In this document: positions 1 to 64,000 of the stretch, in pieces
Numbering within the stretch: position 1 is the first letter of the stretch
Layout: each line of letters begins with the position of its first letter
Source of the DNA: Candidatus Goldiibacteriota bacterium HGW-Goldbacteria-1
GTDB lineage: Bacteria; Oederibacteriota; PGYV01
Assembly: GCA_002839855.1 (NCBI GenBank)
Contig: PGYV01000002.1
Coordinates: 203,125-267,124 of the forward strand
Reading direction: 5' to 3'
Length of the DNA stretch: 64,000 nucleotides
Notes under the pieces: model-generated
The model's input: the letters and a program-made list of their open reading frames with translations, nothing else
Told to the model about the DNA's origin: nothing
Databases searched by the model: none
Made by a program: the position numbers and the translations under genes

Positions 1-2
1 AC

Positions 3-746
3 ACAAAGACCGGGCAGTATGGCGACAATGATGATAAAGATGAAAGGCTTTGGGCTGCTTCGGAATTGTTTTCAACTACCGGCGAAGAAGTCTATAATAA
101 ATTTTTTACGGCTAATTATAAAAACTGGGATAAAGCCATAGACCGGGCTGCGTCATGGCGCGACGTAAAAGAAATGGCAATGTTTTCATATTGCGTGTCT
201 GTACAGCCGGGTAAATCAGAAGAGGCATGTGAGTCCATAAAGAAATCAATGGCGGTTCACTGTGATACTTTAATGGCAAAGATAAACGACAGCGGTTACA
301 GGAACGTGATGGGTGAAGAGGATTACGTCTGGGGGTCAAATTCAGTTGCGTTAAATTACGCCATGAACCTTATCGTAGGCGCGGATGTCCTTGAAAAACA
401 GGAATACAAAAAAGGCGCGCTTGAAATACTGGGTTATATATTCGGCATTAATCCTTTTGCAAGAAGCTATGTGACGGGAATCGGCTCTAACTATCCCATG
501 AACATACACCACAGGCCCACGGTTGGGGATAAAAATCCGGAGCCGTGGCCGGGGCTTTTAGCCGGCGGGCCCAATAAAAGGCCGCAGGACAACCCTTTAA
601 AAGCATTGCCATTTGGCACCGCACCGGCAAGAAACTACGCCGACCACATTGATTCATACGCCAGCAACGAAATTGCCATAAACTGGAACGCGCCTTTGGC
701 ATACGTCTTGGCGGAATTTTTATCAAATAATGTGGTGATGGAATAA
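3..746 (+). CDS. Glycoside hydrolase family 9 endoglucanase, C-terminal fragment (5' end outside window)
   Basis: Both GH9 active-site signatures are present: 'SYVTGIGSNYPMNIHHR' (signature 1) and 'YADHIDSYASNEIAINWNAP' (signature 2). The ORF is open to the window edge. Confidence 0.85.
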   Translation, partial: TKTGQYGDNDDKDERLWAASELFSTTGEEVYNKFFTANYKNWDKAIDRAASWRDVKEMAMFSYCVSVQPGKSEEACESIKKSMAVHCDTLMAKINDSGYRNVMGEEDYVWGSNSVALNYAMNLIVGADVLEKQEYKKGALEILGYIFGINPFARSYVTGIGSNYPMNIHHRPTVGDKNPEPWPGLLAGGPNKRPQDNPLKALPFGTAPARNYADHIDSYASNEIAINWNAPLAYVLAEFLSNNVVME

Positions 747-917
747 TACCGGTTTATACACGCTGAAATTATCATAAGGGGTTATTAAAATCATTTATTT
801 ATTAAAGGATACTTGCGGCTTATTAATGAGTATAATAGTTTTATTTGGTATTATTTTGTACTTGTTTTTCATAGCCGTTTTTAATATAATTATTAAAACG
901 ATTTACGGAGGATAACT

Positions 918-1172
918 ATGGCTAAAAATGTAACCTTTACAATGAAAGTGGATAAAGACGTTCGTGACCTTTTAAAAGACTTCTGCCGATCAAGGGGATT
1001 TATGATGAAATCTTTCCTTGAAAAGGCGATACTGGATGAAATTGAAAGGGAAGAAATGAAAGAAGACCTTTTAAGTATTCAGAATTATGAGAGAAATGAA
1101 AAAGGAAACACTATACCGCTTGAAAACGTTGCCGAAGAACTTGGATTTTACGGAAAGAAAAAGAATGTATAA
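918..1172 (+). CDS. Type II antitoxin, RHH (RelB/DinJ-like)
   Basis: 84 aa with an N-terminal beta-strand/helix pattern 'VTFTMKVDKDVRDLLKDF'. It overlaps the downstream RelE/ParE toxin gene by 8 nt. An RBS GGAGG lies upstream. Confidence 0.55.
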   Translation: MAKNVTFTMKVDKDVRDLLKDFCRSRGFMMKSFLEKAILDEIEREEMKEDLLSIQNYERNEKGNTIPLENVAEELGFYGKKKNV

Positions 1173-1431
1173 AATTGAACTTTCGCGCAGCGCGTATAAA
1201 TGGCTGAAAATGGCTCCCGGGGGGATGCCGGAACTTGCGGCCATTAAGGGTAAAATAATGGAGCTTGCGGAAAATCCAAAACCGCCCGGCTGTGAGAAGT
1301 TAAGGATGAAAGAAGATTATTATAGAATAAGGCACGGGAATTACAGGGTTGTGTATGAAATCTCGGTCACAGAAAAGAAGGTAATAATTGTTGCAATAGG
1401 GCATAGAAGGGAAATATACAGGGGGATATAA
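1165..1431 (+). CDS. Type II toxin, RelE/ParE family
   Basis: 88 aa from the internal ATG. 'YRIRHGNYRVVYEI...KKVIIVAIGHRREIY' is the typical RelE/ParE core. Translationally coupled to the upstream antitoxin. Confidence 0.75.
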   Translation: MYKIELSRSAYKWLKMAPGGMPELAAIKGKIMELAENPKPPGCEKLRMKEDYYRIRHGNYRVVYEISVTEKKVIIVAIGHRREIYRGI

Positions 1432-1591
1432 TCAGCGGGTTGAATCATCGTTTTTTTTCTGTGGCCGCATATGGAAACATATTTTTATACATAGGCTTTT
1501 ATTGTTAATCAATTGAAATCCCATGGGGGATATAATATAATGCACTCTGCTCCCGGATTATGAGGGTAAAAATGTGGTATTGGGGTAAAAG

Positions 1592-2623
1592 ATGAAACGT
1601 GTGACAATGCAGGAAATTGCAAAGAGGGCAGGAGTTACAAAAGCCACTGTTTCCATGGCGGTAAATGGTTCCAAACGCATCGGGGAAGCAACCGGAAAAA
1701 AGATAATGGATATAGTCCGCGAGCTTAATTATATTCCGAATGAATCGGCAAGAAAGCTTGCCCTTGGCAGAAGCGGGGCAATTGCCGTAATAGCGCCAAG
1801 GTATAACGGCCCTTTTATGATGAGTGTCCTGAATGCTTTTGAAGAAAAAGCATTTGCCACGGGCAGATACCTTCACAGCATACAGGCGTATTCAACAATG
1901 CACAAAATTGATATCAGGGAAAAACTGCTTAAGCAGATTCTTTACGGCAGAAAGGCGGACGCGGTGGTGCTTATTTCCTTAAGGCCGGATGATGAAACCG
2001 TGGAGCTTTATAAAAAAGAAGGCATTCCAATGATACTTATGGAAAACAAGGTTAAAGGCGCGCATTCAATTAATATTGATAACGAAGCGGGTGTTTATAA
2101 AGCCGCGGATTACCTTATAAAAAAATACGGGAATAAAATAACATTTGTATCGTCTATGCCGGCACGGTCAAATGACGCGGAGCTTAACCCGGTGTATGAC
2201 GCCCGTTTGAACGGCTTTAAAAGCGCCTTAAAAGACAACGGGATAAAATTCCGCAATGCTATGGTGGCATATACCCCCGGTTTTGAATACCATGAAGCGC
2301 CGGCAGCCTATAAAGAACTTAAAAAAAATAATGCCGGAATAAATTCAATATTGTGTTCAACGGGGGATAAAGTCGCGTTTGGAATTATAGAAGCGGTAAA
2401 GAAAGACGGGCTTAAGGTTCCCGCGGATATCGCGGTTATCGGCTTTGACGACCTTTTACCTCTTACGCTGTTGTCTTCCCCGAAGATTACCACGATAAGG
2501 CAGGATTTTGAGGAAATAGGCTGCGCCGCTTTTGATATGGTAATGGCGGCAATAAAGGATAAACCGGCAAAGGACATGAATGTTATAATAGAACCTGAAT
2601 TAATAATAAGGGAGTCCGCGTGA
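1592..2623 (+). CDS. LacI family transcriptional regulator
   Basis: N-terminal HTH 'VTMQEIAKRAGVTKATVSMAVNG' followed by a periplasmic-binding-protein-like sugar-binding domain. Confidence 0.85.
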   Translation: MKRVTMQEIAKRAGVTKATVSMAVNGSKRIGEATGKKIMDIVRELNYIPNESARKLALGRSGAIAVIAPRYNGPFMMSVLNAFEEKAFATGRYLHSIQAYSTMHKIDIREKLLKQILYGRKADAVVLISLRPDDETVELYKKEGIPMILMENKVKGAHSINIDNEAGVYKAADYLIKKYGNKITFVSSMPARSNDAELNPVYDARLNGFKSALKDNGIKFRNAMVAYTPGFEYHEAPAAYKELKKNNAGINSILCSTGDKVAFGIIEAVKKDGLKVPADIAVIGFDDLLPLTLLSSPKITTIRQDFEEIGCAAFDMVMAAIKDKPAKDMNVIIEPELIIRESA

Positions 2624-3651
2624 AAAATATAACCATAAGGGACGTGGCAAAACTTGCAGGTGTTTCCCACGTTACAGTTTCCAATGTAATAAACGGGCGC
2701 GGCAGAATGTCCGCGGAGACCAAAGAAAAGGTTTTAAAAGCCGTTAAAAAACTTAAATTCTATCCTGATGTCATGGCAAGGACGCTTGCCGGCGGCAGGT
2801 CAAACAATATTGCCCTTATCAGTTCGTACCTGTCATCGCCGTTTGTAATAAATATCCTGTCAGGGGTGGAACGCAGGCAGGCGGAATTAAATAAGTTTGC
2901 CTACCGGCTGGAACATCACAGCACAAGAGGGGCGCTGTCGGTAAAAGAAGACCTGTTAAAAAGTATCCTTTACGGTAAGAAAGCGGATGCTGTTATTACC
3001 GTTACCGTAAAACCAAGCGCTGAACTTGTAAAAGAGTTTTCAAAAAGGGGGATGCCCCTTGTGATTATAGAAAACAAAGCCGCGGGCGCAAGTTCGGTAA
3101 CTGTGGATAATTACAAAGGCGCTTTTATGGCAACGGAACACCTTATAAAATCCGGCAGAAAAAAACTTGCAATTGTTAACGGGCCGGTGGGTTCCAGTGT
3201 TTATGACGAAGAAGAAAACCCCGTGGTATCAGAGCGTTTAAAGGGTTTTAAAGACGCGCTGGAAGAATACAATTTAAAATATGATGACAAGATGTCCTAT
3301 CACGTGGCTTTCTATAACAGGGAAGAAGGCGAAAAAGCCATGCAGCGTATTAATAATACCGGCACCAGGGTGAATGGGATTTTCTGCGCGGCAGGCGATA
3401 CAACGGCTTTAGGGATAATATACCAGTGCAGGCAATATGGGATAAAAATCCCGCAGGACGTAGCGCTTGCCGGTTATGACGATATTTCAATAGCGGGGAT
3501 TATGACGCCGCCTTTGACAACCATAAGGCAGCCGATGGCAGAAATGGGAAAAGCCGCGTTTGATATTGTGATGGCGGCAATGGAAGGAAAAGTTAAAAAA
3601 CCGGCGGATATAGTGCTGCAGCCGGAGCTGATAAAAAGGGAAAGCGCATAG
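2620..3651 (+). CDS. LacI family transcriptional regulator (tandem paralog)
   Basis: HTH 'ITIRDVAKLAGVSHVTVSNVING'. Overlaps the upstream paralog by 4 nt. The C-terminal 'TTIRQPMAEMGKAAFDIVMAA' parallels the upstream gene. Confidence 0.85.
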   Translation: MKNITIRDVAKLAGVSHVTVSNVINGRGRMSAETKEKVLKAVKKLKFYPDVMARTLAGGRSNNIALISSYLSSPFVINILSGVERRQAELNKFAYRLEHHSTRGALSVKEDLLKSILYGKKADAVITVTVKPSAELVKEFSKRGMPLVIIENKAAGASSVTVDNYKGAFMATEHLIKSGRKKLAIVNGPVGSSVYDEEENPVVSERLKGFKDALEEYNLKYDDKMSYHVAFYNREEGEKAMQRINNTGTRVNGIFCAAGDTTALGIIYQCRQYGIKIPQDVALAGYDDISIAGIMTPPLTTIRQPMAEMGKAAFDIVMAAMEGKVKKPADIVLQPELIKRESA

Positions 3652-3660
3652 ATAAATCTT

Positions 3661-3868
3661 AAACTATAAGCATAGAAGCAGATAAGCATAAGCGCAGGAT
3701 ATAAAGAAATTCTTTTGCTATAGCTTAACTGCTTAATATTTTAAAGTGTTATACTTTCGTTATTGCTTAAAGTTTAAACCGTCCCTCCGTACATCTGTCC
3801 CTCTGTCCCTCGGTTTTACCAAGCCTCCAAGCCTCCAAGCATCTAAGCCTCCAAGCCTCCAAGCCTCT
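3661..3868. repeat. Composite intergenic repeat, copy 1. An 'ataagc'-rich module (3661-3697) plus 'GTCCCTC...CCAAGCCTCCAAGC' octamer tandem repeats (3776-3868)
   Basis: Related copies occur at 10516-10929 and 21563-21760. 'CCAAGCCT' is tandemly repeated about 5 times. ORF 3746..3949 is a translation artefact of this repeat. Confidence 0.7.
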
Positions 3869-3888
3869 TGTTTTGCCGGGTTTCATAA

Positions 3889-5735
<1,847 letters not shown>

Positions 5736-5736
5736 T

Positions 5737-6051
5737 ATGAAAAGGGATAATGACTATAAAAAAGAATTTCAGACAAAAATAGAAAGTGAAATTGATAAAA
5801 AAGAGCAGGCAAAAAAAACCGGTTCAGAGGCCCTGTACTGGATAGGCATGATGGGTATTGTGGGATGGTCAGTCACAATTCCTCTGCTGGCGGGGATATT
5901 TCTGGGCAGATGGATAGATGAAAAATTCCCGGGGCAGTATTCGTTTACCTTAATGTTAATGTTTGCAGGGTTGGCGCTTGGCTGCTGGAACGCGTGGTAT
6001 TGGGTGCAAAAAGCAAGCCGGAATAAAAAGGAAAAAGATAAAAGTAAATAA
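5737..6051 (+). CDS. atpQ: AtpQ-like small membrane protein (ATPase_gene1/AtpZ family)
   Basis: 104 aa with two predicted TM helices ('ALYWIGMMGIVGWSVTIPLLAGIFLGRW', 'FTLMLMFAGLALGCWNAWYWV'). Lies between atpC and the a-subunit gene. Confidence 0.5.
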   Translation: MKRDNDYKKEFQTKIESEIDKKEQAKKTGSEALYWIGMMGIVGWSVTIPLLAGIFLGRWIDEKFPGQYSFTLMLMFAGLALGCWNAWYWVQKASRNKKEKDKSK

Positions 6052-6063
6052 ACGGAGGCGCGT

Positions 6064-6372
6064 ATGAACAATATAATGCTTGTTGTGTCTGCGGCGGCGG
6101 GTGCGGTTACGGCGTGGATATATCTGATGCTGCTAAAAAGGACTGTTTTACAGATTACGTCCGGCAAATCATCAGCTGTTTTGATATTCGGATATTTTCT
6201 TCGGATAGCCATCTGTATTATTTGTTTTGCCGCGGTTTCGTGGGGTAATCACCTTGACAGGGTGCTTGCGTGTTTGGTGGGTTTCAGTGTTGTGCAGATT
6301 AGTTCAATAATCAGGGCGGGCAGACAGTCAGATTTCTTAAAAAGCGCGGGGAATTATGGAAATAAATCCTGA
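6064..6372 (+). CDS. atpR: AtpR-like small membrane protein (N-ATPase accessory)
   Basis: 102 aa with about 3 TM helices and an Arg inside the first TM ('LLKRTVLQI'). Sits immediately upstream of subunit a. Confidence 0.5.
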   Translation: MNNIMLVVSAAAGAVTAWIYLMLLKRTVLQITSGKSSAVLIFGYFLRIAICIICFAAVSWGNHLDRVLACLVGFSVVQISSIIRAGRQSDFLKSAGNYGNKS

Positions 6373-7027
6373 CAATATGCAGATGTTCAGTATAGGAATT
6401 ATAAAAATCAATGCCACTATTTTTTATACGTGGATTGTTATGGCTCTGCTGACACTATTTTCTATTATTATTACATCGCGCCTTTCAACCGGGGCAAAGA
6501 TACCGCGGTGGCAGGGCGTGCTGGAAGTAATTGTATCTTTTGTAAACAATCAAATAAGGCAGGTGATAGGGCGCAACCCGCGGCCTTATACCGCTTTTCT
6601 TGGTACGCTGGGAATATTTATACTTGTGTGTAATGTGTTGGAAGTGGTGCCGCTGTACCATCCGCCCACGTCGTCGCTGTCCACCACAGCCGCGCTGGCT
6701 GTAAGCGTGTTTTTTGCTGTGCCGTTCTATGGGATATTAAAGAATGGGCTGTGGGCGCATATCAAGTCATATTTTCAGCCGTCATTTTTTATGCTGCCTT
6801 TCCATATTATAAGCGAGATTTCAAGGACAGTGTCCCTTGCGGTAAGGCTTTTTGGAAATATCATGAGCGAAAGTTTAATGATAGGCGTGTTTCTTTCGGT
6901 TGTGCCGCTATTTGTGCCGCTTGTTATGCAGGCCTTTGGGCTGGTAATAGGCGTGGTTCAGGCATATATTTTCTTTACTCTGGCAACTGTTTACATAGGG
7001 TCTTCCGTGTCAATACACGGGGAATAA
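6356..7027 (+). CDS. atpB: ATP synthase F0 subunit a
   Basis: Polytopic membrane protein with the 'LAVRLFGNIMSE' motif carrying the conserved Arg. Confidence 0.9.
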   Translation: MEINPDNMQMFSIGIIKINATIFYTWIVMALLTLFSIIITSRLSTGAKIPRWQGVLEVIVSFVNNQIRQVIGRNPRPYTAFLGTLGIFILVCNVLEVVPLYHPPTSSLSTTAALAVSVFFAVPFYGILKNGLWAHIKSYFQPSFFMLPFHIISEISRTVSLAVRLFGNIMSESLMIGVFLSVVPLFVPLVMQAFGLVIGVVQAYIFFTLATVYIGSSVSIHGE

Positions 7028-7048
7028 AAAAATGAAAGGAGGGTCATA

Positions 7049-7327
7049 ATGGACAATGCAACGATAGTGGCGGTAGTTTCAATCATTACGGCAGGGGCGA
7101 CAATTACATTAGGGACAATGGTTCCCGCGTACGGCGAGATGAAAGCGCTGATAAAGGCGCTTGAATCAATTACGCAGCAGCCGGATGCTTCAAATGTGTT
7201 AAGCAGAAACCTTTTTGTGGGGCTTGCCATGATTGAATCGCTGGCAATTTACTGCCTTGTAATTTCAATAATTCTTATATTTACAAATCCGTTCTGGAAT
7301 TTCATGACAACAGCCGGAGGAAAGTAG
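7049..7327 (+). CDS. atpE: ATP synthase F0 subunit c
   Basis: 92-aa hairpin proteolipid. Helix 2 reads 'GLAMIESLAIYCLV'. Helix 1 carries Glu in 'VPAYGEMKA'. Confidence 0.9.
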   Translation: MDNATIVAVVSIITAGATITLGTMVPAYGEMKALIKALESITQQPDASNVLSRNLFVGLAMIESLAIYCLVISIILIFTNPFWNFMTTAGGK

Positions 7328-7328
7328 G

Positions 7329-8111
7329 ATGCACTTTGACCTGTTTACATTCATTGCGCAGCTTATTAATTTCGCGTTGCTTGTATTTCTGCTTAATAAG
7401 TTTCTTTTTGGCAGGATTAAAGCCGCAATGGACGAAAGGGAAAAAAAGATAGCCGGCGACCTTGAAAAGGCGGGTATTCTAAGGGAAGAAGCGCAAAAAT
7501 CCGCGGCGCTTGCGGCAGAAGAATTAAAATTGCTGGAAAGCCGCAGGCAGGAAATGCTGGATAATGCCCGCAAAAAAGCGCGTGAAGAAGCTGAAGAAAT
7601 GAAAGCCGCAGCGCAGGGCGCGCAGCGGGAGCAGCAGAAAAAATGGCAGCAGGCATTTTCGGGAGAGCAGGAAAACTACTTAAGGATGCTTAAAGCGCAT
7701 TCCGGTAAATTCGCGTGGAAGGTTTCTGAAAAGATGTTAAGGGAGCTGTCTGATGAAAAGATAAATGATAAAGCCGCGGAGATATTTTTAAAAAAACTGG
7801 AAGCGCTTGGCGGCGCGCAAACGGCGGAATTTAAAGCGGCGGTTAACAGGTCGGAAAAACCTGTGGTGGTTTCAAGTCCGTTTATTATAGATGCCGGTAT
7901 TAAGGATAAAATTTCCGGTGTAATTGCAGCCAAGACAGGCAGCCAAAAAACAGTTATATATGAGCTTAACGAAGCTCTGGTCTGCGGTATTGAAGCCGGG
8001 GCTGAAGGGTATAAAATATCATGGGGCGGGGAGGAATATTTTTCCGGTATAGAAAAAGAAGTGATGGATGTTTTTAAAGATGGAAGCAAAAAAGGCGGAT
8101 ACGATGGATGA
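7329..8111 (+). CDS. atpF: ATP synthase F0 subunit b (unusually long; possible b/delta-like fusion)
   Basis: N-terminal TM 'FTFIAQLINFALLVFLLNKFLF' followed by a coiled coil. At 260 aa it is much longer than a typical b subunit. The C-terminal part loosely resembles the delta (OSCP) C-domain. No separate delta gene is present. Confidence 0.75.
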   Translation: MHFDLFTFIAQLINFALLVFLLNKFLFGRIKAAMDEREKKIAGDLEKAGILREEAQKSAALAAEELKLLESRRQEMLDNARKKAREEAEEMKAAAQGAQREQQKKWQQAFSGEQENYLRMLKAHSGKFAWKVSEKMLRELSDEKINDKAAEIFLKKLEALGGAQTAEFKAAVNRSEKPVVVSSPFIIDAGIKDKISGVIAAKTGSQKTVIYELNEALVCGIEAGAEGYKISWGGEEYFSGIEKEVMDVFKDGSKKGGYDG

Positions 8112-9660
8112 AAGTAAAAATATAAAAAGCACGCTTAATAATATGCTTGATTCCGTTTTTACAGAAGCGGAAAAGATAGCGGGTGAGAATTCCGCGTCAC
8201 TTTTACTGGGAGAGACCGGAACAGTAATTTCCGTGGGCAGGGGTATCGCATCCGTAAAAGGGCTGTTTAATGTGAAATCAGATGAACTTATAAGTTTTCC
8301 GGGAGGGTATTACGGAACTGCTTTTAATCTGGAACCGGATTATGTGTTAGTGGTGCTTCTGTCAAAAAGCGATGATATTTCCGCGGGTATGCAGGTAAAA
8401 AGAACAGGCAAAACAGTAAGCGTGCCTGTGGGCGAAGCGCTGCTTGGCAGGGTGGTTGACCCGCTTGGCAGGCCGCTGGATAACGGTGCTGAAATAGCGG
8501 CCGAAAAATGGTACCCGTCGGAAAGGCCGTCGCCGGTTATTATGGACCGCGCGCCGGTAAATATGCCGCTGCAGACAGGTATTACAGCGGTGGATGCGCT
8601 GATACCAATAGGCAGGGGGCAAAGGGAGCTTATTATAGGCGACAGGCAGACAGGCAAGACTGCAGTTGCCGTGGACACAATAATAAATCAGCGCGGCAAG
8701 AATGTGATATGCGTGTACTGCTCTATCGGGCAGCAGAATTCAGCCGCGGCAAAGGTAATTGCATCACTTAGAGACGCCGGGGCAATGGATTACACTTTTA
8801 TAGTTGTATCCGGAGGGGATGACCAGCCGGGAATGAATTTTCTGGCGCCGTATTCGGCGTGCTCTATGGCGGAATTTTTCATGGAGCAGGGAAAAGATGT
8901 ACTGATAGTATTTGACGACTTAAGCAAACACGCCCGTTCTTACAGGGAAATTTCCCTGTTGCAAAGGCGCCCGCCCGCAAGGGAGGCCTTCCCGGGCGAT
9001 ATTTTTTACATTCATTCGCGGCTGCTTGAAAGGGCAACTCACCTGTCCGCGGAAAAAGGGGGCGGCTCGCTTACCGCGCTTCCTGTGGTGGAAACAGAGG
9101 CGCAGAATATTGCGGCGTATATCCCCACAAATCTTGTCTCCATAACAGATGGGCAGATATACCTGTCGCCTAAACTATTTCAGCAGTCGGTCCTGCCTGC
9201 CGTGGATGTGGGCAAGTCTGTATCACGCGTTGGCGGTGCGGCGCAGCTTCCGGCTTTCAGAAAAACAGCAGGCGACCTTAAACTTTCATATTCCCAGTTT
9301 GAAGAGCTTGAAATTTTTGAAAGGTTTTCAACCAAACTGGATGACCGGACAAAACAGTCGCTGCTGCGCGGCCACAGAATACGCGCCGTTTTAAAACAGC
9401 AGCAGAATAACCCCGTATCTGTTATGGGGCAGATAGCGCTTTTAACCGCAGTTAATAACGGGGTGTTTGATGAAATTGCCGAAAACGCCGTGCCGGCAGC
9501 CGCGGATATTGTAAGGCAAAAGGCAGAGGCGGAATTAAAAACAATCTCGGAGAAGATACTGGCAGGCAATGAAATCACTCCGGAAGATAATATTATAATT
9601 CTGAATACTGTAAAAAAACTAATTTCAGAAAGCACAGGTAAAAACAATGCAGTCTCCTGA
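8104..9660 (+). CDS. atpA: ATP synthase alpha subunit
   Basis: P-loop 'GDRQTGKTAVAVDTIINQ'. The start codon was chosen at 'MDESKNIK', which has an RBS-like 'AAGGCGGA' upstream. The ORF-track start is 8068. Confidence 0.9.
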   Translation: MDESKNIKSTLNNMLDSVFTEAEKIAGENSASLLLGETGTVISVGRGIASVKGLFNVKSDELISFPGGYYGTAFNLEPDYVLVVLLSKSDDISAGMQVKRTGKTVSVPVGEALLGRVVDPLGRPLDNGAEIAAEKWYPSERPSPVIMDRAPVNMPLQTGITAVDALIPIGRGQRELIIGDRQTGKTAVAVDTIINQRGKNVICVYCSIGQQNSAAAKVIASLRDAGAMDYTFIVVSGGDDQPGMNFLAPYSACSMAEFFMEQGKDVLIVFDDLSKHARSYREISLLQRRPPAREAFPGDIFYIHSRLLERATHLSAEKGGGSLTALPVVETEAQNIAAYIPTNLVSITDGQIYLSPKLFQQSVLPAVDVGKSVSRVGGAAQLPAFRKTAGDLKLSYSQFEELEIFERFSTKLDDRTKQSLLRGHRIRAVLKQQQNNPVSVMGQIALLTAVNNGVFDEIAENAVPAAADIVRQKAEAELKTISEKILAGNEITPEDNIIILNTVKKLISESTGKNNAVS

Positions 9661-10513
9661 GGAGGTAAAAAGAAAACTATCCGGGGCTGAATCTTTAAAG
9701 TCAATAGTGCGCACAATGAAGGTGCTTGCCGCGGTAAATGTCAGGCAGTATGAGAAGATGTCTGATGCTATTGACAGGTATAACGAAATTGTGGAAATGG
9801 GTTTCAGGGTGTTTTTGGGTAATGAAGAAAAAAATTATAATCCGGCGCCGGAAGAAGAAAACACCGGATATATTGTACTGGGTTCGGATATGGGCATGTG
9901 CGGAAGGTTTAATGACCAGATAGCAGCGTATGCTTTGGAAAAAACAGGTAATAATACAGATACAGTGATGGCGGTCGGCGACAAAGTTTCCGCCAAGCTG
10001 GAAGACGCAGGGGTTAAGCCGGCGGAAACTATTATTTATCCGGCAGTCCTGTCCGCGGGCATTGTGCCGCTTCTGCGGGAGATAATTCTTAAAATTGACG
10101 GGTGGCGGGAGACCAGAGGCATAAATTCCATAAGTGTATGCTATAACAAACCGGCAGATTCACTGTCGTACAATCCTGTTATGAAAAAGATTCTTCCCAT
10201 GGAGCCGGAATATCTGGAGCAGTTAAGAAAAAAAGAATGGAAATCCCGCAGCCTTCCTATATATAAAGAAGATAGGGAGAAGTTATTCTCCGGCCTTGTT
10301 AAGAATTATATTTATGTAGCGCTATACAGGGCGTTTGTGGAATCGCTTGTAAGCGAAAACACGGCAAGGCTTATTTCCATGCAGGCGGCGGAAAAACATA
10401 CCGCAGAACGCATAGAGGAGCTGACACTGGAATACAACATGGAACGCCAGGACGCCATCACCTCTGAAATCCTTGACATCATCGCCGGCGCAGAAGCGGT
10501 GGAAGGGAAGTAA
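9647..10513 (+). CDS. atpG: ATP synthase gamma subunit
   Basis: 288 aa. Last gene of the operon. Its C-terminal 'ITSEILDIIAGAEAV' is gamma-like. Confidence 0.8.
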   Translation: MQSPEEVKRKLSGAESLKSIVRTMKVLAAVNVRQYEKMSDAIDRYNEIVEMGFRVFLGNEEKNYNPAPEEENTGYIVLGSDMGMCGRFNDQIAAYALEKTGNNTDTVMAVGDKVSAKLEDAGVKPAETIIYPAVLSAGIVPLLREIILKIDGWRETRGINSISVCYNKPADSLSYNPVMKKILPMEPEYLEQLRKKEWKSRSLPIYKEDREKLFSGLVKNYIYVALYRAFVESLVSENTARLISMQAAEKHTAERIEELTLEYNMERQDAITSEILDIIAGAEAVEGK

Positions 10514-10515
10514 AA

Positions 10516-10929
10516 AAAGCGATTTAAGCTATAAGCAGTTAAGCATAAGCGATAGCTATGATTTTGTAGTGGTTTATTTTTTTTCTTTGAATTTGTAGGG
10601 ATAGCGCTCCCGCGCTGTCCGCGTATTTGATTTGTCCTGGTAGACGCGGGTCTTCAGCCCGCGGCAGTTGGTTTGTATTTAATGTTTGTATTTATATTTA
10701 TATTTATATTTGTATTTGTATTTGTATTGGTATTGGTATTGGTATTGGTAGACGCGGGTCTTCAGCCCGCGGTAGTTGATTTGTATTTAATGTTTGTATT
10801 TGCCATGGTAGGCGAACCCTTTAGGGTGCGGCAGTTGTTCTTGAACGGTCTGCCTTGTCGCCGTTCTTCCGTCCCTCGGTTCTACTGACCTTCCAAGCCT
10901 CTAACCATCCAAGCCTCCAAGCATCTCTC
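10516..10929. repeat. Composite intergenic repeat, copy 2. Contains the 'aagctataagcagttaagcataagc' module, two REP-like hairpins, a microsatellite and the 'CCAAGCCT' module
   Basis: GTAGACGCGGGTCTTCAGCCCGCGG occurs at 10639 and 10747. A second hairpin CGAACCCTTTAGGGTGCG occurs at about 10815. The CCAAGCCT tail spans 10861-10929. Confidence 0.75.
10661..10741. repeat. Compound hexanucleotide microsatellite (TATTTA)n(TTTGTA)n(TTGGTA)n
   Basis: Directly visible as tttatatttatatttatatttgtatttgtatttgtattggtattggtattggtattgg. Confidence 0.9.
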
Positions 10930-10944
10930 AAGATAAAAATTCCC

Positions 10945-10973
10945 TTGCCAAACCTCCGCCACAGCCATATAAT
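10945..10973 (+). promoter_or_regulatory. sigma70-like promoter TTGCCA-N17-TATAAT with a conserved roughly 110-nt leader. Duplicated at 16937
   Basis: -35 TTGCCA, a 17-bp spacer and -10 TATAAT. The next roughly 110 nt are near-identical to 16966-17075. Confidence 0.55.
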
Positions 10974-11163
10974 ACCAATTGTGGCAGGGGTAATATAAAA
11001 GGAAGCGGAGGGAAGATGGAATTGGGAGCAAAAAATCGTTTTTCGTTTCTGCCTGTTATCAACAACAACTTCCCTAAAACTATGTTAAGTTTTGCCTATT
11101 TCGCGAATTTATATTCAAATTCCAAACGCAAGGGTATGGATAATAACGAGTTTTTTGTTCTGA

Positions 11164-11190
11164 TTTCAAGGTCTGGTATGAGATTATTAT
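11164..11190 (+). promoter_or_regulatory. Conserved upstream element TTTCAAGGTCYGGYAYGRG-TTATTAT (copy 1 of 4)
   Basis: Lies 25-50 nt upstream of the 11215 start codon. Paralogous copies occur at 13996, 15609 and 17141. Confidence 0.5.
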
Positions 11191-11214
11191 TTTGAATTAG
11201 GGAGGTTTTTGCGA

Positions 11215-12471
11215 ATGGCTAAAAATATTTCTTTTATAAGTATGCTGCGAGTAGTTGTTCGATTACATTCTAAAGGTATTGTCTGCGCGTTTTTATTAAT
11301 TTCAGTATCAACTATGGTATGCATTTCCTGTTCCAGACACTTAAGCCCGCCTGCTATTTCAACATCTCCGGTAACGCAGGTTCCAACTGCGGCTATTTCG
11401 GGTACTGTCTCTGCTGCGGCTTCTCATACTTTTACAAATACAGATACACCTGTTGTTTTTTACACAAATACAGAAACAAGTACGTTTACAATGACAGATA
11501 CATTTACACCAACTCGAACGGCAACAAATACCAAAACTCCTATTCCAACACTGTCTTCGGCGCAGATAATAGCCACGCAGACTGTAGTTGCGGAAATGGT
11601 GGCAGTCCCCGGGGGTACGTTTACGCAGGCGGATTCATATGGAAATTACAGTTTCGTTCACACAATTTCACCATTTAAGATTGCAAAATATGAACTTACT
11701 TATGATCTTTGGTATAAAGTGTATGATTGGTCCAGACAATCGGGTAATTATGTATATGCAAGTAATTACAGTGTCAGTGAAGGTTTTATAGGAACAACTA
11801 AACAACCGACCAACGCGAGATTTCAACCGGCTTATGGCATGTCCTGGTATGATGCAATCATTTGGTGTAATGCTTATAGTGAACTGGCAGGATTGACACC
11901 TGTTTACTATAAAGATCCTGCATTTCTTATTCCGCATAATGTTTCAAAGATAATATATCCACCAGATATTGATCCAACTCCCGGGAGTATTGATTATCCG
12001 TATGTGAAATGGGATGCAAATGGATATAGGTTACCTACATATGGAGAATGGCAATACGCGGCAAGGTATATTGACGGAACCAGTTGGCTTCCAACCAATT
12101 ACGCAAGTGGAGCGGCGGATTTTGAATATAACAGTTATGCAACAATGGCTGTTGCGTGGTGCGTGGAAAATTCAGATTATTATACGCATATTGTAGGTTT
12201 GTTGATCCCAAATGCACTGGGGATTTATGATATGTCCGGAAATGTTTCAGAGTGGTGTTGGGATTGGGGTAATACTTATTTCCCGAATACGCCGAAAGTA
12301 AATTACAGGGGACCGGATGTCTGTAGCCTGATAAATCCGGGACGAATAATAGCGGGTTCTTATTTTACTATCAGTTCTTTTGATTCCGGTGTTCATTATC
12401 TCAGTTGGAGTGATTTATTCTATGGGAACATGGGTGGTGCAGTAACAATAAGACTTGTCAGATCAAACTGA
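11215..12471 (+). CDS. Secreted lipoprotein with a Thr-rich linker and a C-terminal FGE-sulfatase (SUMF1-like) domain
   Basis: Lipobox-like 'MVCISC'. Low-complexity 'TNTDTPVVFYTNTETSTFTMTDTFTPTRTATNTKTP'. FGE-family motifs 'GYRLPTYGEWQYAARY' and 'YDMSGNVSEWCWDW'. Confidence 0.75.
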   Translation: MAKNISFISMLRVVVRLHSKGIVCAFLLISVSTMVCISCSRHLSPPAISTSPVTQVPTAAISGTVSAAASHTFTNTDTPVVFYTNTETSTFTMTDTFTPTRTATNTKTPIPTLSSAQIIATQTVVAEMVAVPGGTFTQADSYGNYSFVHTISPFKIAKYELTYDLWYKVYDWSRQSGNYVYASNYSVSEGFIGTTKQPTNARFQPAYGMSWYDAIIWCNAYSELAGLTPVYYKDPAFLIPHNVSKIIYPPDIDPTPGSIDYPYVKWDANGYRLPTYGEWQYAARYIDGTSWLPTNYASGAADFEYNSYATMAVAWCVENSDYYTHIVGLLIPNALGIYDMSGNVSEWCWDWGNTYFPNTPKVNYRGPDVCSLINPGRIIAGSYFTISSFDSGVHYLSWSDLFYGNMGGAVTIRLVRSN

Positions 12472-12520
12472 CGGTGTTTTTTACTTTTAAATCGCGTTTC
12501 TAACATATAAAAGGGGTGTT

Positions 12521-13846
12521 TTGATGAGAGTGGCTGCAATCATACCGGTTTTGATAGTATTAATAGAGGGATGTACTGCTCACAGAGCGCCGTCACCTGT
12601 CACTGCGGTGGTGATTCCTGCTGAAAGTGTTACAGTTACCGCGACATATACTTTGACAGCAGTAAGCACGCATACGCCTGCGGCTTCTATCAGCCCGACA
12701 CATACCCCCGCTGCCACTGCCACTGCCACTGCTACTCCGGGATGTTTTGTTGTCACGTTTGCCGATCCTAATTTAGAACAACTTATTAGAGCGAAGATTG
12801 CTAAGTATAGTGGAGACATATATAACTGTGATCTGGCAGGGATTTATGAAATTGATGTGGTTTTTGAAATTTATGATTTATCGGGTTTGGAATATTGTAC
12901 AAATGTAAAATATTTAGATCTTGACTTTTTTAAGGGGAATACTTTAGCGCAGTTGGCTACTATGAAGCAATTAGTAAATATACACATTCACGGCAAAGGT
13001 CAGGTGATAGATATAACGTCATTAAGTGAATGCACGATTTTATCAACGTTAAAACTAATAAACGTTGACATATCCGGCACTGTAAGTTCAATTAGTAATT
13101 TGTTTAATCTGGTGGTTTTAGATCTTGATTCTGAGTCTTTACCAAATCTTTCGGCTTTATCAGCGCTTACAAAACTTGTATATCTAAGTGTTTCTGCCTC
13201 GAATTTAAGTGATATTTCGGCCATTTCGGGATTAACGAATGTAGAGTATTTGGATATTGTTGCCGGCGGAATTACTTCTTTATCCGTTTTAAGCGGATTA
13301 GATTTACGTGAATTTTCATTTACTCATCTCCCAAGATACATAAGAAGGTCAATAGTATCAGATCTTTCGCCTTTTGCAGGCATGACAAATCTGGAGATTT
13401 TTAGAGTGTCGGGTGCTGAAATTACCGATATTTCTCCTTTGTCTAATTGTACGTCTTTGATTAATCTTACTATTAATGATACGCTTATTACCAACCTTAA
13501 CGCGTTATCTGCTTTGTCAAATCTTCAAGATGTTACTCTTTGGGAAAATATAAATCTTGATGATATAAGCGGCCTTGCAAATTCTAAAAGTATTTCCGAC
13601 CTTTCTATTATTGGTTCGAAAGTATCAGATATAAGTGCTATATCTACTATGTCTTGTTTATTTTCGATTGACCTGCCTAATAATATGATAACGGACATAC
13701 ATCCCATTGTGTTAAATGCGCAGGATAGTTCGTGTGGACAGAGTCCTTATAGTATTTTCTTGACAGGCAATCCGCTAAGTGCCGCGGCATTAGCAGACAT
13801 AGAATTGCTTGAAAATACTTACGGGGTAAGTGTCATGTATGAATAA
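12521..13846 (+). CDS. Leucine-rich-repeat (internalin-like) lipoprotein with a Thr/Ala-rich linker
   Basis: Signal/lipobox 'LIVLIEGC'. Repeated 'L..L..L..LDLS...I.DIS.LS.L.NL' units, for example 'ITDISPLSNCTSLINLTINDTLITNLNALSALSNLQDVTL'. Confidence 0.75.
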   Translation: MMRVAAIIPVLIVLIEGCTAHRAPSPVTAVVIPAESVTVTATYTLTAVSTHTPAASISPTHTPAATATATATPGCFVVTFADPNLEQLIRAKIAKYSGDIYNCDLAGIYEIDVVFEIYDLSGLEYCTNVKYLDLDFFKGNTLAQLATMKQLVNIHIHGKGQVIDITSLSECTILSTLKLINVDISGTVSSISNLFNLVVLDLDSESLPNLSALSALTKLVYLSVSASNLSDISAISGLTNVEYLDIVAGGITSLSVLSGLDLREFSFTHLPRYIRRSIVSDLSPFAGMTNLEIFRVSGAEITDISPLSNCTSLINLTINDTLITNLNALSALSNLQDVTLWENINLDDISGLANSKSISDLSIIGSKVSDISAISTMSCLFSIDLPNNMITDIHPIVLNAQDSSCGQSPYSIFLTGNPLSAAALADIELLENTYGVSVMYE

Positions 13847-13854
13847 AAACGGTG

Positions 13855-13890
13855 GCAGACATTGGAAGTAAAATGTCTGCTTGATATTGT
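13855..13890 (+). terminator. Hairpin terminator candidate after the LRR gene
   Basis: GCAGACAT-N10-ATGTCTGC followed by a T-rich stretch. Confidence 0.45.
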
Positions 13891-13995
13891 TTCCCAAATT
13901 GCACTCTAGCTCTTTGTGGGGTAGGTAAAACATATAATTAGGAAAAAGGCATAAGTCTGTCAGGCGGAAATGGGTTATTAATTATTTATTTCAAC

Positions 13996-14024
13996 TTTAA
14001 AGATTTGGTATGGGCACTTTAATA
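13996..14024 (+). promoter_or_regulatory. Conserved upstream element (copy 2 of 4), diverged: TTTAAAGATTTGGTATGGGCACTTTAAT
   Basis: Same position relative to the start codon. Preceded by the conserved block 'GGTAAAACATATAAT..GGCATAAG.CTGTCAG.CGGAAAT', which is shared with 15540-15600. Confidence 0.45.
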
Positions 14025-14047
14025 CTATATTTATGCGGGAGGCTGAT

Positions 14048-14884
14048 ATGCGGCTGAATCGTTATTTTTTTGTTATGTTTTTTGTGTTTATATTTGTTAT
14101 TTCCGCGCAGTCAAAAGATGCTGCTTATTATATGAAAGCGGGAATAGAAAGGGATGGTTCAGGAGATGATAGAGGAGCTTTAAAAAATTATAATCAGGTT
14201 ATTAAATTAGATCCTTCAAATGCAAAGGCGTATTCGTACCGCGGTGTAATTGAAGAAAGAGCCGGCAAGTTAAAAGAAGCGCTTATTGATTTTGATAAAG
14301 CGGTGGCTTTAGATCCTGATTTTGCGGATGCACATTTTAACAGGGGTGTAGTATTAGATAAACTTAAGCAATATGAAAAGGCCTTAAAAGCATATGATAA
14401 AGCAATAGAATTAGAACCCAAAATGGCATCTGCATACTTTAACCGTGGAAATGTAAAAGTTTCTATTAATAACCTTAAATCAGCAATAAAAGATTACAGC
14501 ATGGCAATACAAATTAATCCCAAATATATCGGCGCATATTATAACAGAGGCAGTGCCAGAGATAAAAATGGAGAGTTAAAATTGGCTTTGGCAGATTTTG
14601 ATGAGATACTTAAATTAAATGAAAATATAGCAGAAGCATATGTTAAACGCGGAAAAATCAAAATGAAACTAAACGACTATAACGGAGCAGTTGATGATTT
14701 TAGTGTTTTGATAACAGGTTATCAGGGGCCGCCTGATGAGTATATTTCTGAATTGTACTTTCTTCGCGGTTTTTGTTTTGAGAAACTGGCTAAATATAAA
14801 AATGCAATACGCGATTTTGAACTGTCAGCGGAATTTGGTTCGGCAGATGCAAAAGAACATCTGGTCAATTTAAAAGGGAAGTAA
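14048..14884 (+). CDS. TPR-repeat protein, secreted
   Basis: Signal peptide 'FFVMFFVFIFVISAQS'. About seven TPR units ('AKAYSYRGVIEERAGKLKEALIDFDKAVALDP' and similar). Start chosen at the second ATG, which follows a GGGAGG RBS. Confidence 0.75.
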   Translation: MRLNRYFFVMFFVFIFVISAQSKDAAYYMKAGIERDGSGDDRGALKNYNQVIKLDPSNAKAYSYRGVIEERAGKLKEALIDFDKAVALDPDFADAHFNRGVVLDKLKQYEKALKAYDKAIELEPKMASAYFNRGNVKVSINNLKSAIKDYSMAIQINPKYIGAYYNRGSARDKNGELKLALADFDEILKLNENIAEAYVKRGKIKMKLNDYNGAVDDFSVLITGYQGPPDEYISELYFLRGFCFEKLAKYKNAIRDFELSAEFGSADAKEHLVNLKGK

Positions 14885-14930
14885 AACGTGTCTTAACTCT
14901 TGCATGGCAGGGTGAAAACGTAACAGGAGA

Positions 14931-15479
14931 ATGATGGCGAATAAAAAGCGGATTTCTGCGGATAAAACTAAAAAGAGAGCAAAAAAAGCAGATAAAACGA
15001 AGGCAAAAAAGGCCATACCCGCGGTTAAACCGCCGGGGCAAAACCGCGGCGTTGCCATAAAGAAAACGCCTGTTTTGCTTGTAATACTTTTTCAGTTAAT
15101 TACTCTTGGTATTTATTATCCTATATGGTTTTTGCGCAGGATGAAAAGTTTTAATAAAATGGCAAAAATTACAGGGGAAGTGGAAATATCCAAAGCGGCG
15201 CTAGTCTTTGCACTGGTTCTTGAAATTTTATCTGCGGTTGCGGTGCTATTTGGTTCACGTGCGGGTATTTTTTCACTTATTACATTTATTTTGCTCACAG
15301 TTCAGGCTTTTAGAAGCAGAAGGATTATGGTTTCGTACCAGAAGATGCATAAAATAAAACTGGTAATGCCGGGTTTAGCGGTATTTTTTATTTCACCGTA
15401 TTATCTGCAGTATGAGATTAACAGATTGAATATTAAGATAGGGACAAGGCGTAAAAAAAATACCCGTATCAGATCATAG
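14931..15479 (+). CDS. Small membrane protein with a Lys-rich N-terminus
   Basis: 'KKRISADKTKKRAKKADKTKAKKA' followed by about 3 TM helices. Confidence 0.45.
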   Translation: MMANKKRISADKTKKRAKKADKTKAKKAIPAVKPPGQNRGVAIKKTPVLLVILFQLITLGIYYPIWFLRRMKSFNKMAKITGEVEISKAALVFALVLEILSAVAVLFGSRAGIFSLITFILLTVQAFRSRRIMVSYQKMHKIKLVMPGLAVFFISPYYLQYEINRLNIKIGTRRKKNTRIRS

Positions 15480-15608
15480 GATAAGAAAGCATAAATTTTA
15501 TTGTGTAATATTTTATTCCGAACTGCAGTTTCGTTCTTTGTGTGGCAGGGTAAAACATATAATAATAAAATGGCATAAGCCTGTCAGACGGAAATTATCT
15601 TCCGGGAC

Positions 15609-15649
15609 GGTTTTACTTTCTGGTTTCAAGATCCGGTACGGGTTATTAT
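15609..15649 (+). promoter_or_regulatory. Conserved upstream element (copy 3 of 4) GGTTTTACTTTCTGGTTTCAAGATCCGGTACGGGTTATTAT
   Basis: Near-identical to 17141-17181. Confidence 0.5.
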
Positions 15650-15686
15650 ATTGCTGTTATGAAAATCGAGATACAGGAGGGTATGA

Positions 15687-16889
15687 ATGAAGAATATTTT
15701 AATAACGTTTATATTTTTGGTTATGGGCATTATTCCTGCCATTGCTTTGGAAAAACCGAATAATTCCAAGGCTGTAGATGAAAAGATGGAAAAGATAAGG
15801 ACGATGGAAGATAAAACGATTCAAATGAAACTCGGCAGGTCATATATCGCAGAACTGGATGGTATGATTCAAAAAGACGCCAAAAATCCTGAACTTTTCT
15901 ATAAAAAAGGAAATGTTTATTTTTATATAGAGGATGATGCAAACGCCATAAAGTTCTTTTCCGAGGCCATTTCTCTGTCTCCTGCGGTTTCTGTTTATCA
16001 CTTTAAAAAAGGAATATCACTGTATTATCTTAGGGACATTGACGGTTCCATAAAAGAGTTAAAAACATCAGCTGAGTTGGATAAGAAGTGCGAAGAATGT
16101 TTTTATGAGTTGGGCTGCAGATACTCTGAAAAAGATGATTTTGCGAACGCTGAAGCGGCTTTTAAATCGGCGCTCAGGATAAATCCGGAATTTCCGGATG
16201 CTATGTCGAAGCTTGGCGGATTATATGCGGAAAAGAGAATGTATGAAAAAGCACTTCCGTTTTTCAGGGAAATAGTTAAACGCAGGCCTGAAAATGTAAG
16301 TGATTTATATAACCTGGGGGTGGTACTGCAGCAGCTAAGGAATAATAAAGAGGCAGCAGACTGTTTTTCGGCTGTTGTCAAGAAAAACAAAGAAGACTGG
16401 CAGGCGATAGCAAAACTTTTACAGATAAGCCAGTCAGCTGACCGCGATGAAGAAGTGAATAAATATATGAAAATGCTTTTTGCGCTATATAGGGCGGGAA
16501 AAGTAGGTAAGGATTCATTTTGCAGGGAACAAATATGGGCTGGTGATGTACAGATAGTAGTTATGCAGGCCTTTGAGTTAAAAGGCGAATTTGCCAAACC
16601 GTATGTATTTCTTTTGACCGACTCTAAGACAGGCAGGACGCTTTATGAACTTAGTCTGGAGTCGTTTGAAGCAGACACGCAGATTGCCAGAGAGACCGGA
16701 CAGATAAAAAAAGATGAGAGGGTATATACGTATGATTATCATGATACTTCTGACGGTGATTTTCACGGTACTCTTGGGATAGTGAACAAAAAACCGGAAT
16801 ATAAGAAATTAAGGAAAATTATGCTTGGATTTGTTGATAGCAAAAATAAAGGAACACTTAAATTTGTAAGTTCTACCGTTACAAAATGA
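15687..16889 (+). CDS. TPR-repeat protein, secreted
   Basis: Signal peptide 'ILITFIFLVMGIIPAIA'. TPR units ('AEAAFKSALRINPEFPDAMSKLGGLYAEKRMYEKALPFF'). Confidence 0.7.
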   Translation: MKNILITFIFLVMGIIPAIALEKPNNSKAVDEKMEKIRTMEDKTIQMKLGRSYIAELDGMIQKDAKNPELFYKKGNVYFYIEDDANAIKFFSEAISLSPAVSVYHFKKGISLYYLRDIDGSIKELKTSAELDKKCEECFYELGCRYSEKDDFANAEAAFKSALRINPEFPDAMSKLGGLYAEKRMYEKALPFFREIVKRRPENVSDLYNLGVVLQQLRNNKEAADCFSAVVKKNKEDWQAIAKLLQISQSADRDEEVNKYMKMLFALYRAGKVGKDSFCREQIWAGDVQIVVMQAFELKGEFAKPYVFLLTDSKTGRTLYELSLESFEADTQIARETGQIKKDERVYTYDYHDTSDGDFHGTLGIVNKKPEYKKLRKIMLGFVDSKNKGTLKFVSSTVTK

Positions 16890-16936
16890 ATTTAACAGGA
16901 TTGACCCCGAGCTGCTGCTTTTAATAAAAAATACCA

Positions 16937-16965
16937 TTGCCAAATACCTGTTATCGCCATATAAT
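16937..16965 (+). promoter_or_regulatory. sigma70-like promoter TTGCCA-N17-TATAAT plus conserved leader (copy 2)
   Basis: Paralog of 10945-10973. The leader 16966-17075 is about 95 percent identical to 10974-11084 apart from a 1-nt indel. Confidence 0.55.
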
Positions 16966-17140
16966 ACCAATTGTGGAAGGGGTAATATAAAAGGAATCGG
17001 AGGGAAGATGGAATTGGGAGCAAAAATCGTTTTTCGTTTCTGCCTGTTATCAACAACAACTTCACAATAACTTTGTTTATTTTTGCCTATTTTGCGAATC
17101 TAAATTCGATTTCCAAAAGCAAAGTTATGAATAATTACTT

Positions 17141-17181
17141 GGTTTTACTTTCTACTTTCAAGGTCCGGCACGGGTTATTAT
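17141..17181 (+). promoter_or_regulatory. Conserved upstream element (copy 4 of 4) GGTTTTACTTTCTACTTTCAAGGTCCGGCACGGGTTATTAT
   Basis: Lies 68 nt upstream of the GHKL ATPase gene start. Confidence 0.5.
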
Positions 17182-17248
17182 TCATAAATTATGTAAGTTG
17201 TAATAGTAAATAGTTTATATAAAATGGTTTTGTATGGAGGCGGAGTAT

Positions 17249-19660
17249 ATGAGTAACGAAGATTTATTCTGGGAGTTTTATCGTGCGTCTGGAGAAAATG
17301 AAATTCATAATATTCTTGAAAAACACGATTTAATGAATAACAATTCTTTTTGGTTTCCATATGGGGGTAAGACGATTGATGATAGAAATAATTTTGGTAC
17401 GTTTGAAAGTCAGCAAGCAAATCCGATACCCGCTTTAATAGAAAAAATTACAAATTCTATTGACTCGCTATTGATGTTAAAATGCATAGAAAATGGTGTT
17501 GATCCGAAAAGTAAACTAGCTCCTAAGACAATGGAAGAGGCGATAGAAAAATATTTTAACATAAAAGATGGCGATTTTAGTGAGATAGGTAGAAATGTTA
17601 GGCGAAATATAGCTGAAGAAATACAAGTGATAGCTACTGGTGACAAACAAAGTCCTGACATTACTGTATATGATTGCGGCGAAGGTCAGTTACCAGAGAA
17701 GTTTAAAGATACATTTGTTTCGTTGTTGAAAGGAAATAAGAATGATGTACCATTTGTTCAAGGTAAATATAATATGGGTTCAACTGGAGCGGTAATTTTC
17801 TGTGGTAATAAGAAATATCAATTGATTGGGTCGAAATTAAATAAAACTATTGGTAGTTCTGAAAGTCCATTTGGATTTACATTAGTGCGTAGGCATCCAT
17901 TAACGGAAGAAGAAGAAAGCAAATATAAAAGTAGTTGGTATGAATATTTGGTTATTGAAAATGAAATACCAAGCTTTAATTGTGGCGAACTTGATTTAGG
18001 TCTGTATAATAGAAAATTCGAGTGTGGTTCAATTATTAAAATGTTTTCATATGGATTGCCAAGAGGGGCTCGTTCATCTGTGGTATGGGATTTGTGGAGA
18101 GAATTGAATCAGTTTCTATATCATCCAGCACTGCCGTTTCTTGTTTATGAAAAAAGAGGATATGATAATAAAACTCCGTCAAAACTAGTTCTTGGTAATA
18201 AGATCCGGTTAATTCTTGATGAAAGAGACAAAAAAGAAAAAACGATAACTACAAAAATCATTGATGAAAGATTTGGTGAAATTCCAATAGAAGTTCATGT
18301 GTTTAAAAATGATGTGAATCAAACTGAGTTTATCAACGGCAAAGCATTGATTTTTACTGTAAATGGACAGGTTCAGGGTTATGAAAAAAGAAACTTTATT
18401 TCAAGTGAGTTAAATTTCCCTATGTTGAAAGATCATATGCTTGTTAGGGTTGATTGTACAAATATAAGGACTTCTATACGAACGGATTTATTTAAGTCTT
18501 CTAGAGATAGATTGAATGAAAGTGTTTTAACGGAAGAATTTCTTGATAAAATTATAAATGTTTTAAAAGGCAATGAAGAATTAAGGAAAATTAACCAGGA
18601 AAGAAAGAATTCTATTTTACGACAAAATGCAGATGATAAGAAGTTATTTGAAGATATTATAACAAGAATGCCTCTGCAAAATGATTTTATTAAAATGTTT
18701 ACACAGTCAAATGATTTTAATTTTGATCTTAAAAATATAAATAAGAAACATGATAGGACTGATTCGTCTGATGGAAGTGAGAAAACTAAAAAGCCGATTG
18801 AGTCGAAAAGATTTCCTTCGATTTTCAAAGTTCAATTAAAAGATAATAACAATAAAGATAAAATTAAGACAATACCCATAAACGGAAAAGGTGTTATCAA
18901 TTTTGAAACCGATGTTGAAGATGAGTATTTGTTTAGGCCTAAAGATAAAGGCGAACTAAGAATTGGAATATTAAATTATAAAAGCAATAATGCCGACGGT
19001 GGAACGGAAGCAAAGCCAACCAAGATTGAAGAACTATTGGATGTCACTCTTAGCGGACCAACGGATAATGCAATTAAAGCGACTTTTGAACCTAAGGCGA
19101 AATTAAATGTTGGTGATGAAATTCAAATAAGCACTACGCTAACATCTCCTTCGGGGGATTTGGAATGTATTTTCTACATTAAAATTATAGATCCTCAGAA
19201 TTTGCAAGATAATAATTCAAAGAATAAAGACAAAGAAAGTCTTAACCTACCTTTGCCAATAAAAGTATTTGAAAACAAAGACAAAGACGATGATAGGACG
19301 TGGAGTGATTATGGTTGGGATGGCAATGATATTGTAAAGATAATAACTGATAATGAAAATAAAGAAAAAAAATTGATTGAGGGTATAGCGATAAATATGG
19401 ACAGTTTTGTAATCAAAAGATATATTTCTAAAAATAAAGTTATTACTTCAAGTGATCTGGTATTAACAAAGAATAGATACTTCCTTTCTGTTTATTGGCA
19501 TAGTATTTTTCTGTTTAAATTTCTTGAGAATATTTTTAAAGCCGAAGAATATCAAGAATTACCAGAAGATGTTGAGGAGATAGTAGCGCAATTGATGCAG
19601 TTTTATTCAGAATTTTTATTATCTTTTGGTATGTTAGGAGAGAGTTTAAATCAGGATTAA
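17249..19660 (+). CDS. Large (about 800 aa) GHKL/Bergerat-fold ATPase-domain protein with a K/N/D-rich C-terminal region. Candidate defence protein A
   Basis: N-box 'ALIEKITNSIDSL' (E-x3-N-x2-D). G1 box 'ITVYDCGEGQ' (D-x-G-x-G). G2-like 'QGKYNMGSTGAV'. Start chosen after 'GGAGGCGGAGTAT'; the alternative start is 17234. No signal peptide. The gene is AT-rich. Confidence 0.55.
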   Translation: MSNEDLFWEFYRASGENEIHNILEKHDLMNNNSFWFPYGGKTIDDRNNFGTFESQQANPIPALIEKITNSIDSLLMLKCIENGVDPKSKLAPKTMEEAIEKYFNIKDGDFSEIGRNVRRNIAEEIQVIATGDKQSPDITVYDCGEGQLPEKFKDTFVSLLKGNKNDVPFVQGKYNMGSTGAVIFCGNKKYQLIGSKLNKTIGSSESPFGFTLVRRHPLTEEEESKYKSSWYEYLVIENEIPSFNCGELDLGLYNRKFECGSIIKMFSYGLPRGARSSVVWDLWRELNQFLYHPALPFLVYEKRGYDNKTPSKLVLGNKIRLILDERDKKEKTITTKIIDERFGEIPIEVHVFKNDVNQTEFINGKALIFTVNGQVQGYEKRNFISSELNFPMLKDHMLVRVDCTNIRTSIRTDLFKSSRDRLNESVLTEEFLDKIINVLKGNEELRKINQERKNSILRQNADDKKLFEDIITRMPLQNDFIKMFTQSNDFNFDLKNINKKHDRTDSSDGSEKTKKPIESKRFPSIFKVQLKDNNNKDKIKTIPINGKGVINFETDVEDEYLFRPKDKGELRIGILNYKSNNADGGTEAKPTKIEELLDVTLSGPTDNAIKATFEPKAKLNVGDEIQISTTLTSPSGDLECIFYIKIIDPQNLQDNNSKNKDKESLNLPLPIKVFENKDKDDDRTWSDYGWDGNDIVKIITDNENKEKKLIEGIAINMDSFVIKRYISKNKVITSSDLVLTKNRYFLSVYWHSIFLFKFLENIFKAEEYQELPEDVEEIVAQLMQFYSEFLLSFGMLGESLNQD

Positions 19661-19696
19661 TTAATATGGAATCTAAATAAGGAACAGAAAGATAAA

Positions 19697-19726
19697 TTGA
19701 CAGTAGAAATGCACAAAGCTTATAAT
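19697..19726 (+). promoter_or_regulatory. Consensus sigma70 promoter TTGACA-N18-TATAAT upstream of the DGQHR/GIY-YIG gene
   Basis: 'ttgacagtagaaatgcacaaagcttataat' sits in the 237-bp A-B intergenic gap. Confidence 0.55.
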
Positions 19727-19897
19727 TACATTAATGTTTTAGGGAGTAATTATATAGCAATATGACATTCGAAATAACATTAAGAAAGAGTTCTAAAACT
19801 TATTTTTCAAAACGAATAGATCCAAAAGAAAAAATTCTTATTTATCAGATAGAATGTGATTTTATTCGAAAGTATAAAATTTGGAGGTTTATTAAAT

Positions 19898-21415
19898 ATG
19901 GAAAAATTTCATTATCCCGCAATAAGATTAAAACAATTTAATACCGAATTATACCTAACAAGTCTTTCTGCTGAAAGTGTAGCATATTTAGTTAATCAAA
20001 AATCATTAATCGTCGACAAATATCAAAGAGGCGAAGAAGATTCTTATCAAAGGAACGAAGATCATAGTAAGATTAGAGAACTTGCTGACTTTTTAAGATT
20101 ATATAAGAATGATGATATTGTAAAGCCGATTTTGCCAGCATCAATCATCATTAATGTCCCCGACAGTTCTAACCTAACTTTTGATGAAAAAAACGGCCAA
20201 ATTATTCTTGATAAAAAAGCAAAATTGAATATCGTAGATGGGCAGCATCGAGTCAAGGCTGTTTGTAAAGCTTATAGCGATGGAATCGCAGATGATTTCG
20301 AAGTACCAGTTACATTTATCAAAGGGTTAAAACGCATTCATGAAGCGGCTCAGTTTTTAATTATCAACGTTAAACAAAAACAAGTTAGAACCGATTTAAC
20401 CATGACCATATTGCATGAAATGAATGTACAAACGAACCAACTTGCAACGAAATTGAGAAAAATACTTAAAGTAGATGGATGGCAGATTGAAGCGACCGCC
20501 ATCGCTATTGATGTAAATACCAGGCAAAGAAGTCCATGGTTTAATTTAATAATGAGGCCCAATGAATCAAAACAATCATTGAAAGAACTAGGGGTAAAAT
20601 GGGTACCTATCAAACAGGCTTCATTTGTCGATTCACTCAGAAGATTTTGCGCTACAAATACTTCTAAAACGCTCGAGGAAAAGATCGCATTTTTAATTAA
20701 AACATGGAATTATCTTAAAAAAGAATACGCCCCTTCATTTGATTGCGAGACTGGGAATAATTATATGTTAACCAAAGGAACCGCGATAGGGCCAATACAT
20801 ATTTTTATGAGTTTGATGTATTCCATGGAAACCTGTGGTTTGTATGAAAATATCGAAGAAGTAATGACAACGTTTGTAAAAAAATATCCGTTAGAATTCT
20901 GGGAAAAGGGAAGCAAACACGCAGGATCATGGGGCACTTCGCAAAAAGAATATTATACACACGCAAAAGAAATTTCTGAAGTAATGTTTCCGGAATTGTA
21001 TTCTTTTTGGAACTCGGATTTATTAGAACATTATAGAAAAAAAGATTTAGTTGATGATGAAGTTCTTAATAGTATTGAGCATCTAATGGATCCTTTTTCG
21101 CTGAAACCATATACGGAAATAGAAGAATACATTAAAAACGATGTATCTGGTATATATTTATTAATAAATAAAAAACGAAATAAACTGAATATGTATGTTG
21201 GGCAAGCCGAAAGCATAAAGGACAGAGTTGCTGGTCATAATAGAGATTTCCTTGCTTTTAATTTCATCACTGTTAACGGCGAAGATCTAGACACGAGCGA
21301 AGCGCTCGTATATCATTTGATTAACAAAGAGTTTAGAACAAATACAATACATCCTCCTACTAAAAAATGTGAATTTTGCGAACACGATAAAAAACATAAG
21401 TCTAAGAAGAAATAA
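19898..21415 (+). CDS. DndB-like DGQHR-domain (ParB/Srx-fold) protein fused to a C-terminal GIY-YIG nuclease domain. Candidate defence protein B
   Basis: N-terminal 'YPAIRLKQFNTELYLTSLSAESVAYL' and 'KLNIVDGQHRVKAV' (DGQHR motif). C-terminal 'SGIYLLINKKRNKLNMYVGQAESIKDRVAGHNRD' (GIY...YVG...R...H, a GIY-YIG core). Terminal Cys/His cluster 'CEFCEHDKKH'. Start chosen at the ATG after a GGAGG RBS; the ORF-track start is 19856. Confidence 0.6.
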   Translation: MEKFHYPAIRLKQFNTELYLTSLSAESVAYLVNQKSLIVDKYQRGEEDSYQRNEDHSKIRELADFLRLYKNDDIVKPILPASIIINVPDSSNLTFDEKNGQIILDKKAKLNIVDGQHRVKAVCKAYSDGIADDFEVPVTFIKGLKRIHEAAQFLIINVKQKQVRTDLTMTILHEMNVQTNQLATKLRKILKVDGWQIEATAIAIDVNTRQRSPWFNLIMRPNESKQSLKELGVKWVPIKQASFVDSLRRFCATNTSKTLEEKIAFLIKTWNYLKKEYAPSFDCETGNNYMLTKGTAIGPIHIFMSLMYSMETCGLYENIEEVMTTFVKKYPLEFWEKGSKHAGSWGTSQKEYYTHAKEISEVMFPELYSFWNSDLLEHYRKKDLVDDEVLNSIEHLMDPFSLKPYTEIEEYIKNDVSGIYLLINKKRNKLNMYVGQAESIKDRVAGHNRDFLAFNFITVNGEDLDTSEALVYHLINKEFRTNTIHPPTKKCEFCEHDKKHKSKKK

Positions 21416-21562
21416 TTTTCAATCATTAAATTGATCGGATACTATTAACGAAATTACCAGTTAAAGTAATATCTGTGCCGGACATTAAAAAAGAAAGTAA
21501 ATTTATTGTTTGATTTTTCTTACGGAATGCAATCTGGGGCTTTGCGGGGAAGGGTTGGGTTA

Positions 21563-21760
21563 AAAAAGCGTTTTAAGCTATAAACAGTTAAGCAAAAGCA
21601 ATTTGACCTTTTGACCGGGTGGATAGTTAAAAATAATCTACTACCGCGGGCTGAAGACCCGCGTCTACCAGATCCAAACCAATCCTACAAGCAATCGAGA
21701 TGCCTTGCCCTTGCTTCCGTTCCTCTGTGCATCTGTCCCTCCGTCCCTCCGGTCTTACGG
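21563..21760. repeat. Composite intergenic repeat, copy 3. Contains an atpG-3'-end-like segment, the 'aagctataaacagttaagc' module, an inverted REP hairpin and the GTCCCTC module
   Basis: 21541-21602 resembles 10490-10557, including the last codons of atpG. CCGCGGGCTGAAGACCCGCG at 21641-21669 is the reverse complement of the 10639 hairpin. 21711-21760 resembles 3781-3830. Confidence 0.7.
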
Positions 21761-21872
21761 CTTTCATAAAAATCCCTTTACAAAATCAATTTTTTCTGTA
21801 AAATACTCCGAAAGTGTTTTTCTGCGCTAAAACTGTGTTTTATAAACACTATACTTCTTGAAGGAGGAACAG

Positions 21873-24167
21873 ATGGAAAACATCGCACTAAGCCCGTTGA
21901 CAGGTTCAGAACTCAACATGATCTGGATCATCTGGGGCATCGCTCTTGTGGCAATTGTGTACGGATTTATCCTGATGAAAGAAATCAATGCAAAAGATTC
22001 AGGAACAGCCAAAATGATCGAAATTAATAACGCGATCATGGAAGGCGCAAACGCTTATCTTGCAAGGCAGTTTAAGACAGTTGCATTACTTGTTGTAGTT
22101 CTGGCAGTGGTTCTTTATTTCACAGGTACTGCGGCAGACCCGGCAGTAAACCTTGGAAGGGCAATTGCTTTTGTACTTGGTGCAACAGCATCGGCTCTTA
22201 CAGGATTCATGGGAATGAGAATGGCAGTTAAAGGAAACGTAAGGGTTGCAGCGGCATCTTTAAAAGGCAAAGTGGAAGCGCTTACAATCGCGTTCAGGAC
22301 AGGCGCTATTGCAGGTATGTTCACAATCGGACTTGGCCTTCTTGGCGCGACAACAATATTCCTTATCTATAAAGAAAACCTTTCCGAAGTCCTTGTAGGA
22401 TTCGGATTCGGCGGATGCTTGCTTGCCATGTTCATGAGGGTAGGCGGCGGAATATACACAAAGGCAGCTGACGTTGGTGCTGACCTTGTTGGTAAAGTAG
22501 AAAAGAACATACCTGAAGACGATCCCAGGAACGCGGCTACAATCGCGGATAACGTTGGCGACAACGTAGGCGATTGCGCGGGTATGGCAGCAGACATATT
22601 TGAATCATACGAAGTAACACTTGTTGCTTCCATGGTTCTTGGCGCCACAGTATTCGGAAACATGGGTGTTATTTTCCCGCTTCTTCTCCGCGCTGTCGGT
22701 GTTATCACTTCAATCATCGGAACATATTTTGTAAGGGCAAAAAATGACAACGAACCGGCTATGAGGCCTATCAACAGGGGCTTTATAGTTTCTTCAGTAC
22801 TTTCAATAATCGGTTTTGCGATACTTACAGTAATGTATGTACAGGGAAGCATCTTCAACATCATGTCCACGGACGCAAAGTGGGCAAATGTTCTTGCGGC
22901 AAACCCGGACGCCAATGTTATTCTGGCGTGGAAGCTTTTTGGAATCACCACAATCGGTATCTTCCTGTCATTCGCTATTTCCGCAATGACGGAATACTTT
23001 ACATCAACAGAAACCAAACCTGTTCAGGAAATCGCGAAAGCGACCCTTACAGGCCCTGCAACAACAATCCTTTCCGGAACTGCTGAAGGAATGGAAAGCA
23101 GCGTATGGGCAATTCTTTCCATCGCTGTGGCAATTGCTTCTTCAATACTTGTATTCGCCATCAACCCGATAGGCGAAGGAATTCTTATTGTTGAACAGAC
23201 ACTTTACGGTGTATCGCTTCTTGGACTTGGTATGTTGACAATAACGGGTATCATTGTTGCTGAAGACACATACGGCCCTATTTCTGACAACGCTCAGGGC
23301 GTTGGCGAAATGGCAAAGCTTCCTGAAAAGGCACGTAAGGTTCTTGACGAACTTGACGCTGTTGGTAACTCCACAAAGGCTATCACAAAAGGTTTTGCAA
23401 TCGCGACTGCTGTTATCGCGGCTGTTTCACTTTTTGGTTCTTACAAAGAAATCACCGGAATGCATTACATCGACATAAGCAGCCCTATGGTTCTTATCGG
23501 ATTGCTTGTCGGCGGCGCGGTACCGTTCCTGTTCAGCTCGCTTTTAATCAGGGCTGTTGGAAGGGCGGCGTTCCTTGTTGTTAATGAAGTTCGCAGGCAG
23601 TTTAGGGAAATAAAGGGCATTATGTCAGGAAAAGCAAAACCGGAATACGGCAAAGTTGTTGACATCTGTACAACAGCGGCTTTAAAAGAACTTGTCGGAC
23701 CGGGGCTTATCGCTCTTCTTATGCCTGTTATAGTTGGTTTCTTATTTAAGGCTGAAGGACTTGGCGGATATCTGGCCGGCGTTATCGTTGTGGGTCAGCT
23801 TCTTGCCGTGTACCTGTCCAATTCGGGCGGCGCATGGGACAATGCCAAGAAATTCATTGAACAGGGCAATTACGGCGGCAAAGGTTCCGATGCTCACAGA
23901 GCAGCGGTTATCGGCGACACAGTAGGAGACCCGTTCAAAGACACAGCAGGACCGGCGTTAAACCCGCTTATCAAGGTTATGAACCTTGTGGCTATTCTTA
24001 TAGCGCCTCTTATCATCAAGAATCCGGGATACGGCCCGCAGGTTATAATAGTTGTTGTAATCTGCCTTGCAATCATCGGCACAGCCTTGTTCTTTTCCAA
24101 AAGGTCTGATGACAGCGGAATAGCTGATGAAGTTGCAAAAACAGTAAGCAAAGGCAAAAAGAAATAA
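21873..24167 (+). CDS. hppA: Membrane-bound proton-translocating pyrophosphatase (K+-independent type by motif)
   Basis: '[13 protein letters not shown]', '[22 protein letters not shown]' and '[10 protein letters not shown]' (Lys/Thr variant). An RBS AAGGAGG lies 5 nt before the ATG. Confidence 0.9.
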
Positions 24168-24195
24168 ACGGGATTTTTTCCGTAAGTAATAGAAA

Positions 24196-24224
24196 AAGGG
24201 CCGGTGCAAACCGGCCCTTTTTCA
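24196..24224 (+). terminator. Rho-independent terminator
   Basis: GGGCCGG-tgcaaa-CCGGCCC followed by TTTTT. Confidence 0.8.
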
Positions 24225-24285
24225 TTAACACGCATTTATCTGTAAGCACGCCTGTTTTTTCGGCAGATTAACCGGAGGTATTATA

Positions 24286-25386
24286 ATGGAAGTAGGAATA
24301 GTAGGGCTGCCAAATGTGGGCAAATCCACGACATTTAATGTATTAACAAAGACCAAAGGTGCCCAGGTTGCCAATTATGAATTCTGCACAATTGAACCCA
24401 ATGTGGGAATTGTGGCGGTGCCGGACAAACGCCTTGATTTTTTATTTAACCTTTACAATGACGGGAAAACCAAACTGGTTCCCGCTTCATTTAAATTTGT
24501 AGATATCGCCGGCCTTGTAAAAGGCGCAAGCAAAGGCGAAGGGCTGGGCAACAAATTCCTTGGCAATATCAGGGAAGTGGACGCTATAGCGCACGTGGTA
24601 AGGGTCTTTACCGACCAGAACGTGGTGCGCACCACAGGCAAGCTTGACCCCATAGGCGACATAGAAACCATAGAAACAGAACTTATGCTTGCCGACCTTG
24701 AAAGCGTTACAAAAGGCTTTCAGAAAAATGAAAGGGCTGCAAAATCCGGCAATGATAAAGAAGCGTTAAAAAAATACGAAGCGCTTAAAAAGGTAAAAGA
24801 CACCCTTGAAAAAGGCATGCCCGCGTCCTCAATTGGACTGACACCCGAAGAAAAACTTCAGGTTAAAGAACTGGGTTTAATGACGCTAAAACCAATGCTG
24901 TATGTTTTAAACACGGACGAGGATAAAATAGAAAACTTTGAAAAAAACTTTCCGGAATTAACCGATTACATAAAAAAGAGAAAAGCCGAATACGCCGTTA
25001 TTTCCGCCAGGATAGAATCTGAAATGATGGAATTAGGCGAAGAAGAACGCGCTGACTACTTAAAAGAGCTTGGATTTGAATACAAAGGCTTTGACGAATT
25101 TATTACGCACGCTTACAATCTGCTGGATTTAATAACATTTTTCACATCCGGCGCGGATGAATGCCGCGCATGGCCCATTCTGCGCAATTCCAGGGCGGAA
25201 GAAGCCGCGGGCAAGATACACTCTGACATTCAAAGGGGTTTCATACGCGCGGAAGTGATGAAGTTTGAAGAGTTTAAAGATGTCAAAGATGATTTAAAGA
25301 TGAAAGAAAAGGGCCTTGTAAGAAGCGAAGGCAGGGATTACATAATGCAGGACGGGGATATAGTTTATTTTAAGTTTAATGTTTAG
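24286..25386 (+). CDS. ychF: Ribosome-binding ATPase YchF (Obg family)
   Basis: '[15 protein letters not shown]' G1 motif and a TGS-like C-terminus '[21 protein letters not shown]'. Confidence 0.9.
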
Positions 25387-25397
25387 ATTATGCGGCC

Positions 25398-25976
25398 TTG
25401 ATTATTGCGGGAGGGCAGATGAATTTTGCGGTAAAAGCCATAATCCCGGCGGTTTTAGCGGCGTTTCTTCTTAACGGATGCGCCGGCATTCCGGCCGGAG
25501 TTTATGAAACAAGCAGGTATAAAAAGGGAAAAAGTTTTTATAAAACAGCCGTTATTCTTGTGACAAAAGCGGATGACAGTTATTATGTGCCTTCCGGGGG
25601 CGAAATAAACGGCATTAAATGGCTTATTAAAGACGGCCTTATAGAGCAGAAAGTTTTTCCGGTTGTTTTAGAATACAAAAAAGGCATAAAAGACGCTGAC
25701 CTGCTTATCCACGTTTCAATTCAGGAAATTAAATCACAGGGATTAAATCTTTACTATGAGTTTGTAAGAGTCGGAAATGTAAAAGACGTAAACGCCAAGA
25801 TGAAAGTGGAATTCATAGATGTAAAAACAAGGATGCCTGTGTCTGAAATAACAGTGGATAAAGGCATGCCTTCGGGCGAAAAATATCATTCTGATGCCAT
25901 TAAAGGGCTGTTATCTGACGCGGCAAATGATATTATCAGCTACATAAAAAACTATATACAGGAATCCGGTGTTTAA
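25398..25976 (+). CDS. Hypothetical lipoprotein
   Basis: Signal/lipobox 'LLNGCAG'. Confidence 0.4.
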   Translation: MIIAGGQMNFAVKAIIPAVLAAFLLNGCAGIPAGVYETSRYKKGKSFYKTAVILVTKADDSYYVPSGGEINGIKWLIKDGLIEQKVFPVVLEYKKGIKDADLLIHVSIQEIKSQGLNLYYEFVRVGNVKDVNAKMKVEFIDVKTRMPVSEITVDKGMPSGEKYHSDAIKGLLSDAANDIISYIKNYIQESGV

Positions 25977-26113
25977 TTTCACACAAGCGCCCGTAATTCT
26001 GCGATTAAGGCTGTAAAACTTTTCTGAAATTTTTCCTTGAAATCATTTTCAATCCGAATATAATAATAAAAACGGGAATTAAAGGGGAGATGCCAGCAAT
26101 TATAGGAGGGTTT

Positions 26114-27691
26114 ATGAAAAAAAAGCAATTGCTTGTGTTATTATCTGTTATTTTTCTTTTTGTTTTTATATCCTGCAGTAAAAAAGCAAGCCCCACATCT
26201 CCTGTAGCCGAACCTACAACACCTCCCGTTTCAGCTACTGTAACTGAAACTGATTTGGGCACGTTAACAGCAACCCCGACTGTTACAATTACAGCGCCGG
26301 ACGCAACTGTTACCGTTACATCAACCCTTCCGGAAAACACACGGACGGCAACAGCCACATTAACGGCATCACCGACTTTAACCGCAACCGATATCATACT
26401 ATCCTCAACTGCAAGCGCGACTGCCACGGCAACATTAACAGCAACCGATATCATACCGTCCTCAACGCCAAGCGCGACTGCCACGGCAACACTCCCTGAA
26501 AATACCTATACTTCTACCGTGACACAGACCGCGACAGGTACTTTAACGGGGACAATGACAAATACGATGACGCTTACCGATACAATAGAAGAAACACCCA
26601 CTTTAACAGCCACAATTACAATCACGCCCACTGCCACGGTAACCGTCACTTTGACAGCCACTCCTTTGCCTGTATGGGCTGATTTTGGGACAAATCCCGT
26701 AAGTTCAGATATGGGCGGCATGCCTGTTTTAAGAAATTACAGTTCGCAGTTCTACCTTTTATATATTGACGGCGCGCAGGGCGGAAAATTAAGCGCAAAG
26801 TATCATAATGGATTTGCCTGGGGTTCAGCAGGCGACGGAATATCGTCGGATGTGGCGTCCTATCCAAGCATGGAATTAAGTTCCGGCGATATGTACTGCG
26901 CTTACGCGCAGCTTGGCAAAGTATATTTCAAAAGAAAGCTTGCTTTAACCTGGCAGGCGGAATATCAGATATCGGACGGCAATGCAAATTATCCGGATAT
27001 TTTTGTTTACAGCGGCACAAGCCAGTATATATCATACAGGGATGAATACGGGGCTGCTGCGGGAAAAGCTTCGCTTAAGACAGGGCAGGGAAGCGCGTGG
27101 TCGCTTGTCGGCCTTTCGGGATTCAACACGGTTGCGGTAAAAGATACGGACGTTGTTGTAGCATCTGGCGCTGTGCCTTATGTGGCGTGCCAGGAAGAAA
27201 CCGGAAATGTTCTGGGCAAAGTGGAGGTAATGACATACAACGGCGCGTCCTGGTCACAGGTTGGCACCACAATTACCGCGCGCACCGGATGTAATATAGA
27301 TATGGTTTACGGCGGCGGTTATTTATACCTTGCTTACGCCGCGCCGCAGAGCCCTTATCCCGTGCAGGTAATAAGATCAAGCGGGGGTGCATGGACGCCG
27401 GTGGGCGGAATTGTAAATAATGTAGAGGCAGCGGATATATCCCTTTCGTATGATGTATATCAGGGAACCATTAATGTGGCCTTTACGGATGTTTCATCTT
27501 CCAATTCAGGCAAGGCGTTTGCATGGAACGGCGTTTCATGGAACCAGATAGGCGGCATATTCAATGATAATATTAGCACCAGCAGCGCAATTTTCCCGTC
27601 GCTTAATGTTTATAACGGAGTTCCGTATGTGGCCTTTAAGGATACAGGAACCCTGCATAACGGGAAGATTGTGACAAGAGTATACCGATAG
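26114..27691 (+). CDS. Secreted lipoprotein with a Thr-rich tandem-repeat linker and a C-terminal roughly 330-aa domain of unknown function
   Basis: Signal 'LLVLLSVIFLFVFISC'. The roughly 60-nt tandem DNA repeat 'gcgactgccacggcaacattaacagcaaccgatatcata..tcctcaac' occurs twice. The antisense ORFs 26005..26484 and 26506..26721 are artefacts of the repeat. Confidence 0.6.
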   Translation: MKKKQLLVLLSVIFLFVFISCSKKASPTSPVAEPTTPPVSATVTETDLGTLTATPTVTITAPDATVTVTSTLPENTRTATATLTASPTLTATDIILSSTASATATATLTATDIIPSSTPSATATATLPENTYTSTVTQTATGTLTGTMTNTMTLTDTIEETPTLTATITITPTATVTVTLTATPLPVWADFGTNPVSSDMGGMPVLRNYSSQFYLLYIDGAQGGKLSAKYHNGFAWGSAGDGISSDVASYPSMELSSGDMYCAYAQLGKVYFKRKLALTWQAEYQISDGNANYPDIFVYSGTSQYISYRDEYGAAAGKASLKTGQGSAWSLVGLSGFNTVAVKDTDVVVASGAVPYVACQEETGNVLGKVEVMTYNGASWSQVGTTITARTGCNIDMVYGGGYLYLAYAAPQSPYPVQVIRSSGGAWTPVGGIVNNVEAADISLSYDVYQGTINVAFTDVSSSNSGKAFAWNGVSWNQIGGIFNDNISTSSAIFPSLNVYNGVPYVAFKDTGTLHNGKIVTRVYR

Positions 27692-27898
27692 ATTAAAATG
27701 CGTAATAAAGGCCAAACAAGTTCATTTTATATATGTTGTTTTCCGTAAAGCCAAATTTGAATTTCAGGCCGGCTTGTATTTTTTGATTATTAATAATTAT
27801 AAATATCGGCCGTTTTAAAAATCAAACTTGACAAAATACTTTGGCTGTGTTTTCATATTAAAACGGGTAATTAAAACGGTCAATATGGAGGATTTTTT

Positions 27899-28297
27899 AT
27901 GCATAAAAAAATATTTCTGCTTTTTATAGCGCTCTTACTTATTGCTTTTATGGGCGTTGGATGCAAAGGCAAAAGGTCGGTAAGGGTTGTAATTGAACAC
28001 CCGTACTGGTGGGAAGCGAACATGATTAAGGGAGACACACTTACGCCAAATTTTTCTGATAATGAGACCAGAACATATCAGCTTGGTGATTATAAGTCCA
28101 AACTTACCGTTAAAGCGTGGCAGACTGACGCTGATCCAAATACCAAGCAGGCAAGGCTTTACATAAAAATAATAGAAGATTACGCGCCGGGATTTCTGTA
28201 TCTTGAATCTTCGGAAGTGAAAGATGAAATATCAACTGAAGAACATATGTTTCCCATACAGGCAATGTATGATTTTGGCAGCAAGGATAACGAATAA
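27899..28297 (+). CDS. Hypothetical lipoprotein
   Basis: 'FMGVGCKGK' lipobox. An RBS GGAGG lies upstream. Confidence 0.4.
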   Translation: MHKKIFLLFIALLLIAFMGVGCKGKRSVRVVIEHPYWWEANMIKGDTLTPNFSDNETRTYQLGDYKSKLTVKAWQTDADPNTKQARLYIKIIEDYAPGFLYLESSEVKDEISTEEHMFPIQAMYDFGSKDNE

Positions 28298-28383
28298 CCT
28301 TTTAAAATAACGCTAAAACGGGTTGACTATTGGATTTTTTCATGTTATTTTGGATGTCAATTATTTAATTTCAGGAGGATTTT

Positions 28384-28875
28384 ATGAAAAGACGCGCTGT
28401 CGCGCTGTTTCTTGCGCTTACTATTCTTGTAGTTCCGGCTTCCGCAATTTTTGCGGCAAATGATTATGTAATTGATGAAGTGGTAATTGAACCCAAAGAC
28501 CCGATTTTAGCGACTGTTGTCGCTTTTGGGCCCGGGCTTTTAGTCCACGGCTGGGGGCAGTTTTACAGCGAAAATTATAAAATGGGGCTTTTATTCACGG
28601 GAATAGAGATATTATCAATAGGCGCAATGACTTTTGGATATATTCAGAACACTAATCCGGAAATGCTCCGTATATACGGCGGAAATTTAGATGAAGTAAG
28701 AAGGGGCGGAGCCCTTGTATTTGCTTTTGGAATCGCGATGTTTCTTGGAACATGGCTTGCCGACATAGTGCTTGCCGGGCCTGCCGCGGAACAGTACAAT
28801 AAAGAACACAATCTGGAGTTCAGGCTTCAGCAGGAATCGTACGCGCCGTCCCTGATGTATTCATATAAATTCTAA
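28384..28875 (+). CDS. Hypothetical secreted/membrane protein
   Basis: Signal peptide plus 2-3 TM helices. An RBS AGGAGG lies upstream. Confidence 0.4.
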   Translation: MKRRAVALFLALTILVVPASAIFAANDYVIDEVVIEPKDPILATVVAFGPGLLVHGWGQFYSENYKMGLLFTGIEILSIGAMTFGYIQNTNPEMLRIYGGNLDEVRRGGALVFAFGIAMFLGTWLADIVLAGPAAEQYNKEHNLEFRLQQESYAPSLMYSYKF

Positions 28876-28965
28876 TTATTAACTGTAATTTAAAATAATA
28901 ATAAAAGACGGCCCCGCTTAACTGCGGCGCCGTCTTTTACATTTAAAAAAGGAAGTGGTAAAGAA

Positions 28966-30729
28966 ATGATAAAAAGGTCGGTTTATTGCGGTGAAATTAA
29001 CGAAAAGCAGATAGGGCAGCAGGTTTCCATAAACGCGTGGCTTGGAACAAGGCGTGACCACGGCGGCGTAATATTTTTTGACATGCGCGACAGGACAGGC
29101 ATAGTACAGGTGGTCTTTGATCCGGAAGCGGACGCGGCGCTTCATGAAAGCGCGCATAAATTAAGAAGCGAATTTGTGCTTGCGATAACCGGTAAAGTGC
29201 GTTTAAGGCCGGAAGGCACGCAGAATAAAAGGATTCCCACGGGAATGATAGAAGTGCTTGCGGAAAAACTGGAAGTGTTAAATGAATCAAAGCCGCTTCC
29301 GTTTATGATAGAAGATGACGCCGAAGTAAGCGAAGAAATACGCCTGCAGTACAGGTACCTTGATTTAAGAAGGCCCAAGATACAGAAGAACCTGATAATA
29401 AGGCACAAAGTGTGCGAAATTACCCGCAACTATTTAAATAACGGCGGCTTTATAGAAGTGGAAACGCCTATGCTTATTAAAAGCACCCCTGAAGGCGCAA
29501 GGGATTACCTTGTACCAAGCAGGGTAAACGAAGGCAAATTCTTCGCGCTGCCGCAGTCGCCGCAGACCTTAAAACAGATTCTTATGGTATCGGGTTTGGA
29601 TAAATACTATCAGATAGTAAAGTGTTTCAGGGATGAAGATTTAAGGGCTGACCGCCAGCCGGAATTCACTCAGATAGACCTTGAAATGTCATTCGTGGAC
29701 GAGCAGGACGTAATGGATGTCACCGAAGGTATTGTACAAAGTGTTTTTAACGGCGTGAAAGGCACAAACTTAAGCGGCCATTTTACAAAGATGCCTTATG
29801 ATGAAGCCATGGAAAAATACGGCAATGACAAACCCGACACAAGGTTTGAAATGCATTTAAAAACCGTGTCCGATATTTTTAAAGGGTCGGATTTTAAAGT
29901 GTTTGCCGGTGTGATAGAAAAAGGCGGAGTGGTAAAATCCATAAACTTTAAAGGCGCGGGAGAGAAGCTTTCAAGAAAAGAAATAGATGACCTTGTGGCA
30001 TACGCGCAGAAATGCGGCGCGTCCGGAATGGCGTGGATACGTTTTGCGGATAAGCCTGAATCGCCCATTGTTAAATTTCTTGGCGATGAGCGCATAGAAA
30101 TGATAAAGAAAGAGATGAACGTTGAAAAAGGCGACATCACATTCTTTATAGCCGATAAATTCGAGGCGGCCAATGATGTCCTTAGCAGGGTAAGGCTTCA
30201 CATAGGAAAAAAATACGGCTTCATTGATGAAAATAAATTTAACTTTCTGTGGGTAACGGATTTCCCCATGTTCGCGTTTAACGAGCAGGAAAACCGCCTT
30301 GATGCCAACCACCATCCGTTTACAACCGTAAAGGATGAAGACGCGCATCTATTGGACACTGACCCGGTAAATTCCAAGGCAAAAGCGTATGACCTTATAT
30401 TAAACGGCACGGAAATAGGCGGGGGAAGCATAAGGATTCACAGGCGCGACCTTCAGAGCAAGATTTTCACGCTGCTTAAAATAAGCGAAGAAGACGCAAA
30501 GATGAAATTCGGATTCCTTCTTGAAGCGCTTGAATTCGGCGCGCCGCCTCACGGCGGCCTGGCATTGGGGCTGGACAGGCTTATAATGATTCTTACCGGC
30601 AGCCAGTCAATAAGGGACGTTATAGCGTTCCCCAAAACCCAGAAAGCGCAGTGCCTTTTAACTGACGCACCGGGCGAAGTGGACTTAAAACAGTTAAAAG
30701 AGCTTCACATAAAAATAGTCCAGGAATAA
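28966..30729 (+). CDS. aspS: Aspartate--tRNA ligase
   Basis: Class II aaRS motifs '[18 protein letters not shown]', '[13 protein letters not shown]' and '[16 protein letters not shown]'. Confidence 0.95.
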
Positions 30730-30753
30730 ATATAGTTCCTTTAAACGGTTAAA

Positions 30754-30790
30754 CAGGGGGCGCTTATGGCGCTCCCTGTTTGGTTTTACC
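30754..30790 (+). terminator. Rho-independent terminator after aspS
   Basis: AAACAGGGGGCGC-ttatg-GCGCTCCCTGTTT followed by GGTTTT. Confidence 0.75.
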
Positions 30791-30891
30791 CTTAAAATAA
30801 CGCTTTTACCTTATACCTCTTGACATATGCTTATATTATGTTAAGATTTTTATTGTTGGGTAATGTTATTAAAAAAGGGAAAAGGATTTTT

Positions 30892-31602
30892 ATGAAAAAA
30901 CTGTATGTTTTACTGGCTTTTCTTGTTTTTGCCTTAAACATACCGGTATATTCCGCCGGCGGCAGTACAGTTGACATAATTAATGAAAAAGTTCAGGAAA
31001 AGCTTGATGCCATAAAGAAAGCCGGCGATAAAGGCGGCGCTTTTGTTGAAGAAATAAAGATTGATAAATCAAAAGCAAAGCAGCAGGTTCAGGCAGCAGA
31101 GCCGGTAAATTATGAAATGGGCAATCTGGCGGCAATGAATATTGTGGGCGGCTTTTTTGAAGGCGCAATAGCAGGGGCCGGCTGCGGGCTTATAGGTTAC
31201 GGGCAGACAAAAAACATGGATATAAATCCGCTTGTAAACGGGGCAATTATAGGCGCGGTTTCAGGCGCGGTTTTGGCATCAGTTCTTTCAATCGCACAGG
31301 TGCAGACAAAAAAATATTACGCGTCAGATGATTATGGAATAAACACAGCGGTCTGGACGCTGCTTGGAAGCGCAATAGGCGCGTCCGGCGGCGCTTTGTC
31401 TTATGCTTCAACAAAACAGACGGAAAAAATAACAGAAGGCGCGGGTTATGGCGCGGCAATAGGCGCTTTATCCGGAATAATATTATCCACCGTGGAATTT
31501 TTTATGCCGGAAAATTTAAGAGGCAAAGTATATAAAGGCCACGCAATAAGGCAGATACCCGTAGTCGACGGTTTTGCTATGGCTTTTACGGCGGAGTATT
31601 AA
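30892..31602 (+). CDS. Gly/Ala-rich (glycine-zipper) secreted membrane-associated protein
   Basis: Signal 'LYVLLAFLVFALNIPVYSA'. Repeated 'GAIAGAGCGLIGYG' and 'GAIIGAVSGAVLASVL' segments. Confidence 0.45.
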   Translation: MKKLYVLLAFLVFALNIPVYSAGGSTVDIINEKVQEKLDAIKKAGDKGGAFVEEIKIDKSKAKQQVQAAEPVNYEMGNLAAMNIVGGFFEGAIAGAGCGLIGYGQTKNMDINPLVNGAIIGAVSGAVLASVLSIAQVQTKKYYASDDYGINTAVWTLLGSAIGASGGALSYASTKQTEKITEGAGYGAAIGALSGIILSTVEFFMPENLRGKVYKGHAIRQIPVVDGFAMAFTAEY

Positions 31603-31604
31603 TT

Positions 31605-31967
31605 ATGAAAAAAACATTAATGATTCTTATAATTGCAGCAATGTTTTGCGTGCCGGTATCTGCGGGTGAAATTGCCAATACTGTTGCTGTGGACACTTTA
31701 ATAGGATTTTCTGCGGGAGCCGCAATAGGCGCGTTAACCGCTATTGCGCCTTACAGCGAAGGCAATAACATTGCTGTGTTTGCGGCGGGCGGCGGAATAG
31801 GCGCGCTTGCAGGCGCGGGAGCGGGCCTTGCTGTTGGAATCTGGCACGCAATTTACAACGCGCAGAATAAACCGCCGGAAAGAACCGGTAATCTGCAGGG
31901 CGATATTAATATAAGTTATGAAAATAAATCAGACTATTATGGTATAAGGCTGACAAAATCATTTTGA
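31605..31967 (+). CDS. Gly/Ala-rich glycine-zipper protein (paralogous to the upstream gene)
   Basis: 'GFSAGAAIGALTAIAPY' and 'FAAGGGIGALAGAGAGLAVGIW'. Confidence 0.45.
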   Translation: MKKTLMILIIAAMFCVPVSAGEIANTVAVDTLIGFSAGAAIGALTAIAPYSEGNNIAVFAAGGGIGALAGAGAGLAVGIWHAIYNAQNKPPERTGNLQGDINISYENKSDYYGIRLTKSF

Positions 31968-31979
31968 GGAGGTAAGAGC

Positions 31980-32417
31980 ATGAAGGTATTAAGACTTGCG
32001 GTTTTAGCGGTAATTGCATTTGCACTAGTTTTCACGGTAGGGTGCGCGGCTAAACAGACAGTTAAGCCCGACACAACAGACGCTATAGACACATCAGCGT
32101 CAGCAGATGTAGAAGAAGCTGCAACAGCGGTTCCGACAAAGGTATCGGTTCAGAAGTATGTTGTTAAGAAAGGCGATACTCTGTGGGATATTTCATCAAT
32201 GAACAAAATCTACACCGACAATTTCCAGTGGCCGCTTCTTTTTAAGGCAAACAGGGACCAGATTGAAGACCCGGATTTAATTGAAGTAGACCAGGAACTT
32301 ATCGTTAAAAAGGACTGGAGCAAATCTGAAGTTAATGACGCAAGGCAGAAGGCTATGGATACACCGCCTTTCAAGCCGCACACTTCTGCAAGGAAGACGC
32401 TGCCTTTAAGGTATTAA
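31980..32417 (+). CDS. LysM-domain lipoprotein
   Basis: Lipobox 'FTVGCAA'. LysM 'YVVKKGDTLWDISSMNKIYTDNFQWPLLFKANRDQIEDPDLIEVDQELIV'. Confidence 0.7.
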   Translation: MKVLRLAVLAVIAFALVFTVGCAAKQTVKPDTTDAIDTSASADVEEAATAVPTKVSVQKYVVKKGDTLWDISSMNKIYTDNFQWPLLFKANRDQIEDPDLIEVDQELIVKKDWSKSEVNDARQKAMDTPPFKPHTSARKTLPLRY

Positions 32418-32447
32418 TTTTTTTAAGCAGGAATCGGATGGCCAAAG

Positions 32448-33428
32448 TTGCTTGATTCAAAAAAGATAAATGTCAATATGCACAAAGAAGCGCTCTTTAA
32501 CCTGTATGGTATTGCTGATGAAAACCTTAGGTTTATGGAAAGGATTCTTGGCGTTGAAATAGTCGGCAGAAATGACGTGATTATTATCAATGGCAGAAGA
32601 AAAGACATAAGCCGCGCCGAACGCGTTATTGAACGGTTAAAGAAATACGCGGAAGGCGGAAAAGCGGTTTCCAGATTACTGGTTGAAGAGACTGTTGAAA
32701 ATGACAAAGCAGGCGGCAGGGAAACGGTGCCGGAAGCAGACGCAAAGCATATAAAAAGCTCCGGGCTTCTTGTTTCAAGCAAAAGGGACCTTGTAAGGCC
32801 AAAGACAAAGAATCAGGAAAGTTATATACAGTCAATTTTTGATAATCAGATAGTATTTGGTATCGGGCCCGCGGGAACCGGCAAGACTTATCTTGCCACT
32901 GCCGCGGGCCTTTACTTTCTTCGGGAAAAACTGGTGGAAAGAATTGTCCTTGTAAGGCCGGTGGTGGAAGCGGGGGAAAACCTTGGCTTTTTACCCGGTG
33001 ATTTAAAGGAAAAGATAGACCCGTATTTAAGGCCTTTGTTTGACGCTATTTATGACATGATAGAGCCAAGAATATTTCACGAACTGGTGGAAAGCGAAAT
33101 CATAGAAGTGGCCCCGCTGGCATACATGAGGGGCAGGACTTTAAATAAGTCATTTGTAATACTTGACGAGGCGCAGAACACAACTGTGGACCAGATGAAG
33201 ATGTTTTTAACCAGGACAGGCAATGATTCCAAACTGGTTATTACAGGCGATGTCACGCAAATTGACCTGCCTGTGGGCAAAAAGTCAGGGCTTATCCACG
33301 CAACAGAGATATTTCAGGGAATGCAGGACATAAAGTTTTCTTATTTCGGGACAGAAGATGTTTCCAGGGCGGAAGTTGTTAAAAGAATCCTGGACGCCTA
33401 CGAAAAGTACGATAAAAATGAAAAGTAA
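32448..33428 (+). CDS. PhoH-like ATPase
   Basis: Walker A 'GPAGTGKTYLA' and 'ILDEAQNTT'. TTG start per the ORF track; the start is uncertain. Confidence 0.85.
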   Translation: MLDSKKINVNMHKEALFNLYGIADENLRFMERILGVEIVGRNDVIIINGRRKDISRAERVIERLKKYAEGGKAVSRLLVEETVENDKAGGRETVPEADAKHIKSSGLLVSSKRDLVRPKTKNQESYIQSIFDNQIVFGIGPAGTGKTYLATAAGLYFLREKLVERIVLVRPVVEAGENLGFLPGDLKEKIDPYLRPLFDAIYDMIEPRIFHELVESEIIEVAPLAYMRGRTLNKSFVILDEAQNTTVDQMKMFLTRTGNDSKLVITGDVTQIDLPVGKKSGLIHATEIFQGMQDIKFSYFGTEDVSRAEVVKRILDAYEKYDKNEK

Positions 33429-33837
33429 TCCAGGCATAGAAGTTTTTTACAAAAAAAAGGTGGATGCCGGATTTGATATAATAAAGGCCGCCGAAAAGAT
33501 TATTTTATCTGAAAAAAAGCCGGGCATACAGGCGAATATTATTTTTGTAAGCGATGCTTTTATAAAAGAAATGAACCTTAATTACCGGATGAAAAACAGT
33601 AAAACCGATGTTATATCTTTTGAAAACGGCAGCGGCGGTGACATTTATATTTCCGTTGATACCGCAAAGACAGACGCCGCGGAGCTTGGCATAACCTTAA
33701 GCGAGGAAATTTTAAGGCTTTTAATTCACGGACTGCTGCATATAATGGGATATGACCACATTAAATATAATGACTATAAAAAGATGTATGTTAAGGAAAA
33801 AAAGTACCTTGAATTTTTCAAAAAAAAAGGAGTTTAA
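33418..33837 (+). CDS. ybeY: Endoribonuclease YbeY (rRNA maturation factor)
   Basis: Zn-binding 'HGLLHIMGYDH'. The start codon overlaps the phoH end, which is the typical phoH-ybeY-corC arrangement. Confidence 0.85.
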   Translation: MKSNPGIEVFYKKKVDAGFDIIKAAEKIILSEKKPGIQANIIFVSDAFIKEMNLNYRMKNSKTDVISFENGSGGDIYISVDTAKTDAAELGITLSEEILRLLIHGLLHIMGYDHIKYNDYKKMYVKEKKYLEFFKKKGV

Positions 33838-35154
33838 ATGGAAATAGCCGCTCAGTTTCAGCTTTATATAATAATCCTGCTTTTTTTTGTTGCTGCCACT
33901 CTGTCAGTCGCGGAAACCGCGTTAATAGGCATGAGCAGGATAAAAATAATTGCGCACATTAAGAATAATCACCCAAAGGCAAAATATTTAAAGGTTTGGA
34001 TGGCAGACCCCAATAAACTGCTGGCCACGCTTTCCATCTGCGTAAATGCAGTTGCTATAACCACTTCCACCATCGGCGCTTTTTTATCAATGAAACTTGC
34101 GGAGGTGACAGGGTTTGACGCGGCGCTGGTTGCGACCCTTACGGCCGGCATAATAACATTTATAATAATAATTTTCGGCGAAATTACGCCTAAGATTTTT
34201 GCTATTCACAATACCGAAAAACTTGGGCTTCTGCTGGTGGGTCCTATTGTTTTTTTATTCAGGATACTGAAACCTATCACCGAACTTTTTGTAAAAATAA
34301 GCAACCTTACCATTAAAATACTGGGGGGCAAATCTTCTTCCAGCATACCTGTGATTTCCGGGAAAGATATTGACACCGTAATAGACGTCAGCATGGAAGC
34401 CGGAGTTATAAACGAACAGGAAAAATCCATGATGCAGAACATCCTTGAAATTAAAGACACCCAGGTGAAACATATAATGGTGCCAAGGACAAAAATGGTG
34501 GGTATTGACATCACATGGGACGTGGATAAAATAATTGATGTTATTGTTGAAGACGGGTATTCGCGCGTGCCTGTGTTTAAAGAAAACTACGACAACATTG
34601 TGGGCATTGTTTACGTTAAAGACATGCTTACAATGATTAAAAACCGCGGGCTTATAATTTTTCACGACCTTATAAGGATGCCTTATTTTGTCCCGGAATC
34701 CAAAAACATAGGCGAACTTTTTAAGGAATTTAAAAAAGGAAAGATGCACATGGCGATTGTTGTGGATGAATTCGGAGGCACTTCCGGGCTTATTACCATA
34801 GAGGATATCCTTGAAGAAATAGTGGGGGAAATAAAGGATGAATATGACGTAGAAGAACCGCAGTTCAGAAAACTGGCGGAAAATTCCTATGAAGTGGACG
34901 GGCTTGCCGAAATAACAAGGTTAAACAGGGATTTATCCATAGATATTCCGCTTGAAGAAGATGTAAATACTGTGGCGGGTTTTGTTATGGCGCTTTTTGG
35001 AAGGGTTCCCAAAAAAGGGGAAAAAGCGGATTTTGGAAATATTTCTTTTACGGTGCTTAAAAGCGACGCCAAGAAAGTGGAATTATTAAAAATGGATATC
35101 ACGCCTCAAATAGCGGCGGCTGAACCCAAGGCAGACGAAGGGGTAAAAGGATAA
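33838..35154 (+). CDS. HlyC/CorC family transporter (DUF21-CBS-CorC)
   Basis: N-terminal 4-TM DUF21, CBS pair 'HIMVPRTKMVGIDI' and C-terminal transporter-associated domain. Confidence 0.85.
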   Translation: MEIAAQFQLYIIILLFFVAATLSVAETALIGMSRIKIIAHIKNNHPKAKYLKVWMADPNKLLATLSICVNAVAITTSTIGAFLSMKLAEVTGFDAALVATLTAGIITFIIIIFGEITPKIFAIHNTEKLGLLLVGPIVFLFRILKPITELFVKISNLTIKILGGKSSSSIPVISGKDIDTVIDVSMEAGVINEQEKSMMQNILEIKDTQVKHIMVPRTKMVGIDITWDVDKIIDVIVEDGYSRVPVFKENYDNIVGIVYVKDMLTMIKNRGLIIFHDLIRMPYFVPESKNIGELFKEFKKGKMHMAIVVDEFGGTSGLITIEDILEEIVGEIKDEYDVEEPQFRKLAENSYEVDGLAEITRLNRDLSIDIPLEEDVNTVAGFVMALFGRVPKKGEKADFGNISFTVLKSDAKKVELLKMDITPQIAAAEPKADEGVKG

Positions 35155-35157
35155 TTA

Positions 35158-35640
35158 TCAGTTCTTAATAATTTCCAGCACAAAGAAAAACAGCATTATT
35201 AAAGTGGCGGAAAGTTTTAAGGCAATGCCCGCGATAAAACCCACAAAAGTGCCAAAAGAGACCTTCACTGATTTTAAGACTTCTTTTCCGGCTGAAATTT
35301 CCCCGATAAAAGCACCGATAAAAGCCCCTAACAGCATACCCACGGGCGGTAACAGGAAAATTCCCGCAATAGTGCCTGCCGTGGCTCCTATTATGGCGCG
35401 CTTGCTTCCGCCAAACTGTTTCGCGCCCATTATGGAAAAAACATTGTCAAGTATGGATGCTGCAATGGTAAGAATACCCGCTACAATAAGGAAAGCGGTT
35501 GAAAATTCGCCGTACTTTGAAAAGTGAAGGAGTAAGAGCCCCGCGTAAGCCAAAGGCGGCCCTATTAAGACCGGAACCACGCATCCGACAAGCGCCAATA
35601 ACTGTAAGATAGAACCTGCAATTACAAATGTAATATCCAT
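35158..35640 (-). CDS. DUF456-family membrane protein
   Basis: 'CVVPVLIGPPLAYAGLLLLHF' and 4 TM helices. It converges on the corC end. Confidence 0.55.
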   Translation of the reverse strand: MDITFVIAGSILQLLALVGCVVPVLIGPPLAYAGLLLLHFSKYGEFSTAFLIVAGILTIAASILDNVFSIMGAKQFGGSKRAIIGATAGTIAGIFLLPPVGMLLGAFIGAFIGEISAGKEVLKSVKVSFGTFVGFIAGIALKLSATLIMLFFFVLEIIKN

Positions 35641-35756
35641 ATGATTATTTTAATTTGATATGGTAATATTGTAAAGATAATAATAAGTAAAGCGGATGGA
35701 ACCGGAAAGCATACAAAAACGTCTAAATATTAAATAAATCAATGAAGGGTAATAAT

Positions 35757-37001
35757 ATGAAAAATAAAATATTCTGTTTTGTTCTTCTGCCTTTTCTGAT
35801 GTTTCCTGCGTTGCTGCAGGCAGATGTTATTTCGTGGCAGCAGTGCGCGAAAAACGCGCTTGTAAACAGCGGGGATTTGGCCGCGGCAAAAGAGAAACTT
35901 AACAAGGCGCTGGCCGCAAAAAATTCTTCCATATCAAACATACTGCCTTCGGTGAACGCAGGCGCGGGATACAGCAGAAACGCCGGCGGTGAAGGGTTTT
36001 CTTACAGTGTATCAGGCTCGCAGGTTATTTTTCAGGGGTTAAGAAATATATATTCCATACTTGCATCAGATGCGTCGCTGATGGCTGCGCGTGCGGAATA
36101 TGACACTGCTTCGGCGCTTATACGCCATAATTTAAAACTTGCGTATATAGAGGTTTCAAAACAGCAGGAAGCTGAAGGCATAACGAAAATTATAATGGAA
36201 AGAAGAAAGCAGCAGCTGGAACTTGTGGAGTTAAAATATAATTCCGGCAAAGAACACAGGGGCGCTTTTTTAAACGCGCAGGCTTCCATGGCTCAGGCGG
36301 AAGCTGATTACAGGCAGGCAAAAGACCTTCTGGTGCTGGCAAAACTTAAACTGGCAAGGCTGATGGGGTCGGAATTAAACAGCGATTTTACCGTACAACC
36401 GCAGGATGAAGCGCGGGTTTCAATTCCGCAGCCTGACTTTAAAAGCGGCGCGCTTAATACTTCCGGAATAAAGCAGATGCAGGCAAATCTTGAAGCTGCA
36501 AAACACAGGGTGATGGTATCAAGGGCGCAGTTTATGCCTTCTGTTTCGGCGTCCGCAAGCTACGGCAAGTCCGGCAGCAGCTGGTTTCCCCAAAAAGAGA
36601 ACTGGTCGCTTGGGGTGAATATAAGCCTTCCCATTTTGTCAGGCCTTGATAAATTATCGTCGTTATCACAGGCAGAGTCGGACCTAAAGACCGCACAGAT
36701 AGCGCTTGATGACGGGATTAAGGATATGGAGATCAAATTATGGGAAAAATTCATAAGCCTGCAGTCAGCCGCTGACGAAGTAAATGTAAGGGAAAAATCC
36801 GCGTCTGCCATTGAAGAACGGGCGCAGATAGCCGACGCCCAATATCAGACAGGGCTTATGACATTTGACAACTGGGCAATGATACAGGATGACCTTGTAA
36901 ATTCAAGAAAATCCATGCTTGCCGCCGTAGCTTCTTATCACGGCTCGTATTCACAGTGGCTTAATACAATAGGGAGGAAATTAGAAGATGAAGCTGAATA
37001 A
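35757..37001 (+). CDS. TolC-like outer membrane efflux protein
   Basis: Signal peptide and coiled-coil/OEP repeats. First gene of a tolC-macA-macB operon. Confidence 0.75.
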   Translation: MKNKIFCFVLLPFLMFPALLQADVISWQQCAKNALVNSGDLAAAKEKLNKALAAKNSSISNILPSVNAGAGYSRNAGGEGFSYSVSGSQVIFQGLRNIYSILASDASLMAARAEYDTASALIRHNLKLAYIEVSKQQEAEGITKIIMERRKQQLELVELKYNSGKEHRGAFLNAQASMAQAEADYRQAKDLLVLAKLKLARLMGSELNSDFTVQPQDEARVSIPQPDFKSGALNTSGIKQMQANLEAAKHRVMVSRAQFMPSVSASASYGKSGSSWFPQKENWSLGVNISLPILSGLDKLSSLSQAESDLKTAQIALDDGIKDMEIKLWEKFISLQSAADEVNVREKSASAIEERAQIADAQYQTGLMTFDNWAMIQDDLVNSRKSMLAAVASYHGSYSQWLNTIGRKLEDEAE

Positions 37002-37959
37002 TAAAGGGAAAATTATTGCGGCAGCTGTAATTATTGTTTTTATTGCCGGATTTATTATTGTTAAGAAGCCTTTTAGCGTAAAAAAAGGCCCGCAAATGGA
37101 AGAAATTTTCCCGGAAATAAGGGATATATCCATTGTTATTTCCGCTACAGGCGTTGTTCAGCCTATGAACCGGCTGGAAATAAAACCGCCTATTGCGGGC
37201 AGGATAGAAAAAGTGCTTGTCAGAGAAGGTGATGTGGTTTCTAAAGGAAAGGTGCTGGCCCTTATGAGTTCTTCTGAAAGGGCGGCGCTGCTTGACGCGG
37301 CGCGCGCGCAGGGCGAAGACAACGTGAAAAAATGGGAGGAAATTTATAAACCCATTTCTGTCATCGCGCCCATAAACGGCACTGTTATAGTAAGGGGTTC
37401 GGAACCGGGGCAGACTGTGGGTTCGGGCGATGCTGTTTTTGTCCTGTCCGACAGGCTTGTTATTAAGACTTCCGTGGATGAAACTGATGTGGGAAAAGTA
37501 AAAGTGGGGCAGAAAGCGGTGATAACGCTTGACGCTTATTCGGATACCGAAATCCCGGGCAGTGTTTATCACATAAGTTATGAATCAAGCGTAATGAATA
37601 ACGTATCCATATATGAAACTTTTGTGAAACCGGATAAGGTTCCGGATTTCTTCAGGTCGGGAATGACCGCAAATGTGAATATTATCAGGGCTGAAAGTAA
37701 AGGGGCCCTTTCATTGCCTGTTAACGCCGTAAAAATAAAAGACGGTGTTTCATTTGTCATGATTAAAAGCGGGGACAAACCCAAAAGAAAAGAGGTTGTA
37801 ACGGGCATTGATGACGGCACTTATGTAGAGATAAAATCAGGTATAACGCAGAATGAAGCCGTGCTTGCCGTTAAAAGCGGTTATACCGCCAATAATGATA
37901 ATGCAAGAAGCGCGGGGACCAGCCCTTTTATGCCGAAACGCCCGGGCGCAAGGCGCTAA
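36988..37959 (+). CDS. macA: Efflux periplasmic adaptor (HlyD/MacA family)
   Basis: N-terminal TM and biotinyl/lipoyl-like hairpin 'VQPMNRLEIKPPIAGRIEKVLVREGDVVSKGKVLALM'. Confidence 0.8.
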   Translation: MKLNNKGKIIAAAVIIVFIAGFIIVKKPFSVKKGPQMEEIFPEIRDISIVISATGVVQPMNRLEIKPPIAGRIEKVLVREGDVVSKGKVLALMSSSERAALLDAARAQGEDNVKKWEEIYKPISVIAPINGTVIVRGSEPGQTVGSGDAVFVLSDRLVIKTSVDETDVGKVKVGQKAVITLDAYSDTEIPGSVYHISYESSVMNNVSIYETFVKPDKVPDFFRSGMTANVNIIRAESKGALSLPVNAVKIKDGVSFVMIKSGDKPKRKEVVTGIDDGTYVEIKSGITQNEAVLAVKSGYTANNDNARSAGTSPFMPKRPGARR

Positions 37960-37962
37960 AAG

Positions 37963-39906
37963 ATGATATCTGTTAAGGGTATTTCAAAGATATACAAGTC
38001 CGGAAAAATGGAGTATCAGGCGTTAAATGACGTCAGTATAGATATTAATAGGGGCGAATTTGTAGCCATAATGGGGCCTTCCGGGTCAGGCAAGTCCACT
38101 TTAATGCACCTGCTTGGATTTCTTGATAAGCCGGATTCGGGTTCATATCTGCTTGAAGGAAATGAGACCGCGGGGCTGGCCGATGAAGCATACGCGCGGT
38201 TAAGGCAGGATAAAATTGGTTTTGTGTTTCAGCAGTTTCACCTGCTGCCCAGAAGCAGCGCCGAGGAAAATGTGGCAATGCCGCTTGTTTATTCCGGGAA
38301 AAAATTATTTGAACACAGGGCAAAAGAGCTGCTTGAAAGCGTGGGGCTGGGGACAAAACTAAAAAACCTGCCGGGTGAAATGTCCGGCGGTGAAAAACAA
38401 AGGGCGGCAATAGCGCGCGCGCTGATTAATGACCCGGAAATTCTTTTTGCGGATGAACCCACGGGCAACCTTGATTCTAAAAGTGAAAAAGAGATAATGG
38501 ATATATTTACCGCGCTTAATAAGCAGGGAAAGACAATAGTAATGGTGACCCACGAGCCGGAAATAGCGCAGTACGCGCACCGCATTATAACCGTAAGGGA
38601 CGGTAAAATTCTGTCCGATAAAAAAACTTCAAACGGCGAAACAAAATTATTAAATGTACAGCAGCACGAAGAAAAGCAGGGAAGCGCGGTCCTTGAAATA
38701 GAATTTAAGGATTATCTTAAGCAGGCGCTTATATCCGTAATGGGCAATAAGTTAAGGTCAGCTTTGTCGGTTCTTGGCATACTTATCGGTGTGGCTTCTG
38801 TCATAGCAATGCTTGCGCTGGCGGAAGGAGCCAAAGAGTCAATAAATAAACAGCTTTCATCACTTGGGTCAAACCTTCTTGTGGTAAGCCCGGCATATAA
38901 CAGGTCAGGCGGCGTGTCAAGGGAAGGAGCCACAAGGATTACCCTTCAGGATTCACAGGAAGCAGCAAGGCTTGTTTCGGTAAAAAACGCTTCAGGCCTG
39001 GTCAGCGGCAATGTTCAGGCTGTATATGGCAATAAAAATAAGGCTACAAGGGTTGAAGGCGCGGCGCATTCCTATGAGGAATTAAGAAGTTATAAACCCG
39101 AAGCAGGCCGTTTTTTTACGCAGGCCGAAGAAAAACAGAGGGAAAGGGTGGCTCTTCTTGGCGCCACGGTTGTAAAGGAACTTTTTGTAAGCGAAGACCC
39201 GATAGGCGCTACGATAAAAATTAACAGGGTAAATTTTAAGGTGATAGGAGTTCTGCCTTTAAAGGGTTCAAGCGGATGGCGCGACCAGGACGACACCATA
39301 ATAATTCCTATTAATACGGCCATGTACAGGCTTCTGGGCAAACAGTATGTTGATCAGATATATGTGCAGGCAAAAAGCGCGGATTCACTTGAAAGCGCGC
39401 AGGCGGAAATAATGGAGCTTTTGAATAAAAGGCACAATATAAGCGCATTAAGAAAAGACCCGGCTTTTGAAATAAGAAATATGGCGGAAATGCAGGAAGC
39501 CATACAAAGCACAAGCCGGACATTAACATGGCTTTTAGGTTCTATCGCCGCCATATCCCTTCTTGTGGGCGGAATAGGTATTATGAATATTATGCTTGTG
39601 TCCGTAAAAGAGCGTACCAGGGAAATTGGTTTAAGAAAAGCGGTGGGCGCCAGAAGTTTTGACATATTATATCAGTTTATGATAGAAGCCGTGTTAATGA
39701 CGCTTACAGGCGGTTTTGCCGGGATTGTTTTAGGCGCTTTGATTGCTTTTTTAATGGCCGTGCTGGCAGGGTGGGCTGTAAAGGTTTCTGTTTTTTCTGT
39801 ACTCTTATCCGTTTTCTTTTCTGCCGCGACAGGGTTGGGTTTTGGTATATGGCCTGCCAGGCAGGCCGCGGAATTAAATCCTATTGACGCGCTAAGGTAC
39901 GAATGA
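37963..39906 (+). CDS. macB: MacB-type ABC transporter, fused ATPase and FtsX permease
   Basis: 'GPSGSGKSTLMHLLG' and 'LSGGEKQRAAIARAL'. C-terminal 4-TM FtsX domain. Confidence 0.9.
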   Translation: MISVKGISKIYKSGKMEYQALNDVSIDINRGEFVAIMGPSGSGKSTLMHLLGFLDKPDSGSYLLEGNETAGLADEAYARLRQDKIGFVFQQFHLLPRSSAEENVAMPLVYSGKKLFEHRAKELLESVGLGTKLKNLPGEMSGGEKQRAAIARALINDPEILFADEPTGNLDSKSEKEIMDIFTALNKQGKTIVMVTHEPEIAQYAHRIITVRDGKILSDKKTSNGETKLLNVQQHEEKQGSAVLEIEFKDYLKQALISVMGNKLRSALSVLGILIGVASVIAMLALAEGAKESINKQLSSLGSNLLVVSPAYNRSGGVSREGATRITLQDSQEAARLVSVKNASGLVSGNVQAVYGNKNKATRVEGAAHSYEELRSYKPEAGRFFTQAEEKQRERVALLGATVVKELFVSEDPIGATIKINRVNFKVIGVLPLKGSSGWRDQDDTIIIPINTAMYRLLGKQYVDQIYVQAKSADSLESAQAEIMELLNKRHNISALRKDPAFEIRNMAEMQEAIQSTSRTLTWLLGSIAAISLLVGGIGIMNIMLVSVKERTREIGLRKAVGARSFDILYQFMIEAVLMTLTGGFAGIVLGALIAFLMAVLAGWAVKVSVFSVLLSVFFSAATGLGFGIWPARQAAELNPIDALRYE

Positions 39907-39933
39907 TTAACAACGTACAACTAACAAGTTACA

Positions 39934-40049
39934 ACTGTCAGCTGTAACCTGTAACTTGTAACCTGTAACCTGTAACTTGTAACCTGTAACCTGTAACTTG
40001 TAACCTGTAACCTGTAACTTGTAACCTGTAACCTGTTAGCTGTTAGCTG
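39934..40049. repeat. Minisatellite: 7-bp units CTGTAAC/TTGTAAC/CTGTTAG, about 16 copies (21-bp higher-order unit CCTGTAACCTGTAACTTGTAA, about 4 copies)
   Basis: Directly visible between the convergent macB and MATE genes. Confidence 0.95.
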
Positions 40050-41417
40050 TTAAATTTCCCTTGAATATGGTTTTAACCTTTCACGGTTTTTCCAGCGGCC
40101 GCTTTTGTAATACCAGAAATTTAACAGAGCGCCAAGATAAGCGCTTGCCGTAATTCCAATCCAAATACCGCGTTCATCCATGCCCGCTTTATCCAGCAGC
40201 GCCCACGACAGCCCCACGCGTAAAACAATTAAAGTTATAAACGCGAACAGCGTGGATGGCAGCGTATCGCCTGAACCACGGACAATACCCTGAAACGCGA
40301 ACATAACGGCATAGGCGAAATAGGTAAGGGTGATGTATCTAAAGTATACGGCGCCGTGAGAAATAACAGAGGCGTCGCCGGTGAATATAGCGGTTATCTG
40401 CGAAGGGAAAAGGTTAATAGCCGTAAACGCCGCCGCGGCAAACGCAAGAGATAAAATGGTAACCCAAAGCGCCACTTCGCGTATTAATTCCTCTTTTTTC
40501 GCGCCTATCGCCTGAGCTGTAAAAGATGAAGCCGCGGCGCCAAGCGACATGGCGGGGATAAACGAAAACTGGTCTATCCTTAAACCTATTCCGTACGCGG
40601 CAATTATTCCGGGGCCGAACCTGTTTACAAAAGAGATTACCGCGATTGCGCTTAGCGACACAATAACCATCTGAAAAGTCACGGGGATTCCTATTGTGAA
40701 CATGTTTTTTATAATGCTGTAATTCAGCTGAAATTTCCATTTAAGCACGTTGAAGATTACATTTTTTCTTGCCAGATAAATAAAGGAAATTAAAGTGGTG
40801 ACAGCTCCCGATATTACCGTGGCGGCCGCGGAGCCGGCTATTTTTAATTCCGGAAACAGCCACCATCCTTTTATAAGCAGGGGGGCAAGTATGATGTTTA
40901 ATGCCACGTAAATGCAGGAAAATATAAGAGGGGTTTTTGAATCGCCCAGGCCGCGCAGTATTCCCGCAAACCAGTTCTGGGTGAACATAAAAATAAGGCC
41001 GCTGAAAATTATAACCAGAAACAGATGCGCGTCTTTTATTATGGTATCCGGTGTGCCTAGAAATTTAAGCATGGGCATGGCAAGTGTTGTCCCTAAAACC
41101 GTGATAAGCAGGCATAAAGAGAAAATTGTGATAAATGAATTTGATATTATTTTTGAAACAAATTCCATGTCATCCATTCCGTATGCCTGGCCAATCATTA
41201 TCACTGTGGATACGGAAAGGCCTATGATAAGCGATATCAGGAAAAACATTACAGGCATGGAAGAGGAAACGGCGGCAAGGGCGTCGGGGCCTAAAAGCCG
41301 CCCCACCCAGAACGCGTCAATTGCGCTGTATAAAGACTGCAGCAGGTCGCCGGCCATTATGGGCCAGGAATATATAAAAAGATTTTTAAGGACATTTCCT
41401 TCTGTTAAATTTTTCAT
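40050..41417 (-). CDS. MATE family efflux transporter
   Basis: 12 TM helices. The N-terminus 'MKNLTEGNVLKNLFIYSWPIMAGDLLQSLY' is typical of NorM-like proteins. Start chosen at the ATG after an AAGGAG RBS; the ORF-track start is 41474. Confidence 0.85.
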   Translation of the reverse strand: MKNLTEGNVLKNLFIYSWPIMAGDLLQSLYSAIDAFWVGRLLGPDALAAVSSSMPVMFFLISLIIGLSVSTVIMIGQAYGMDDMEFVSKIISNSFITIFSLCLLITVLGTTLAMPMLKFLGTPDTIIKDAHLFLVIIFSGLIFMFTQNWFAGILRGLGDSKTPLIFSCIYVALNIILAPLLIKGWWLFPELKIAGSAAATVISGAVTTLISFIYLARKNVIFNVLKWKFQLNYSIIKNMFTIGIPVTFQMVIVSLSAIAVISFVNRFGPGIIAAYGIGLRIDQFSFIPAMSLGAAASSFTAQAIGAKKEELIREVALWVTILSLAFAAAAFTAINLFPSQITAIFTGDASVISHGAVYFRYITLTYFAYAVMFAFQGIVRGSGDTLPSTLFAFITLIVLRVGLSWALLDKAGMDERGIWIGITASAYLGALLNFWYYKSGRWKNRERLKPYSREI

Positions 41418-41525
41418 AAATACTCCTTCATTAAAATCAGGCAATATTTTAATACTAAAGCGCGGTATTATCAATATGATTACTGTGGTATAATTTTTTA
41501 ATATTATACAGGAGGAAATTTTAAA

Positions 41526-42080
41526 GTGGAACTTTCACTGATAATAATTACGGCGGTGGGGCTGGCAATGGACTGTTTTGCTGTTTCGCTGTCAGCCGGC
41601 ACATGCAGGGTAAAGGTTAAAACGTCAATTCTGCTGAAGATGGCTATAATGTTTGGTATTTTTCAGGCGGGAATGACGTTTATAGGGTGGTTTGTGGGAA
41701 GCGCCTTTGCCGGCATTATAGGAGCGTTTGACCATTGGATAGCTTTTGGCCTTCTTCTGGCAGTGGGGGGCAAAATGATACTGGAAGCTTTAAAAAAAGA
41801 GGAAGATAAAACAGCAATAAATTATTGCAGCAACCGAATAATTCTGCTGCTTTCGGTTGCCACAAGCATTGACGCGCTTGCGGTGGGTATAAGTTTTTCA
41901 ATTCTTAAAGCGGGCCTGGTGCTGCCGGTTATGGTTATTGGGGTGGTGTCGTTTTTGTTTTCAATAGCCGGCGGATTTATCGGAAGAAAAACAGGCGAAA
42001 TGCTGGGAGATAAAGCGGAATTATTCGGAGGGCTTATACTGGTTGGTATCGGAATAAAGATTCTGATTGAACACATCTAA
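41526..42080 (+). CDS. mntP: Manganese efflux pump MntP
   Basis: 'AVGLAMDCFAVSLSAG' and a duplicated 'SIDALAVGISFS' half. Confidence 0.8.
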   Translation: MELSLIIITAVGLAMDCFAVSLSAGTCRVKVKTSILLKMAIMFGIFQAGMTFIGWFVGSAFAGIIGAFDHWIAFGLLLAVGGKMILEALKKEEDKTAINYCSNRIILLLSVATSIDALAVGISFSILKAGLVLPVMVIGVVSFLFSIAGGFIGRKTGEMLGDKAELFGGLILVGIGIKILIEHI

Positions 42081-42175
42081 ACACGGCGGATTTTTATTAG
42101 CAAATAAGTCAAATACCTTTTTGTTTCATAATGAGAAATTTTTCACTAAGGACTCTCTTTTATTGATAAAAACTG

Positions 42176-42204
42176 TTGACAACACAAAGGCATAGTTTTA
42201 TAAT
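42176..42204 (+). promoter_or_regulatory. Consensus sigma70 promoter TTGACA-N17-TATAAT upstream of the yceD-rpmF-fab cluster
   Basis: 'ttgacaacacaaaggcatagttttataat'. Confidence 0.55.
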
Positions 42205-42348
42205 TACGCGCTGTATTTTATAAGTGTTTAAAGTTAAAAGATGACAGCGTGATTTGAAAGGCACAAAAAGCATTTTTGTGTTACAGGAATGGTATTTTCT
42301 ATTTTTACTGTTATTTTCAGAAGCTATTTAAAAAGAGGTTAATTTATA

Positions 42349-42840
42349 ATGTTAAAAATAAATCTGTCATCGTTTAAAGTAAGGCAGGAATTAAGTTTTG
42401 ATCTTACTAAAGATGATATTTCTTTAGATGACACTGCAGTCCTTGAAGGCCCTTTACATCTTGACCTTGTACTTACAAAAGACAGTGACACATCCGTTAT
42501 AGTGGAAGGCAGGCTGAAAGGTACGCTTGCAATGGCTTGCTCACGGTGCTTAAAGGAAATAATGCAGGATGTTGAAGGTGATTTTGTTACAATATTTAAA
42601 GAACAAAGCCGAATGAATGATGAAGACAGGGAAAGTGATGTGGTTGAATATAAGGATAACGAGCTTGATTTAACGGATTTTATAAGGCAGACAGTGCTTA
42701 TTGAAGCGCCAACAAAGCCGGTATGTGATGAAAAATGCCTTGGCTTATGCCCGGTGTGCGGTAAAAACCGCAATGAAGGCGACTGCGGGCATAAACAGGA
42801 AATTAAATTCAACCCGTTTGGCGGAATTGATATAAAGTAA
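42349..42840 (+). CDS. yceD: YceD/DUF177 family protein
   Basis: Cys pairs 'CSRCLKEI' and 'CPVCGKN'. Lies immediately upstream of rpmF. Confidence 0.75.
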   Translation: MLKINLSSFKVRQELSFDLTKDDISLDDTAVLEGPLHLDLVLTKDSDTSVIVEGRLKGTLAMACSRCLKEIMQDVEGDFVTIFKEQSRMNDEDRESDVVEYKDNELDLTDFIRQTVLIEAPTKPVCDEKCLGLCPVCGKNRNEGDCGHKQEIKFNPFGGIDIK

Positions 42841-42900
42841 AACCCGCGGCATAAGCCTGCGGATTTATAAAAAGAAATAATTTTACAGGAGGAACAGAAA

Positions 42901-43086
42901 GTGGCAAATTTAACGTGGAGAACTTCAAAGTCAAAAACAAGGTCAAGAAAAGCGGCTAACATGAAATTAAGCCAGAATATCAACCTCACTGAATGCCCCA
43001 ACTGCCATGCAAAAAAAGAGCAGCACAGGGTATGCAAGAGCTGCGGCCATTACAATGGCAAAGAAGTCATTAGCTCTGAAGAATAG
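42901..43086 (+). CDS. rpmF: 50S ribosomal protein L32
   Basis: '[14 protein letters not shown]...[26 protein letters not shown]'. GTG start after a GGAGGA RBS. Confidence 0.85.
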
Positions 43087-43125
43087 TCCTGATACTCAAA
43101 ATTCAGTCATGAGGTGAGGCAAAAC

Positions 43126-44142
43126 GTGCGCATTGTTTTGGATGCAATGGGCGGGGACAACGCCCCGCAGGTAGAAGTTAAAGGCACTGTTGATGCGATA
43201 AAAAAGAACCGTGATCTTAATGTTATTCTTGTAGGTAAAAAGGAAGAAATAGAAAAATACCTTAATACATATAAGCTTAGCGAAAAAGAACGCGCCCGTC
43301 TGGAAGTTGTCAACGCAAATGAAGTAATTACCATGTCTGACGAACCGGCAAAAGCTTTCAAGCAGAAGCAGGATTCATCAATGATAGTCGGAGCAAAACT
43401 GGTAAAAGAAGGCAGGGCAGATGCTTTTGTTTCTGCCGGAAATACCGGAGCAATGCTTGTTACATCGCTTCTTACCATAGGCAGAATACCGGGCGTCATA
43501 AGGCCTGCTATTCTTGTTCCTATGCCTTCTAAAAGCGGAACCACAGCTGTACTTGATGCCGGTGCCAATGTGGACTGCAAACCAATTCATCTTGCGCAGT
43601 TTGCGATTATGGGCAGTATTTATGCATCTCATATATTTAAGATAAACAAGCCGCGCGTGGGTGTTATGAGCGTAGGCGAAGAAGAAGGCAAGGGAAACGA
43701 ACTTACAATTGAAGCAAAAGAAATTATAAAAAAACTTAACCTTAATTTTAAAGGCAATGTTGAAGGCAGGGATGTATTTAACGGAAATGCCGACGTTGTA
43801 GTCTGTGACGGATTTGTAGGAAATATAATCCTTAAAGTGGGCGAAGGCGCGGGAGTGCTTCTGGTAAGCGAAATAAAAAAAGGCGCAAAAAAGAGCCTGC
43901 TTACCATAATCGGCGGCCTTTTAATGAAAAAAGTTTTTATACAGGTCAAAGACAGAATTAACCCTGATGCTTACGGCGGGGCGCCGCTTCTTGGAATACA
44001 AAAACCGGTAATAATATGCCACGGCAGTGCAAGCGCGGAAGGCATTAAGAACGCGCTGATAGTGGCCTATGAATTTGTGGACGGCCATATAAATGAAGAA
44101 ATAGAAAGTGAAGTGAAAAAAATGGAGGCAAAAAGTGAGTAA
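43126..44142 (+). CDS. plsX: Phosphate acyltransferase PlsX
   Basis: N-terminal 'VRIVLDAMGGDNAP'. Start chosen at the GTG after a GGTGAGG RBS; the ORF-track start is 43114. Confidence 0.85.
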   Translation: MRIVLDAMGGDNAPQVEVKGTVDAIKKNRDLNVILVGKKEEIEKYLNTYKLSEKERARLEVVNANEVITMSDEPAKAFKQKQDSSMIVGAKLVKEGRADAFVSAGNTGAMLVTSLLTIGRIPGVIRPAILVPMPSKSGTTAVLDAGANVDCKPIHLAQFAIMGSIYASHIFKINKPRVGVMSVGEEEGKGNELTIEAKEIIKKLNLNFKGNVEGRDVFNGNADVVVCDGFVGNIILKVGEGAGVLLVSEIKKGAKKSLLTIIGGLLMKKVFIQVKDRINPDAYGGAPLLGIQKPVIICHGSASAEGIKNALIVAYEFVDGHINEEIESEVKKMEAKSE

Positions 44143-45121
44143 AAGGGCAGCCATACTTGGTACGGGGTATTATGTTCCCGAAAAAATATTGACAAATAAA
44201 GATATTGAAAAGTTTTTGGACACAAATGACGAGTGGATTACCACAATGACAGGAATGAAAGAAAGGCGCATATCCGGCAAAGACGAGCCTACTTCCGAAC
44301 TTGCGATGAAAGCGGCTGAAAAAGCCCTTCTAAACGCGGGCGTAAAAAAAGAAGAAATTGATTTTGTGATTGTGGCAACGGTTACCGGGGATTATATCTG
44401 GCCTTCAACAGCTAATATTGTTATTAATAAACTTGGAATTAACGGAGTACCGTCAATGGATGTATCTGCGGCGTGCTGCGGTTTTATTTATGCGCTTACA
44501 ACAGCAAGGTCATTTATTGAATCAGGGCTTTATAAAAAAATACTGCTTATAGCAGCAGATGAATTTGCAAAGGTATCTGACTGGACAGACAGAAAGACAT
44601 GCGTACTGTTTGGCGACGGCGCGGGAGCGGTGGTTGTAGGTCAGGCAGAAAATGAAAATCAGGGAATTCTTTCAACATATCTTGGGTCAGACGGGTCCAA
44701 GGTATCTTATTTAATGCAGCCCGGCGGCGGCACTGCAAATCCTTTCAGCCAGGAAGTACTTGATAAAAAAATGCAGTATGTATATATGGAAGGCAAAGAA
44801 GTATTTAAGCAGGCCGTGATTAAAATGACTTCATCAATTGAGATTGCGATGGAAAGGGCGGCTGTAACGCCGGAGCAGGTTGATTATTTTATATTTCATC
44901 AGGCTAACAAGAGGATAATTGATTCAATCGCGCAGAGGTTTAGCGCGCCTGAAGAAAAAATAATTGTTAATATTCATAAATATGCCAACACTTCCGCGGC
45001 CACAATTCCGATAGCGCTTGCCGAAGCGGTGGAAGAAGGCAAAATAAAAAAAGGCGACCTTCTGGGTTTCTCGGCGCTTGGCGCGGGATTCACATGGGGC
45101 GGCGCAGTTGTCAGGTTATAA
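44135..45121 (+). CDS. fabH: 3-oxoacyl-ACP synthase III
   Basis: 'AILGTGYYVPEKILTN', active-site Cys in 'SAACCGFIYAL', 'FHQANKRI' and 'NTSAATIPIAL'. Confidence 0.9.
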   Translation: MSKRAAILGTGYYVPEKILTNKDIEKFLDTNDEWITTMTGMKERRISGKDEPTSELAMKAAEKALLNAGVKKEEIDFVIVATVTGDYIWPSTANIVINKLGINGVPSMDVSAACCGFIYALTTARSFIESGLYKKILLIAADEFAKVSDWTDRKTCVLFGDGAGAVVVGQAENENQGILSTYLGSDGSKVSYLMQPGGGTANPFSQEVLDKKMQYVYMEGKEVFKQAVIKMTSSIEIAMERAAVTPEQVDYFIFHQANKRIIDSIAQRFSAPEEKIIVNIHKYANTSAATIPIALAEAVEEGKIKKGDLLGFSALGAGFTWGGAVVRL

Positions 45122-45145
45122 TTTAATGGAAAAAGGTGCCAGATA

Positions 45146-46066
45146 ATGTCAACAGCATTGGTTTTTCCGGGTCAGGGTTCACAGTATGTAGGTATGGGTT
45201 TCGCGTTCAGCGAACATAATGAAAGGGCTAACGCCATATTTGCCATGGCAAGGGAAGCATGCGGACGTGAACTTTTAGACGCAATGTTTTTAGGGCCGGA
45301 AGAAACACTTAAAAAAACAGATTTTACACAGCCGGCGATATTGACAGTAAGCGCGGCCATATACGAAGCGATAAAAGACAGTGTTAAACCTGCTTTTTTC
45401 GCGGGACACAGCCTTGGCGAATATTCAGCTTTATGCTGCGCGGGCGCAATGGATTTTAAGACAGCGGTTGAAATGGTAAAGTTAAGGGGCTCGCTTATGC
45501 AGGAAGCTTCCGGCAAAGCCGCAAGCGGTATGGCAGCGGTGCTTGGGCTTGATGTTGAAAATATTAGATTACTGTGCGAAAAAGTAAAACCGGCAGGCCT
45601 TATGTCGCTTGCTAATATAAACTGCCCGGGGCAGATAGTGGTGTCAGGTGATTCCGCCGCAATAGACGCGGGAGAAGCAGCCGCAAAGGAACTTGGCGCA
45701 AAAAGGTATATTAAACTGGCTGTGGCAGGCGCGTTTCATTCGCAGTTTATGCAGAGTGCGGCTGACGGCATGGAACAAAGCATGGCTGTTTTTAAAATGA
45801 AAGATACTGCGGTTCCTGTTATTTCAAATGTGACAGCGCAGGCTGTGACATCGGCTGAAGAAATAAAAAAACTTCTTGTCAGGCAGATTGTGTCGCCGGT
45901 CCGGTGGATTGAATCGGTTGAATACATGAAAGCGCAGGGAGTGGATACTTTTATAGAATGCGGGCCGGGCGCTGTATTGTCCGGACTTATTAAAAAAATA
46001 GATAAAAATTTAAAAACAATAAATATTGAAAAACCTGAAGACCTTGTAAAACTGCAGGGAATTTAA
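45146..46066 (+). CDS. fabD: Malonyl-CoA:ACP transacylase
   Basis: 'FPGQGSQYVGMG' and 'GHSLGEYSAL'. Confidence 0.9.
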   Translation: MSTALVFPGQGSQYVGMGFAFSEHNERANAIFAMAREACGRELLDAMFLGPEETLKKTDFTQPAILTVSAAIYEAIKDSVKPAFFAGHSLGEYSALCCAGAMDFKTAVEMVKLRGSLMQEASGKAASGMAAVLGLDVENIRLLCEKVKPAGLMSLANINCPGQIVVSGDSAAIDAGEAAAKELGAKRYIKLAVAGAFHSQFMQSAADGMEQSMAVFKMKDTAVPVISNVTAQAVTSAEEIKKLLVRQIVSPVRWIESVEYMKAQGVDTFIECGPGAVLSGLIKKIDKNLKTINIEKPEDLVKLQGI

Positions 46067-46094
46067 GAGCTAAAAAAAGTTAACGGAGGCAAAA

Positions 46095-46838
46095 ATGGGA
46101 TTACTGAACGGAAAGATAGCACTTGTAACAGGCGGAGCCCAGGGAATAGGCGAAACCATTGCGGCAACACTTGCGCGTGAAGGCGCGTCAGTGGCTGTTC
46201 TTGACGTAAATCTTGAAAAGGCGTCAGCCACGGCTGCAAAGTTAAAGGAATTCGGTGTGGATTCAGAAGCTTATAAATGTGATGTTTCAAATGTGGCGGA
46301 AGTTGAAGAAACTGTGAACAAAGTAATTGACAAATTTAAGCGCATTGATATACTTGTCAACAATGCGGGTGTTACAAGGGACAATCTTTTAATAAGGATG
46401 ACGGAACAGGAATGGGACCTTGTAATAGCAATCAACCTGAAAGGTACTTTTAATTTCACCAAAGCTGTAGGAAAGATAATGATGAAGCAGAGGGCAGGCG
46501 CAATAATTAATATTTCATCTGTTATCGGGCTTATGGGAAATGCAGGGCAGACAAACTATGCCGCCACAAAAGCCGGCGTTATAGGAATAACAAAAAGTGT
46601 TGCCAAAGAACTTGGTTCAAGGAATGTCAGGGTAAACGCGGTTTGTCCCGGATACATTAACACGGCAATGACTGATAAACTGACAGAAGAAGTTAAGAAT
46701 GCCATGATACAGATAATTCCTGCAAAGAAAATGGGTGAAACCCAGGATGTGGCAAACGCGGTATTGTTCCTTGCATCAGACCTGTCTTCGTATGTGACGG
46801 GAGAAACAATTAGAGTCGACGGCGGAATGGCAATGTAA
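46095..46838 (+). CDS. fabG: 3-oxoacyl-ACP reductase
   Basis: 'ALVTGGAQGIGETIA', 'NNAGVTRD' and 'YAATKAGVIGITKS'. Confidence 0.9.
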   Translation: MGLLNGKIALVTGGAQGIGETIAATLAREGASVAVLDVNLEKASATAAKLKEFGVDSEAYKCDVSNVAEVEETVNKVIDKFKRIDILVNNAGVTRDNLLIRMTEQEWDLVIAINLKGTFNFTKAVGKIMMKQRAGAIINISSVIGLMGNAGQTNYAATKAGVIGITKSVAKELGSRNVRVNAVCPGYINTAMTDKLTEEVKNAMIQIIPAKKMGETQDVANAVLFLASDLSSYVTGETIRVDGGMAM

Positions 46839-46963
46839 ATGGATGCAATCCAAGGCAAGTCCGTAAGGACGCAGCCGAAGATTAGCAGCCATTTATACAA
46901 GTTAAAATAAAAAAGATTTTCAAATAAAAAAGAAAGTAAAACAAATTCAAGGAGGAAACAGAA

Positions 46964-47209
46964 ATGGCAGACGAAAAGACAATTGAAGAAAGAGTGAAGG
47001 ACGTTATCGTAGCACAGCTTGGTGTTGACGCAGCAGAAGTTAAACCGGAAGCATCGTTTATTGATGACCTTGGTGCGGATTCACTTGATACCGTGGAACT
47101 TGTAATGGCGCTTGAAGAAGAATTCGGCGTAGAGATCCCGGATGAAGACGCGGAAAAGATCAAAACAGTAGGCGAAGCCACAGACAGCATTAAGTCAAAG
47201 CTGGGCTAA
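46964..47209 (+). CDS. acpP: Acyl carrier protein
   Basis: '[21 protein letters not shown]', which includes the phosphopantetheine-attachment Ser. Confidence 0.95.
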
Positions 47210-47238
47210 ACTTCAAGTAATAAAAAAAGAGGTCAATA

Positions 47239-48483
47239 ATGGAAAAGAAAAGAGTTGTCATTACCGGTATGGGTGTACTTACCCCGGTTGGGAATAACGT
47301 AAAAGATACCTGGGATGCGGTGCTTGCCGGTAAAAGCGGCATTGGCCTTATTACCCAGTTTGATGTTACGGCGTATCCCACTAAGATTGCCGGAGAAATA
47401 AAAAATTTTGATGCTTCAGAGGTCATGGAAAAAAAAGAAATCAGAAGGACGCCCGGGTTCATTCAGTATGCTTTAAAAGCAGCTAAAGAAGCCGTGGAAA
47501 TGTCGGGCCTTGAAAATGCATCAATTAATAAGGACAGGGTGGCTGTAATTGTAGGTTCGGGTATTGGCGGCATTTCCGTAATGGAAGAGCAGTACAAGAT
47601 TCTTACCGAAAAAGGCCCATCCAGAGTTTCTCCTTTCTTTATCCCGATGATGATTATTAACATGGCGGGAGCCTATATATCTATGCGTTACGGTTATCGC
47701 GGGCCTAATTACGGAATTGTGACCGCGTGCGCGTCAGGAACGCATGCTTTTGGAGAAGGCGCAAAAATGATTATCCGCGGCGATGCGGATGTAGCAGTGG
47801 TAGGCGGAGTTGAAAGTGCGGTCGGGCCTTTGGGCCTTGCCGGTTTCTGCTCGGCAAAATCACTGTCGCAGCGCAACGGCGATCCTACGACGGCCTCAAG
47901 GCCGTTTGACAAGGACCGCGACGGTTTTGTAATGGCGGACGGCGCCGGAATTCTTGTGCTTGAATCACTGGAGCACGCCAAGGCGCGCGGCGCGAATATC
48001 ATTGCGGAATACGCAGGCTACGGCGCTTCTGATGACGCTTACCATATGGTAGCGCCTCCGGAAGACGGAGCAGGCGGCGTTCTTTGCATGAAAAACGCGC
48101 TGGCTGATGCCGGAATAAAACCGGAACAGGTGGATTACATCAACGCGCACGGTACTTCAACTAACCTGAATGATAAAACAGAATCAAGAATTATCAGGGA
48201 AGTTTTTGGAGCGCATGCCAATAAGGTTATGATAAGTTCCACCAAATCAATGACAGGGCATATGCTTGGAGCCACAGGAGCGGTGGAAACCGTTATGTGT
48301 GCTTTATCCTGCAAATACGATGTGGTTCATCCCACCATTAATCAGTTCACCACGGACCCTGAATGCGGCCTTGATTACGTTCCCAATGTAAAAAGGGAAG
48401 CGGTTATTAATTATGCCGCATCAAATTCGCTGGGTTTTGGCGGGCACAACGCAACAATAATAGTAAAAAAATATAAAGAATAA
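47239..48483 (+). CDS. fabF: 3-oxoacyl-ACP synthase II
   Basis: 'VTACASGTHA', 'NAHGTSTNLND' and 'GHMLGATGAVE'. Confidence 0.9.
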   Translation: MEKKRVVITGMGVLTPVGNNVKDTWDAVLAGKSGIGLITQFDVTAYPTKIAGEIKNFDASEVMEKKEIRRTPGFIQYALKAAKEAVEMSGLENASINKDRVAVIVGSGIGGISVMEEQYKILTEKGPSRVSPFFIPMMIINMAGAYISMRYGYRGPNYGIVTACASGTHAFGEGAKMIIRGDADVAVVGGVESAVGPLGLAGFCSAKSLSQRNGDPTTASRPFDKDRDGFVMADGAGILVLESLEHAKARGANIIAEYAGYGASDDAYHMVAPPEDGAGGVLCMKNALADAGIKPEQVDYINAHGTSTNLNDKTESRIIREVFGAHANKVMISSTKSMTGHMLGATGAVETVMCALSCKYDVVHPTINQFTTDPECGLDYVPNVKREAVINYAASNSLGFGGHNATIIVKKYKE

Positions 48484-48489
48484 AATATT

Positions 48490-49176
48490 ATGCTTAAAGA
48501 AAGCTTCATTGAAGATTATCTTGACAAGAACGGGCTTTTAAATCAAAAGCCCGTTCTTGAAGCTTTAACACATAAGTCAGCCGAAGGCCCGCATTACGAA
48601 AGGCTTGAATTTTTGGGTGATTCGGTGCTTGGTTTGTGTGTTTCTGATTTTCTTTACAGCGAAATGTACGACACGGATGTAGGCTCCATTTCAAAAATTA
48701 AAGGTTATCTGGTAAGCAAGGATGTTCTTTACAGGATTGCGGTGGATAACAACCTTATCAAGCACATTGTATTTGGCAGCGCGCTGACAAAGAAAGATAT
48801 TAAGAATAACAGAAAAATAATGAGCGATGTCATTGAATCGCTTATAGGCGCCATATACCTGTTAAAAGGTTTTGAAGAAGTAAATGAATTCATAATGAAT
48901 ATTTATAAGGAAGAGTTTAAGAATATAGGCACAAAAAAAGACCTTGGCGATTATAAGTCGGAACTTCAGATGAAGATTCTTTCAAAAGGCACAAGGCTTC
49001 CTGAATACGCGGTGGTAAACGCGGAAGGCCAGGAGCATAAAAAAACTTTTTATGTGGAAGTTTCCCTGAATTCCGGGGTTATAGGAAAAGGAAAAGGAAA
49101 AACAATAAAGGAAGCTGAACAAGCTGCCGCTAAAAAGGCGCTGGGCTCCCCAAAAATCAAGGAGGCAAAGAAGTGA
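48490..49176 (+). CDS. rnc: Ribonuclease III
   Basis: 'ERLEFLGDSVLGLCV' and a C-terminal dsRBD 'EAEQAAAKKAL'. Confidence 0.9.
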   Translation: MLKESFIEDYLDKNGLLNQKPVLEALTHKSAEGPHYERLEFLGDSVLGLCVSDFLYSEMYDTDVGSISKIKGYLVSKDVLYRIAVDNNLIKHIVFGSALTKKDIKNNRKIMSDVIESLIGAIYLLKGFEEVNEFIMNIYKEEFKNIGTKKDLGDYKSELQMKILSKGTRLPEYAVVNAEGQEHKKTFYVEVSLNSGVIGKGKGKTIKEAEQAAAKKALGSPKIKEAKK

Positions 49177-50348
49177 ATTATTTTCTCTCGGATGAAGAAC
49201 AGATGATTGTGGAAACAAGCCGTGAACTTGCGGTTAAAAAGGTAAAGCCGGTAAGGGAACACTATGACGAAGCCGGGATTTTCCCGTGGGACATAGTAAA
49301 AGAAATGGCAAACCTTGGACTTTGCGGCCTTTATATTCCGGAAGAGTACGGCGGAATGTCAGGCGAAGGCAGTAAGGGAATAATGCAGCTTGTACTGTGC
49401 GTTGAAGAAATGTCAAAAATTTGCGGCGGTATATCGCTTGCAATGGCGGCATCCGCGCTGGGAACTTTCCCTATACTTCTGGGAGCCACGGCCGAACAGA
49501 AAAAGAAATATCTTCCGGATATCGCTTCCGGTAAAAAACTTGCAGCATTCGGCCTTACAGAAGCCGGTGCAGGATCAGACGCAGGTGCGATGAGGACAAC
49601 AGCGGTTAAAAAAGGAAATAAATATGTAATAAACGGTACAAAACAGTGGATTACAAACGGCAGCGAAGCCGAGACTTATACAGTTTTTGCAATAACAGAT
49701 AAATCCAAAGGCACCAGGGGCTGTTCCTGTTTTATTGTTGAAAAAGGGACACCGGGATTCACATTTGGAAAGAAAGAAAATAAGATGGGCATCAGGGCTT
49801 CGGCCACCACAGAACTTATTTTTCAGGACTGCGAAGTTCCGGAGGAAAACCTTGTGGGCGGAAAAGAAGGAATGGGCTTTATACACGCGGTAGGCACGCT
49901 TAACCATTCAAGGCCGGGAGTTGCGGCACAGGCGCTTGGTATTGCAGCGGGCGCTCTTGATGAAGCTCTGGCTTATTCCAGGCAAAGGGAGCAGTTTGGC
50001 ACAAAAATATCCTCTTTCCAGGCTGTTCAGCATATGCTTGCCAATATGGCGGTTGAAGTTGAAGCGGCAAGAGGGCTTATCTATAATGTAGCCCGCGGGG
50101 TTGATAAAGGAGCGGTAGATTTTGCTAAAGATTCGGCTATGTGCAAATATTACGCGTCAGAAGTGGCAATGAGGGTCACGACAAATGCGGTTCAGGTATT
50201 CGGCGGATACGGATATATGAAAGAATACCCCGTTGAAAAAATGATGAGGGACGCAAAAATCACACAGATATATGAAGGCACCAGCCAGATACAGTTAAAC
50301 GAAATAGCCGCAAAGCTTATTAAAGAACACGCGATGAAGAAAAAATAA
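49173..50348 (+). CDS. bcd: Acyl-CoA dehydrogenase (butyryl-CoA dehydrogenase-like)
   Basis: 'FGLTEAGAGSDAG' and 'YEGTSQIQ'. Lies immediately upstream of etfBA. Confidence 0.85.
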   Translation: MNYFLSDEEQMIVETSRELAVKKVKPVREHYDEAGIFPWDIVKEMANLGLCGLYIPEEYGGMSGEGSKGIMQLVLCVEEMSKICGGISLAMAASALGTFPILLGATAEQKKKYLPDIASGKKLAAFGLTEAGAGSDAGAMRTTAVKKGNKYVINGTKQWITNGSEAETYTVFAITDKSKGTRGCSCFIVEKGTPGFTFGKKENKMGIRASATTELIFQDCEVPEENLVGGKEGMGFIHAVGTLNHSRPGVAAQALGIAAGALDEALAYSRQREQFGTKISSFQAVQHMLANMAVEVEAARGLIYNVARGVDKGAVDFAKDSAMCKYYASEVAMRVTTNAVQVFGGYGYMKEYPVEKMMRDAKITQIYEGTSQIQLNEIAAKLIKEHAMKKK

Positions 50349-50419
50349 AACAGTCCGGTTCTTGTCAGCCGTAAAATTGCGCCTGACAGGCGGCCGGGAT
50401 AATTTACCAGGAGGAAAAT

Positions 50420-51211
50420 ATGAAAATTGTTGTATGCGTTAAACAGGTACCGGATACCACAAATATAAAAGTTGATCCGGAAACAGGCACATTAAAAAGG
50501 GAAACTGCCGGGACTGTAATGAATCCTTTTGACATGTATGCTATTGAAGAAGGTTTAAGGCTTAAAGAAAAACTTGGCGGCACGGTTACTGTTGTTTCTA
50601 TGGGGCTTCCGATGGCAAAAGATATGTTAAAGATAGCAATAGGAATGGGCGCTGATGAAGCAGTGCTGCTGTCAGACAGAAGGCTTGCCGGCTCGGACAC
50701 ATGGGCCACTTCTTACGCGCTTGCAAAGGTATGCGAAAAACTTGGATATGATGTAATTCTTTTTGGCAAACAGGCAGTTGACGGCGATACAGCTCAGGTT
50801 GGGCCTTCAACAGCAGCTTATCTGAATGTACCGCAGATTACATGGGTTAAAAAGATAAGGGAAATAAACGAAAAAGAGATAATTGCAGAAAGGCTTATGG
50901 AAGACGGCACAGACGTGGTTAAAGCATCGCTTCCTGTTGTGCTTACTGTTGTAAAAGAAATTAATGAACCAAGGCTTGAATCCCTTAAGGGGAAAATGAG
51001 GGCAAAGAAGTATGAAGTGCCCACGTGGACTCTTGATGATATCAATGGAGACGAGGCAATGGTAGGCGTAAAGAATTCGCCGACCAGGGTCAACAAATCC
51101 TGGACGCCTGTCAGGGAATTTGGCAAGGCGGAATTAATTACCGGCGCTGACGCAGCCGAGACTGCAGACAAGCTCTATGTTAGGTTAAAAGAGCTTGGCT
51201 TCATTAAATAA
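50420..51211 (+). CDS. etfB: Electron transfer flavoprotein beta subunit
   Basis: 'MKIVVCVKQVPDT' at the N-terminus. Confidence 0.85.
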   Translation: MKIVVCVKQVPDTTNIKVDPETGTLKRETAGTVMNPFDMYAIEEGLRLKEKLGGTVTVVSMGLPMAKDMLKIAIGMGADEAVLLSDRRLAGSDTWATSYALAKVCEKLGYDVILFGKQAVDGDTAQVGPSTAAYLNVPQITWVKKIREINEKEIIAERLMEDGTDVVKASLPVVLTVVKEINEPRLESLKGKMRAKKYEVPTWTLDDINGDEAMVGVKNSPTRVNKSWTPVREFGKAELITGADAAETADKLYVRLKELGFIK

Positions 51212-51224
51212 GGAGCTGATGAAA

Positions 51225-52229
51225 ATGGCCAACAAAGATGATTTTAGGGGAGTATGGATAGTAGCGGAGCAGCGCAATAATCAGCTGCATAAAGTAAGTT
51301 TTGAACTTCTTGGCAAAGGCCGTGAACTGGCTGATAAACTTGGAGTAAAATTATCAGCTGTGATAATGGGCGATAAAGTACAGGAGCTTGCAAAAGAGCT
51401 TGTGGCATACGGCGCGGATACGGTATATGTGGCTGATAACCCCAAACTTGCTCATTTCAATGACGAGCTTTACACGGAAGTTGTAACAGAGCTTGCGAAC
51501 AAACACAAACCGGAAATTATTATTACCGGCGCAACAGCGATAGGAAGGGCGTTTTTTCCGCGCGTTTCCATAAAGCTTAACGCGGGCTTAACAGCTGACT
51601 GCACGGATTTTGAACTTGATATGGAAAACAGAAACCTTCTGCAGGTAAGGCCCGCTTTTGGCGGAAGCCTTATGGCAAAGATTATGACGCCTGAAAAAAG
51701 GCCTCAGATGTCCACCGCAAGGTATAAAGTGTTTAAAGCCCTTGCAAAAGATGAAAGCAGAAAAGGCGAAATAGTGGATGCGGGCGTAAACGTGGATTCG
51801 TTTCAGGCAAAATCACAGTTTATGGAATTTATCCCTGAAGTTGAAACCACTATAAATATTGCGGAAGCCGACATGATTGTGTCAGGCGGGCGCGGTATCG
51901 GCGGAGCCGATAACTTTAAGATTGTAAAAGAATTTGCAGCTGCAATGGGATGCGCCGTCGGCGCTTCAAGGGCGGCGGTAGATTCAGGATGGATTCCTTA
52001 CAGCCACCAGGTCGGCCAGACAGGAAAAACAGTTTCACCCAAGCTTTACATGGCGCTTGGCATATCCGGCGCTGTTCAGCACCTTGCAGGAATGCAGAGT
52101 TCTGATATTATAGTTGCGGTAAATAAAGACCCCGAAGCCCCCATATTTTCAGTGGCAAAAGTGGGCGTGGTAGGCGATGTATTCCAGATAATACCGGCAC
52201 TGACGGAAAGAATCAAAAAAGGCTGTTAA
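51225..52229 (+). CDS. etfA: Electron transfer flavoprotein alpha subunit
   Basis: 'VSGGRGIG', 'SRAAVDSGWIPYSHQVGQTGKTVSPKLYMALGISGAVQHLAGM'. Start chosen at the ATG after an AAGGAG RBS. Confidence 0.85.
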   Translation: MANKDDFRGVWIVAEQRNNQLHKVSFELLGKGRELADKLGVKLSAVIMGDKVQELAKELVAYGADTVYVADNPKLAHFNDELYTEVVTELANKHKPEIIITGATAIGRAFFPRVSIKLNAGLTADCTDFELDMENRNLLQVRPAFGGSLMAKIMTPEKRPQMSTARYKVFKALAKDESRKGEIVDAGVNVDSFQAKSQFMEFIPEVETTINIAEADMIVSGGRGIGGADNFKIVKEFAAAMGCAVGASRAAVDSGWIPYSHQVGQTGKTVSPKLYMALGISGAVQHLAGMQSSDIIVAVNKDPEAPIFSVAKVGVVGDVFQIIPALTERIKKGC

Positions 52230-52243
52230 AAGCCTGTTATAAG

Positions 52244-52278
52244 CAAAGGCCGTGGAGAAATCCACGGCCTTTTGCATT
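52244..52278 (+). terminator. Rho-independent terminator after etfA
   Basis: AAAGGCCGTGG-agaaat-CCACGGCCTTT followed by TGCATTTAT. Confidence 0.7.
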
Positions 52279-52334
52279 TATGTCGTTGTTTGGATTTTGT
52301 GTCTTTGCTTATTTAATTCTTGTGTATAGTCTTG

Positions 52335-52362
52335 GTAGCCGCACCCTTTAGGGTGCGTTGTT
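52335..52362. repeat. REP-like palindromic hairpin GTAGCCG-CACCCTTTAGGGTG-CG
   Basis: Same element as 10808-10840 (GTAGGCGAACCCTTTAGGGTGCGGCAGTTG). An 8-bp stem. Confidence 0.7.
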
Positions 52363-52416
52363 TAGACTTATTTGTTATTCGATTATAGAATCTTTTAAAA
52401 TGTTTCAGGGGTAAAA

Positions 52417-53451
52417 ATGGAAAAAACAGACCTGCGCAATTACACCAGAGATGAACTTGAAGTAATCGTCAAATCCCGTGGCGGAAACAAAATTGACTCT
52501 GCGTCATTATTTGAATGTTTATACAGATTAAAAGCAACAGATTTTAGTGACATAAAAGGGGTAAATTTAAAAGTTCTAAAACTTATAGAATCAGATTATT
52601 CATTAAGTCCTTTAAAGGTATGCGCCAGACAGGAATCCAAAAAAGATAAGACCATAAAAATGCTGCTTGCGCTTCCCGACGGCAAAAAAACAGAAAGTGT
52701 TGTCATTCCAAGCGGGCATGGATACTCCGCCTGCATTTCATCACAGGCAGGATGCGCCTGCGGGTGCGCTTTCTGCGCCACAGGCAAAATTGGTTTTAAA
52801 AGAGATTTAACGGTATCTGAAATAACAGGGCAGTATATGGCAGCAGAACATGCAGCCGGCGGTAAAATTAATAATATAATTTTTATGGGGATGGGAGAGC
52901 CGTTTTTAAATTATGAAAATCTGATAAAAAGCATAAATATTTTAACTGACCATAAAGGGTTTGCCTTTCCGCAGACAAAGATAACCGTATCCACCTGCGG
53001 TATTGTGCCAAAAATAAAAGCCCTTGCGGATTCAGGGTTAAGGGTGAATCTTGCGGTTTCAATTGTTACAGCGGACGCAAAGCAAAGAAGCAGATTAATG
53101 CCGGTTAATAAGAAATATCCGCTTGCGGAAGTAATAAAAGCTGTCAAATATTACAATCAAAAGGCTAAAAGGCAGGTCTTTTTTGAATATATAATGTTTG
53201 ACGGTATTAATGATAATCCTGAAGATGCCGAAAAACTTTATGAAATAATTAAAGATACAGACTGCAAGGTAAACCTGATAATTTATAACACCGTTAAAGG
53301 CGGGGAGTTTTCGTCCGCTCGTGATGAAAAAACAAAAGCATTCCAGAAGATACTTGTAGATAAGGGCATAAGGACTTATCAGCGCAGGGAAAAAGGCGCG
53401 GACATCTCAGCCGCATGCGGGCAGCTTGCAGGGGAAGCAGATAATGGGTAA
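52417..53451 (+). CDS. rlmN: Radical SAM 23S rRNA/tRNA adenine-C2 methyltransferase RlmN
   Basis: CxxxCxxC 'CACGCAFCATG'. Conserved C-terminal 'DISAACGQL'. Confidence 0.85.
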   Translation: MEKTDLRNYTRDELEVIVKSRGGNKIDSASLFECLYRLKATDFSDIKGVNLKVLKLIESDYSLSPLKVCARQESKKDKTIKMLLALPDGKKTESVVIPSGHGYSACISSQAGCACGCAFCATGKIGFKRDLTVSEITGQYMAAEHAAGGKINNIIFMGMGEPFLNYENLIKSINILTDHKGFAFPQTKITVSTCGIVPKIKALADSGLRVNLAVSIVTADAKQRSRLMPVNKKYPLAEVIKAVKYYNQKAKRQVFFEYIMFDGINDNPEDAEKLYEIIKDTDCKVNLIIYNTVKGGEFSSARDEKTKAFQKILVDKGIRTYQRREKGADISAACGQLAGEADNG

Positions 53452-54502
53452 CAAGACAGCGGTTAAAGTTTCAATAATAATTGTGATTGTCTTTGTCATT
53501 ATGCTGCTTTGCGGATGCGGCGAAAAACAGGTGTTTAATAAGGTTGGTTTTTATTACTGGAAAACTGTTTTTAACTTAACCTCTGCTGATACGGAACTTA
53601 TGAAAAAATTCAGGGTAAGCAGTCTTTATGTAAGGATGTTTGATGTATCATATGACAATGTATCGGGAAAACATACCTTCAGGCAGCCGGTGATGAATTT
53701 AAAACCCGTTGAAGGGGTAGTGCTTTTTCCCGTCATATTCTTATTGCCTGATACGTTTGCGCGCGGCAAGGGTAATGATCCGAAAAAAGCTGCAGCAGTA
53801 ATAATAAAAGAGCTGGATAAATTATGGAAGAGCCAGCTTGTAAAATACAGCGAAGTACAGTTTGATTACGACTGGTCGCAGGGGACTAAAGAGGCCTATT
53901 TTGAATTTCTAAAAGCAGCTGGAGAAATATATGTAAAAACAGGTATTAAAATCAGTGTTACTGTAAGGCTGCACCAGTATAAATACTGGAAAAAACTTGG
54001 GGTTCCACCGTCTGACAGGAAAAAAGTCATGGTATATAATATGAGAGATCCGCAGACTTTTGGGGAGTTAAATACAATCCTTAATATTAAGGATATGAAG
54101 AGTTATATCAGGGGGAATGTGAAATATCCGGAAAAAGTGGATGTAGTACTGCCCGTATATTCATGGTATATACAGTATAACGGAGGGAAAATAGCGGGGA
54201 TATTTACTGATATTCCCCGGGAACAGATATCAGAAGGCGGTTATTTTAAAAGATATAAAAAAAATATTTTCATTGCCCAAAAAAGAGTTATGATAAAAGG
54301 GCATGAGATATCAGCAGGGGATATTTTAAAAAAAGAGTGTGTAACGGAGAAGGATTTAAACAGAACTTTAAGCCATATAAAGAAAAATATGAATCTGTCT
54401 GGAGAGTTGATTTACTTTGGGTGGGATAAAAATAAAATTGACGAGGTGGGGAATGAAACGGTTTATAGGAATGTTATTTCTGCTGTACACAGCAACGATT
54501 AA
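53444..54502 (+). CDS. Hypothetical lipoprotein
   Basis: Signal/lipobox 'VIMLLCGCG'. The ATG overlaps the rlmN stop. Confidence 0.4.
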   Translation: MGNKTAVKVSIIIVIVFVIMLLCGCGEKQVFNKVGFYYWKTVFNLTSADTELMKKFRVSSLYVRMFDVSYDNVSGKHTFRQPVMNLKPVEGVVLFPVIFLLPDTFARGKGNDPKKAAAVIIKELDKLWKSQLVKYSEVQFDYDWSQGTKEAYFEFLKAAGEIYVKTGIKISVTVRLHQYKYWKKLGVPPSDRKKVMVYNMRDPQTFGELNTILNIKDMKSYIRGNVKYPEKVDVVLPVYSWYIQYNGGKIAGIFTDIPREQISEGGYFKRYKKNIFIAQKRVMIKGHEISAGDILKKECVTEKDLNRTLSHIKKNMNLSGELIYFGWDKNKIDEVGNETVYRNVISAVHSND

Positions 54503-57500
54503 CATACTTGCATGTCCTATGGGGCCGTCGTTGGGCGGGTTAAAGCCAAGTTTTTATGAATATGATGACTCCGTTTTATTTGAAGGCGTGACCGCCACGG
54601 CTTCGATGTATGGCAGGACTAATGATTACCCCGGAATTGCTCAGGAGTGGGAGGATTTTACAGGTAATACCACAGCGGTTAATAATTTAATTCCGTATAT
54701 TTACGGCAATGCAGATTACTTTGAAGAAAGTTATTATAATGATGAAACAAAGCAATATATAAAAGATTTGCATGAAGTTTTTATTATGAATCGTGAATCG
54801 CCTTACGGGGAAAGTCCATATCAGGAAGGATTTGATGACAGAATCAAAGTTAAATTTGAAGCCGCTGAACAGCTTTTTATAAAAAAAAGATATGCGTATT
54901 TATTCATACGGGTTTGCTTTAGCATGAAGAAATATAATAAGGTTAAGGAAATGTATGAATCTGTATTTCTGAGTGATAAATCGCAGGATATCCCTTATTA
55001 TAGGTCGCGTGGATATTATGCGGGTTCGCTTTTAAAGCTGGGTGATAAGACGAAGGCTATTGATGAATATATAACCTTATACAATGAATACCCAAACTAC
55101 AGGGGTACAATCAAAGAGGATATAATAAAAAACTCCATAAGCAGTGAAATTGACGGTTATGCTAAAAGTACAACTGATACGGCAAAAAAGTATACCGTTG
55201 CATATATTTCAGGAAATCTGGATATTATGACTGATATCGGCCCGCAATACTGGGAAACCCTGTCAACACTGCACCGCAGGTTTAAGGCGTTTCAAAGATC
55301 ATATCTGGCAAATAACTGGAAGAATATTATAGGTAATAAAAATCCAGGGAGTTTCGGAGATTCAATAAAGAAACTTTCTACAAAAGCCATGAATAACGAA
55401 CTTGCGTTATATAAAGGGTATTTTGAAAAGATACTTGCAGGATCTCAGTCGCAGGTTGTATCTGCGTATTGTAATGCTTGCCTTGGATATATTTGCAGCT
55501 TGGAGGGTGACTGGAAAAATGCTTCAAAATATATTAAAAAAGCAAAGAAGTACGAGGAAGTTCCGGAGATATTGAAAAACCAGGTAGAAATATTCATGTA
55601 TTTTAATGAACTTGCAGCGGCAACGGATACAAAAAAATTTTTAAAATCCAATGCCGAAGATTTTAATATTTTTGCGAAGAAGAACTGCATGGTCAACAAT
55701 AGTGAAGGCTGCTACGGTATGGGATGGATGGATAATGGGTACCCCGCGGATAACCTTATGATAATGCTTGCCCAAAAATTTTATCTTGAAGGCGATAAAA
55801 CGCGAAGCGCCGCATGTTTTAATAAAACGTGTGTTGATGATATAGGAAAATTTCTTCTTGATATGGAGATGACGGACAAAGAGTTTGAAAAAACCGCCAT
55901 CTTTATAACCGCTGCGCCTGATAACGAATTTGACGGTTTTCTTAAAGAGGGTTTCTATATAAATGATTTAAAGGAATGGAATTACCTGCTGGGGGTACGG
56001 AAACTGCGGGAAAAAGATTTTGTGTCGGCTTCCAAATACTTGAATGCCGCAGACCGGGACATGTTCTTTGCTCCGGATGAAAAAAAGTATTATTATTACG
56101 ATTATAATTATAGAGATAATAGGGGTGTTAAGCTGTTAAATAAAACAGTATATTTTAAATCTGCCGAAGACAAGTCTGAAGTAAAGAATAAAAAGGAAAT
56201 AGCAGAATACCTTGAAGCCCTTGAGAAAAGTGCTAAAAATGGGAAAGATGCCGCGGAGAACTACTTTAAAATGGGGCTGGCATATTACAGCTGCCCTTAC
56301 ATAGGATATTCTGATATTTTATGGAATGGCGGGATGTGGTACGGTATCAGGTACTATTGTGAACCTGATTGCTGGATAACAAGAGGGATAATAGATAATA
56401 AAAAGATGAGCGGTATTATTTCATCGTTTTATGAGGATAAATATAACAGGTTGAAATCCGCGCGGGAATATTTCATTAAGGCGGAAAAGGAAAATATGAA
56501 ATCAGGCAATAAAGAACTTAGCGCAAACTGTCTTATTTATACCGCACAGACAAAAGTGAAGACGAAATATACCAAAGATCATATAGGATATTTAAAAAGC
56601 CTTCCGGAATATAAGGAATTAATTAATAATTACCTTGAAACTGAAACAGTTAAAAATTTTGTAAACTCCTGCTCCTGGTTTGCGTCTGCCGCAGATGGCA
56701 GGGTAACTGTTATACCAACTGCCACAAATACGCCGAATGTCACCGCCACTGTAATTGCACAACAGACAGCAGCGGTACATGCGCGTGAAACCGCCACGAT
56801 GACGGCAATTTTTGTGACAAAATGGGAGACTCAGAGGGATAAAAACGGGGAAACAGGAGATCCTAAGAGCATGACAATTGACAGCCAAAACAACATTATA
56901 GTTGTTGATAATAAACTGCATAATATTCAGAAATATTCTGCTTCAGGAGCGTTGCTGAATATTATGGGATCTGTAGGGGCGGATGAAGGACAGTTTATTA
57001 AAGCTGCAGGAATAGCAGCTGACAGCCAAAACGATATTTATATATACGATAATGAGTTGAAGTATATTTCTAAATTTTCATCGAAAGGTGAATTTATTAA
57101 GAGATTTAAGCTTAATTATACGGAGGATACATATTTTCTGTCGAATATCCGCCAGGTATGCATGGACAGTAAGGGCTTTGTATATTTGTGGTACGGAAAC
57201 AAAGTTTTAAAGGTAAAACCGGATAAAGATATAATTGAAATAACTCCTGCGGATGTAATGGTTTTTGATTATGTGATAAACGGAATTGCAGTTGACTCAA
57301 AAGATAATTTGTATCTTCATGACGAAAAATCAAATACGATTCATAAAATACGTAATAACGGCAAAATATTGGATTTAAATGTTGAAAAAAAGATTAAAGG
57401 CGCTTTTTGGTATCTTAGAATTGCTGTTGACCGGAATGAAAACATATATCTTGTGGAAACTGACAAGTACATAGCGAAATATTCATCTAAAGGCAAATAT

Positions 57501-57647
57501 ATTATTGGATGGCAAAACATAGGTACACGCGACGGCGTTTTTGAGTATATTAATTCCATTGACCAGCTGGCAGTTGACAGGGATGGATATTTATATGCTT
57601 TAGCTTATGCTTCTAACGGGAGATTTGTACTGAAATTTAAGCTGTAA
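54453..57647 (+). CDS. Large secreted protein with an N-terminal TPR-like helical region, a Thr-rich linker and C-terminal NHL-type beta-propeller repeats
   Basis: Signal 'FIGMLFLLYTATINILA'. Linker 'TATNTPNVTATVIAQQTAAV'. NHL-like blades 'GIAVDSKDNLYLHDE', 'IAVDRNENIYLVETD' and 'LAVDRDGYLYALAY'. Confidence 0.55.
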   Translation: MKRFIGMLFLLYTATINILACPMGPSLGGLKPSFYEYDDSVLFEGVTATASMYGRTNDYPGIAQEWEDFTGNTTAVNNLIPYIYGNADYFEESYYNDETKQYIKDLHEVFIMNRESPYGESPYQEGFDDRIKVKFEAAEQLFIKKRYAYLFIRVCFSMKKYNKVKEMYESVFLSDKSQDIPYYRSRGYYAGSLLKLGDKTKAIDEYITLYNEYPNYRGTIKEDIIKNSISSEIDGYAKSTTDTAKKYTVAYISGNLDIMTDIGPQYWETLSTLHRRFKAFQRSYLANNWKNIIGNKNPGSFGDSIKKLSTKAMNNELALYKGYFEKILAGSQSQVVSAYCNACLGYICSLEGDWKNASKYIKKAKKYEEVPEILKNQVEIFMYFNELAAATDTKKFLKSNAEDFNIFAKKNCMVNNSEGCYGMGWMDNGYPADNLMIMLAQKFYLEGDKTRSAACFNKTCVDDIGKFLLDMEMTDKEFEKTAIFITAAPDNEFDGFLKEGFYINDLKEWNYLLGVRKLREKDFVSASKYLNAADRDMFFAPDEKKYYYYDYNYRDNRGVKLLNKTVYFKSAEDKSEVKNKKEIAEYLEALEKSAKNGKDAAENYFKMGLAYYSCPYIGYSDILWNGGMWYGIRYYCEPDCWITRGIIDNKKMSGIISSFYEDKYNRLKSAREYFIKAEKENMKSGNKELSANCLIYTAQTKVKTKYTKDHIGYLKSLPEYKELINNYLETETVKNFVNSCSWFASAADGRVTVIPTATNTPNVTATVIAQQTAAVHARETATMTAIFVTKWETQRDKNGETGDPKSMTIDSQNNIIVVDNKLHNIQKYSASGALLNIMGSVGADEGQFIKAAGIAADSQNDIYIYDNELKYISKFSSKGEFIKRFKLNYTEDTYFLSNIRQVCMDSKGFVYLWYGNKVLKVKPDKDIIEITPADVMVFDYVINGIAVDSKDNLYLHDEKSNTIHKIRNNGKILDLNVEKKIKGAFWYLRIAVDRNENIYLVETDKYIAKYSSKGKYIIGWQNIGTRDGVFEYINSIDQLAVDRDGYLYALAYASNGRFVLKFKL

Positions 57648-57689
57648 TATATATTTTGAAGTTTTTATCAGGTTAAATATAATTCCGGA

Positions 57690-57726
57690 TCAGCCGCATG
57701 CGGGCAGCTTGCAGGGGAAAAGCAGG
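57690..57726. repeat. Direct repeat of the rlmN 3' end (matches 53406-53440)
   Basis: 'TCAGCCGCATGCGGGCAGCTTGCAGGGGAA' is identical in both places. The two copies bracket the 53444-57647 gene pair. Confidence 0.8.
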
Positions 57727-57787
57727 CTTAAAATAATGTTTAAAAATGGTATAATTAAAACTATTAAATCTTAACAGGCGGTTACAA

Positions 57788-58666
57788 ATGAAAAAAATAT
57801 TAAGAAAGATACGTCAGTTTATAAACAGGCCGATTGCAGATGAGATGGAGCGTGCCCGTCTTGCGCAGGGCAGGATTGAAAAAAGGCAGGTGCTAAGTTC
57901 AAAAGTTGAAAAACTGGCGCAGGCTGAATTTCAGGTTTTTTCGCAGCACGGGGAAGACGGAATAATTCAGTATCTGCTTTCAAAAGTGGCTGTAGAAAAT
58001 AAGTATTTTATTGAATTCGGAGTGGAATCTTACAGGGAATCAAACACCCGTTTTCTTCTTATGAATGACAGGTGGCAGGGGCTGATTATAGACGGCGGCT
58101 GCGACCACATCAACTATATTTCAAAGGAATCTTTTCTTGGCATCAATCATGACATTAAAGCTGTCCAGGCAATAATTACTCCGGAAAATGTTGAACTGCT
58201 TTTTAAACAGGCAGGCGCCCCGTACGAACCTGGAATAATCTCTGTAGATATTGACTATAATGATTATTTTATACTAAAAGCAATTAAGGCATATAAACCT
58301 GCAATTTTTATAACAGAGTATAACAGGGCTTTTGGACCTGAAAAGCAGGTAACGCTTCCATTTATGAAAGGGCTTAATAGGTACAATTCGGGTATATATT
58401 TTGGCGCATCGCTTGCGGCAATTAATTCGCTTATGAAAGAAAATGGCTATGTGCTTGCCGGTTCTGAATCATGGGGTGTTAATGCTTTTTTTGTACGTAA
58501 AGATCTTGCCGTGAATATAAATGAAATAACTCCGGCAGGAGTATTTGAAAATCTGACCGCTTCTGAAAAGTACGGCAGGGATGAATTGGCGGGGATAAAA
58601 GACAGTGTTCTGCTTGATCTTGAGTCAAATAAAGAAAGAACTATAAAAGATATTTATAATTTATAG
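57788..58666 (+). CDS. Hypothetical protein
   Basis: 292 aa with no recognisable motif. Confidence 0.35.
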   Translation: MKKILRKIRQFINRPIADEMERARLAQGRIEKRQVLSSKVEKLAQAEFQVFSQHGEDGIIQYLLSKVAVENKYFIEFGVESYRESNTRFLLMNDRWQGLIIDGGCDHINYISKESFLGINHDIKAVQAIITPENVELLFKQAGAPYEPGIISVDIDYNDYFILKAIKAYKPAIFITEYNRAFGPEKQVTLPFMKGLNRYNSGIYFGASLAAINSLMKENGYVLAGSESWGVNAFFVRKDLAVNINEITPAGVFENLTASEKYGRDELAGIKDSVLLDLESNKERTIKDIYNL

Positions 58667-58772
58667 CATTGGTTTTTAATATATTACATAATCCATATAG
58701 ATACATCCTGTAAGGTGTTCAAATTTGTAATTACCTGTAAAAAAAATCATTATAATTAATCCAAGGAATAAT

Positions 58773-60047
58773 ATGAACAGATTAAAGGTAATATTCAGAG
58801 CATTCAAATATAGAAATTACCGGTTGTTTTTCGCGGGGCAGGGCTTGTCTGCTTTGGGCGGAATGATGCAGCAGATGGCGCAAAGCTGGCTTGTTTACCG
58901 TATTACCGACTCTCCGCTTATGCTTGGTATTGTGGCATTTGCGGGGCAGGTTCCCGCATTTTTGCTTACTCCGGCAGCAGGTATTGTAAGCGACAGGCAT
59001 GACAGGCGGTTTATAATACTTATTGCGGATATTGCCCAGATGGCAGTTGCTTTTATTTTTGCCGCGCTTGTATTTTCCGGCCTTATCCGCGCGTGGCACA
59101 TAGTAATTTTAAGCATTGCGGCAGGGTCTGCAGCGGCTTTTGAAATGACCACAAGGCACTCTTTTGTCCCGCAGATGGTGGAAGATAAGAACGACCTTGG
59201 GAACGCCATTGCCCTTAATTCTGTTATGTTTAATTCGGCGCGCCTGCTTGGCCCCGCGCTTGCGGGTGTGGTTGTGGCATTTGCCGGCGAAGGTATCTGT
59301 TTTTTGATAAATGGAATAAGTTTTATGGCGGTAATATCCGCCCTTTTAATGATGAATATTAAAAAACATGTATATACCCGGCACAAAAGCCCCTTGAAAG
59401 AACTTAAAGAAGGTTTTAAATATGTTACTGAATCTGTACCGCTTAAAAGTATAATTATCCTTATGGCTTTTGTAAGCCTTTTTGGTTCCGGTGTTACAAT
59501 ATTGCTTCCTGTTTTTGCGCGCGACATACTTCACGGAGATTCAATGACTTACGGTTTTTTAACGGGGGCGGTTGGATTAGGCGCCCTGTTGGGCGCTTTA
59601 AGCATGGCTGTTAAAAAGACCTTAAGGGGGTTAGCCGCCCTTATGGCGTCGGCTGCCGCGCTTTTTGGAGCCGGCCTTATTGCGGCGTCATTTTCCGGAA
59701 ACTTATATATCGCGATGGCGCTGCTTATGTTTGTGGGCGCCGGCACAATGCTGCATATGGCCGCTTCAAATACAATCATTCAGACCGTGGCGGATGACGA
59801 TAAACGCGGCAGGGTGATAAGTTTTTATATCCTTTCTTTTTCGGGATTTATGCCTCTTGGAAGTTTAATTTCGGGCTGGGCCGCGAAAATATTCGGAGTA
59901 AGGCATGTAATTGCCGCGGGCGGGGTTTTGACGCTTATTGCGGCTGGTATTTTTGTATTTTTTTTGCCGCGGATACGCAGCCATCTTAGGTCAGTATATA
60001 TTAAGAAAGGCATAATTCCTGCTGAAACGGTGGTAGAAATAAAATAA
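58773..60047 (+). CDS. MFS transporter (enterobactin-exporter-like)
   Basis: 12 TM helices. N-terminal 'YRNYRLFFAGQGLSALG'. Confidence 0.8.
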   Translation: MNRLKVIFRAFKYRNYRLFFAGQGLSALGGMMQQMAQSWLVYRITDSPLMLGIVAFAGQVPAFLLTPAAGIVSDRHDRRFIILIADIAQMAVAFIFAALVFSGLIRAWHIVILSIAAGSAAAFEMTTRHSFVPQMVEDKNDLGNAIALNSVMFNSARLLGPALAGVVVAFAGEGICFLINGISFMAVISALLMMNIKKHVYTRHKSPLKELKEGFKYVTESVPLKSIIILMAFVSLFGSGVTILLPVFARDILHGDSMTYGFLTGAVGLGALLGALSMAVKKTLRGLAALMASAAALFGAGLIAASFSGNLYIAMALLMFVGAGTMLHMAASNTIIQTVADDDKRGRVISFYILSFSGFMPLGSLISGWAAKIFGVRHVIAAGGVLTLIAAGIFVFFLPRIRSHLRSVYIKKGIIPAETVVEIK

Positions 60048-60132
60048 GGCATTTAAAATTGACTTATTTTACCCGCGGGGTTAAAATAAATTTATAAGAT
60101 TATTTAAGGGGTAAAAGTATTCAGGAGGGTTT

Positions 60133-62193
60133 ATGTTTGAACTGTTAAAAAAAAGGGCGAATAAGACTTTTTATAATAGTTCAAAAAATGAAAAACTTAA
60201 CGGCGAAGAGACACTTCTTTTAAGTCAATTCCGCGGCGATATCTGGAAAATGTCAAATAATTATCATCTATCCGAAGAACAGCTTACAGAAGAGCTTATT
60301 TCAAAAATAGGCGGTTTTTTTGATGCTGAAAGGTGTGTTTTCAGCAGGATAAAAGGAAACAATATTTATGCACAGACAGAATGGAAGAACAACAGGGTTA
60401 AAGGTGTTTCCGCGGGGCTTTCGGTTCCGCTGGACCTTATAGAAAAACTTAAAGCTGATCAACAGCGCACAGTCACTCTTGAAGAAATGATGGACGCGAT
60501 AAGCGGCGCCAAAACGGACTTTCTTAAGCCTGTTATCCACGCCATGGTTGCCGCTATCGGAGATGCGCCTTCTTTGTCAACGCCGGTAAAGGTTAATGGA
60601 AGCCTTATGGGGTTTATAACAATGCGTTTCTTTAATTCGAAAATTGAGATGTACACAAAAAATGTAAAGGACGTTATAACTGACGCGGCAAATATCATAG
60701 CCCTTACCATAGAACGCAGGCGGTCGGAAGAGATGTTCAGGGCGTCCTTTGATTTAAACCCTGACGCCATGATTTTTGTAAACGTTTCTGACGGAAAAAT
60801 TTTTGATGTGAATGAAGGTTTTATCCGTGCCAGCGGTTTTTCAAGAGAAGAAGCAACAGGAAAAACCACGACAGAACTGAAGTTATGGTACAGCGAAGAC
60901 GAAAGGCAGGAAATTGTTATGCTTTTAAAAAAAGATGGAATTGTCAAGAATAAGGAGATAAAATTCAGAAGAAAAGATGGATGTGTCATTACCTGTTTAT
61001 ATTCGTCCAGGTTGATTAATCTTAACGGAGCGGCAAGAGTATTTACCTCAATTAAGGATATTTCTGACAGGAAAGAAATGGAAATGAAGCTTGCCGCAAG
61101 CGAGGAAAAGTTCAGGGTGGCATTTAATACAAGCCCTGATTCAATCAATTTAAACAGATTAAGTGACGGGATATTTGTTGAAGTTAATGAAGGGTTTTCC
61201 AGAGTTATGGGTTTTTCAAAAGATGACGTGAATGGAAAGACCTCCGCTGAAATAAAAATATGGGTTGATGCTGCTGACAGGGCAAAACTTATTTCCGGGC
61301 TGGAAAAATACGGTTTTTTTGATAATCTGGAAGCAAAATTCAGGTGTAAAGACGGAAGCGTTAAGACAGGCCTGATGTCCGCAAGTATAATTACTATATA
61401 CGGTGAACCTCATATATTGTCGGTTACAAAAGATATTACGGAAAGAAAAAATATGGAACAAAACTTAATGAATACTACGGAGAAATTAATAAATACAATA
61501 GATACGCTTGAAAAGACAAATGAAGAACTTGAACGGTTTGCCTATGTGGCATCTCATGACATGCAGGAACCCTTAAGGATGATGTCAAGTTACGCGCAGC
61601 TTATGGAAAGAAAGTATAAGGGCAGGCTTGACGGTGACGCGGATGATTATCTTGGATACATTATATCCGGAGCCTTCAGGATGAGCGCTCTTATTAAAGA
61701 CATGCTGGAATTCTCCCGTATCGGGAGTAAAGGCAGAAACTTAGAAAGTGTTGACATCAATACGCTGCTAAAACAGGTCACTGATGCTCTTCAACTGCAG
61801 GCAGACGGCGTTAACGCCGTAATTACTGCCGGACAAATGCCGGAATTAAAATGCGATCAGATGCAGATTTTTCAGGTTTTTCAGAACCTGCTTACAAACG
61901 CGCTTAAATTTGTAAAGAAAGGGCAAATACCACAAATTAATATTACTGCCGAACATAAGGGTAAAGAATGGATTTTCTGCGTGAAAGATAACGGGATCGG
62001 CATATCACCGCAGTATTTTAACAAAATTTTTGTAGTGTTTGAAAGGCTGCATTCAAAGGATGAATACGAAGGCACTGGTATAGGCCTTTCTATCTGTAAA
62101 AAAATAGTGGAACATCACGGGGGCAGAATCTGGGTGGAATCTGAACCGGGTAAAGGGGCGTCTTTCTTTTTTGTACTTCCCGAATCGGATTAA
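60133..62193 (+). CDS. Sensor histidine kinase (GAF-PAS-PAS-HisKA-HATPase), cytoplasmic, no cognate receiver gene adjacent
   Basis: H-box 'FAYVASHDMQEPLRMM'. N/G boxes 'FQNLLTNALKF' and 'GTGIGLSICKKIVEHHGGRIWVES'. PAS 'RKDGCVITCLYSSR' and 'CKDGSVKTGLMSASI'. Confidence 0.85.
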   Translation: MFELLKKRANKTFYNSSKNEKLNGEETLLLSQFRGDIWKMSNNYHLSEEQLTEELISKIGGFFDAERCVFSRIKGNNIYAQTEWKNNRVKGVSAGLSVPLDLIEKLKADQQRTVTLEEMMDAISGAKTDFLKPVIHAMVAAIGDAPSLSTPVKVNGSLMGFITMRFFNSKIEMYTKNVKDVITDAANIIALTIERRRSEEMFRASFDLNPDAMIFVNVSDGKIFDVNEGFIRASGFSREEATGKTTTELKLWYSEDERQEIVMLLKKDGIVKNKEIKFRRKDGCVITCLYSSRLINLNGAARVFTSIKDISDRKEMEMKLAASEEKFRVAFNTSPDSINLNRLSDGIFVEVNEGFSRVMGFSKDDVNGKTSAEIKIWVDAADRAKLISGLEKYGFFDNLEAKFRCKDGSVKTGLMSASIITIYGEPHILSVTKDITERKNMEQNLMNTTEKLINTIDTLEKTNEELERFAYVASHDMQEPLRMMSSYAQLMERKYKGRLDGDADDYLGYIISGAFRMSALIKDMLEFSRIGSKGRNLESVDINTLLKQVTDALQLQADGVNAVITAGQMPELKCDQMQIFQVFQNLLTNALKFVKKGQIPQINITAEHKGKEWIFCVKDNGIGISPQYFNKIFVVFERLHSKDEYEGTGIGLSICKKIVEHHGGRIWVESEPGKGASFFFVLPESD

Positions 62194-62303
62194 AAATCTG
62201 CTGCTAAACAGCAGGTGTATCTTGTTTAAACAGTAACAACTGCCTGCTTGTATTATTTCTCGTATTTCGGTATATTATTAATTAAGGATGAAAAGAGGGG
62301 AAT

Positions 62304-63185
62304 ATGAAAAAGAAAACGGGCACGAAGGTAAAATTAAAAGCGGCATTTAATTCAATTGCCTTTATCAGCGGCAGGATGGGTTCTGTTTTTAATTCAACTG
62401 TGGCAAAAGGCATTGAAAATCATGTTGCACTGCTGGGCGGCGGCAAGAAAACAATCCTTTATCACCTGCCAAGGGACGGTTCGGCAGAAGCCTGCAGCGC
62501 GGAAATTAATGATGTTATAAAACAAGGCGAGGCTGACGGTTTAATCTGCCTTAGTTTTACCCCGACGGAAAGCGCCGTGCAGAAAATCATAAAAAGCGGA
62601 ATGCCCGCGGTATTTGTTGAAAGAAAAATAAAAGGGCTTCATTCCGTGAAAGTGGATAATTATAAAGGGGGATACACAGCGGGTGAATATCTTGCAAGAA
62701 AGGGTTATAAGAAAACCGGTTTAATAATTGACCCGCAGTGCGCGGATGAAAAATCCGCTTCTTATGAAAGGCTTTTGGGTTTTAATAAAGCGCTTGATTT
62801 TTATGGCATAAAACAGTTAAAAGGCGCAAGCGTTATGGCAGCCAGGCATAGCATAGAGTGCGGCAGGGATGTTTTTGAAGAGTTTGAAGATAAAATAAAA
62901 GGGATTGATTCTGTATTTTCTGTGGCCGGCGACCTTGTAGCGATAGGTTTTATGATGGAAGCAAAGGCCGGCGGGATGAAGTTTCCTGAAGATATAGCAA
63001 TAATGGGTTATGACGGGATTGAAGCGGCTAAAGCGGTTTTCCCGGTTCTTACCACAATTAAGCAGCCCATTGAAAGAATGGGAATGGAAGCGGTGGAAAT
63101 TATTAATGGCTGTTTAAAAGGCTTAATTGACGGGGAAAAGCACCTTGGTATTGACACGGAATTATCTGAAGGCGGCACTGTTTAA
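62304..63185 (+). CDS. LacI-type ligand-binding (periplasmic-binding-protein-like) domain protein lacking the HTH
   Basis: Aligns to the C-terminal two-thirds of the LacI paralogs at 1592/2620 ('DIAIMGYDGIEAAKAVFPVLTTIKQPIERMG'). There is no N-terminal DNA-binding helix. Confidence 0.6.
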   Translation: MKKKTGTKVKLKAAFNSIAFISGRMGSVFNSTVAKGIENHVALLGGGKKTILYHLPRDGSAEACSAEINDVIKQGEADGLICLSFTPTESAVQKIIKSGMPAVFVERKIKGLHSVKVDNYKGGYTAGEYLARKGYKKTGLIIDPQCADEKSASYERLLGFNKALDFYGIKQLKGASVMAARHSIECGRDVFEEFEDKIKGIDSVFSVAGDLVAIGFMMEAKAGGMKFPEDIAIMGYDGIEAAKAVFPVLTTIKQPIERMGMEAVEIINGCLKGLIDGEKHLGIDTELSEGGTV

Positions 63186-63291
63186 GAATTCAGATTCATT
63201 ATTAAAAACGCTAGAGTGCCCGGCGTATTAAAAAAGTATTTGCTGATTTTTAAATATTCATTTTAAACCTAAAATAATAACATGGGGATTT

Positions 63292-63933
63292 ATGGCAGAA
63301 AAAATAATTGAATGCAGGCTGTGCGGTGAAAATGCCTGTTTTTTTACATCTTACAGGCATGCGGATTTTTATAAGTGTTCTGTATGCGGTTCTGTCATGA
63401 CGCATGAAAACGCATTTATGCCGATTGATAAGGAAAAAAAACGTTATGAAAAGCATAACAACGACATAAATGACAGCGGTTACAGGGCTTTCACGGCGCC
63501 TGTTGTAAAGGCTGTTACAGGCAAATACAGTAAAGACAGCGCCGGGCTTGATTTTGGGTCCGGCTCGGGCCCCGTTATTACAACTGTGTTAAAAGAAAAA
63601 AATTATAACATTGAAACTTACGATATATTTTTTGATAACGATTTAAAGAAACTTGAACATAAATACGATTATATTGTGTGCTGCGAGACGGCGGAGCATT
63701 TTAAAAAACCGGCAGCGGAATTTGCCCTTCTTTTTGGGCTGTTAAAACCGGGCGGCGCTGTTTTTTTAATGACAGAGATGTATGAAGATACTTTAAATTT
63801 TAGTCAATGGCACTATAAAAATGACGCTACGCATGTGTTTTTTTACACGCGAAAAGCTTTTGAGGTAATAAAGAAAAAATTTGGTTTTGCTGAAGTTATA
63901 TTTGACGGCCGCCTGATAACGCTGCTGAAATAA
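63292..63933 (+). CDS. Class I SAM-dependent methyltransferase with an N-terminal Zn-ribbon
   Basis: 'CRLCGEN...CSVCGS', then motif I 'LDFGSGSGPV' and 'VCCETAEHF'. Confidence 0.65.
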   Translation: MAEKIIECRLCGENACFFTSYRHADFYKCSVCGSVMTHENAFMPIDKEKKRYEKHNNDINDSGYRAFTAPVVKAVTGKYSKDSAGLDFGSGSGPVITTVLKEKNYNIETYDIFFDNDLKKLEHKYDYIVCCETAEHFKKPAAEFALLFGLLKPGGAVFLMTEMYEDTLNFSQWHYKNDATHVFFYTRKAFEVIKKKFGFAEVIFDGRLITLLK

Positions 63934-64000
63934 AACACGCCTTTTTTTATGAAATAATTAAGACCGATACGGCTATTGGTAATTTTTAGCTCGCGGCCGC

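Follow-up and report, generated by a model that had tools for sequence, protein, structure and literature searches.

Accessory and defence genes are found in chromosomal hotspots or plasticity zones flanked by conserved core genes. REPs accumulate passively in permissive spacers, and the Correia elements of Neisseria are promoter-carrying MITEs. A REP is defined as a palindrome preceded by a 5' GT(A/G)G tetranucleotide (PMC3686654). Here we describe the interval between atpG, at the end of an N-ATPase operon, and hppA in Candidatus Goldiibacteriota. It was examined in a window of 64,000 nucleotides, the whole stretch of DNA analysed, from a genome of the HGW-Goldbacteria-1 type. This interval is probably (about 0.7) a variable chromosomal hotspot, a mosaic of at least two independently varying parts with repeats of dispersed intergenic families at its edges. 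Like known hotspots and plasticity zones, it has fixed flanking genes and alternative cargo in close relatives, and the low-GC cargo is rich in restriction-, nuclease-, ATPase- and toxin-antitoxin-type genes with no integrase. In contrast to them, the junctions are dense with lineage-specific repeats and the cassettes carry a common promoter/leader; furthermore, the host belongs to an uncultured candidate phylum and three versions were sampled. The anchors and the genes between them are the following.

3955-10513, + strand: N-ATPase operon atpD-atpC-atpQ-atpR-atpB-atpE-atpF-atpA-atpG, conserved left anchor
9647-10513, + strand: atpG, last gene of the N-ATPase operon
10553-21761: variable interval
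11209-12471, + strand: FGE-sulfatase-domain protein with signal/lipoprotein-like N-terminus and Thr/Pro-rich linker (GC3 0.30)
12521-13846, + strand: leucine-rich-repeat lipoprotein-like protein (GC3 0.30)
14033-14884, + strand: secreted TPR protein 1 (GC3 0.26)
14931-15479, + strand: DUF4234 membrane protein
15687-16889, + strand: secreted TPR protein 2
17234-19660, + strand: GHKL-type ATPase-like protein of 808 aa (GC 0.31)
19856-21415, + strand: fusion of a DGQHR (DndB-like) domain with a C-terminal GIY-YIG nuclease (GC 0.33)
21873-24167, + strand: hppA, Na+-translocating pyrophosphatase, first gene of the conserved right anchor

On the source contig the N-ATPase gene order D-C-Q-R-B-E-F-A-G, with AtpQ and AtpR included, was found with Pfam. 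The matches were ATP-synt_ab, ATP-synt_DE_N, ATPase_gene1, AtpR (weak), ATP-synt_A, ATP-synt_C, ATP-synt_B, ATP-synt_ab and ATP-synt, in this order. The operon is syntenic in species B, a sister species, and the compared subunits are 58-85% identical at the amino-acid level. The right anchor has the order hppA-ychF-...-aspS-...-phoH-ybeY-corC.

A sequence-only reading had described the region as an island of secreted, surface and defence-type genes. Its gene content was recovered with FGE-sulfatase, LRR, two TPR, DUF4234 and DGQHR/DndB plus GIY-YIG. The 808-aa protein belongs to a widespread family of ~800-aa proteins, some of which carry HATPase_c_3; their genes stand singly in contexts of mobility or defence. 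Homologues of both the GHKL and the DGQHR gene occur alone elsewhere in such contexts. The closest relatives outside Goldbacteria are 57% (GHKL) and 51% (DGQHR) identical, those of GHKL being spread over other phyla. The DGQHR-GIY-YIG gene likely starts at 19898 and has its own promoter match (12/12) at 19697-19726. Its product passes for a generic DGQHR domain (97.5, cut-off 58.85). An identity as a Dnd or Dpd protein was rejected with 53.5 bits for DpdB (cut-off 300) and 33.3 for DndB (cut-off 328), and no dnd or dpd partner genes were detected nearby by Pfam and neighbourhood. Among the Pfam matches of the seven block proteins (10.5-21.8 kb) no integrase, recombinase or transposase was found.

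Three unrelated gene contents were identified for the atpG-hppA interval, with 11.2 kb in the window (version A1), at least 8 kb in strain A2 and 23 kb in species B. Strain A2 (locus L093) is 98.1% identical to positions 21498-26491 of the window and has wholly different genes upstream of 21498. All seven block genes of A1 are missing from this strain, which is 98% identical across hppA. Instead, it carries a 339-aa secreted protein, a 293-aa protein, a DpnII/MboI-like protein, a DUF87 ATPase and proteins of 193 and 200 aa. The left end of its locus is a contig end within REP2/REP; because of a 96.6% match to window 10586-10674, we infer the link of strain A2 to atpG. For species B, four sequences (L003, L034, L009, L075) overlapping at 100% identity gave 23.2 kb between atpG and hppA, with other genes. 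Homology of species B to the window stops at 10552 and restarts at 21762. In a further relative (A', L083), 92.5% identical, it starts at 21762-21763 as well.

The breakpoints 10552 (end of the left TAAGC module), 17182 (inverted end of leader B) and 21498 (truncated PLE) lie on repeat elements, and the right breakpoint 21762 is the upstream edge of the hppA promoter. The block is accessory DNA whose genes differ among close relatives, since strain A2 and species B hold other genes in the same place. Differing cargo between flanks syntenic on both sides thus argues for a variable hotspot and not for one island, in a sample of two species and two strains. Besides keeping syntenic flanks around cargo that differs among close relatives, the interval is atypical in its cargo composition.

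The GC content across 11-22 kb is 0.29-0.39, compared with 0.43-0.49 in the flanks. GC3 of the block genes is 0.24-0.37 versus 0.433 +/- 0.041 in the 46 other genes of the window (Mann-Whitney p = 4e-7), with z-scores as low as -3.2 to -4.7. These values confirm the lower GC and A/T-ending codons noticed before. The two parts of the block also differ from each other, with a GC of 0.378 at 11.2-16.9 kb and 0.312 at 17.2-21.5 kb. The swapped cargo of strain A2 has a GC of 0.312, equal to the defence segment of A1. An ancestral, fast-evolving cluster of secreted proteins with ordinary REPs in its spacers, whose low GC would come from gene function or expression and not from foreign origin, is very improbable. 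It would agree with another fairly GC-poor stretch of the window (53-58 kb, 0.35-0.39), with an FGE-sulfatase paralogue (47% identity) in the species B interval and with native GC (0.45) over most of these 23 kb. Because of this native GC, species B may have in its interval some DNA that is lineage-specific and old rather than recently imported. Against the ancestral cluster stand the replacement of all seven genes in a 98%-identical strain, the distance and mobile or defence contexts of the outside relatives mentioned above, the spread of the GHKL relatives over other phyla, and the GC3 z-scores.

Within the interval, the cassettes are bounded by leaders and promoter-bearing intergenic elements (PLEs), which were located as follows.

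10935-11190, + strand: leader A, sigma-70-like promoter TTGCCA-17-TATAAT (10945-10973) and ~215 nt of conserved 5' leader
11151-11179, + strand: degenerate TIR(+) closing leader A
13846-14012, + strand: PLE copy a, degenerate inverted ends
15484-15650, + strand: PLE copy b, with TIR(+) at 15611-15639
16927-17182, + strand: leader B, promoter at 16937-16965 and perfect TIR(+) at 17143-17171
21476-21545, + strand: truncated PLE, degenerate TIR(-) and remnant of the promoter region

The duplicated ~260-nt promoter/leader and the ~170-nt PLEs with 29-nt inverted ends separate gene cassettes in A1, A2 and species B. Every hotspot cassette is preceded by a leader/PLE copy and then closed by an inverted 29-nt end. 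Leader B shares 84-88% identity with leader A and 91% with the leader of strain A2; homology to this strain ends at 17182, with leader B, and restarts at 21498 in the truncated PLE. In ~660 kb sampled, every PLE copy lies inside this hotspot except one TIR(-) in L012. The PLEs resemble Correia-type MITEs in their length of ~170 nt, the ~29-nt terminal inverted repeats, the intergenic position and the promoter-like site. They differ from them in being nearly confined to one hotspot, the single TIR(-) elsewhere being the sole exception; no transposase was identified for them, and the genes can equally be read as units between inverted repeats.

The edges of the block consist of short repeats, some of which also occur upstream of the N-ATPase operon.

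3660-3867, + strand: third mosaic copy, upstream of atpD and outside the block
10510-10553, + strand: left TAAGC module (D9L), directly 3' of the atpG stop codon
10595-10622, + strand: second REP type, GTAG and then the palindrome GGATAGCGC-TCCC-GCGCTGTCC (DNA fold -8.6 kcal/mol, z = -3.0)
10640-10664, + strand: REP-type hairpin copy 1, GTAGACGCGGGTCTTCAGCCCGCGG (exact match, fold)
10672-10750, + strand: hexamer array TTTGTA/TTGGTA, 13 copies, between REP copies 1 and 2
10748-10772, + strand: REP-type hairpin copy 2, within a 64-nt tandem duplication of copy 1 (92% identical)
10807-10830, + strand: REP variant GTAGGCGAACCCTTTAGGGTGCGG, GTAG head and CAGTTG tail kept, different stem that still pairs
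10853-10933, + strand: 8-nt periodic arrays of the left end, GTCCCTCN and then CCAAGCCT
21559-21602, + strand: right TAAGC module (D9R), kept in strain A2
21644-21668, - strand: REP-type hairpin copy 3, inverted; a Logan contig begins at 21645
21709-21760 (also given to 21765), + strand: GTCCCTC-type 8-nt array of the right end

According to the sequence-only reading, one composite repeat with the last atpG codons, a hairpin and a GTCCCTC module bounds the block on both sides and marks the insertion of an island. Three short separate modules are indeed shared by the two ends, but they do not form one repeat of 220-440 nt and their global alignment is poor. The direct repeat of 44 nt (10510-10553 and 21559-21602) is 89% identical with a shuffle expectation of 0. 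The inversion of the hairpin at the right end was verified (21644(-) versus 10640(+) and 10748(+)). GTCCCTC-type 8-nt arrays were found at both ends (10853-10885 and 21709-21765), but the CCAAGCCT module was not found at the right end. The supposed atpG codons are derived from the PLE, as 21541-21558 aligns better with its promoter part than with atpG.

The edge repeats are ordinary genome-wide intergenic repeats and not scars from a single insertion. The TAAGC module was detected at more than 10 other loci, often adjoining a REP, and D9R and the copy at an unrelated locus (L057) are equally close to D9L, each with 4 mismatches in 37 nt. The third mosaic contains TAAGC 8-mers (3666-3688), an inverted partner (~3722-3740) and arrays of GTCCCTC (3781-3811) and CCAAGCCT (3819-3867). 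In species B, TAAGC arrays flank the N-ATPase operon on both sides, those upstream together with a short 8-nt array; its atpG-hppA interval has TAAGC arrays at the left and none at the right. Furthermore, the right-hand composite repeat is unchanged in strain A2 despite the different cargo.

These observations bear on the proposal of a single island, integrated at the composite repeat after atpG and duplicating it in an attL/attR-like manner, with atpG formerly adjoining hppA. The accessory nature of the block was supported, as the homology of relatives stops here and the composition is atypical, but a single insertion at the composite repeat is quite unlikely. The block shares with att-flanked integrative islands the position directly after a stop codon, short direct repeats at the ends and the atypical composition. 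D9L lies where conservation ends at the left side (10552/10553, where species B homology stops and a Logan contig ends, respectively), D9R lies ~60 nt inside the A1/A2 breakpoint, in the conserved flank, and both have a AAAAAGCGNTTT prefix that other family members lack. In contrast to such islands there is no integrase in 10.5-21.8 kb, the repeat is dispersed and imperfect, and the cargo is a heterogeneous mosaic divided by duplicated leaders, in which A1 and strain A2 differ in two separate segments. Neither an integrase nor end-specific direct repeats nor an empty site was found, which speaks against an att-flanked island. The adjacency of atpG and hppA expected in relatives was not seen; in this small sample a single other species had atpG and hppA on the same contig, 23 kb apart.

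The hairpin GTAGACGCGGGTCTTCAGCCCGCGG agrees with the sequence definition of a REP. It reads GTAG-A-CGCGGG-TCTTCA-GCCCGCG and folds into a stem of 7 bp (-9.3 kcal/mol, z = -2.7). A stem after a GTAG head is likewise present in the types at 10595 and 10807; the former was also detected in species B and L093. All three exact copies of the 64-kb window lie at the edges of the block (shuffles gave 0), and the arms with flanks are 84-91% identical over 43-49 nt. In 70 metagenome stretches 80 exact copies were counted, as a total over these stretches, with a conserved TG...CAGTTG frame. ORFs of at least 150 codons contain 4% of the copies, compared with 79% of random positions; 96% are outside. Most copies are single, but REPIN-like close inverted doublets ~95 nt apart were observed in L004 (1042(+)/1162(-)) and L062 (178(+)/298(-)). 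With REPs, REPINs and BIMEs (PMC3686654, PMC3116915) these elements share the GTAG head and GC-rich palindrome, extragenic position, many copies, several types with a common head or frame, close inverted doublets and clusters at operon ends. In contrast, no RAYT was found in the available sequence, the best-described REPs are those of Proteobacteria, to which this phylum does not belong, and TAAGC modules and 8-nt arrays accompany the REPs here.

A more active role of the REPs is possible because copies lie at the block edges and inverted pairs bracket variable DNA in A1, A2 and species B. REP(+)...cargo...REP(-) units might be moved or opened by a RAYT or an IS200/IS605-type single-strand transposase, and the REPs would then cause the cargo turnover. 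We consider this unlikely. Such brackets are found in A1 (10640/10748 and 21644), species B (L034 11786 and L009 728-752) and A2 (L093 copies at ~66-93, ~1461-1489 and ~8077-8107), and a 244-aa ORF between serA and purA is bracketed likewise (L067 1484(+) and 2519(-)); the doublets and the agreement with the REP definition fit as well. However, in ~0.7 Mb searched, Y1_Tnp was absent from the top families of 110 ORFs adjoining REP copies, and tblastn with a RAYT query gave nothing below E = 2, both being weak tests. The cases are few, so the orientation pattern could be chance, and REPs are also single at many ordinary intergenic sites and are known to build up passively.

In the variable hotspot, a first part would hold five genes for secreted, surface or membrane proteins (11.2-16.9 kb, GC 0.38). 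The second part would be a slot adjoining hppA for stand-alone defence-type genes (17.2-21.5 kb, GC 0.31), occupied in A1 by the GHKL-type ATPase-like protein and the DGQHR-GIY-YIG nuclease. REP hairpins, TAAGC modules and 8-nt arrays would be lineage-wide families accumulating in long operon-end spacers. As the homology breaks suggest, cargo may be swapped or lost via homologous recombination between common junction elements and conserved flanks, for example by an exchange of the segment from leader B to the right composite, or by loss of what lies between the two 260-nt leaders. This would not call for a dedicated recombinase. Among the two species and two strains compared, no recombinant intermediates were seen.

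The cassettes recall integrons, since unrelated single-function units are arranged in a row and in one orientation, with imperfect inverted-repeat ends and variation between strains. In contrast to integrons, the block contains no IntI integrase and no attI/attC consensus, and the hotspot cassettes carry individual promoters in place of the common Pc promoter of integrons. An integrase-less cassette array is a rather doubtful alternative. Unrelated genes would then be units between a leader with the 29-nt motif and an inverted motif, with REPs closing the array, and the shared ends would serve as landing pads for exchange and as an expression or RNA-stability module. The latter role would follow from the 5' and 3' ends of each cassette transcript being complementary. 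If this were true, the plugged-in units would be surface proteins, toxin-antitoxin pairs and restriction- or nuclease-type defence genes. As a variable hotspot, the atpG-hppA interval would be of a kind already known, an accessory and defence hotspot combined with REPs, of which Candidatus Goldiibacteriota would provide another example.

Upstream of the block (10553-21761) a complete N-ATPase operon was found; hence the gene named atpG in the sequence-only reading is the last gene of this operon. Downstream follows hppA; its protein has the same sequence as PKL92643.1 from Candidatus Goldiibacteriota bacterium HGW-Goldbacteria-1. Loci encoding this protein show 100% identity to the window, which falls within the JGI metagenome contig Ga0246094_000018 (685 kb). 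The genes 3' of hppA (ychF, aspS, phoH, ybeY, corC and others) keep their order in all relatives examined, down to 74% hppA identity. The N-ATPase operon (with atpQ and atpR) and hppA lie on the same strand, and only the variable interval separates these two sodium pumps. In the sister species B both are likewise located on one contig in the same order.

Features of the locus (window coordinates unless a metagenome locus, L, is named)
3955-10513: complete N-ATPase operon atpD-C-Q-R-B-E-F-A-G, upstream of the block
10595-10622: second type of the REP hairpin repeat (REP2), GTAG head, different stem
10807-10830: third REP type, GTAG head, different stem, CAGTTG tail kept
10935-11190 and 16927-17182: copies of the promoter-bearing 260-nt leader, 84-88% identical to each other
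L093 1673-1928 and L034 12082-12300: leader copies outside the window, 77-91% conserved between species
13846-14012 and 15484-15650: promoter-bearing intergenic element (PLE), ~170 nt, with internal promoter-like site; truncated copy at 21476-21545
L093 6955-7146 (strain A2), L034 13126-13310 (species B) and L012 ~305-345: PLE in other loci
19856-21415 and L095 8001-9512: DGQHR+GIY-YIG fusion entries
21873-24167: hppA, Na+-translocating pyrophosphatase gene, downstream of the block

The compositional description of the block was confirmed. GC is lowered to 0.29-0.39, compared with 0.43-0.49, and the seven block genes have a GC3 of 0.24-0.37 vs 0.433 +/- 0.041 for the 46 other genes (p = 4e-7); z-scores are -3.2 or lower in five of the seven. 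By Pfam and NCBIfam the expected gene content was recovered, namely an FGE-sulfatase, an LRR protein, two TPR proteins, DUF4234 and a DGQHR protein with C-terminal GIY-YIG domain. GC is also low at 53-58 kb (0.35-0.39). This second stretch contains genes for 358-aa and 1076-aa proteins, surrounded by the perfect 30-nt direct repeat TCAGCCGCATGCGGGCAGCTTGCAGGGGAA at 53407-53436 and 57690-57719 (spacing 4283 nt).

The accessory nature of the block is supported by strain A2 and species B, which carry other genes at this position. A scan of genome contigs with atpG returned one relative. In species B (L003, MAG JAKQNO010000032) the order GH9, LacI, LacI, N-ATPase is kept and atpG shows 70% amino-acid identity; nucleotide homology to the window stops at 10552 and restarts at 21762, immediately upstream of the hppA promoter. 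The interval was reconstructed from L003, which overlaps L034 with 100% identity, and from L009 and L075, which are contiguous with L034; in this single reconstruction 23.2 kb separate atpG from hppA. It codes for three 500-aa proteins, LacI, a 2097-aa protein, PhD/PIN, DUF4386, an FGE-sulfatase paralogue (47% identity), a methyltransferase, an aminotransferase, Gp49/HTH, NTase/HEPN, and 229-aa and 157-aa proteins. Strain A2 (L093) matches window 21498-26491 at 98.1% identity, the entire right-hand composite included, and thus belongs to the same species. Its contig starts inside REP2/REP (96.6% identity to window 10586-10674). The DNA upstream of the shared part contains a gene for a 339-aa secreted protein and a second REP2-REP-array-leader set, genes for a 293-aa protein, a DpnII/MboI-like protein, a 690-aa DUF87 ATPase and a 193-aa protein, and, besides a PLE, one for a 200-aa protein. 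The A2 leader and window 16927-17182 share 91% identity, and homology ends there; the GC of the swapped cargo (0.312) equals that of window 17183-21497. A third relative (L083, 92.5% identity) has another different sequence directly upstream of 21763.

We regard the locus, with a probability of about 0.7, as a variable hotspot between two conserved anchors, composed of at least two independently variable parts, with REPs, TAAGC modules and 8-nt arrays as generic spacers and with locus-specific leaders and PLEs at the cassette junctions. Turnover would proceed by homologous recombination across shared junction elements, as the homology breaks at 10552, 17182, 21498 and 21762 suggest. A purely ancestral gene cluster is contradicted by strain A2 and appears very improbable. 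Just 3' of ychF, a second small variable spot was observed (25398-27691), where genes for a 192-aa and a 533-aa protein are absent from species B and different in L083; the 533-aa gene includes two tandem copies of a 57-nt unit (26378-26491).

The block had been proposed to be one island inserted by recombination at a composite repeat. The 44-nt repeat, here called the TAAGC module, is real (10510-10553 vs 21559-21602, 89% identity). Within the 64 kb, exact copies of the hairpin GTAGACGCGGGTCTTCAGCCCGCGG are confined to 10640(+), 10748(+) and 21644(-), with 0 expected by chance, and GTCCCTC-type 8-nt arrays are present at the left and right ends. The two ends have three short separate modules in common, but these do not form one long repeat, and the CCAAGCCT array is absent on the right. 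A supposed duplicated atpG 3' end in the right-hand repeat was rejected because this stretch aligns with the PLE promoter region. A third copy of the mosaic, with TAAGC 8-mers, GTCCCTC array and CCAAGCCT array, was found upstream of atpD (3660-3867), so that the N-ATPase operon is bracketed in the same way; it is flanked on both sides by the same repeat mosaic in the window species and in species B. TAAGC modules are dispersed as well, with TTAAGCTATAAGCAGTTAAGCATAAGCG-like copies at more than 10 other loci, often 50-120 nt from a REP. Compared with the left copy, those in L057 and at the right end each show 4 differences over 37 positions. Folding of these modules was no better than that of shuffled sequences. 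In species B, 43-50-nt tandem arrays of the TAAGC motif, followed by inverted copies, flank the N-ATPase operon on both sides. Since the REP and TAAGC families are dispersed and the mosaic recurs elsewhere, the composite repeat represents generic intergenic elements that this lineage combines repeatedly, and it is no signature of the block's insertion.

The geometry of the block fits insertion of a single island at att-type sites. However, the modules are generic intergenic families rather than end-specific repeats, no integrase was found, the block is heterogeneous and an empty site is lacking, which makes such an insertion quite improbable. The predicted adjacency of atpG and hppA was seen in no assembly examined, most hppA contexts of other relatives reaching contig breaks first. 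Many assemblies break 30-1360 nt upstream of hppA or just past atpG, and among the Logan contigs of SRR3546451 one ends at 10553 and one starts at 21645. Either repeats or strain heterogeneity account for this fragmentation.

REPs are defined by a 5' GT(A/G)G head followed by a palindrome (PMC3686654). The window hairpin agrees with this sequence definition and is predicted to fold into a 7-bp GC stem. In one scan of public metagenome contigs the exact 25-mer was detected in 80 copies on 70 stretches. The copies share a conserved TG...CAGTTG frame, and 4% lie inside ORFs of at least 150 codons vs 79% for random positions. REPs might be active in turnover together with a REP-associated transposase (RAYT)-type enzyme. 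Inverted REP pairs surround variable DNA in all three versions (window, A2 and B), and inverted REPs also enclose a 244-aa ORF between serA and purA in L067. The cases are too few, though, and no RAYT gene was found among 110 ORFs adjoining REP copies or by tblastn with an approximate RAYT query, both weak tests; an active role is considered unlikely. The ORF of L067 is bracketed by exact REPs (1484-2543, equal to L024 1948-3007) in the same geometry as the window block. Two short-period arrays were also observed. Between two tandem REP copies lies a hexamer microsatellite of 13 copies, TTTGTA grading into TTGGTA (10672-10750). The 7-nt array CTGTAAC (39908-40068, 13.6 copies, perfect 21-nt super-period) between two convergent genes is a further case of such arrays filling the spacers of this genome.

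The leader carries a near-consensus promoter (TTGCCA-17-TATAAT, 11/12 matches) and precedes unrelated genes, i.e. FGE-sulfatase and the GHKL gene in the window, the 293-aa gene in A2 and NTase/HEPN in species B. A purine-rich/pyrimidine-rich hairpin is possible near a GGAGGG motif. The consensus fold gave a covariation term of +0.44 with 3 compensatory pairs, based on four near-identical sequences, too few for covariation. Rfam (E <= 1, 10000-22500) returned no match; thus the leader, the PLE and the hairpins belong to no known RNA family. A small leader ORF (ATG at 11018 and 17009) was rejected, as the two copies are out of frame with each other by a 1-nt indel and species B lacks the ATG; the leader is non-coding. 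Leaders and PLEs terminate in the 29-nt motif TTTTACTTTCTACTTTCAAGGTCCGGCAC, and its inverted copy comes after the last gene of each cassette, so gene cassettes sit between forward and inverted ends. All copies are located within the variable interval of the window, A2 and B loci, apart from one more in L012.

For the 808-aa protein no direct match was obtained in PADLOC, Pfam or NCBIfam. It belongs to a large family of ~800-aa proteins (>1600 members), and the motifs ExxxNSxDS, DCGEG and GxxGxG-like, recognized by eye, together with HATPase_c_3 in some homologues suggest a GHKL-like protein. The top match outside Goldbacteria shows 57% identity, and many members occur in Bacteroidota. Homologues were found in an element with a serine recombinase and an NYN gene, next to PglZ and KAP NTPase genes (Muriicola soli) and next to housekeeping genes; a DGQHR neighbour was present in none of these three contexts. 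Proteins that fuse DGQHR (DndB-like) with GIY-YIG are rare and form a family without annotation (15 clusters found, 51% for the best match). The scores of the window protein fall far short of the cut-offs for DndB and DpdB, and its neighbourhood contains no dnd or dpd partners. One homologue is surrounded by DpnI, PLD-EVE and type III restriction-modification genes. A two-gene system of both proteins was rejected because each has homologues in contexts that lack the other, and the second gene is preceded by a strong promoter match (12/12) of its own. From domains and neighbourhoods, each is probably an independent piece of cargo of the defence-island type that consists of a single gene, the fusion being a candidate stand-alone defence nuclease.

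As an accessory/defence hotspot with REP-type repeats, the locus falls into known categories and provides a new instance of them from an uncultured phylum. We know of no published account of genome dynamics in Candidatus Goldbacteria from a narrow literature search. Repeats at island edges need not be scars of an insertion but may be generic intergenic elements; read as att sites they give misleading island boundaries, and breaks of short-read assemblies at the atpG-hppA locus hide such hotspots in MAGs. The results document a defence/accessory hotspot and a REP-type repeat family in Candidatus Goldbacteria. Possible new biology is confined to the cassette architecture with its shared promoter/leader and inverted ends.

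Follow-up and report, generated by a model that had tools for sequence, protein, structure and literature searches.

In the genome of Candidatus Goldiibacteriota bacterium HGW-Goldbacteria-1, an element of about 40 nucleotides, which we call E, is repeated at the head of four neighbouring transcription units. They belong to an 11-kb island of low GC content that is flanked by atpG and hppA. The repeat observation itself is confirmed. We read E as a sequence-specific cis-regulatory site that would lie in the transcribed leader and would have been spread by local promoter and leader reuse together with gene conversion. We hold this reading tentatively, with a little less than even confidence, on the strength of the sequence comparisons given below.

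The 19-nt core of E, TTTMAAGRTYYGGYAYGRG, occurs four times in the window (the whole stretch of 64,000 nucleotides that was analysed), at 11164, 13996, 15624 and 17156, always on the + strand like the genes. It was searched for as the degenerate pattern TTTCAAGRTCYGGYAYGRG with up to three mismatches allowed, and the match at 13996 has two. By chance 0.18 matches are expected, and none of 100 dinucleotide-preserving shuffles reached four. An independent repeat search found the same family (D7), with 15609-15649 as the reference, 17141-17181 at 90% identity and 11149-11189 at 66%. An nhmmer profile built from the four copies recovered them with E-values of 3e-11 to 1e-7, while the next best match in the window had an E-value above 3. 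An earlier note on this DNA had described four copies in sense orientation to the genes, and this is borne out at the same coordinates. It had put the element 25-70 nt before the start codon, which agrees with the 24 nt (FGE, 11215), 23 nt (TPR-B, 14048), 37 nt (TPR-C, 15687) and 67 nt (808-aa gene, 17249) that we measured from the end of E to the likely ATG. The description of the downstream genes as four consecutive accessory genes needed correction: the statement does not hold for genes, but it does for four consecutive transcription units, which hold seven genes. No copy of E was found before the LRR, DUF4234 and DndB-like genes. The coordinates of all features are collected in Table 1.

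Table 1. Transcription units, copies of E and upstream repeats in the island (positions in the window).
Feature	Position	Strand	Content
Unit A	11215-13846	+	secreted FGE-sulfatase-domain protein 11215-12471; LRR lipoprotein 12521-13846
Unit B	14048-15479	+	TPR protein (TPR-B) 14048-14884; DUF4234 membrane protein 14931-15479
Unit C	15687-16889	+	orphan TPR protein (TPR-C)
Unit D	17249-19660	+	803/808-aa GHKL-like (PF13589-type) protein
DndB/DpdB-like DGQHR protein	19856-21415	+	own 12/12 consensus promoter 19697-19726; no E
Element E, copy A	11149-11190	+	before the FGE-sulfatase/LRR unit; core TTTCAAGGTCTGGTATGAG at 11164-11182
Element E, copy B (most diverged)	13981-14024	+	before the TPR-B/DUF4234 unit; core TTTAAAGATTTGGTATGGG at 13996-14014
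Element E, copy C	15609-15649	+	before TPR-C; core at 15624-15642
Element E, copy D	17141-17181	+	before the 808-aa GHKL-like gene; core at 17156-17174; 90% identical to copy C
Type I promoter-leader repeat, copy A	10935-11191	+	promoter TTGCCA-17-TATAAT 10945-10973, L1 10974-11072, L2, E
Type I promoter-leader repeat, copy D	16927-17182	+	promoter 16937-16965, L1 16966-17063, L2, E
Type II upstream repeat, copy B	13884-13971	+	GGTAAAACATATAAT (TATAAT 13933-13938) + GGCATAAGTCTGTCAGGCGGAAAT
Type II upstream repeat, copy C	15508-15595	+	TATAAT 15558-15563

The copies are 60-68% identical to each other, except for the adjacent pair C and D, which reaches 90%. Counted by segment, the identities are 27 of 42 positions for A and D, 27 of 44 for B and C, and 35 of 39 for C and D. 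Of the 19 positions of the core, 12 never vary, and six of the seven variable ones show transitions only. Unlike the core, the flanks have accumulated indels and transversions. The core had been called near-palindromic, which we could not confirm since its inverted repeat consists of the 3-bp CCG/CGG only. It is asymmetric and has neither a dyad nor the regularly spaced repeats typical of dimeric DNA-binding proteins, which weakens the idea that E is operator-like. The idea that it is RBS-proximal is weakened as well: depending on the copy, the Shine-Dalgarno sequence follows the end of E after 8, 12, 25 or 54 nt, and E is therefore not placed at a fixed distance from the ribosome-binding site. 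No candidate regulator was found among the neighbouring genes.

A further feature of the sequence around E is the motif YGRG(N)TTWTT, which is present nine times on the + strand of the 64-kb window. Five of these occurrences are at the ends of E copies: copy A has one at either end, copy B has one at its 5' end, and copies C and D each have one at the 3' end, while the 5' ends of C and D carry a weaker version, GGTTTTAC. Each copy is bracketed by a YG(R)G-TTWTT direct repeat (11147-11190, 13971-14024, 15607-15649 and 17139-17181). Its halves are 31, 31, 32 and 39 nt apart, which for all copies but one corresponds to roughly three turns of the helix. The bracketing motifs could be two contact sites of one protein, or an old internal duplication.

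The island differs from its surroundings in composition, with a GC content of 29-41% compared to 43-50% in the flanks. Its upstream border is the ATP synthase operon (3955-10513), which ends with the gamma subunit gene at 10513, and its downstream border is the H+-pyrophosphatase gene at 21858. The operon has the order beta, epsilon, AtpI-like, AtpR, a, c, b, alpha, gamma, which we take to resemble that of an N-type (Na+-translocating) ATPase. Inside the island, unit A ends with a terminator-like hairpin at 13854-13881. When homologues of TPR-C were searched among 5.8 billion proteins, the only close match was the protein itself. The nearest relatives of the GHKL-like protein are 55-58% identical and belong to unrelated genomes and other phyla, where its homologues adjoin recombinase, PIN and toxin-antitoxin genes; the GHKL-like gene of unit D is widely transferred horizontally. 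Because of the low GC content, the orphan TPR-C and the distant GHKL relatives in mobile contexts, the cluster is probably an acquired accessory island. The relatives of the GHKL-like protein carry PF13589, and PADLOC has no model for it. With the DndB/DpdB-like protein it forms a possible uncharacterised defence pair.

Low-complexity intergenic modules, each located between a stop codon and the next promoter-like site, were observed at 3651-3870, 10510-10935 and 21559-21765, and a fourth lies beyond the window (locus L134, 539-600). The two richest blocks bracket the low-GC island and the third precedes the atp operon. They include a TAAGC-rich 44-mer at 10510-10553 and 21559-21602 (89% identical), a hairpin, GTAGACGCGGGTCTTCAGCCCGCGG, at 10643 and 10751 on the + strand and at 21644 on the - strand, and arrays of the octamers GTCCCTCN and CCAAGCCT. 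A different kind of tandem array, with about 20 heptamers (TGTAACC or TGTAACT), is present at 39908-40068, in the gap where a MacB-type ABC transporter gene and a MatE gene converge.

E does not stand alone, but is part of larger repeats. The upstream regions of the FGE gene (A) and the 808-aa gene (D) are 83.7% identical over about 258 nt, which the earlier note had overlooked, and those of the TPR units B and C are 79.8% identical over 89 nt. The extra block that it had assigned to the TPR genes, GGTAAAACATATAAT..GGCATAAG.CTGTCAG.CGGAAAT, is indeed present. E is the 3' end of both upstream families and the sole stretch that can be aligned between Type I and Type II. The blastn similarity of the upstream repeats stops before the start codons. 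Of the coding sequences that follow, FGE and GHKL are unrelated, and TPR-B and TPR-C have a generic TPR similarity of 24%.

The Type I promoter, TTGCCA-17-TATAAT, agrees with the sigma-70 consensus at 11 of 12 positions. Between A and D, all six positions of the -35 hexamer and all six of the -10 hexamer are identical, in contrast to nine of 17 in the spacer, which suggests that the promoter has been kept by selection. Downstream of it, 96 of 99 positions are identical in L1, 59 of 77 in L2 and 27 of 42 in E, which makes E the least conserved part of this leader. In units A and D, E is located about 175-215 nt downstream of the Type I promoter, with the promoter about 190 nt before the core, and the terminator scan found no terminator-like site between the two. 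Since the promoter is upstream and no terminator intervenes, E would be transcribed in these units as part of a long 5' leader, of 240-280 nt if the Type I promoter is used. Units B and C have a perfect TATAAT with a poor -35 element, about 50 nt upstream of E and about 55 nt upstream of its core.

The 99-nt block L1, with which the leader begins after the shared promoter, is conserved between the FGE and GHKL leaders far more strongly than E. Rfam gave no match to L1, its fold does not reach significant stability, and the three substitutions disrupt predicted pairs and do not compensate for them. The conservation of L1 may come from recent gene conversion or from an unrecognised functional leader.

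Copies C and D come from different families, although they are near-identical over exactly E (90%, 41 nt). Judged by these identities, the upstream regions are a mosaic which arose by duplication and short recombination or gene-conversion tracts. The identities of A and D, B and C, and C and D also mean that local duplication with gene conversion explains the shared E at least as economically as the co-regulation by one DNA- or RNA-binding factor that had been suggested for these genes. Such co-regulation of the units is nevertheless compatible with the data and plausible.

What is best supported about E concerns its structure: it is the promoter-proximal module of duplicated and recombined promoter-leader segments that head the four adjacent units. 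According to the reading that we favour, E would act by its primary sequence and not by an RNA fold. A single trans-acting factor, encoded at another place in the genome, would bind it in one orientation, either as leader DNA or as nascent leader RNA. Genes that have nothing else in common, and most of which were horizontally acquired, would in this way come under a shared control that acts after initiation. The repeats, their mosaic structure and their position are seen in the sequence itself, while use of the upstream promoters, a function of E and the binding of a factor are inferred. Orphan and horizontally transferred genes are of the kind that comes under host regulation through the reuse of promoters (Nijveen et al. 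2012, PMC3575422).

E could also be a functionless relic of duplication, a strong rival that we rate somewhat below the favoured reading. One ancestral upstream region would have been copied to four places in the island, its distal parts would have been replaced, and short gene-conversion tracts (the 41-nt patch shared by C and D, and L1 of A and D) would have produced the mosaic. The apparent core would then be merely the least-decayed stretch, and it was in fact chosen post hoc as the best-conserved block. The low pairwise identity of the copies, with the adjacent pair C and D set apart, fits this explanation. So do the variants of A and B, where C-to-T and G-to-A changes set them apart from C and D, the kind of change that drift would produce in an AT-rich island. 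Since there are only four copies, all within 6 kb, and none elsewhere in the 98 kb or in public collections, shared ancestry alone could explain their similarity. However, E is kept in the same orientation and in the same place, just 5' of the Shine-Dalgarno sequence, in two unrelated upstream families whose remaining sequence cannot be aligned. Its core tolerates almost only transitions and has been spared the indels and transversions that crowd the flanks. Finally, the recombination tract between C and D coincides exactly with E, and neutral decay leaves this coincidence unexplained. These observations argue that E is more than a decaying copy.

The distribution of E was followed in about 98 kb of the source genome, which consisted of the 64-kb window and another 34 kb of its contig, of which 3 kb lie upstream, 10 kb downstream and 21 kb around a paralogous FGE gene. 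Neither E nor the two upstream families were found anywhere else in this sample. As no further copy of E is present in these 98 kb, no regulon is visible in them. The 600-nt region upstream of the paralogous FGE gene has no E, and the same was observed for the FGE homologues in a fragment of another Goldbacteria MAG and in a Logan contig. The loci of homologues of the 808-aa gene (55-57% identity) contain neither E nor a leader of the upstream families. The earlier note had named occurrence only in this window as a result that would speak against its proposal, and within the sampled DNA E is confined to 6 kb of one island.

In the genome-contig collection, the degenerate 19-nt core matched 120 loci, whose flanks showed chance or coding matches throughout; one example is a conserved Rhodobacteraceae gene, and the pattern is too degenerate. 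A metagenome scan with a stricter E pattern gave no matches. With a pattern that fits all four copies it gave one, which is antisense inside an ORF and was rejected as chance. There were no matches to E in the scan of the viral collection. A look-up of the identical ATP synthase c subunit returned short contigs of other samples only; samples 3300027719 and SRR10466901 carry an identical c subunit. All assemblies of this organism (JGI contig Ga0246094_000018, ENA and Logan) are 100% identical, and because of that there is no strain variation to compare.

Another possibility is that E serves as a promoter in its own right, for an alternative sigma factor or with the help of an activator, with TATTAT or TTTAAT after the GC core as the -10 element. 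In that case the consensus promoters further upstream would give rise to short transcripts of their own. We find this improbable. A -10-like hexamer does directly follow the core in every copy (TATTAT in three, TTTAAT in one), and copies B, C and D carry TTATG 7 nt beyond the hexamer, where the start site would fall. Moreover, E is asymmetric, oriented and T-rich in its upstream part, and its length of about 40 nt is that of a promoter footprint. Yet the + strand scan found no sigma-70 site with at least nine of 12 matches inside any copy, and the sole -35-like hexamer, TTTCAA, is located 14-16 nt from the -10-like hexamer, which is too close for the required spacer of 16-18 nt. The hexamer is not at a constant distance from the core (the variation is 0-2 nt), and A and B would be left with leaders of about 18-20 nt that begin at the Shine-Dalgarno sequence. 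The YGGYAYG of the core resembles the sigma-54 -24 box TGGCACG. When compared with the sigma-54 consensus (TGGCACG-N4-TTGCW), the GG is invariant, but the GC of the -12 element is missing in all four copies: GG-N10 is followed by TA or TT, and the -12 region reads ATTAT, TATTA or CTTTA.

Several other known DNA sites were considered and rejected. A sigma-B-like spacing and an IHF site were dismissed on reading the sequence of E. An integron attC site does not fit, as E has no RYYYAAC ... GTTRRRY core sites and no long inverted repeat, and the units carry their own promoter-like sites. A MITE or Correia-like element was rejected after the inverted-repeat search found short AT-rich arms only, which are not conserved between the copies. 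The DndB operator is the palindrome TACG-N10-CGTA (He et al. 2015, PMC4507180). No match to it was found in or near any copy of E, and the window contains seven one-mismatch matches where 14 are expected.

We think it very unlikely that E works as a structured leader RNA, whether as a weak terminator or attenuator, a thermometer, or a mask of the Shine-Dalgarno sequence. Copies C and D were flagged as terminator-like, with a 6-pair hairpin GRUCCG-GYA-CGGGUU followed by AUUAUU, and 83% of the cells of the helix can pair when G-U is counted. However, the predicted energy of the hairpin is only 0 to -5 kcal/mol, copy B is unfolded and the z-scores range from -1.4 to +0.8. The local leaders gave z-scores of -0.6 to +1.05 with minimum-energy folds that differ between the copies, and the full leaders gave +0.23 for A and -1.20 for D. 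RNAalifold retained two pairs. The 6-pair helix shows no compensatory change and its pairing is not above that of shuffles. The probability that the U-rich 5' part of E pairs with the Shine-Dalgarno sequence is 0.81 in copy C, a value that only 2% of shuffles reach, while it is 0.28 in A, 0.00 in B and 0.04 in D. Since it is negligible in B and D and modest in A, masking of the Shine-Dalgarno sequence is not a mechanism shared by the copies. Rfam gave no matches, either at the gathering threshold or at an E-value of up to 1. An intrinsic terminator or attenuator as such was rejected, with only C and D flagged and a tail of AUUAUU, not a run of U.

That E is coding sequence, at the C-terminal end of a small protein encoded upstream or of a leader peptide, is effectively refuted, even though copy A has a 59-codon ORF (11016-11195, NCBI CVV21_02440) which has a good Shine-Dalgarno sequence and spans L1 through E. 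In D, a 1-nt difference in an A-run cuts this ORF to 20 codons, the frame of the core differs between A and D, and no ORF runs across E in copy B. None of the four differences between C and D is synonymous, and the A/D substitutions in L2 are near neutral (about 11 non-synonymous to 4 synonymous, codons read by hand). The 59-aa peptide forms a singleton cluster, and 1.84 billion representatives contain no homologue of it. This "hypothetical protein", CVV21_02440 (PKL92635.1), is located wholly within the FGE leader and is probably a spurious gene call. This is a practical point for annotation, as it appears to be an ORF call inside a leader and not a gene.

If E is functional, as in our preferred reading of a cis-regulatory site in the leader, it would be a first candidate cis-regulatory motif for the uncultivated phylum Goldbacteria. 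Newly acquired genes, such as the orphan TPR and the defence-like GHKL genes, would have been wired to host control via a copied promoter-leader cassette. If E is a mere duplication relic, the finding is ordinary.

Among known systems, ops/JUMPstart (RfaH recruitment) and the nut boxA-boxB sites are short oriented leader elements located tens to hundreds of nucleotides past the promoter. They head surface, secreted or acquired low-GC operons, and their distance from the start codon is variable. With its pyrimidine-rich block followed by a small GC hairpin, E is loosely similar to boxA and boxB of nut, but there is no match to boxA, GCTCTTTA, and the hairpin is marginal or absent in copies A and B. 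The ops consensus is a sequence of 12 nt, GGCGGTAGnnTG. E does not match it either, and CGGTA is common to both in copy C only. By analogy, E might be a lineage-specific recruitment or pause site that resembles ops/JUMPstart or nut in kind while being unrelated to them in sequence. A Goldbacteria elongation or antitermination factor, or an RNA-binding regulator, encoded elsewhere would then license the low-GC acquired surface and defence genes, and other copies of E would mark other islands. This more specific proposal is a long shot.

Correia, ERIC and REPIN elements are similar to the repeats described here in being repeated intergenic DNA which bears promoter-like sequence and is found upstream of genes. 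Unlike them, the present repeats have no terminal inverted repeats or target-site duplications and are limited to 2 + 2 copies, and E has no palindromic REP-type structure.

Closer in kind are the putative mobile promoters, whose definition asks for 80% identity or more over a minimum of 50 nt in the DNA that precedes non-paralogous genes of one genome (Matus-Garcia, Nijveen & van Passel 2012; PMC3575422). As in those cases, similar non-coding DNA precedes non-paralogous genes and has neither an IS element nor an Rfam match. The A/D pair, with 83.7% over 258 nt, falls within the identity limits, and the B/C pair, with 79.8% over 89 nt, is borderline. The downstream genes are likewise non-paralogous, with FGE and GHKL unrelated and TPR-B and TPR-C sharing the generic 24%. 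E alone (C/D, 90% over 41 nt) is shorter than the 50 nt required. In contrast to the dispersed putative mobile promoters, the copies described here are clustered within 6 kb of one island, and they are mosaics in which two upstream families are joined to a common 40-nt module. The kind of thing, reuse of promoters and leaders, is already known; the E motif itself is new but local.

Follow-up and report, generated by a model that had tools for sequence, protein, structure and literature searches.

A MORC/MutL-like GHKL ATPase gene and an adjacent DGQHR/GIY-YIG nuclease gene: a candidate restriction-type defence pair in Candidatus Goldiibacteriota

GHKL+S5 ATPases are known to associate with a variety of nucleases in restriction systems (PMC2292703), and VcSduA, a GHKL-nuclease fusion of the paraMORC3-type Shedu, is a validated defence protein (PMC12137116). 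Among the prokaryotic MORC and paraMORC proteins (Iyer, Abhiman & Aravind 2008), MORC sensu stricto is recognised by the MORC signature, paraMORC2 by ExxxH in the S5 domain and paraMORC5 by HxH in the C-terminus (PMC2292703). SspE, GmrSD and BrxU, and the two-gene GrwAB, are restriction enzymes that sense modification; DndB and DpdB, from the phosphorothioation and 7-deazaguanine systems respectively, have no nuclease domain. About 85% of SspBCD loci contain neither SspE nor SspFGH (PMC8092258).

The locus described here lies in a window of 64,000 nucleotides from Candidatus Goldiibacteriota HGW-Goldbacteria-1. Two neighbouring ORFs, termed genes A and B, occupy positions 17249-21415 on the same strand, as an earlier note on this DNA had claimed. 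GC content is 0.31 in gene A and 0.33 in gene B, whereas the flanks have 0.45 and 0.42, in keeping with the compositional shift that had been proposed. The description of the surrounding low-GC block as repeat-bounded was also borne out: a 25-nt core (GTAGACGCGGGTCTTCAGCCCGCGG) has perfect copies only at 10640(+), 10748(+) and 21644(-), none being expected by chance. The two direct copies (10640-10664 and 10748-10772, + strand) mark the left boundary (10640-10772), and the inverted copy (21644-21668, - strand), just 3' of gene B, marks the right. A tRNA scan revealed no tRNA integration site in the window, and Rfam gave no matches across 10-22.5 kb. The leader and promoter region upstream of gene A (16927-17181, + strand) is an 85-90% copy of the segment preceding ORF 11209 (10935-11189). 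The gene A copy has a sigma-70-like promoter (TTGCCA-17-TATAAT) at 16937-16965. This leader is common to non-defence neighbours. PADLOC also gave matches to mad3/mad8.

Gene A (CVV21_02470, annotated as a hypothetical protein) spans 17249-19660 on the + strand. Its longest ORF, of 808 aa, opens at 17234; the real start is the ATG at 17249, with GGAGG 8 nt upstream, giving the 803 aa of the NCBI protein and agreeing with the first estimate of about 800 aa. The product has the GHKL domain followed by an S5-like transducer that characterizes the MORC/MutL type (residues ~35-420, 17351-18508). GHKL motifs I (E-x3-N-x2-D), II (D-x-G-x-G) and the G-rich III or ATP lid are represented by EKITNSID (17441-17464), DCGEG (17672-17686) and GKYNMGSTG (17762-17788). 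Thus, the three Bergerat boxes noticed earlier are present, and they are invariant in 52 homologs (E65-KIT-N69-SI-D72, D142-C-G-E-G146 and G172...G177-S-T-G180), as is G209-F-T211 (GFT, 17873-17881). Gene A itself gives no Pfam HATPase_c_3 match at E<=1 (curated cutoff 25 bits); members of one clade of its family, clade I, score 20.6-24.5 bits, just below this cutoff, and PF13589 is matched by 16 of 21 homologs (best E 2.3e-5). The C-terminal part had been thought to contain no recognisable domain, a view that no longer holds since AlphaFold predicts, with good confidence, a coiled coil, two Ig-like beta-sandwiches and a helical hairpin. An invariant RFPSIF motif (18809-18826) precedes the predicted sandwiches (residues ~526-716, 18824-19396), and the hairpin (19406-19639) comes after them. 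Neither a C-terminal RecB-like REase (paraMORC3) or TIR domain (paraMORC4) nor any other effector domain was found in gene A, and it has no match in PADLOC-DB v2.0. The family, which has no name in Pfam, NCBIfam or PADLOC, comprises thousands of members in many phyla labelled only "hypothetical protein", patchily distributed; no phage carriage was found.

Gene B (CVV21_02475, 19898-21415, + strand) encodes a 505-aa fusion of a DGQHR domain, of the DndB/DpdB-like ParB/Srx fold, to a GIY-YIG nuclease. The longest ORF opens at a GTG at 19856; the real start is the ATG at 19898, which has GGAGG 9 nt upstream (19884-19888) and agrees with where homologs begin. The DGQHR domain covers residues ~1-370 (19898-21007) and includes YQR (residues 50-52, 20045-20053), the nearly invariant DGQHR (114-118, 20237-20251) and FLIIN (153-157, 20354-20368). 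It scores 97.5 bits with TIGR03187 (cutoff 58.85; residues 22-312), 59 bits with Pfam DndB and 51 bits with the PADLOC DpdB model (residues 15-355), and its fold matches are ParB-N, sulfiredoxin and BrxU. Hundreds of stand-alone relatives of ~370 aa match this domain only. The nuclease domain and its His/Cys tail (21110-21379) possess the catalytic Tyr, Tyr/Gly, Arg, Glu and Asn on an alpha/beta fold expected of GIY-YIG enzymes: GIY (G418-I-Y420, 21149-21157), YVG (Y433-V-G435, 21194-21202), R443 (21224), E468 (21299) and N482 (21341), followed by HPP from H485 (21350-21358) and CEFC (C491-xx-C494, 21368-21379). Both core and tail are conserved in the family, which confirms the proposed fusion with its terminal Cys/His cluster. 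Of the two profile assignments suggested for this protein, that to TIGR03187 stood, and that to PF01541 fell short (19.2 bits, gathering score 22.6), although two homologs (P0125, P0132) have precomputed PF01541 matches. Gene B also shows a weak TIGR01453 match, and phage sequences gave one weak partial match, to the DGQHR domain. In PADLOC-DB v2.0 it has only domain-level DpdB/DndB matches and weak PDC-S14/UzuA GIY-YIG matches, so that the pair corresponds to no named system there, as anticipated. PDB sequence searches with single sequences and family profiles of both genes gave nothing useful.

Compared with the described systems, gene A shares with the MORC/paraMORC proteins the intact-motif GHKL+S5 module, the patchy phyletic spread and the diverse nucleases (PMC2292703; PMC12137116), but is set apart from their described architectures by its C-terminus, the lack of a fused REase or TIR, and the lack, among the loci seen, of SF2-helicase or methylase partners. 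Unlike MutL, which works with MutH and Vsr in repair, it has neither a MutS-like partner nor the MutL C-terminal dimerisation/endonuclease domain, and its context is one of defence. SspF carries a Walker A motif and SspH resembles FtsK (PMC8092258); gene A, without a PADLOC match, was rejected as SspE, F, G or H. Gene B probably works as do SspE, GmrSD and BrxU, but is not a member of the GmrSD/SspE family: its sensor belongs to the DGQHR/DndB-DpdB clade and not to DUF262 (Pfam GmrSD_N, 13 bits; cutoff 33.2), and its nuclease is GIY-YIG, not His-Me/DUF1524, with no DUF1524 found by Pfam. With DndB and DpdB it shares a domain over ~350 residues, but it carries a nuclease, has no dnd or dpd genes nearby, and lies far below the equivalog cutoffs (TIGR03233, 33.3 against 328 bits; NF041060, 53.5 against 300 bits).

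A midpoint-rooted neighbour-joining tree, without support values, divides the gene A family into two clades, with the window's gene in clade II. Of the 37 clade I loci, 34 adjoin SspC/SspD within SspBCD phosphorothioation loci (PADLOC: SspC 1297, SspD 371 and SspB 348 bits), and the family emerges there as a near-constant SspBCD neighbour, an association absent from PMC2292703 and PMC12137116. These loci include a swappable cassette, being split GIY-like and DGQHR genes (both in 11 loci, DGQHR in 13), SspE (795 bits in PADLOC), DUF262 with a Ser/Thr kinase, or DUF262 with SIR2; the pattern was confirmed independently in PGAP-annotated plasmids. One locus (L081) has A, GIY and DGQHR and is free of Ssp genes within 8 kb. 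A GIY-like HMM found 14 matches in 774 neighbour ORFs, all 14 in the cassette beside gene A. By hhalign, the DGQHR domain of gene B and the Ssp-linked DGQHR proteins are distantly homologous (93%, E 2.6e-7), and an HMM built on the latter together with their GIY counterparts missed gene B at E<0.01; since only profile-profile comparison links them, these are analogous cassettes rather than orthologs. The adjacency of A and DGQHR in clade I could be indirect, perhaps through recruitment of both by SspBCD.

In some clade II loci a small nuclease gene lies downstream of gene A; the folds are unrelated (PD-(D/E)xK, GIY-YIG and HNH), and the cases represent only about five independent events. A YhcG PD-(D/E)xK gene lies 3' of gene A in L013, L017, L018 and L021, with gaps of 3-4 nt, a GIY-YIG gene in L030/47 and L036/37, and an HNH-like gene (weak PDB support, E 0.012) in L124. 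The last was rejected as a DGQHR/GIY pair; on its 5' side is an uncharacterised 395-aa gene. Most clade II loci have heterogeneous neighbours, and SspBCD occurs in none of the 38 other than the window.

Linkage of A and B orthologs elsewhere, which the earlier note had predicted, was not observed: gene B relatives occur in 0/80 gene A loci and gene A relatives in 0/25 loci with gene B-type fusions (13 of the 25 having at least 2.5 kb upstream). Either gene therefore functions in the absence of its partner. The closest relatives of gene A (56-57% identity) adjoin no gene B relative, and no GHKL-DGQHR fusion ("Rosetta stone") was found among the 150 best representatives, P0168 being rejected because its N-terminus fails the gene A family HMM. 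The 237-nt spacer between A and B holds a perfect sigma-70 consensus promoter by sequence match (TTGACA-18-TATAAT, 12/12; 19697-19726, + strand), leaving co-transcription without evidence. Of the two-gene module, therefore, the ortholog-level linkage fell, and the family-level adjacency of gene A to GIY-YIG, DGQHR or small nuclease genes stood.

With about even confidence, we propose that A and B are restriction-type defence genes forming a facultative pair, an "ATPase platform" with a "nuclease effector", here without DNA-modification genes. The folds, conserved catalytic residues and gene-neighbourhood patterns are the observed part of this explanation. Gene B would be a self-sufficient sensor-effector, QR, DGQHR and FxxxN being the putative nucleotide-binding motifs of its ParB-fold domain. 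It probably binds DNA and may use NTP binding or hydrolysis as a switch, like SspE, GmrSD and BrxU; nicking or cutting of foreign DNA by the attached GIY-YIG domain would be under the control of this switch. Gene A, a MORC/MutL-type ATPase without its own nuclease, is most likely to form dimers when it binds ATP and so clamp or loop DNA; it would license or amplify a nuclease encoded by another gene, in the way that MutL acts on MutH and Vsr. Cooperation of A and B is plausible; a physical contact between them, and the DNA feature sensed, are presumed.

The absence of ortholog linkage in both directions, together with gene B's own perfect promoter and ribosome-binding site, makes it a real, though lesser, prospect that A and B are two independent single-gene systems in one islet, with B an autonomous SspE/GmrSD-like nuclease, A a stand-alone MORC-like ATPase (alone or with unlinked genes) and their adjacency incidental. 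Gene B homologs standing alone among RM, DpnI, Mrr, GmrSD and nSTAND genes, and the mixed surroundings of most clade II loci, point the same way. However, gene A has no effector domain, and the rare DGQHR/GIY-YIG genes recur beside its family in at least 13 loci plus four clade II loci and nowhere else in the flanks.

It seems unlikely that A and B are the orphaned or trans-acting restriction side of an Ssp-type phosphorothioate system, reading marks written by modification genes elsewhere in the genome, or since lost. In favour, members of gene A's sister clade nearly always adjoin SspBCD and are there paired with the split DGQHR and GIY-YIG, SspE counts as the equivalent of DndB (PMC10853773), and our scan covered 64 kb of a 343-kb contig. 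Yet family HMMs built from 5-34 loci found no SspA-D in the window, a pooled PADLOC scan of its other 53 ORFs gave no Dnd, Ssp or Dpd match, and SspBCD is as absent from gene B loci (0/25) as from the other clade II loci. Non-defence roles, with B a DndB-like regulator or mobile homing-type endonuclease and A a MutL-like repair or chromosome-organising ATPase, appear very improbable. DndB is reported, in work cited in PMC10853773, as an ATP-modulated repressor, homing endonucleases often carry GIY-YIG domains (compare the TIGR01453 match), and the gene A leader is shared as noted above; against this, RM, TA, integrase and Ssp genes dominate the contexts of both families, their cross-phylum distribution is patchy and their GC low, and there is neither intron or intein context nor, apart from the partial DGQHR match, phage carriage.

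If A and B cooperate as in the platform-effector pair proposed here, the MutL/MORC principle of an ATP-driven clamp licensing a separate nuclease would extend to a new defence architecture, its nuclease having a DndB-type sensor in place of the DUF262 of SspE and GmrSD. More tentatively, the gene A family might be a widespread MORC-like core partner of SspBCD that has gone unrecognised, a platform docking interchangeable ParB-fold cassettes (SspE, DUF262+kinase, DUF262+SIR2, DGQHR+GIY-YIG); the Ssp-free clade, including the window's A and B, would then be a defence system of the "GHKL clamp + swappable nuclease" kind, independent of modification. SspBCD loci without SspE or SspFGH would thereby gain candidate restriction partners; because most SspBCD loci lack a known partner, the family offers a testable candidate and a catalogue of cassette variants.

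One sub-branch of gene B relatives lies in arrays with a Rad50/SMC-like ABC ATPase (PDB Rad50, E 3e-13), a NurA-like nuclease and a DruA-like protein. A 176-aa protein in these arrays was considered as DndE and rejected, no match being obtained. As in the DndBDE-type triads (DndB, an SMC/Rad50-like ABC ATPase and a small protein), these arrays combine a ParB-fold protein with an ATP-driven DNA clamp; the clamp is an ABC ATPase in the triads and would be a GHKL ATPase in the window.

Two same-strand ORFs, genes A and B, fill the interval named in the earlier note, whose observation was confirmed and whose interpretation was partly supported. The pair is a variation on two themes already known, a GHKL ATPase accompanied by a nuclease, and a nuclease fused to a ParB-fold sensor. 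The functions proposed here for both genes are read from sequence, predicted structure and gene neighbourhoods.

Gene A starts with an ATG at 17249 (GGAGG 8 nt upstream) and specifies an 803 amino acid protein identical to CVV21_02470, a hypothetical protein of Candidatus Goldiibacteriota HGW-Goldbacteria-1. This protein had zero matches in Pfam, NCBIfam and PADLOC, and PDB sequence searches with it were empty; HATPase_c_3 was matched by 16 of 21 full-length homologs. Gene A encodes a MORC/MutL-type ATPase and falls in the GHKL+S5 (MORC/MutL-like) group. Its C-terminal part had been described as having no recognisable domain, a description that fits the sequence but not the structure prediction: the GHKL and transducer domains lead into a coiled coil and a disordered linker, then the invariant motif RFPSIF, a pair of Ig-like beta-sandwiches and a helical hairpin. 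Neither a nuclease nor another effector fold could be detected. Whereas paraMORC3 and paraMORC4 carry a C-terminal REase or TIR, gene A has neither and was ruled out as a member of both; SspE, SspF, SspG and SspH were likewise ruled out.

Gene B starts with an ATG at 19898 (GGAGG 9 nt upstream), chosen over a GTG at 19856, and specifies the 505 amino acid CVV21_02475. It is a complete DndB/DpdB-like protein with an attached GIY-YIG nuclease. It matches TIGR03187 (DGQHR; 97.5 bits, cutoff 58.85), Pfam DndB (59 bits) and PADLOC DpdB (51 bits, residues 15–355). The scores fall far short of the DndB and DpdB equivalog cutoffs, which places the sensor in the DGQHR domain family but not as an equivalog of either. 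The motifs YQR (50–52), DGQHR (114–118) and FLIIN (153–157) are kept across the gene B family and correspond to the NTPase motifs QR, DGQQR and FxxxN of the DUF262 domain of GmrSD-type enzymes (PMC12137116). When 1.84 billion representatives were searched exhaustively, only about 25 clusters spanned both domains, against hundreds of stand-alone DGQHR proteins of about 370 amino acids that match only the first ~367 positions; the fusion is therefore rare. In three loci (L087/L090 3124–4619, L097 and L109; L-numbers denote loci of other genomes with relatives of gene A or B) the gene B homolog is divided between two neighbouring ORFs, such as a 136 amino acid DGQHR N-terminal piece and a 362 amino acid remainder; frameshifts, pseudogenes or errors of assembly could account for this.

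Reading A and B as a strict two-gene module failed on linkage, the measure that the earlier note had itself proposed. By tblastn, none of the 80 gene A loci sampled from 340 matching genomes contained a gene B relative, and the closest gene A relatives (54–57% identity) lacked one too. Conversely, neither tblastn nor family HMMs found SspBCD or a member of the gene A family in any of 25 distinct loci with gene B-type fusions, with at least 2.5 kb of sequence upstream in 13 and downstream in 11. The relatives of gene B stand alone among RM, DpnI, Mrr, MvaI/BcnI, GmrSD_N and nSTAND genes. Those of one sub-branch, about 32% identical to gene B, terminate an operon-like array (L098 819–7452; L108; L094) of genes for a DruA-like protein, a Rad50/SMC-like ABC ATPase (711 amino acids), a 176 amino acid protein and a NurA-like nuclease, possibly a system that resembles DndBDE or is related to Druantia and uses a DndB-GIY-YIG fusion. 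The 237 nt spacer between A and B holds a perfect TTGACA-18-TATAAT promoter, and this genome is so far the only one in which the two stand side by side. The association claimed for the two genes fails for orthologs and stands in a weaker form at the family level, where nucleases and GIY or DGQHR proteins lie beside members of the gene A family.

Neighbour clustering of the 80 gene A loci and a neighbour-joining tree, drawn without support values, divide this family into two clades. SspC and/or SspD adjoin the family gene in 34 of 37 clade I loci across many phyla, a fraction which, the loci having been selected via gene A, does not give the share of SspBCD loci that carry the family; two of the three remaining loci are on truncated contigs. 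Examples are L042–L084 (e.g. L077 7953–12187; L066 7986–12256), L121 and L122. The Ssp genes of this clade have PADLOC bit scores of 1297 for SspC, 371 for SspD, 348 for SspB and 461–463 for SspA/DndA. Between SspD and the family gene, or directly after the latter, lies a variable cassette site; several of the family assignments of neighbours rest on single representatives. It is occupied by a ~170 amino acid GIY-like and a ~420 amino acid DGQHR protein (TIGR03187, 98.8 bits; both in 11 loci, DGQHR in 13), mostly overlapping or less than 30 nt apart; by SspE (795 bits, 3 loci); by DUF262 with a Ser/Thr kinase (6 loci) or with SIR2 (2 loci); or by a second GHKL/histidine-kinase-like protein with a 646 amino acid protein (4 loci). 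These types are interleaved on the tree, which points to frequent swapping. PGAP-annotated plasmids bear out the pattern independently. A Hymenobacter plasmid has the order integrase, gene A family ("hypothetical protein"), SIR2, DUF262, PAPS reductase, SspC, DUF4007 and integrases, so that integrases lie on both sides of the whole unit, while Ensifer pC has SspC, SspD, a hypothetical plus a histidine-kinase-like protein, and the gene A family.

An unnamed MORC-like family is, among loci chosen via gene A, a near-constant neighbour of SspBCD with swappable ParB-fold cassettes, and this is the more valuable lead, lying outside the window. Neither clade has a name in Pfam (2025), NCBIfam 20 (2026) or PADLOC 2.0, and the source annotations of its members are blank or "hypothetical protein". 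In the literature library searched, no paper joins sspBCD with GHKL, and a 2024 reappraisal of PT (phosphorothioate) systems mentions neither GHKL nor MORC. The DGQHR domain of gene B is distantly homologous to the cassette DGQHR protein (hhalign 93%, E 2.6e-7, 281 columns), and the alignment between its GIY region and the GIY protein of the cassette is weak (E 7e-4). In the split pair GIY precedes DGQHR, the opposite of gene B. Gene B is therefore a cassette analogous to that pair, neither its ortholog nor the product of simply fusing the two genes.

Gene A of the window belongs to clade II (38 further loci), in which no SspB, SspC or SspD was found; the sole PAPS-reductase-like neighbour, a weak one in L028, was rejected as SspD. 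Immediate neighbours are heterogeneous here, but the position just downstream of gene A is repeatedly taken by small nucleases whose folds are unrelated, in about five independent events: a YhcG PD-(D/E)xK protein (L013/17/18/21, gaps of 3–4 nt), GIY-YIG (L036/37 and L030/47), an HNH-like gene with a clear motif and weak PDB support (L124, E 0.012), and gene B itself. Among 774 neighbour ORFs there were 14 GIY-like HMM matches, all 14 in a cassette beside gene A, and L081 combines gene A, GIY and DGQHR, the surrounding 8 kb being free of Ssp genes. This argues that the nuclease link is a property of gene A itself and more than a by-product of a shared Ssp association. Directly upstream of two gene A relatives lies a ~350–395 amino acid protein (L124 885–2072, with a 1 nt gap; L011 6925–7968; 37% identical), which may be a further partner of the clade II ATPase.

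We propose, at about an even chance, that a sensor-effector, gene B, and a clamp, gene A, cooperate. Gene B would be self-contained: its ParB-fold domain, switchable by NTP, would read DNA, possibly its modification state, and gate the GIY-YIG nickase/nuclease much as SspE, GmrSD and BrxU gate a His-Me nuclease. It would work like these enzymes yet is not one of them, since GmrSD_N is below threshold and DUF1524 is absent. Gene A would be a MORC/MutL-type clamp, dimeric and driven by ATP, lacking its own effector and acting with whichever small nuclease is encoded beside it, by analogy with the activation of MutH and Vsr by MutL; here it would be in contact with gene B. The same argument was made in 2008, when prokaryotic GHKL+S5 proteins were proposed to loop DNA for associated nucleases (PMC2292703).

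The main rival, that two independent systems share one islet, is a serious possibility at distinctly less than an even chance; orthologs of A and B keep apart elsewhere, and the family-level nuclease link of gene A lies on the other side. That the pair is the restriction module of an Ssp system, orphaned or acting in trans, seems improbable: SspA–D, Dnd and Dpd genes are absent from the window, although the contig is 343 kb long and the window covers only 64 kb of it. Non-defence roles for A and B are very unlikely.

The GC content is 0.31 in gene A and 0.33 in gene B, against 0.45 and 0.42 in the left and right flanks, and the rest of the window resembles core chromosome (ATP synthase operon, H+-pyrophosphatase, ychF, aspS, plsX-fab cluster), as judged by eye from ORF content without profile searches. 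The low-GC block is indeed repeat-bounded. A perfect 25-nt hairpin-containing element, GTAGACGCGGGTCTTCAGCCCGCGG, has three copies in 64 kb, at 10640–10664 (+), 10748–10772 (+) and 21644–21668 (−), which bracket the block in inverted orientation and occur nowhere else in the window. Just outside each end lies a 44-nt direct repeat (10510–10553 and 21559–21602; 89% identity), and between the left-hand copies is a short tandem array (10673–10749) of 12-nt T/G-rich units (TTTGTATTTATA-like). Neither the block nor its immediate surroundings showed an integrase, transposase or tRNA. The ~250 nt upstream of gene A (16927–17181), which include a TTGCCA-17-TATAAT promoter and a long leader, are an 85–90% copy of the region (10935–11189) upstream of ORF 11209–12471, and a 41-nt piece of a third copy (15609–15649) precedes ORF 15687. 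This upstream region had no Rfam match; it may be a regulatory leader common to these genes, which one would not expect of a defence gene acquired by horizontal transfer.

A pooled PADLOC scan of the 53 ORFs outside genes A and B matched one to mad3 (a MADS component; E 8e-36) and one to mad8 (E 7e-12), neither within 52417–63930; these may be housekeeping proteins sharing a domain. The 686 amino acid product of ORF 60133–62190 (+), which had no PADLOC match, matched an HMM of the ~790 amino acid GHKL/histidine-kinase-like cassette proteins of Ssp loci (E 7e-16) and is probably an ordinary sensor kinase.

Follow-up and report, generated by a model that had tools for sequence, protein, structure and literature searches.

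A widespread, mobile family of two-domain GHKL ATPases as a candidate clamp in prokaryotic defence

Introduction

The closest described relatives of the system presented here are the prokaryotic MORC proteins and the paraMORC families 1–5, described by Iyer, Abhiman and Aravind in 2008 (PMC2292703), which set the precedent for ATPases with a GHKL and an S5 domain in restriction-modification contexts. Among them, paraMORC1 was described as having a family-specific C-terminal extension and as being encoded in MORC or HNH operons (PMC2292703). In the GHKL-Shedu protein the ATPase is needed for defence (PMC12137116). A GHKL domain of another kind, similar to that of histidine kinases, is found in CapK, a small HTH-STAS-GHKL kinase that has a STAS-wHTH partner, CapS (PMC13373217). 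For proteins of the DGQHR type, the definition of the motif and the homology between DGQHR and DUF262 proteins have been documented (PMC4619093).

Here we describe a large GHKL-family gene and its downstream neighbour, gene B, in a 64-kb stretch of DNA, referred to below as the window. We place the GHKL family with the paraMORC-like ATPases of defence islands, where paraMORC1 was compared by its description only. The type has not been described before; it is widespread and horizontally mobile, and it is usually encoded alone or among anti-virus genes.

Results

The GHKL-family ATPase gene (17249..19660, plus strand) is a real and intact single open reading frame of 803 codons plus a stop, preceded by GGAGG and with an alternative ATG at 17234. 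Its product is 100% identical to a hypothetical protein of Candidatus Goldiibacteriota HGW-Goldbacteria-1 and is full-length, with 98–100% coverage against more than 100 homologues. Scans of Pfam, NCBIfam and PADLOC with the window protein alone gave no match at E≤1. At the family level, however, the Pfam model PF13589 (HATPase_c_3) matched 30 of 35 members (best E-value 5e-6), and four nucleotide-binding motifs stood out in the alignment of 35 sequences: motif I, E65-x3-N69-x2-D72 (nt 17441–17464), and motif II, D142-x-G-E-G146 (nt 17672–17686), are invariant, as are G172, G177 and G180 of motif III, G172-KYNMG-STG180 (nt 17762–17788), and G209 and T211 of motif IV, G209-F-T211 (nt 17873–17881). 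Comparison of the family profile with E. coli MutL and GyrB in hhalign was not significant on its own (probability <1%); in the same runs motif II was paired with DNGCG of MutL and motif I with EVVDNAIDEA of GyrB. The full family profile, run against PDB sequences, returned only noise. The GHKL identity proposed in the first-pass annotation is thus correct, although it is weakly visible in the single sequence, which has no significant match to a GHKL profile, and it draws its significance from the family-level matches, the invariant motifs and the fold.

The AlphaFold (AF2) model of the protein is confident over residues 1–470, and its Foldseek comparison with the PDB gave E-values of 4e-9 to 1e-7 at a probability of 1.0. 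The matches were the N and M domains of Hsp90, the 43-kDa fragments of GyrB and ParE, HtpG and GRP94, and the top ones were Hsp90 chaperones, not MutL or MORC. The alignments (400–480 columns) span the Hsp90 N and M domains and the whole of the 360–396-residue GyrB/ParE fragments. On this model the protein is predicted to adopt the Bergerat α/β sandwich followed by a second α/β domain, as in the GHKL + S5 transducer class, and the catalytic motifs of the ATPase appear intact. The predicted module of ATPase and transducer-like domain takes up approximately residues 1–460, and not merely the first ~250 residues to which the earlier assignment had been confined. It is preceded, before motif I, by a family-specific N-terminal segment (aa 1–54, 17249..17410) modelled as helices with pLDDT values of 77–92, in which W35, Y38, G39, N48, F49 and F52 are invariant. 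The putative ATP-binding domain itself (aa ~55–290, 17411..18118) is delimited by motifs I–IV, PF13589 and the Foldseek matches. The transducer-like second domain with three helices (aa ~291–470, 18119..18658; pLDDT 85–95, placed by the Foldseek span) contains the basic residues R303, R320 and R419, invariant in the family alignment, and the near-invariant K312 and K365, all candidates for the conserved basic residue by which the second domain of this class reaches the γ-phosphate.

The family shares with the paraMORC and MORC proteins an N-terminal GHKL domain whose ATP-binding motifs are intact, a second domain of the S5 type, and a wide but sporadic occurrence in bacteria and archaea beside methyltransferases, nucleases and restriction-type genes, so that the generic features of paraMORCs (GHKL + S5, sporadic spread and, by raw tally, restriction-type neighbourhoods) are all found. 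Like paraMORC1, it has a C-terminal extension of its own. Several specific signatures are missing by inspection of the family consensus: the MORC S5 motif GhXhhpXXRhl (PMC2292703) is absent from residues 291–460, where the sole glycine with an arginine at +8 (G373/R381) is unconserved and lacks the hydrophobic positions; unlike in paraMORC2, the S5 domain has no ExxxH towards its C-terminal end; and unlike in paraMORC5, there is no HxH motif in the C-terminal domain. The TIR domain of paraMORC4 is lacking too, with no Pfam match in the protein and none among the families listed for its neighbours. The two-domain ATPase module superposes on those of MutL, GyrB/ParE and Hsp90/HtpG (Foldseek E ~1e-8) with the same four nucleotide-binding motifs, whereas sequence similarity to these proteins is undetectable in PDB-sequence profile searches and the C-terminal half is unrelated: the family lacks the endonuclease/dimerisation domain of MutL, a Toprim domain and the C-terminal domain of Hsp90, the Hsp90 and MutL domains being absent by PDB-sequence profile search and Foldseek.

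The protein had been regarded as orphan-like, which is wrong. We found at least 1,581 clusters of homologues at 90% identity, mostly full length, and 358 clusters at 50% identity for the C-terminal module alone, which occurs only at the C-terminal end of proteins of this family of ~750–880 residues. The distribution is patchy and extends from Asgard archaea and CPR bacteria through Bacteroidota; the 72 genomic loci with family members cover more than 15 phyla, with Hodarchaeota, Paceibacterota and Saccharibacteria as well as haloarchaeal plasmids among them, and members from different phyla share 45–58% identity. The GC3 of the window gene is 0.236, compared with 0.44–0.50 in the flanking housekeeping genes, and together with the patchy spread this points to horizontal acquisition. 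The chromosomal position of the gene is not conserved across loci, some loci contain recombinases or integrases, and the plasmid copies adjoin integrases. No match was found in the INPHARED phage collection, and the single match in IMG/VR lies on a 597-kb contig and is not interpretable. The protein is labelled 'hypothetical' in all seven plasmid records and under nearly every source name seen; one homologue is named in UniRef after an Ig-like domain only, as 'carboxypeptidase regulatory-like domain'.

No partner gene is universal across the loci. In several genomes the GHKL gene stands alone between housekeeping genes, and many loci have housekeeping neighbours only. The recurrent neighbours are an upstream open reading frame of 76 aa (c1), YhcG nucleases, methyltransferases and Ssp-type phosphorothioation operons. 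By a raw tally over the loci, the defence-type neighbours comprise YhcG/PDC-S02 nucleases, an Eco57I-type methyltransferase, PIN and Zeta toxins and MvaI/BcnI; SspD with DzbA/DzbB-like, DndB-family, GmrSD_N, SIR2 or KAP NTPase genes were also seen. Running PADLOC over 149 neighbours told us little, since redundant PDC-S02 models filled all of the best 25 rows. A superfamily II helicase does not recur as a partner, and at one Ensifer locus a second HATPase_c_3 protein is encoded close to the GHKL gene. For c1 we found no PDB relative, and tblastn detected no remnant of it in the 344-nt gap upstream of the window gene. A CapS/CapK pairing of the small upstream reading frame with the GHKL protein was rejected: there is no STAS or HTH match, the fold resembles GyrB and Hsp90 and includes a transducer domain, and CapK is a small HTH-STAS-GHKL kinase. 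Overall, the conflict-system character proposed at first is supported by the low GC3, the patchy spread and the defence-type neighbours at many loci.

Gene B (19856..21415, plus strand; start of the deposited protein at 19898) encodes, according to Pfam and PADLOC, a putative DndB/DpdB-like DGQHR (ParB-fold) protein with a C-terminal GIY-YIG nuclease domain. The Pfam DndB model matched above its cut-off (4.9e-16), and PADLOC gave DpdB at 2e-14 and DndB at 4e-8. The Pfam GIY-YIG match is below threshold (19.2 bits against a cut-off of 22.6 bits), and PF01541 is precomputed for two homologues. In the alignment of the gene B family, D128-G-Q-H-R132, the pair Q65-R66 and F167...N171 (FxxxN) are invariant, which by sequence assigns the protein to the DndB/DGQHR family; invariant in the C-terminal part are G432-x-Y434, Y447-x-G449, R457, E482 and N496. 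Gene B follows the layout of SspE and GmrSD, in which a ParB-fold NTPase is fused to an HNH nuclease: its ParB/Srx-fold DGQHR domain is N-terminal and a putative nuclease domain comes after it. This nuclease, however, is of the GIY-YIG type instead of DUF1524/HNH, its N-terminal domain is nearest to DndB/DpdB and not to DUF262, and no modification genes are close by.

The GHKL protein had been proposed to be a sensor or clamp partner of gene B, and the two could form a dedicated restriction system, in which the DGQHR domain would sense DNA or its modification, the GIY-YIG domain would cut and the GHKL protein would clamp or regulate. Their adjacency on the same strand, their GC3 values (0.24 for the GHKL gene and 0.28 for gene B, both the lowest of the region) and the apparently intact catalytic set of gene B in the alignment speak for such a system. 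Other loci offer a weaker form of the association: non-orthologous ParB-fold genes of the DGQHR/DUF262 type, carrying DGQHR, DGQQR or DGLQR, are found no more than 2.5 kb from the GHKL gene at 7 of 64 loci (a raw count), another is carried by a Hymenobacter plasmid, and at locus L051 a gene of the DndB family runs over the start codon of the GHKL gene. ParB-fold genes are, however, common in defence islands generally, and the L051 protein has only the DGQHR motif region in common with gene B. No homologue of gene B lies near a GHKL family member at any of ~70 other loci, and none of the three homologues of gene B with readable context has this GHKL gene beside it; they stand alone or belong to other defence islands. 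The closest GHKL relatives (54–57% identity) have neighbours unlike those in the window. Moreover, the two genes are separated by a gap of 195 nt, in which a sigma-70-like promoter was predicted before gene B (19697..19726, plus strand; TTGACA-18-TATAAT, 12 of 12 matches). We therefore regard a dedicated two-gene system as unlikely; gene B appears from its sequence to be an intact protein with a promoter-like site of its own, and not a conserved GHKL partner, and the idea of a partnership survives only in the weaker form given by the ParB-fold genes.

The element upstream of the GHKL gene, previously noticed to be common to neighbouring genes, was confirmed as a duplicated promoter and untranslated leader (16927..17181, plus strand). 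Its second copy (10935–11191), which is 84–88% identical, lies upstream of a secreted FGE-sulfatase-like gene, and its last (3') 41 nt recur at 15609–15649, upstream of a TPR gene. The element contains a sigma-70-like promoter (16937..16965, plus strand; TTGCCA-17-TATAAT, 11 of 12 matches), of which both hexamers are identical in the two copies and the 17-nt spacer differs. There was no Rfam match at E≤1, and the predicted RNA fold was not significant (z-score −1.36). A leader peptide was rejected, since a 1-nt indel shifts the frame and breaks the 20-codon mini-ORF between the copies.

The C-terminal region had been described as rich in K, N, D and E, with coiled-coil-like stretches and no known motif. 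The enrichment is real, although slight (0.375 versus 0.321); the model replaces the coiled coils by defined domains. After a Lys-rich, basic and probably disordered linker (aa 471–519, 18659..18805; pLDDT <50 for residues 474–519), a confidently modelled Ig-like β-sandwich (aa 520–650, 18806..19198) bears the conserved motif TDVEDEY-x2-R, in which T554, Y560 and R563 are invariant; its Foldseek matches were only generic Ig domains (E ~1e-4). The protein ends in a small three-stranded α/β unit with a helical tail (aa 666–803, 19244..19657; pLDDT 81–95), for which neither the PDB profile search nor the top Foldseek matches gave a counterpart. Four residues of this part, W685, G692, N716 and M717, are invariant, and four more, D694, D718, K743 and H751, reach 90% conservation or higher. 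The C-terminal profile yielded nothing beyond noise among PDB sequences. The fold analysis of the full protein and its C-terminal half thus detected the S5-type transducer-like domain but no nuclease fold.

These conserved residues could mean that the α/β unit is a cryptic, diverged nuclease or other effector under control of the ATPase, as in paraMORC3/GHKL-Shedu, and that the protein is self-contained. D694, N716, D718, K743 and H751 lie in the confidently modelled tail, the gene is solitary at many loci, and GHKL–nuclease fusions are a precedent (PMC2292703, PMC12137116). GHKL-Shedu (VcSduA/paraMORC3) is likewise one large protein, in which a GHKL ATPase at the N-terminus precedes a clamp-like middle domain (PMC12137116), but the C-terminus of VcSduA is a DUF4263 PD-(D/E)xK nuclease, and our family, unlike paraMORC3/Shedu type I-D, has no such RE-fold domain, its C-terminal Foldseek matches being Ig-like only. 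Neither Pfam, PDB sequences nor Foldseek revealed a nuclease fold, the unit is modelled with only three strands, and by inspection its motifs are unlike the PD-(D/E)xK, HNH and MutL endonuclease signatures. A hidden effector is accordingly rather improbable in our view.

At eight loci, spread over four lineages that are far apart, the GHKL gene has beside it genes for an SspC-like large ATPase and the PAPS reductase SspD (PADLOC 2e-93), and at six of these loci (L051, L053, L054, L056, L057 and L058) it comes last in an Ssp operon whose genes overlap tightly. These operons can be read in two ways. In the broader one, which we also hold to be rather improbable, the GHKL protein would be the ATP-gated clamp subunit of a new class of modification-sensing restriction modules that combine it with a ParB-fold NTPase (DGQHR/DUF262); it would be the last gene of Ssp-type operons in Campylobacterota, Saprospiraceae, Hymenobacter and Ensifer, and the window would hold a minimal pair with the DGQHR–GIY-YIG nuclease. 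In the narrower one, the family would be the ATPase subunit of an Ssp-type, phosphorothioate modification-dependent restriction module, of which the window copy is a stray. We consider this quite improbable: SspC and SspD are missing from ~88% of the loci and have no homologue within the 64-kb window, the Ssp-linked members are more divergent (34–38% identity), and the GHKL protein is not matched by the SspC, SspE or SspFGH models of PADLOC.

A housekeeping role as a chaperone-like or DNA-repair ATPase (Hsp90-like or MutL-like), unrelated to conflict, has in its favour the Hsp90 fold matches and the several loci between housekeeping genes, but is scarcely credible given the patchy spread over both domains of life at 45–58% identity between phyla, the foreign base composition, the plasmid copies next to integrases, the varying chromosomal position and the missing C-terminal domains of Hsp90 and MutL.

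Discussion

On balance, we favour the view that the window gene belongs to a large, mobile and unnamed family of two-domain GHKL proteins of the MutL/MORC/GyrB/Hsp90 class, which probably acts as an ATP-gated clamp in defence. We count as established the fold, the motif conservation, the size and distribution of the family, the foreign base composition, the fact that no partner is universal and the frequency of defence-type neighbours; the survey of phyletic spread and neighbours proposed at the outset has thus been carried out. By analogy with MutL, MORC and Hsp90, the C-terminal helices may hold the protein as a constitutive dimer, and binding of ATP would then shut the N-terminal gate, so that the protein clamps either DNA or a partner protein and would serve defence against mobile DNA. 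The GHKL protein may act alone, often with the 76-aa upstream protein, which the window lacks; alternatively, it may recruit whichever nuclease is encoded close by. The window copy is part of a two-gene islet of low GC, beside an independently mobile, putative DGQHR + GIY-YIG nuclease, and would be transcribed from the duplicated host promoter and leader element. Against a role in defence, no described homologue is tied to defence and no PADLOC v2 model, Mza included, matches the protein. In addition, no effector domain is visible in it, which makes it hard to account for how a clamp alone stops an invader.

With at least 1,500 clusters in more than 15 phyla of both prokaryotic domains, this is a large GHKL family whose member in the window has no Pfam, NCBIfam or PADLOC match, and among the MutL/MORC-like ATPases that take part in prokaryotic conflict it adds a branch that lacks a nuclease and bears an Ig domain. 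The family is a concrete candidate for an anti-phage system of a single gene or a small operon. Its terminal place in SspC–SspD operons suggests that phosphorothioate modification has a restriction partner that had escaped notice. Eukaryotic MORCs probably descend from such prokaryotic ATPases, and a clamp family without an effector could therefore help to explain how MORC proteins act on DNA without cutting it.

The ATPase module

The GHKL gene (window positions 17249-19660, + strand) is an intact ORF with an ATG start preceded by GGAGG, and in a database search its 803-aa product had 100% identity with a hypothetical protein from Candidatus Goldiibacteriota HGW-Goldbacteria-1. The first-pass annotation described the protein as orphan-like; the search returned at least 1,581 clusters of homologues, the best 120 of which are nearly all full length (~800 aa) and 45-58% identical to it. 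Alignment of 35 sequences showed that all four Bergerat motifs, E65-x3-N69-x2-D72, D142-x-G-E-G146, G172-KYNMG-STG180 and G209-F-T211, are invariant. As a single sequence, the protein had no match at E≤1 in any of Pfam, NCBIfam and PADLOC, an outcome that, for this sequence alone and read to the letter, would refute the GHKL call by the standard set in the first-pass annotation. The significant match to a GHKL profile emerged only at the family level, where Pfam HATPase_c_3 was matched by 30 of the 35 members (top E 5e-6). Among the families listed, the histidine-kinase-type HATPase_c model was matched by none of the 35. At the level of sequence, the signal linking the protein to GHKL is very remote. 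The family profile found not one GHKL chain among PDB sequences, and hhalign comparisons with E. coli MutL and GyrB were not significant, the same alignments nevertheless pairing motif II with DNGCG of MutL and motif I with EVVDNAIDEA of GyrB.

The AlphaFold2 model of the protein has a mean pLDDT of 77.5, with residues 1-470 mostly at 85-95. Foldseek matched it to Hsp90 N+M, HtpG, GRP94 and GyrB/ParE 43-kDa fragments (E 4e-9 to 1e-7, probability 1.0). Since the alignments are 400-480 columns long and span entire two-domain fragments of 360-396 residues, the homologous module in the model consists of the ATPase and a second, transducer-like domain, some 460 residues in all and nearly twice the ~250 aa assigned at first. 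The GHKL assignment was borne out by motifs, family profile and fold. We are highly confident of the statements on fold and family, namely that the protein is a GHKL ATPase, and alignment and model together show a GHKL-plus-transducer module predicted to be catalytically intact.

The C-terminal region

After three helices, the model continues with a Lys-rich segment (residues 474-519, pLDDT <50), a beta-sandwich (residues about 520-650) whose structural matches were generic Ig domains only (E about 1e-4), a small three-stranded alpha/beta unit (residues 669-716) and long helices (residues 720-800), the last two with pLDDT 81-95. Pfam, a PDB sequence profile and Foldseek detected neither a nuclease nor TIR or other effector folds in this part of the protein. 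Because the polar tail residues D694, N716, D718, K743 and H751 are invariant or nearly so in the 35-sequence alignment, the conserved tail may harbor a cryptic active site. When the C-terminal module served as the query of an exhaustive profile search, 358 clusters were recovered. In all of them it forms the C-terminal end of ~750-880-aa proteins or belongs to shorter entries that fit gene fragments, and it is therefore exclusive to the GHKL family. The modeled architecture shows a flexible basic linker and a family-specific Ig-like/helical C-terminus with no recognizable effector.

Distribution and mobility

In species-representative genomes we sampled 72 loci, which belong to Planctomycetota, Omnitrophota, Ignavibacteria, Bacteroidota, Bacillota, Campylobacterota, Bdellovibrionota, Gammaproteobacteria, Nitrospinota, Cyanobacteria, Spirochaetota, Verrucomicrobiota, Acidobacteriota, Actinomycetota, CPR (Paceibacterota, Saccharibacteria) and Hodarchaeota. 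Seven large plasmids, three of them haloarchaeal, carry a family gene; no member was found in the phage collection, and the family is essentially absent from IMG/VR. Within the region of the window, GC and GC3 are lowest in the GHKL gene and its downstream neighbor, gene B (GC3 0.236 and 0.281, respectively, versus 0.44-0.50 in the flanking ATP-synthase and H+-pyrophosphatase genes). Taken together, the spread across groups, the plasmid copies and the low GC3 point to horizontal acquisition of the GHKL gene.

Genomic neighborhoods

ORFs were called in 64 non-redundant loci, and the neighbors were clustered. No universal partner was found in these loci, and in several genomes the GHKL gene stands alone among housekeeping genes. 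One recurrent neighbor, c1, a conserved ORF of ~76 aa, lies immediately upstream, often with a 4-nt overlap, in 18-21 loci whose hosts range from CPR to Bacteroidota. Its translational coupling to the GHKL gene extends to about 30% of loci in very distant phyla (L001 7773-7985, L003 7767-7997, L068 1124-1354 and about 18 others). Its consensus is ERFKRxAxxRTxxxLxxLxxLGNCSNxxxYEYTxEDV, with C-S-N invariant within 'GNCSN'; Pfam, PADLOC and PDB gave no relative of c1, and the window lacks it. A YhcG/DUF1016 PDDEXK nuclease gene (PADLOC candidate PDC-S02) is located 2 nt 3' of the GHKL gene in five loci of Bacteroidota, each of which has c1 as well. Directly upstream of divergent members from four phyla lies a ~350-380-aa protein without a Pfam or PADLOC match (L014 4925-5968, L067 4817-5941, L072 4837-5973, L073 4834-5934), in which inspection suggested a ribbon-helix-helix-like N-terminus and a winged-helix-like C-terminus. 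An Eco57I-type methyltransferase is located 5' of the gene in Bdellovibrionales, and a methyltransferase adjoins a haloarchaeal copy. A Pfam census of the 149 nearest neighbors gave YhcG (5), PIN (5), GIY-YIG (3), Zeta toxin (2) and ResIII (2), along with MvaI/BcnI, transposase and ordinary metabolic genes. Based on the recurrent neighbors, the census and the solitary loci, the neighborhood is often, not always, defense-like, as judged from raw neighbor counts. The family is mobile, with variable defense-type neighbors.

Ssp-type operons

Genes for a large SspC-like ATPase and for an SspD PAPS reductase (PADLOC 2e-93) adjoin the GHKL gene in eight loci from four distant lineages: Campylobacterota (L051, L053, L054, L056, L057), Saprospiraceae (L058), a Hymenobacter plasmid and an Ensifer plasmid. 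Six of the eight have the GHKL gene at the end of a tightly packed operon with overlapping genes. The compact arrangement of SspC-like ATPase, SspD, variable genes and then GHKL occurs in L051, L053, L054, L056, L057 and L058 (positions 1-8450), and in L080 and L081. The variable middle genes encode a DndB-family DGQHR protein in L051, GmrSD_N and a protein kinase in L054, and DzbA/DzbB-like proteins in L053, L056 and L057; these Dazbog-like genes are located within the Ssp-type operon. The Hymenobacter plasmid cluster (DUF4007, SspC-like, PAPS reductase, DUF262, SIR2) is convergent with the GHKL gene. Known equivalences are SspB with DUF4007, SspC with a BrxC-like ATPase and SspD with PAPS reductase (PMC12839542), and our literature searches found no Ssp, Dnd or BREX-4 system described as having a GHKL component. 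The SspC-SspD...GHKL operons may represent an undescribed restriction module for Ssp-type phosphorothioation; a phosphorothioation-linked restriction module combining ParB-fold and GHKL proteins seems quite improbable.

On Ensifer adhaerens plasmid pC, a protein of 776 aa whose annotation reads 'sensor histidine kinase' (L081 4372-6702, minus strand) lies beside, and divergent from, the GHKL gene and the SspC/SspD pair. It contains HATPase_c_3 (residues 118-217) and HATPase_c (residues 667-772), and L081 therefore encodes a second, different GHKL protein.

Gene B

Gene B (19856-21415; the deposited protein begins at 19898) encodes a DGQHR (ParB-fold) and probable GIY-YIG protein that matched DndB in Pfam (4.9e-16) and DpdB (2e-14) and DndB (4e-8) in PADLOC, its C-terminus scoring just under the Pfam cut-off for GIY-YIG. 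The family is rare (about 16 full-length homologues), with invariant DGQHR, QR, FxxxN, full GIY-YIG catalytic set and terminal H-x5-C-x2-C. ParB-fold homology of this type of domain is documented (PMC4619093). The architecture resembles GmrSD and SspE, in which a ParB-fold NTPase precedes a nuclease. The nuclease here is probably GIY-YIG, and this GmrSD/SspE-like combination seems not to have been described before.

The adjacency of the two genes is best read as two independently mobile defense-island residents brought together by chance. The alternative, a dedicated pair, in keeping with the initially proposed partnership, is unlikely as a conserved system: no gene B homologue occurs at any other GHKL locus, and none of the three homologues with readable context (L083-L085) adjoins a GHKL family member, their neighbors being DpnI/ResIII/methyltransferase genes in one case and EcoRI-methylase/GmrSD_N/DUF4917/Mrr-nSTAND genes in another, with the third alone. 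Moreover, the 195-nt gap 5' of gene B holds a perfect TTGACA-18-TATAAT site. One caveat is that in 7 of 64 loci the GHKL gene has a ParB-fold gene from another family within 2.5 kb, and for this reason the two types of protein may be linked more loosely in function.

Upstream element and local repeats

The GHKL gene shares its upstream element (16927-17181) with neighboring genes, as noted in the first-pass annotation: an 84-88% identical copy (10935-11191) precedes the secreted FGE-sulfatase-like gene, and the final 41 nt recur before the TPR gene at 15687. The element starts with a promoter-like site, TTGCCA and TATAAT 17 nt apart, with hexamers identical in both copies. It has no Rfam match, and nothing stands out in its predicted RNA fold (z = -1.36). 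A leader peptide is unlikely, since a 1-nt indel between the copies throws a 20-codon mini-ORF following GGAGG out of frame. The best description of the element is a promoter and 5' leader, duplicated locally and now driving a horizontally acquired gene; it occupies the site held by c1 in many other genomes.

The whole 11-kb lower-GC segment, from the ATP-synthase gamma gene to the H+-pyrophosphatase gene, is flanked by an 89% identical 44-nt direct repeat (10510-10553 and 21559-21602) and by GC-rich hairpin repeats in inverted orientation, 84-91% complementary (10625-10673, 10739-10781 and 21635-21683). Related pieces occur at 3779-3859 and 52310-52357, and the bracketing repeats have the look of REP-like repeats dispersed among intergenic regions, not of att sites. 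Between the two hairpin repeats, at 10673-10750, 5-6 copies of a TTTGTATTTATA-like 12-nt unit form a short tandem array. Predicted secreted proteins in which the signal peptide is followed by a long low-complexity linker rich in Thr/Ala/Pro are encoded at 11209-12471, 12521-13846 and 26090-27691; they are an FGE-sulfatase-like, an LRR and a 533-aa protein.

Proposed mechanism and relation to known systems

Proteins of the MutL, MORC, GyrB and Hsp90 families are constitutive dimers whose N-terminal domains close upon ATP binding. By analogy, the GHKL protein would dimerize constitutively via its C-terminal helices, and ATP would drive closure of the N-terminal domains, resulting in an ATP-gated clamp that acts on a partner or on DNA. 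Either neighboring nucleases or an unrecognized activity of the conserved tail would provide the effector step. Our confidence in this clamp mechanism is low to moderate.

Of the kinds described so far, the paraMORC radiation, GHKL+S5 ATPases found in restriction-modification contexts, comes closest (PMC2292703). The family lacks the MORC S5 motif and the paraMORC2-5 signatures; paraMORC1, compared by description only, carries a conserved extension of its own at the C-terminus (PMC2292703). The family is neither GHKL-Shedu/paraMORC3 (PMC12137116) nor CapK (PMC13373217), and the protein equals none of the PADLOC v2 proteins. We class it as a paraMORC-like defense-island GHKL ATPase, and have moderate confidence in a role of the family in defense.
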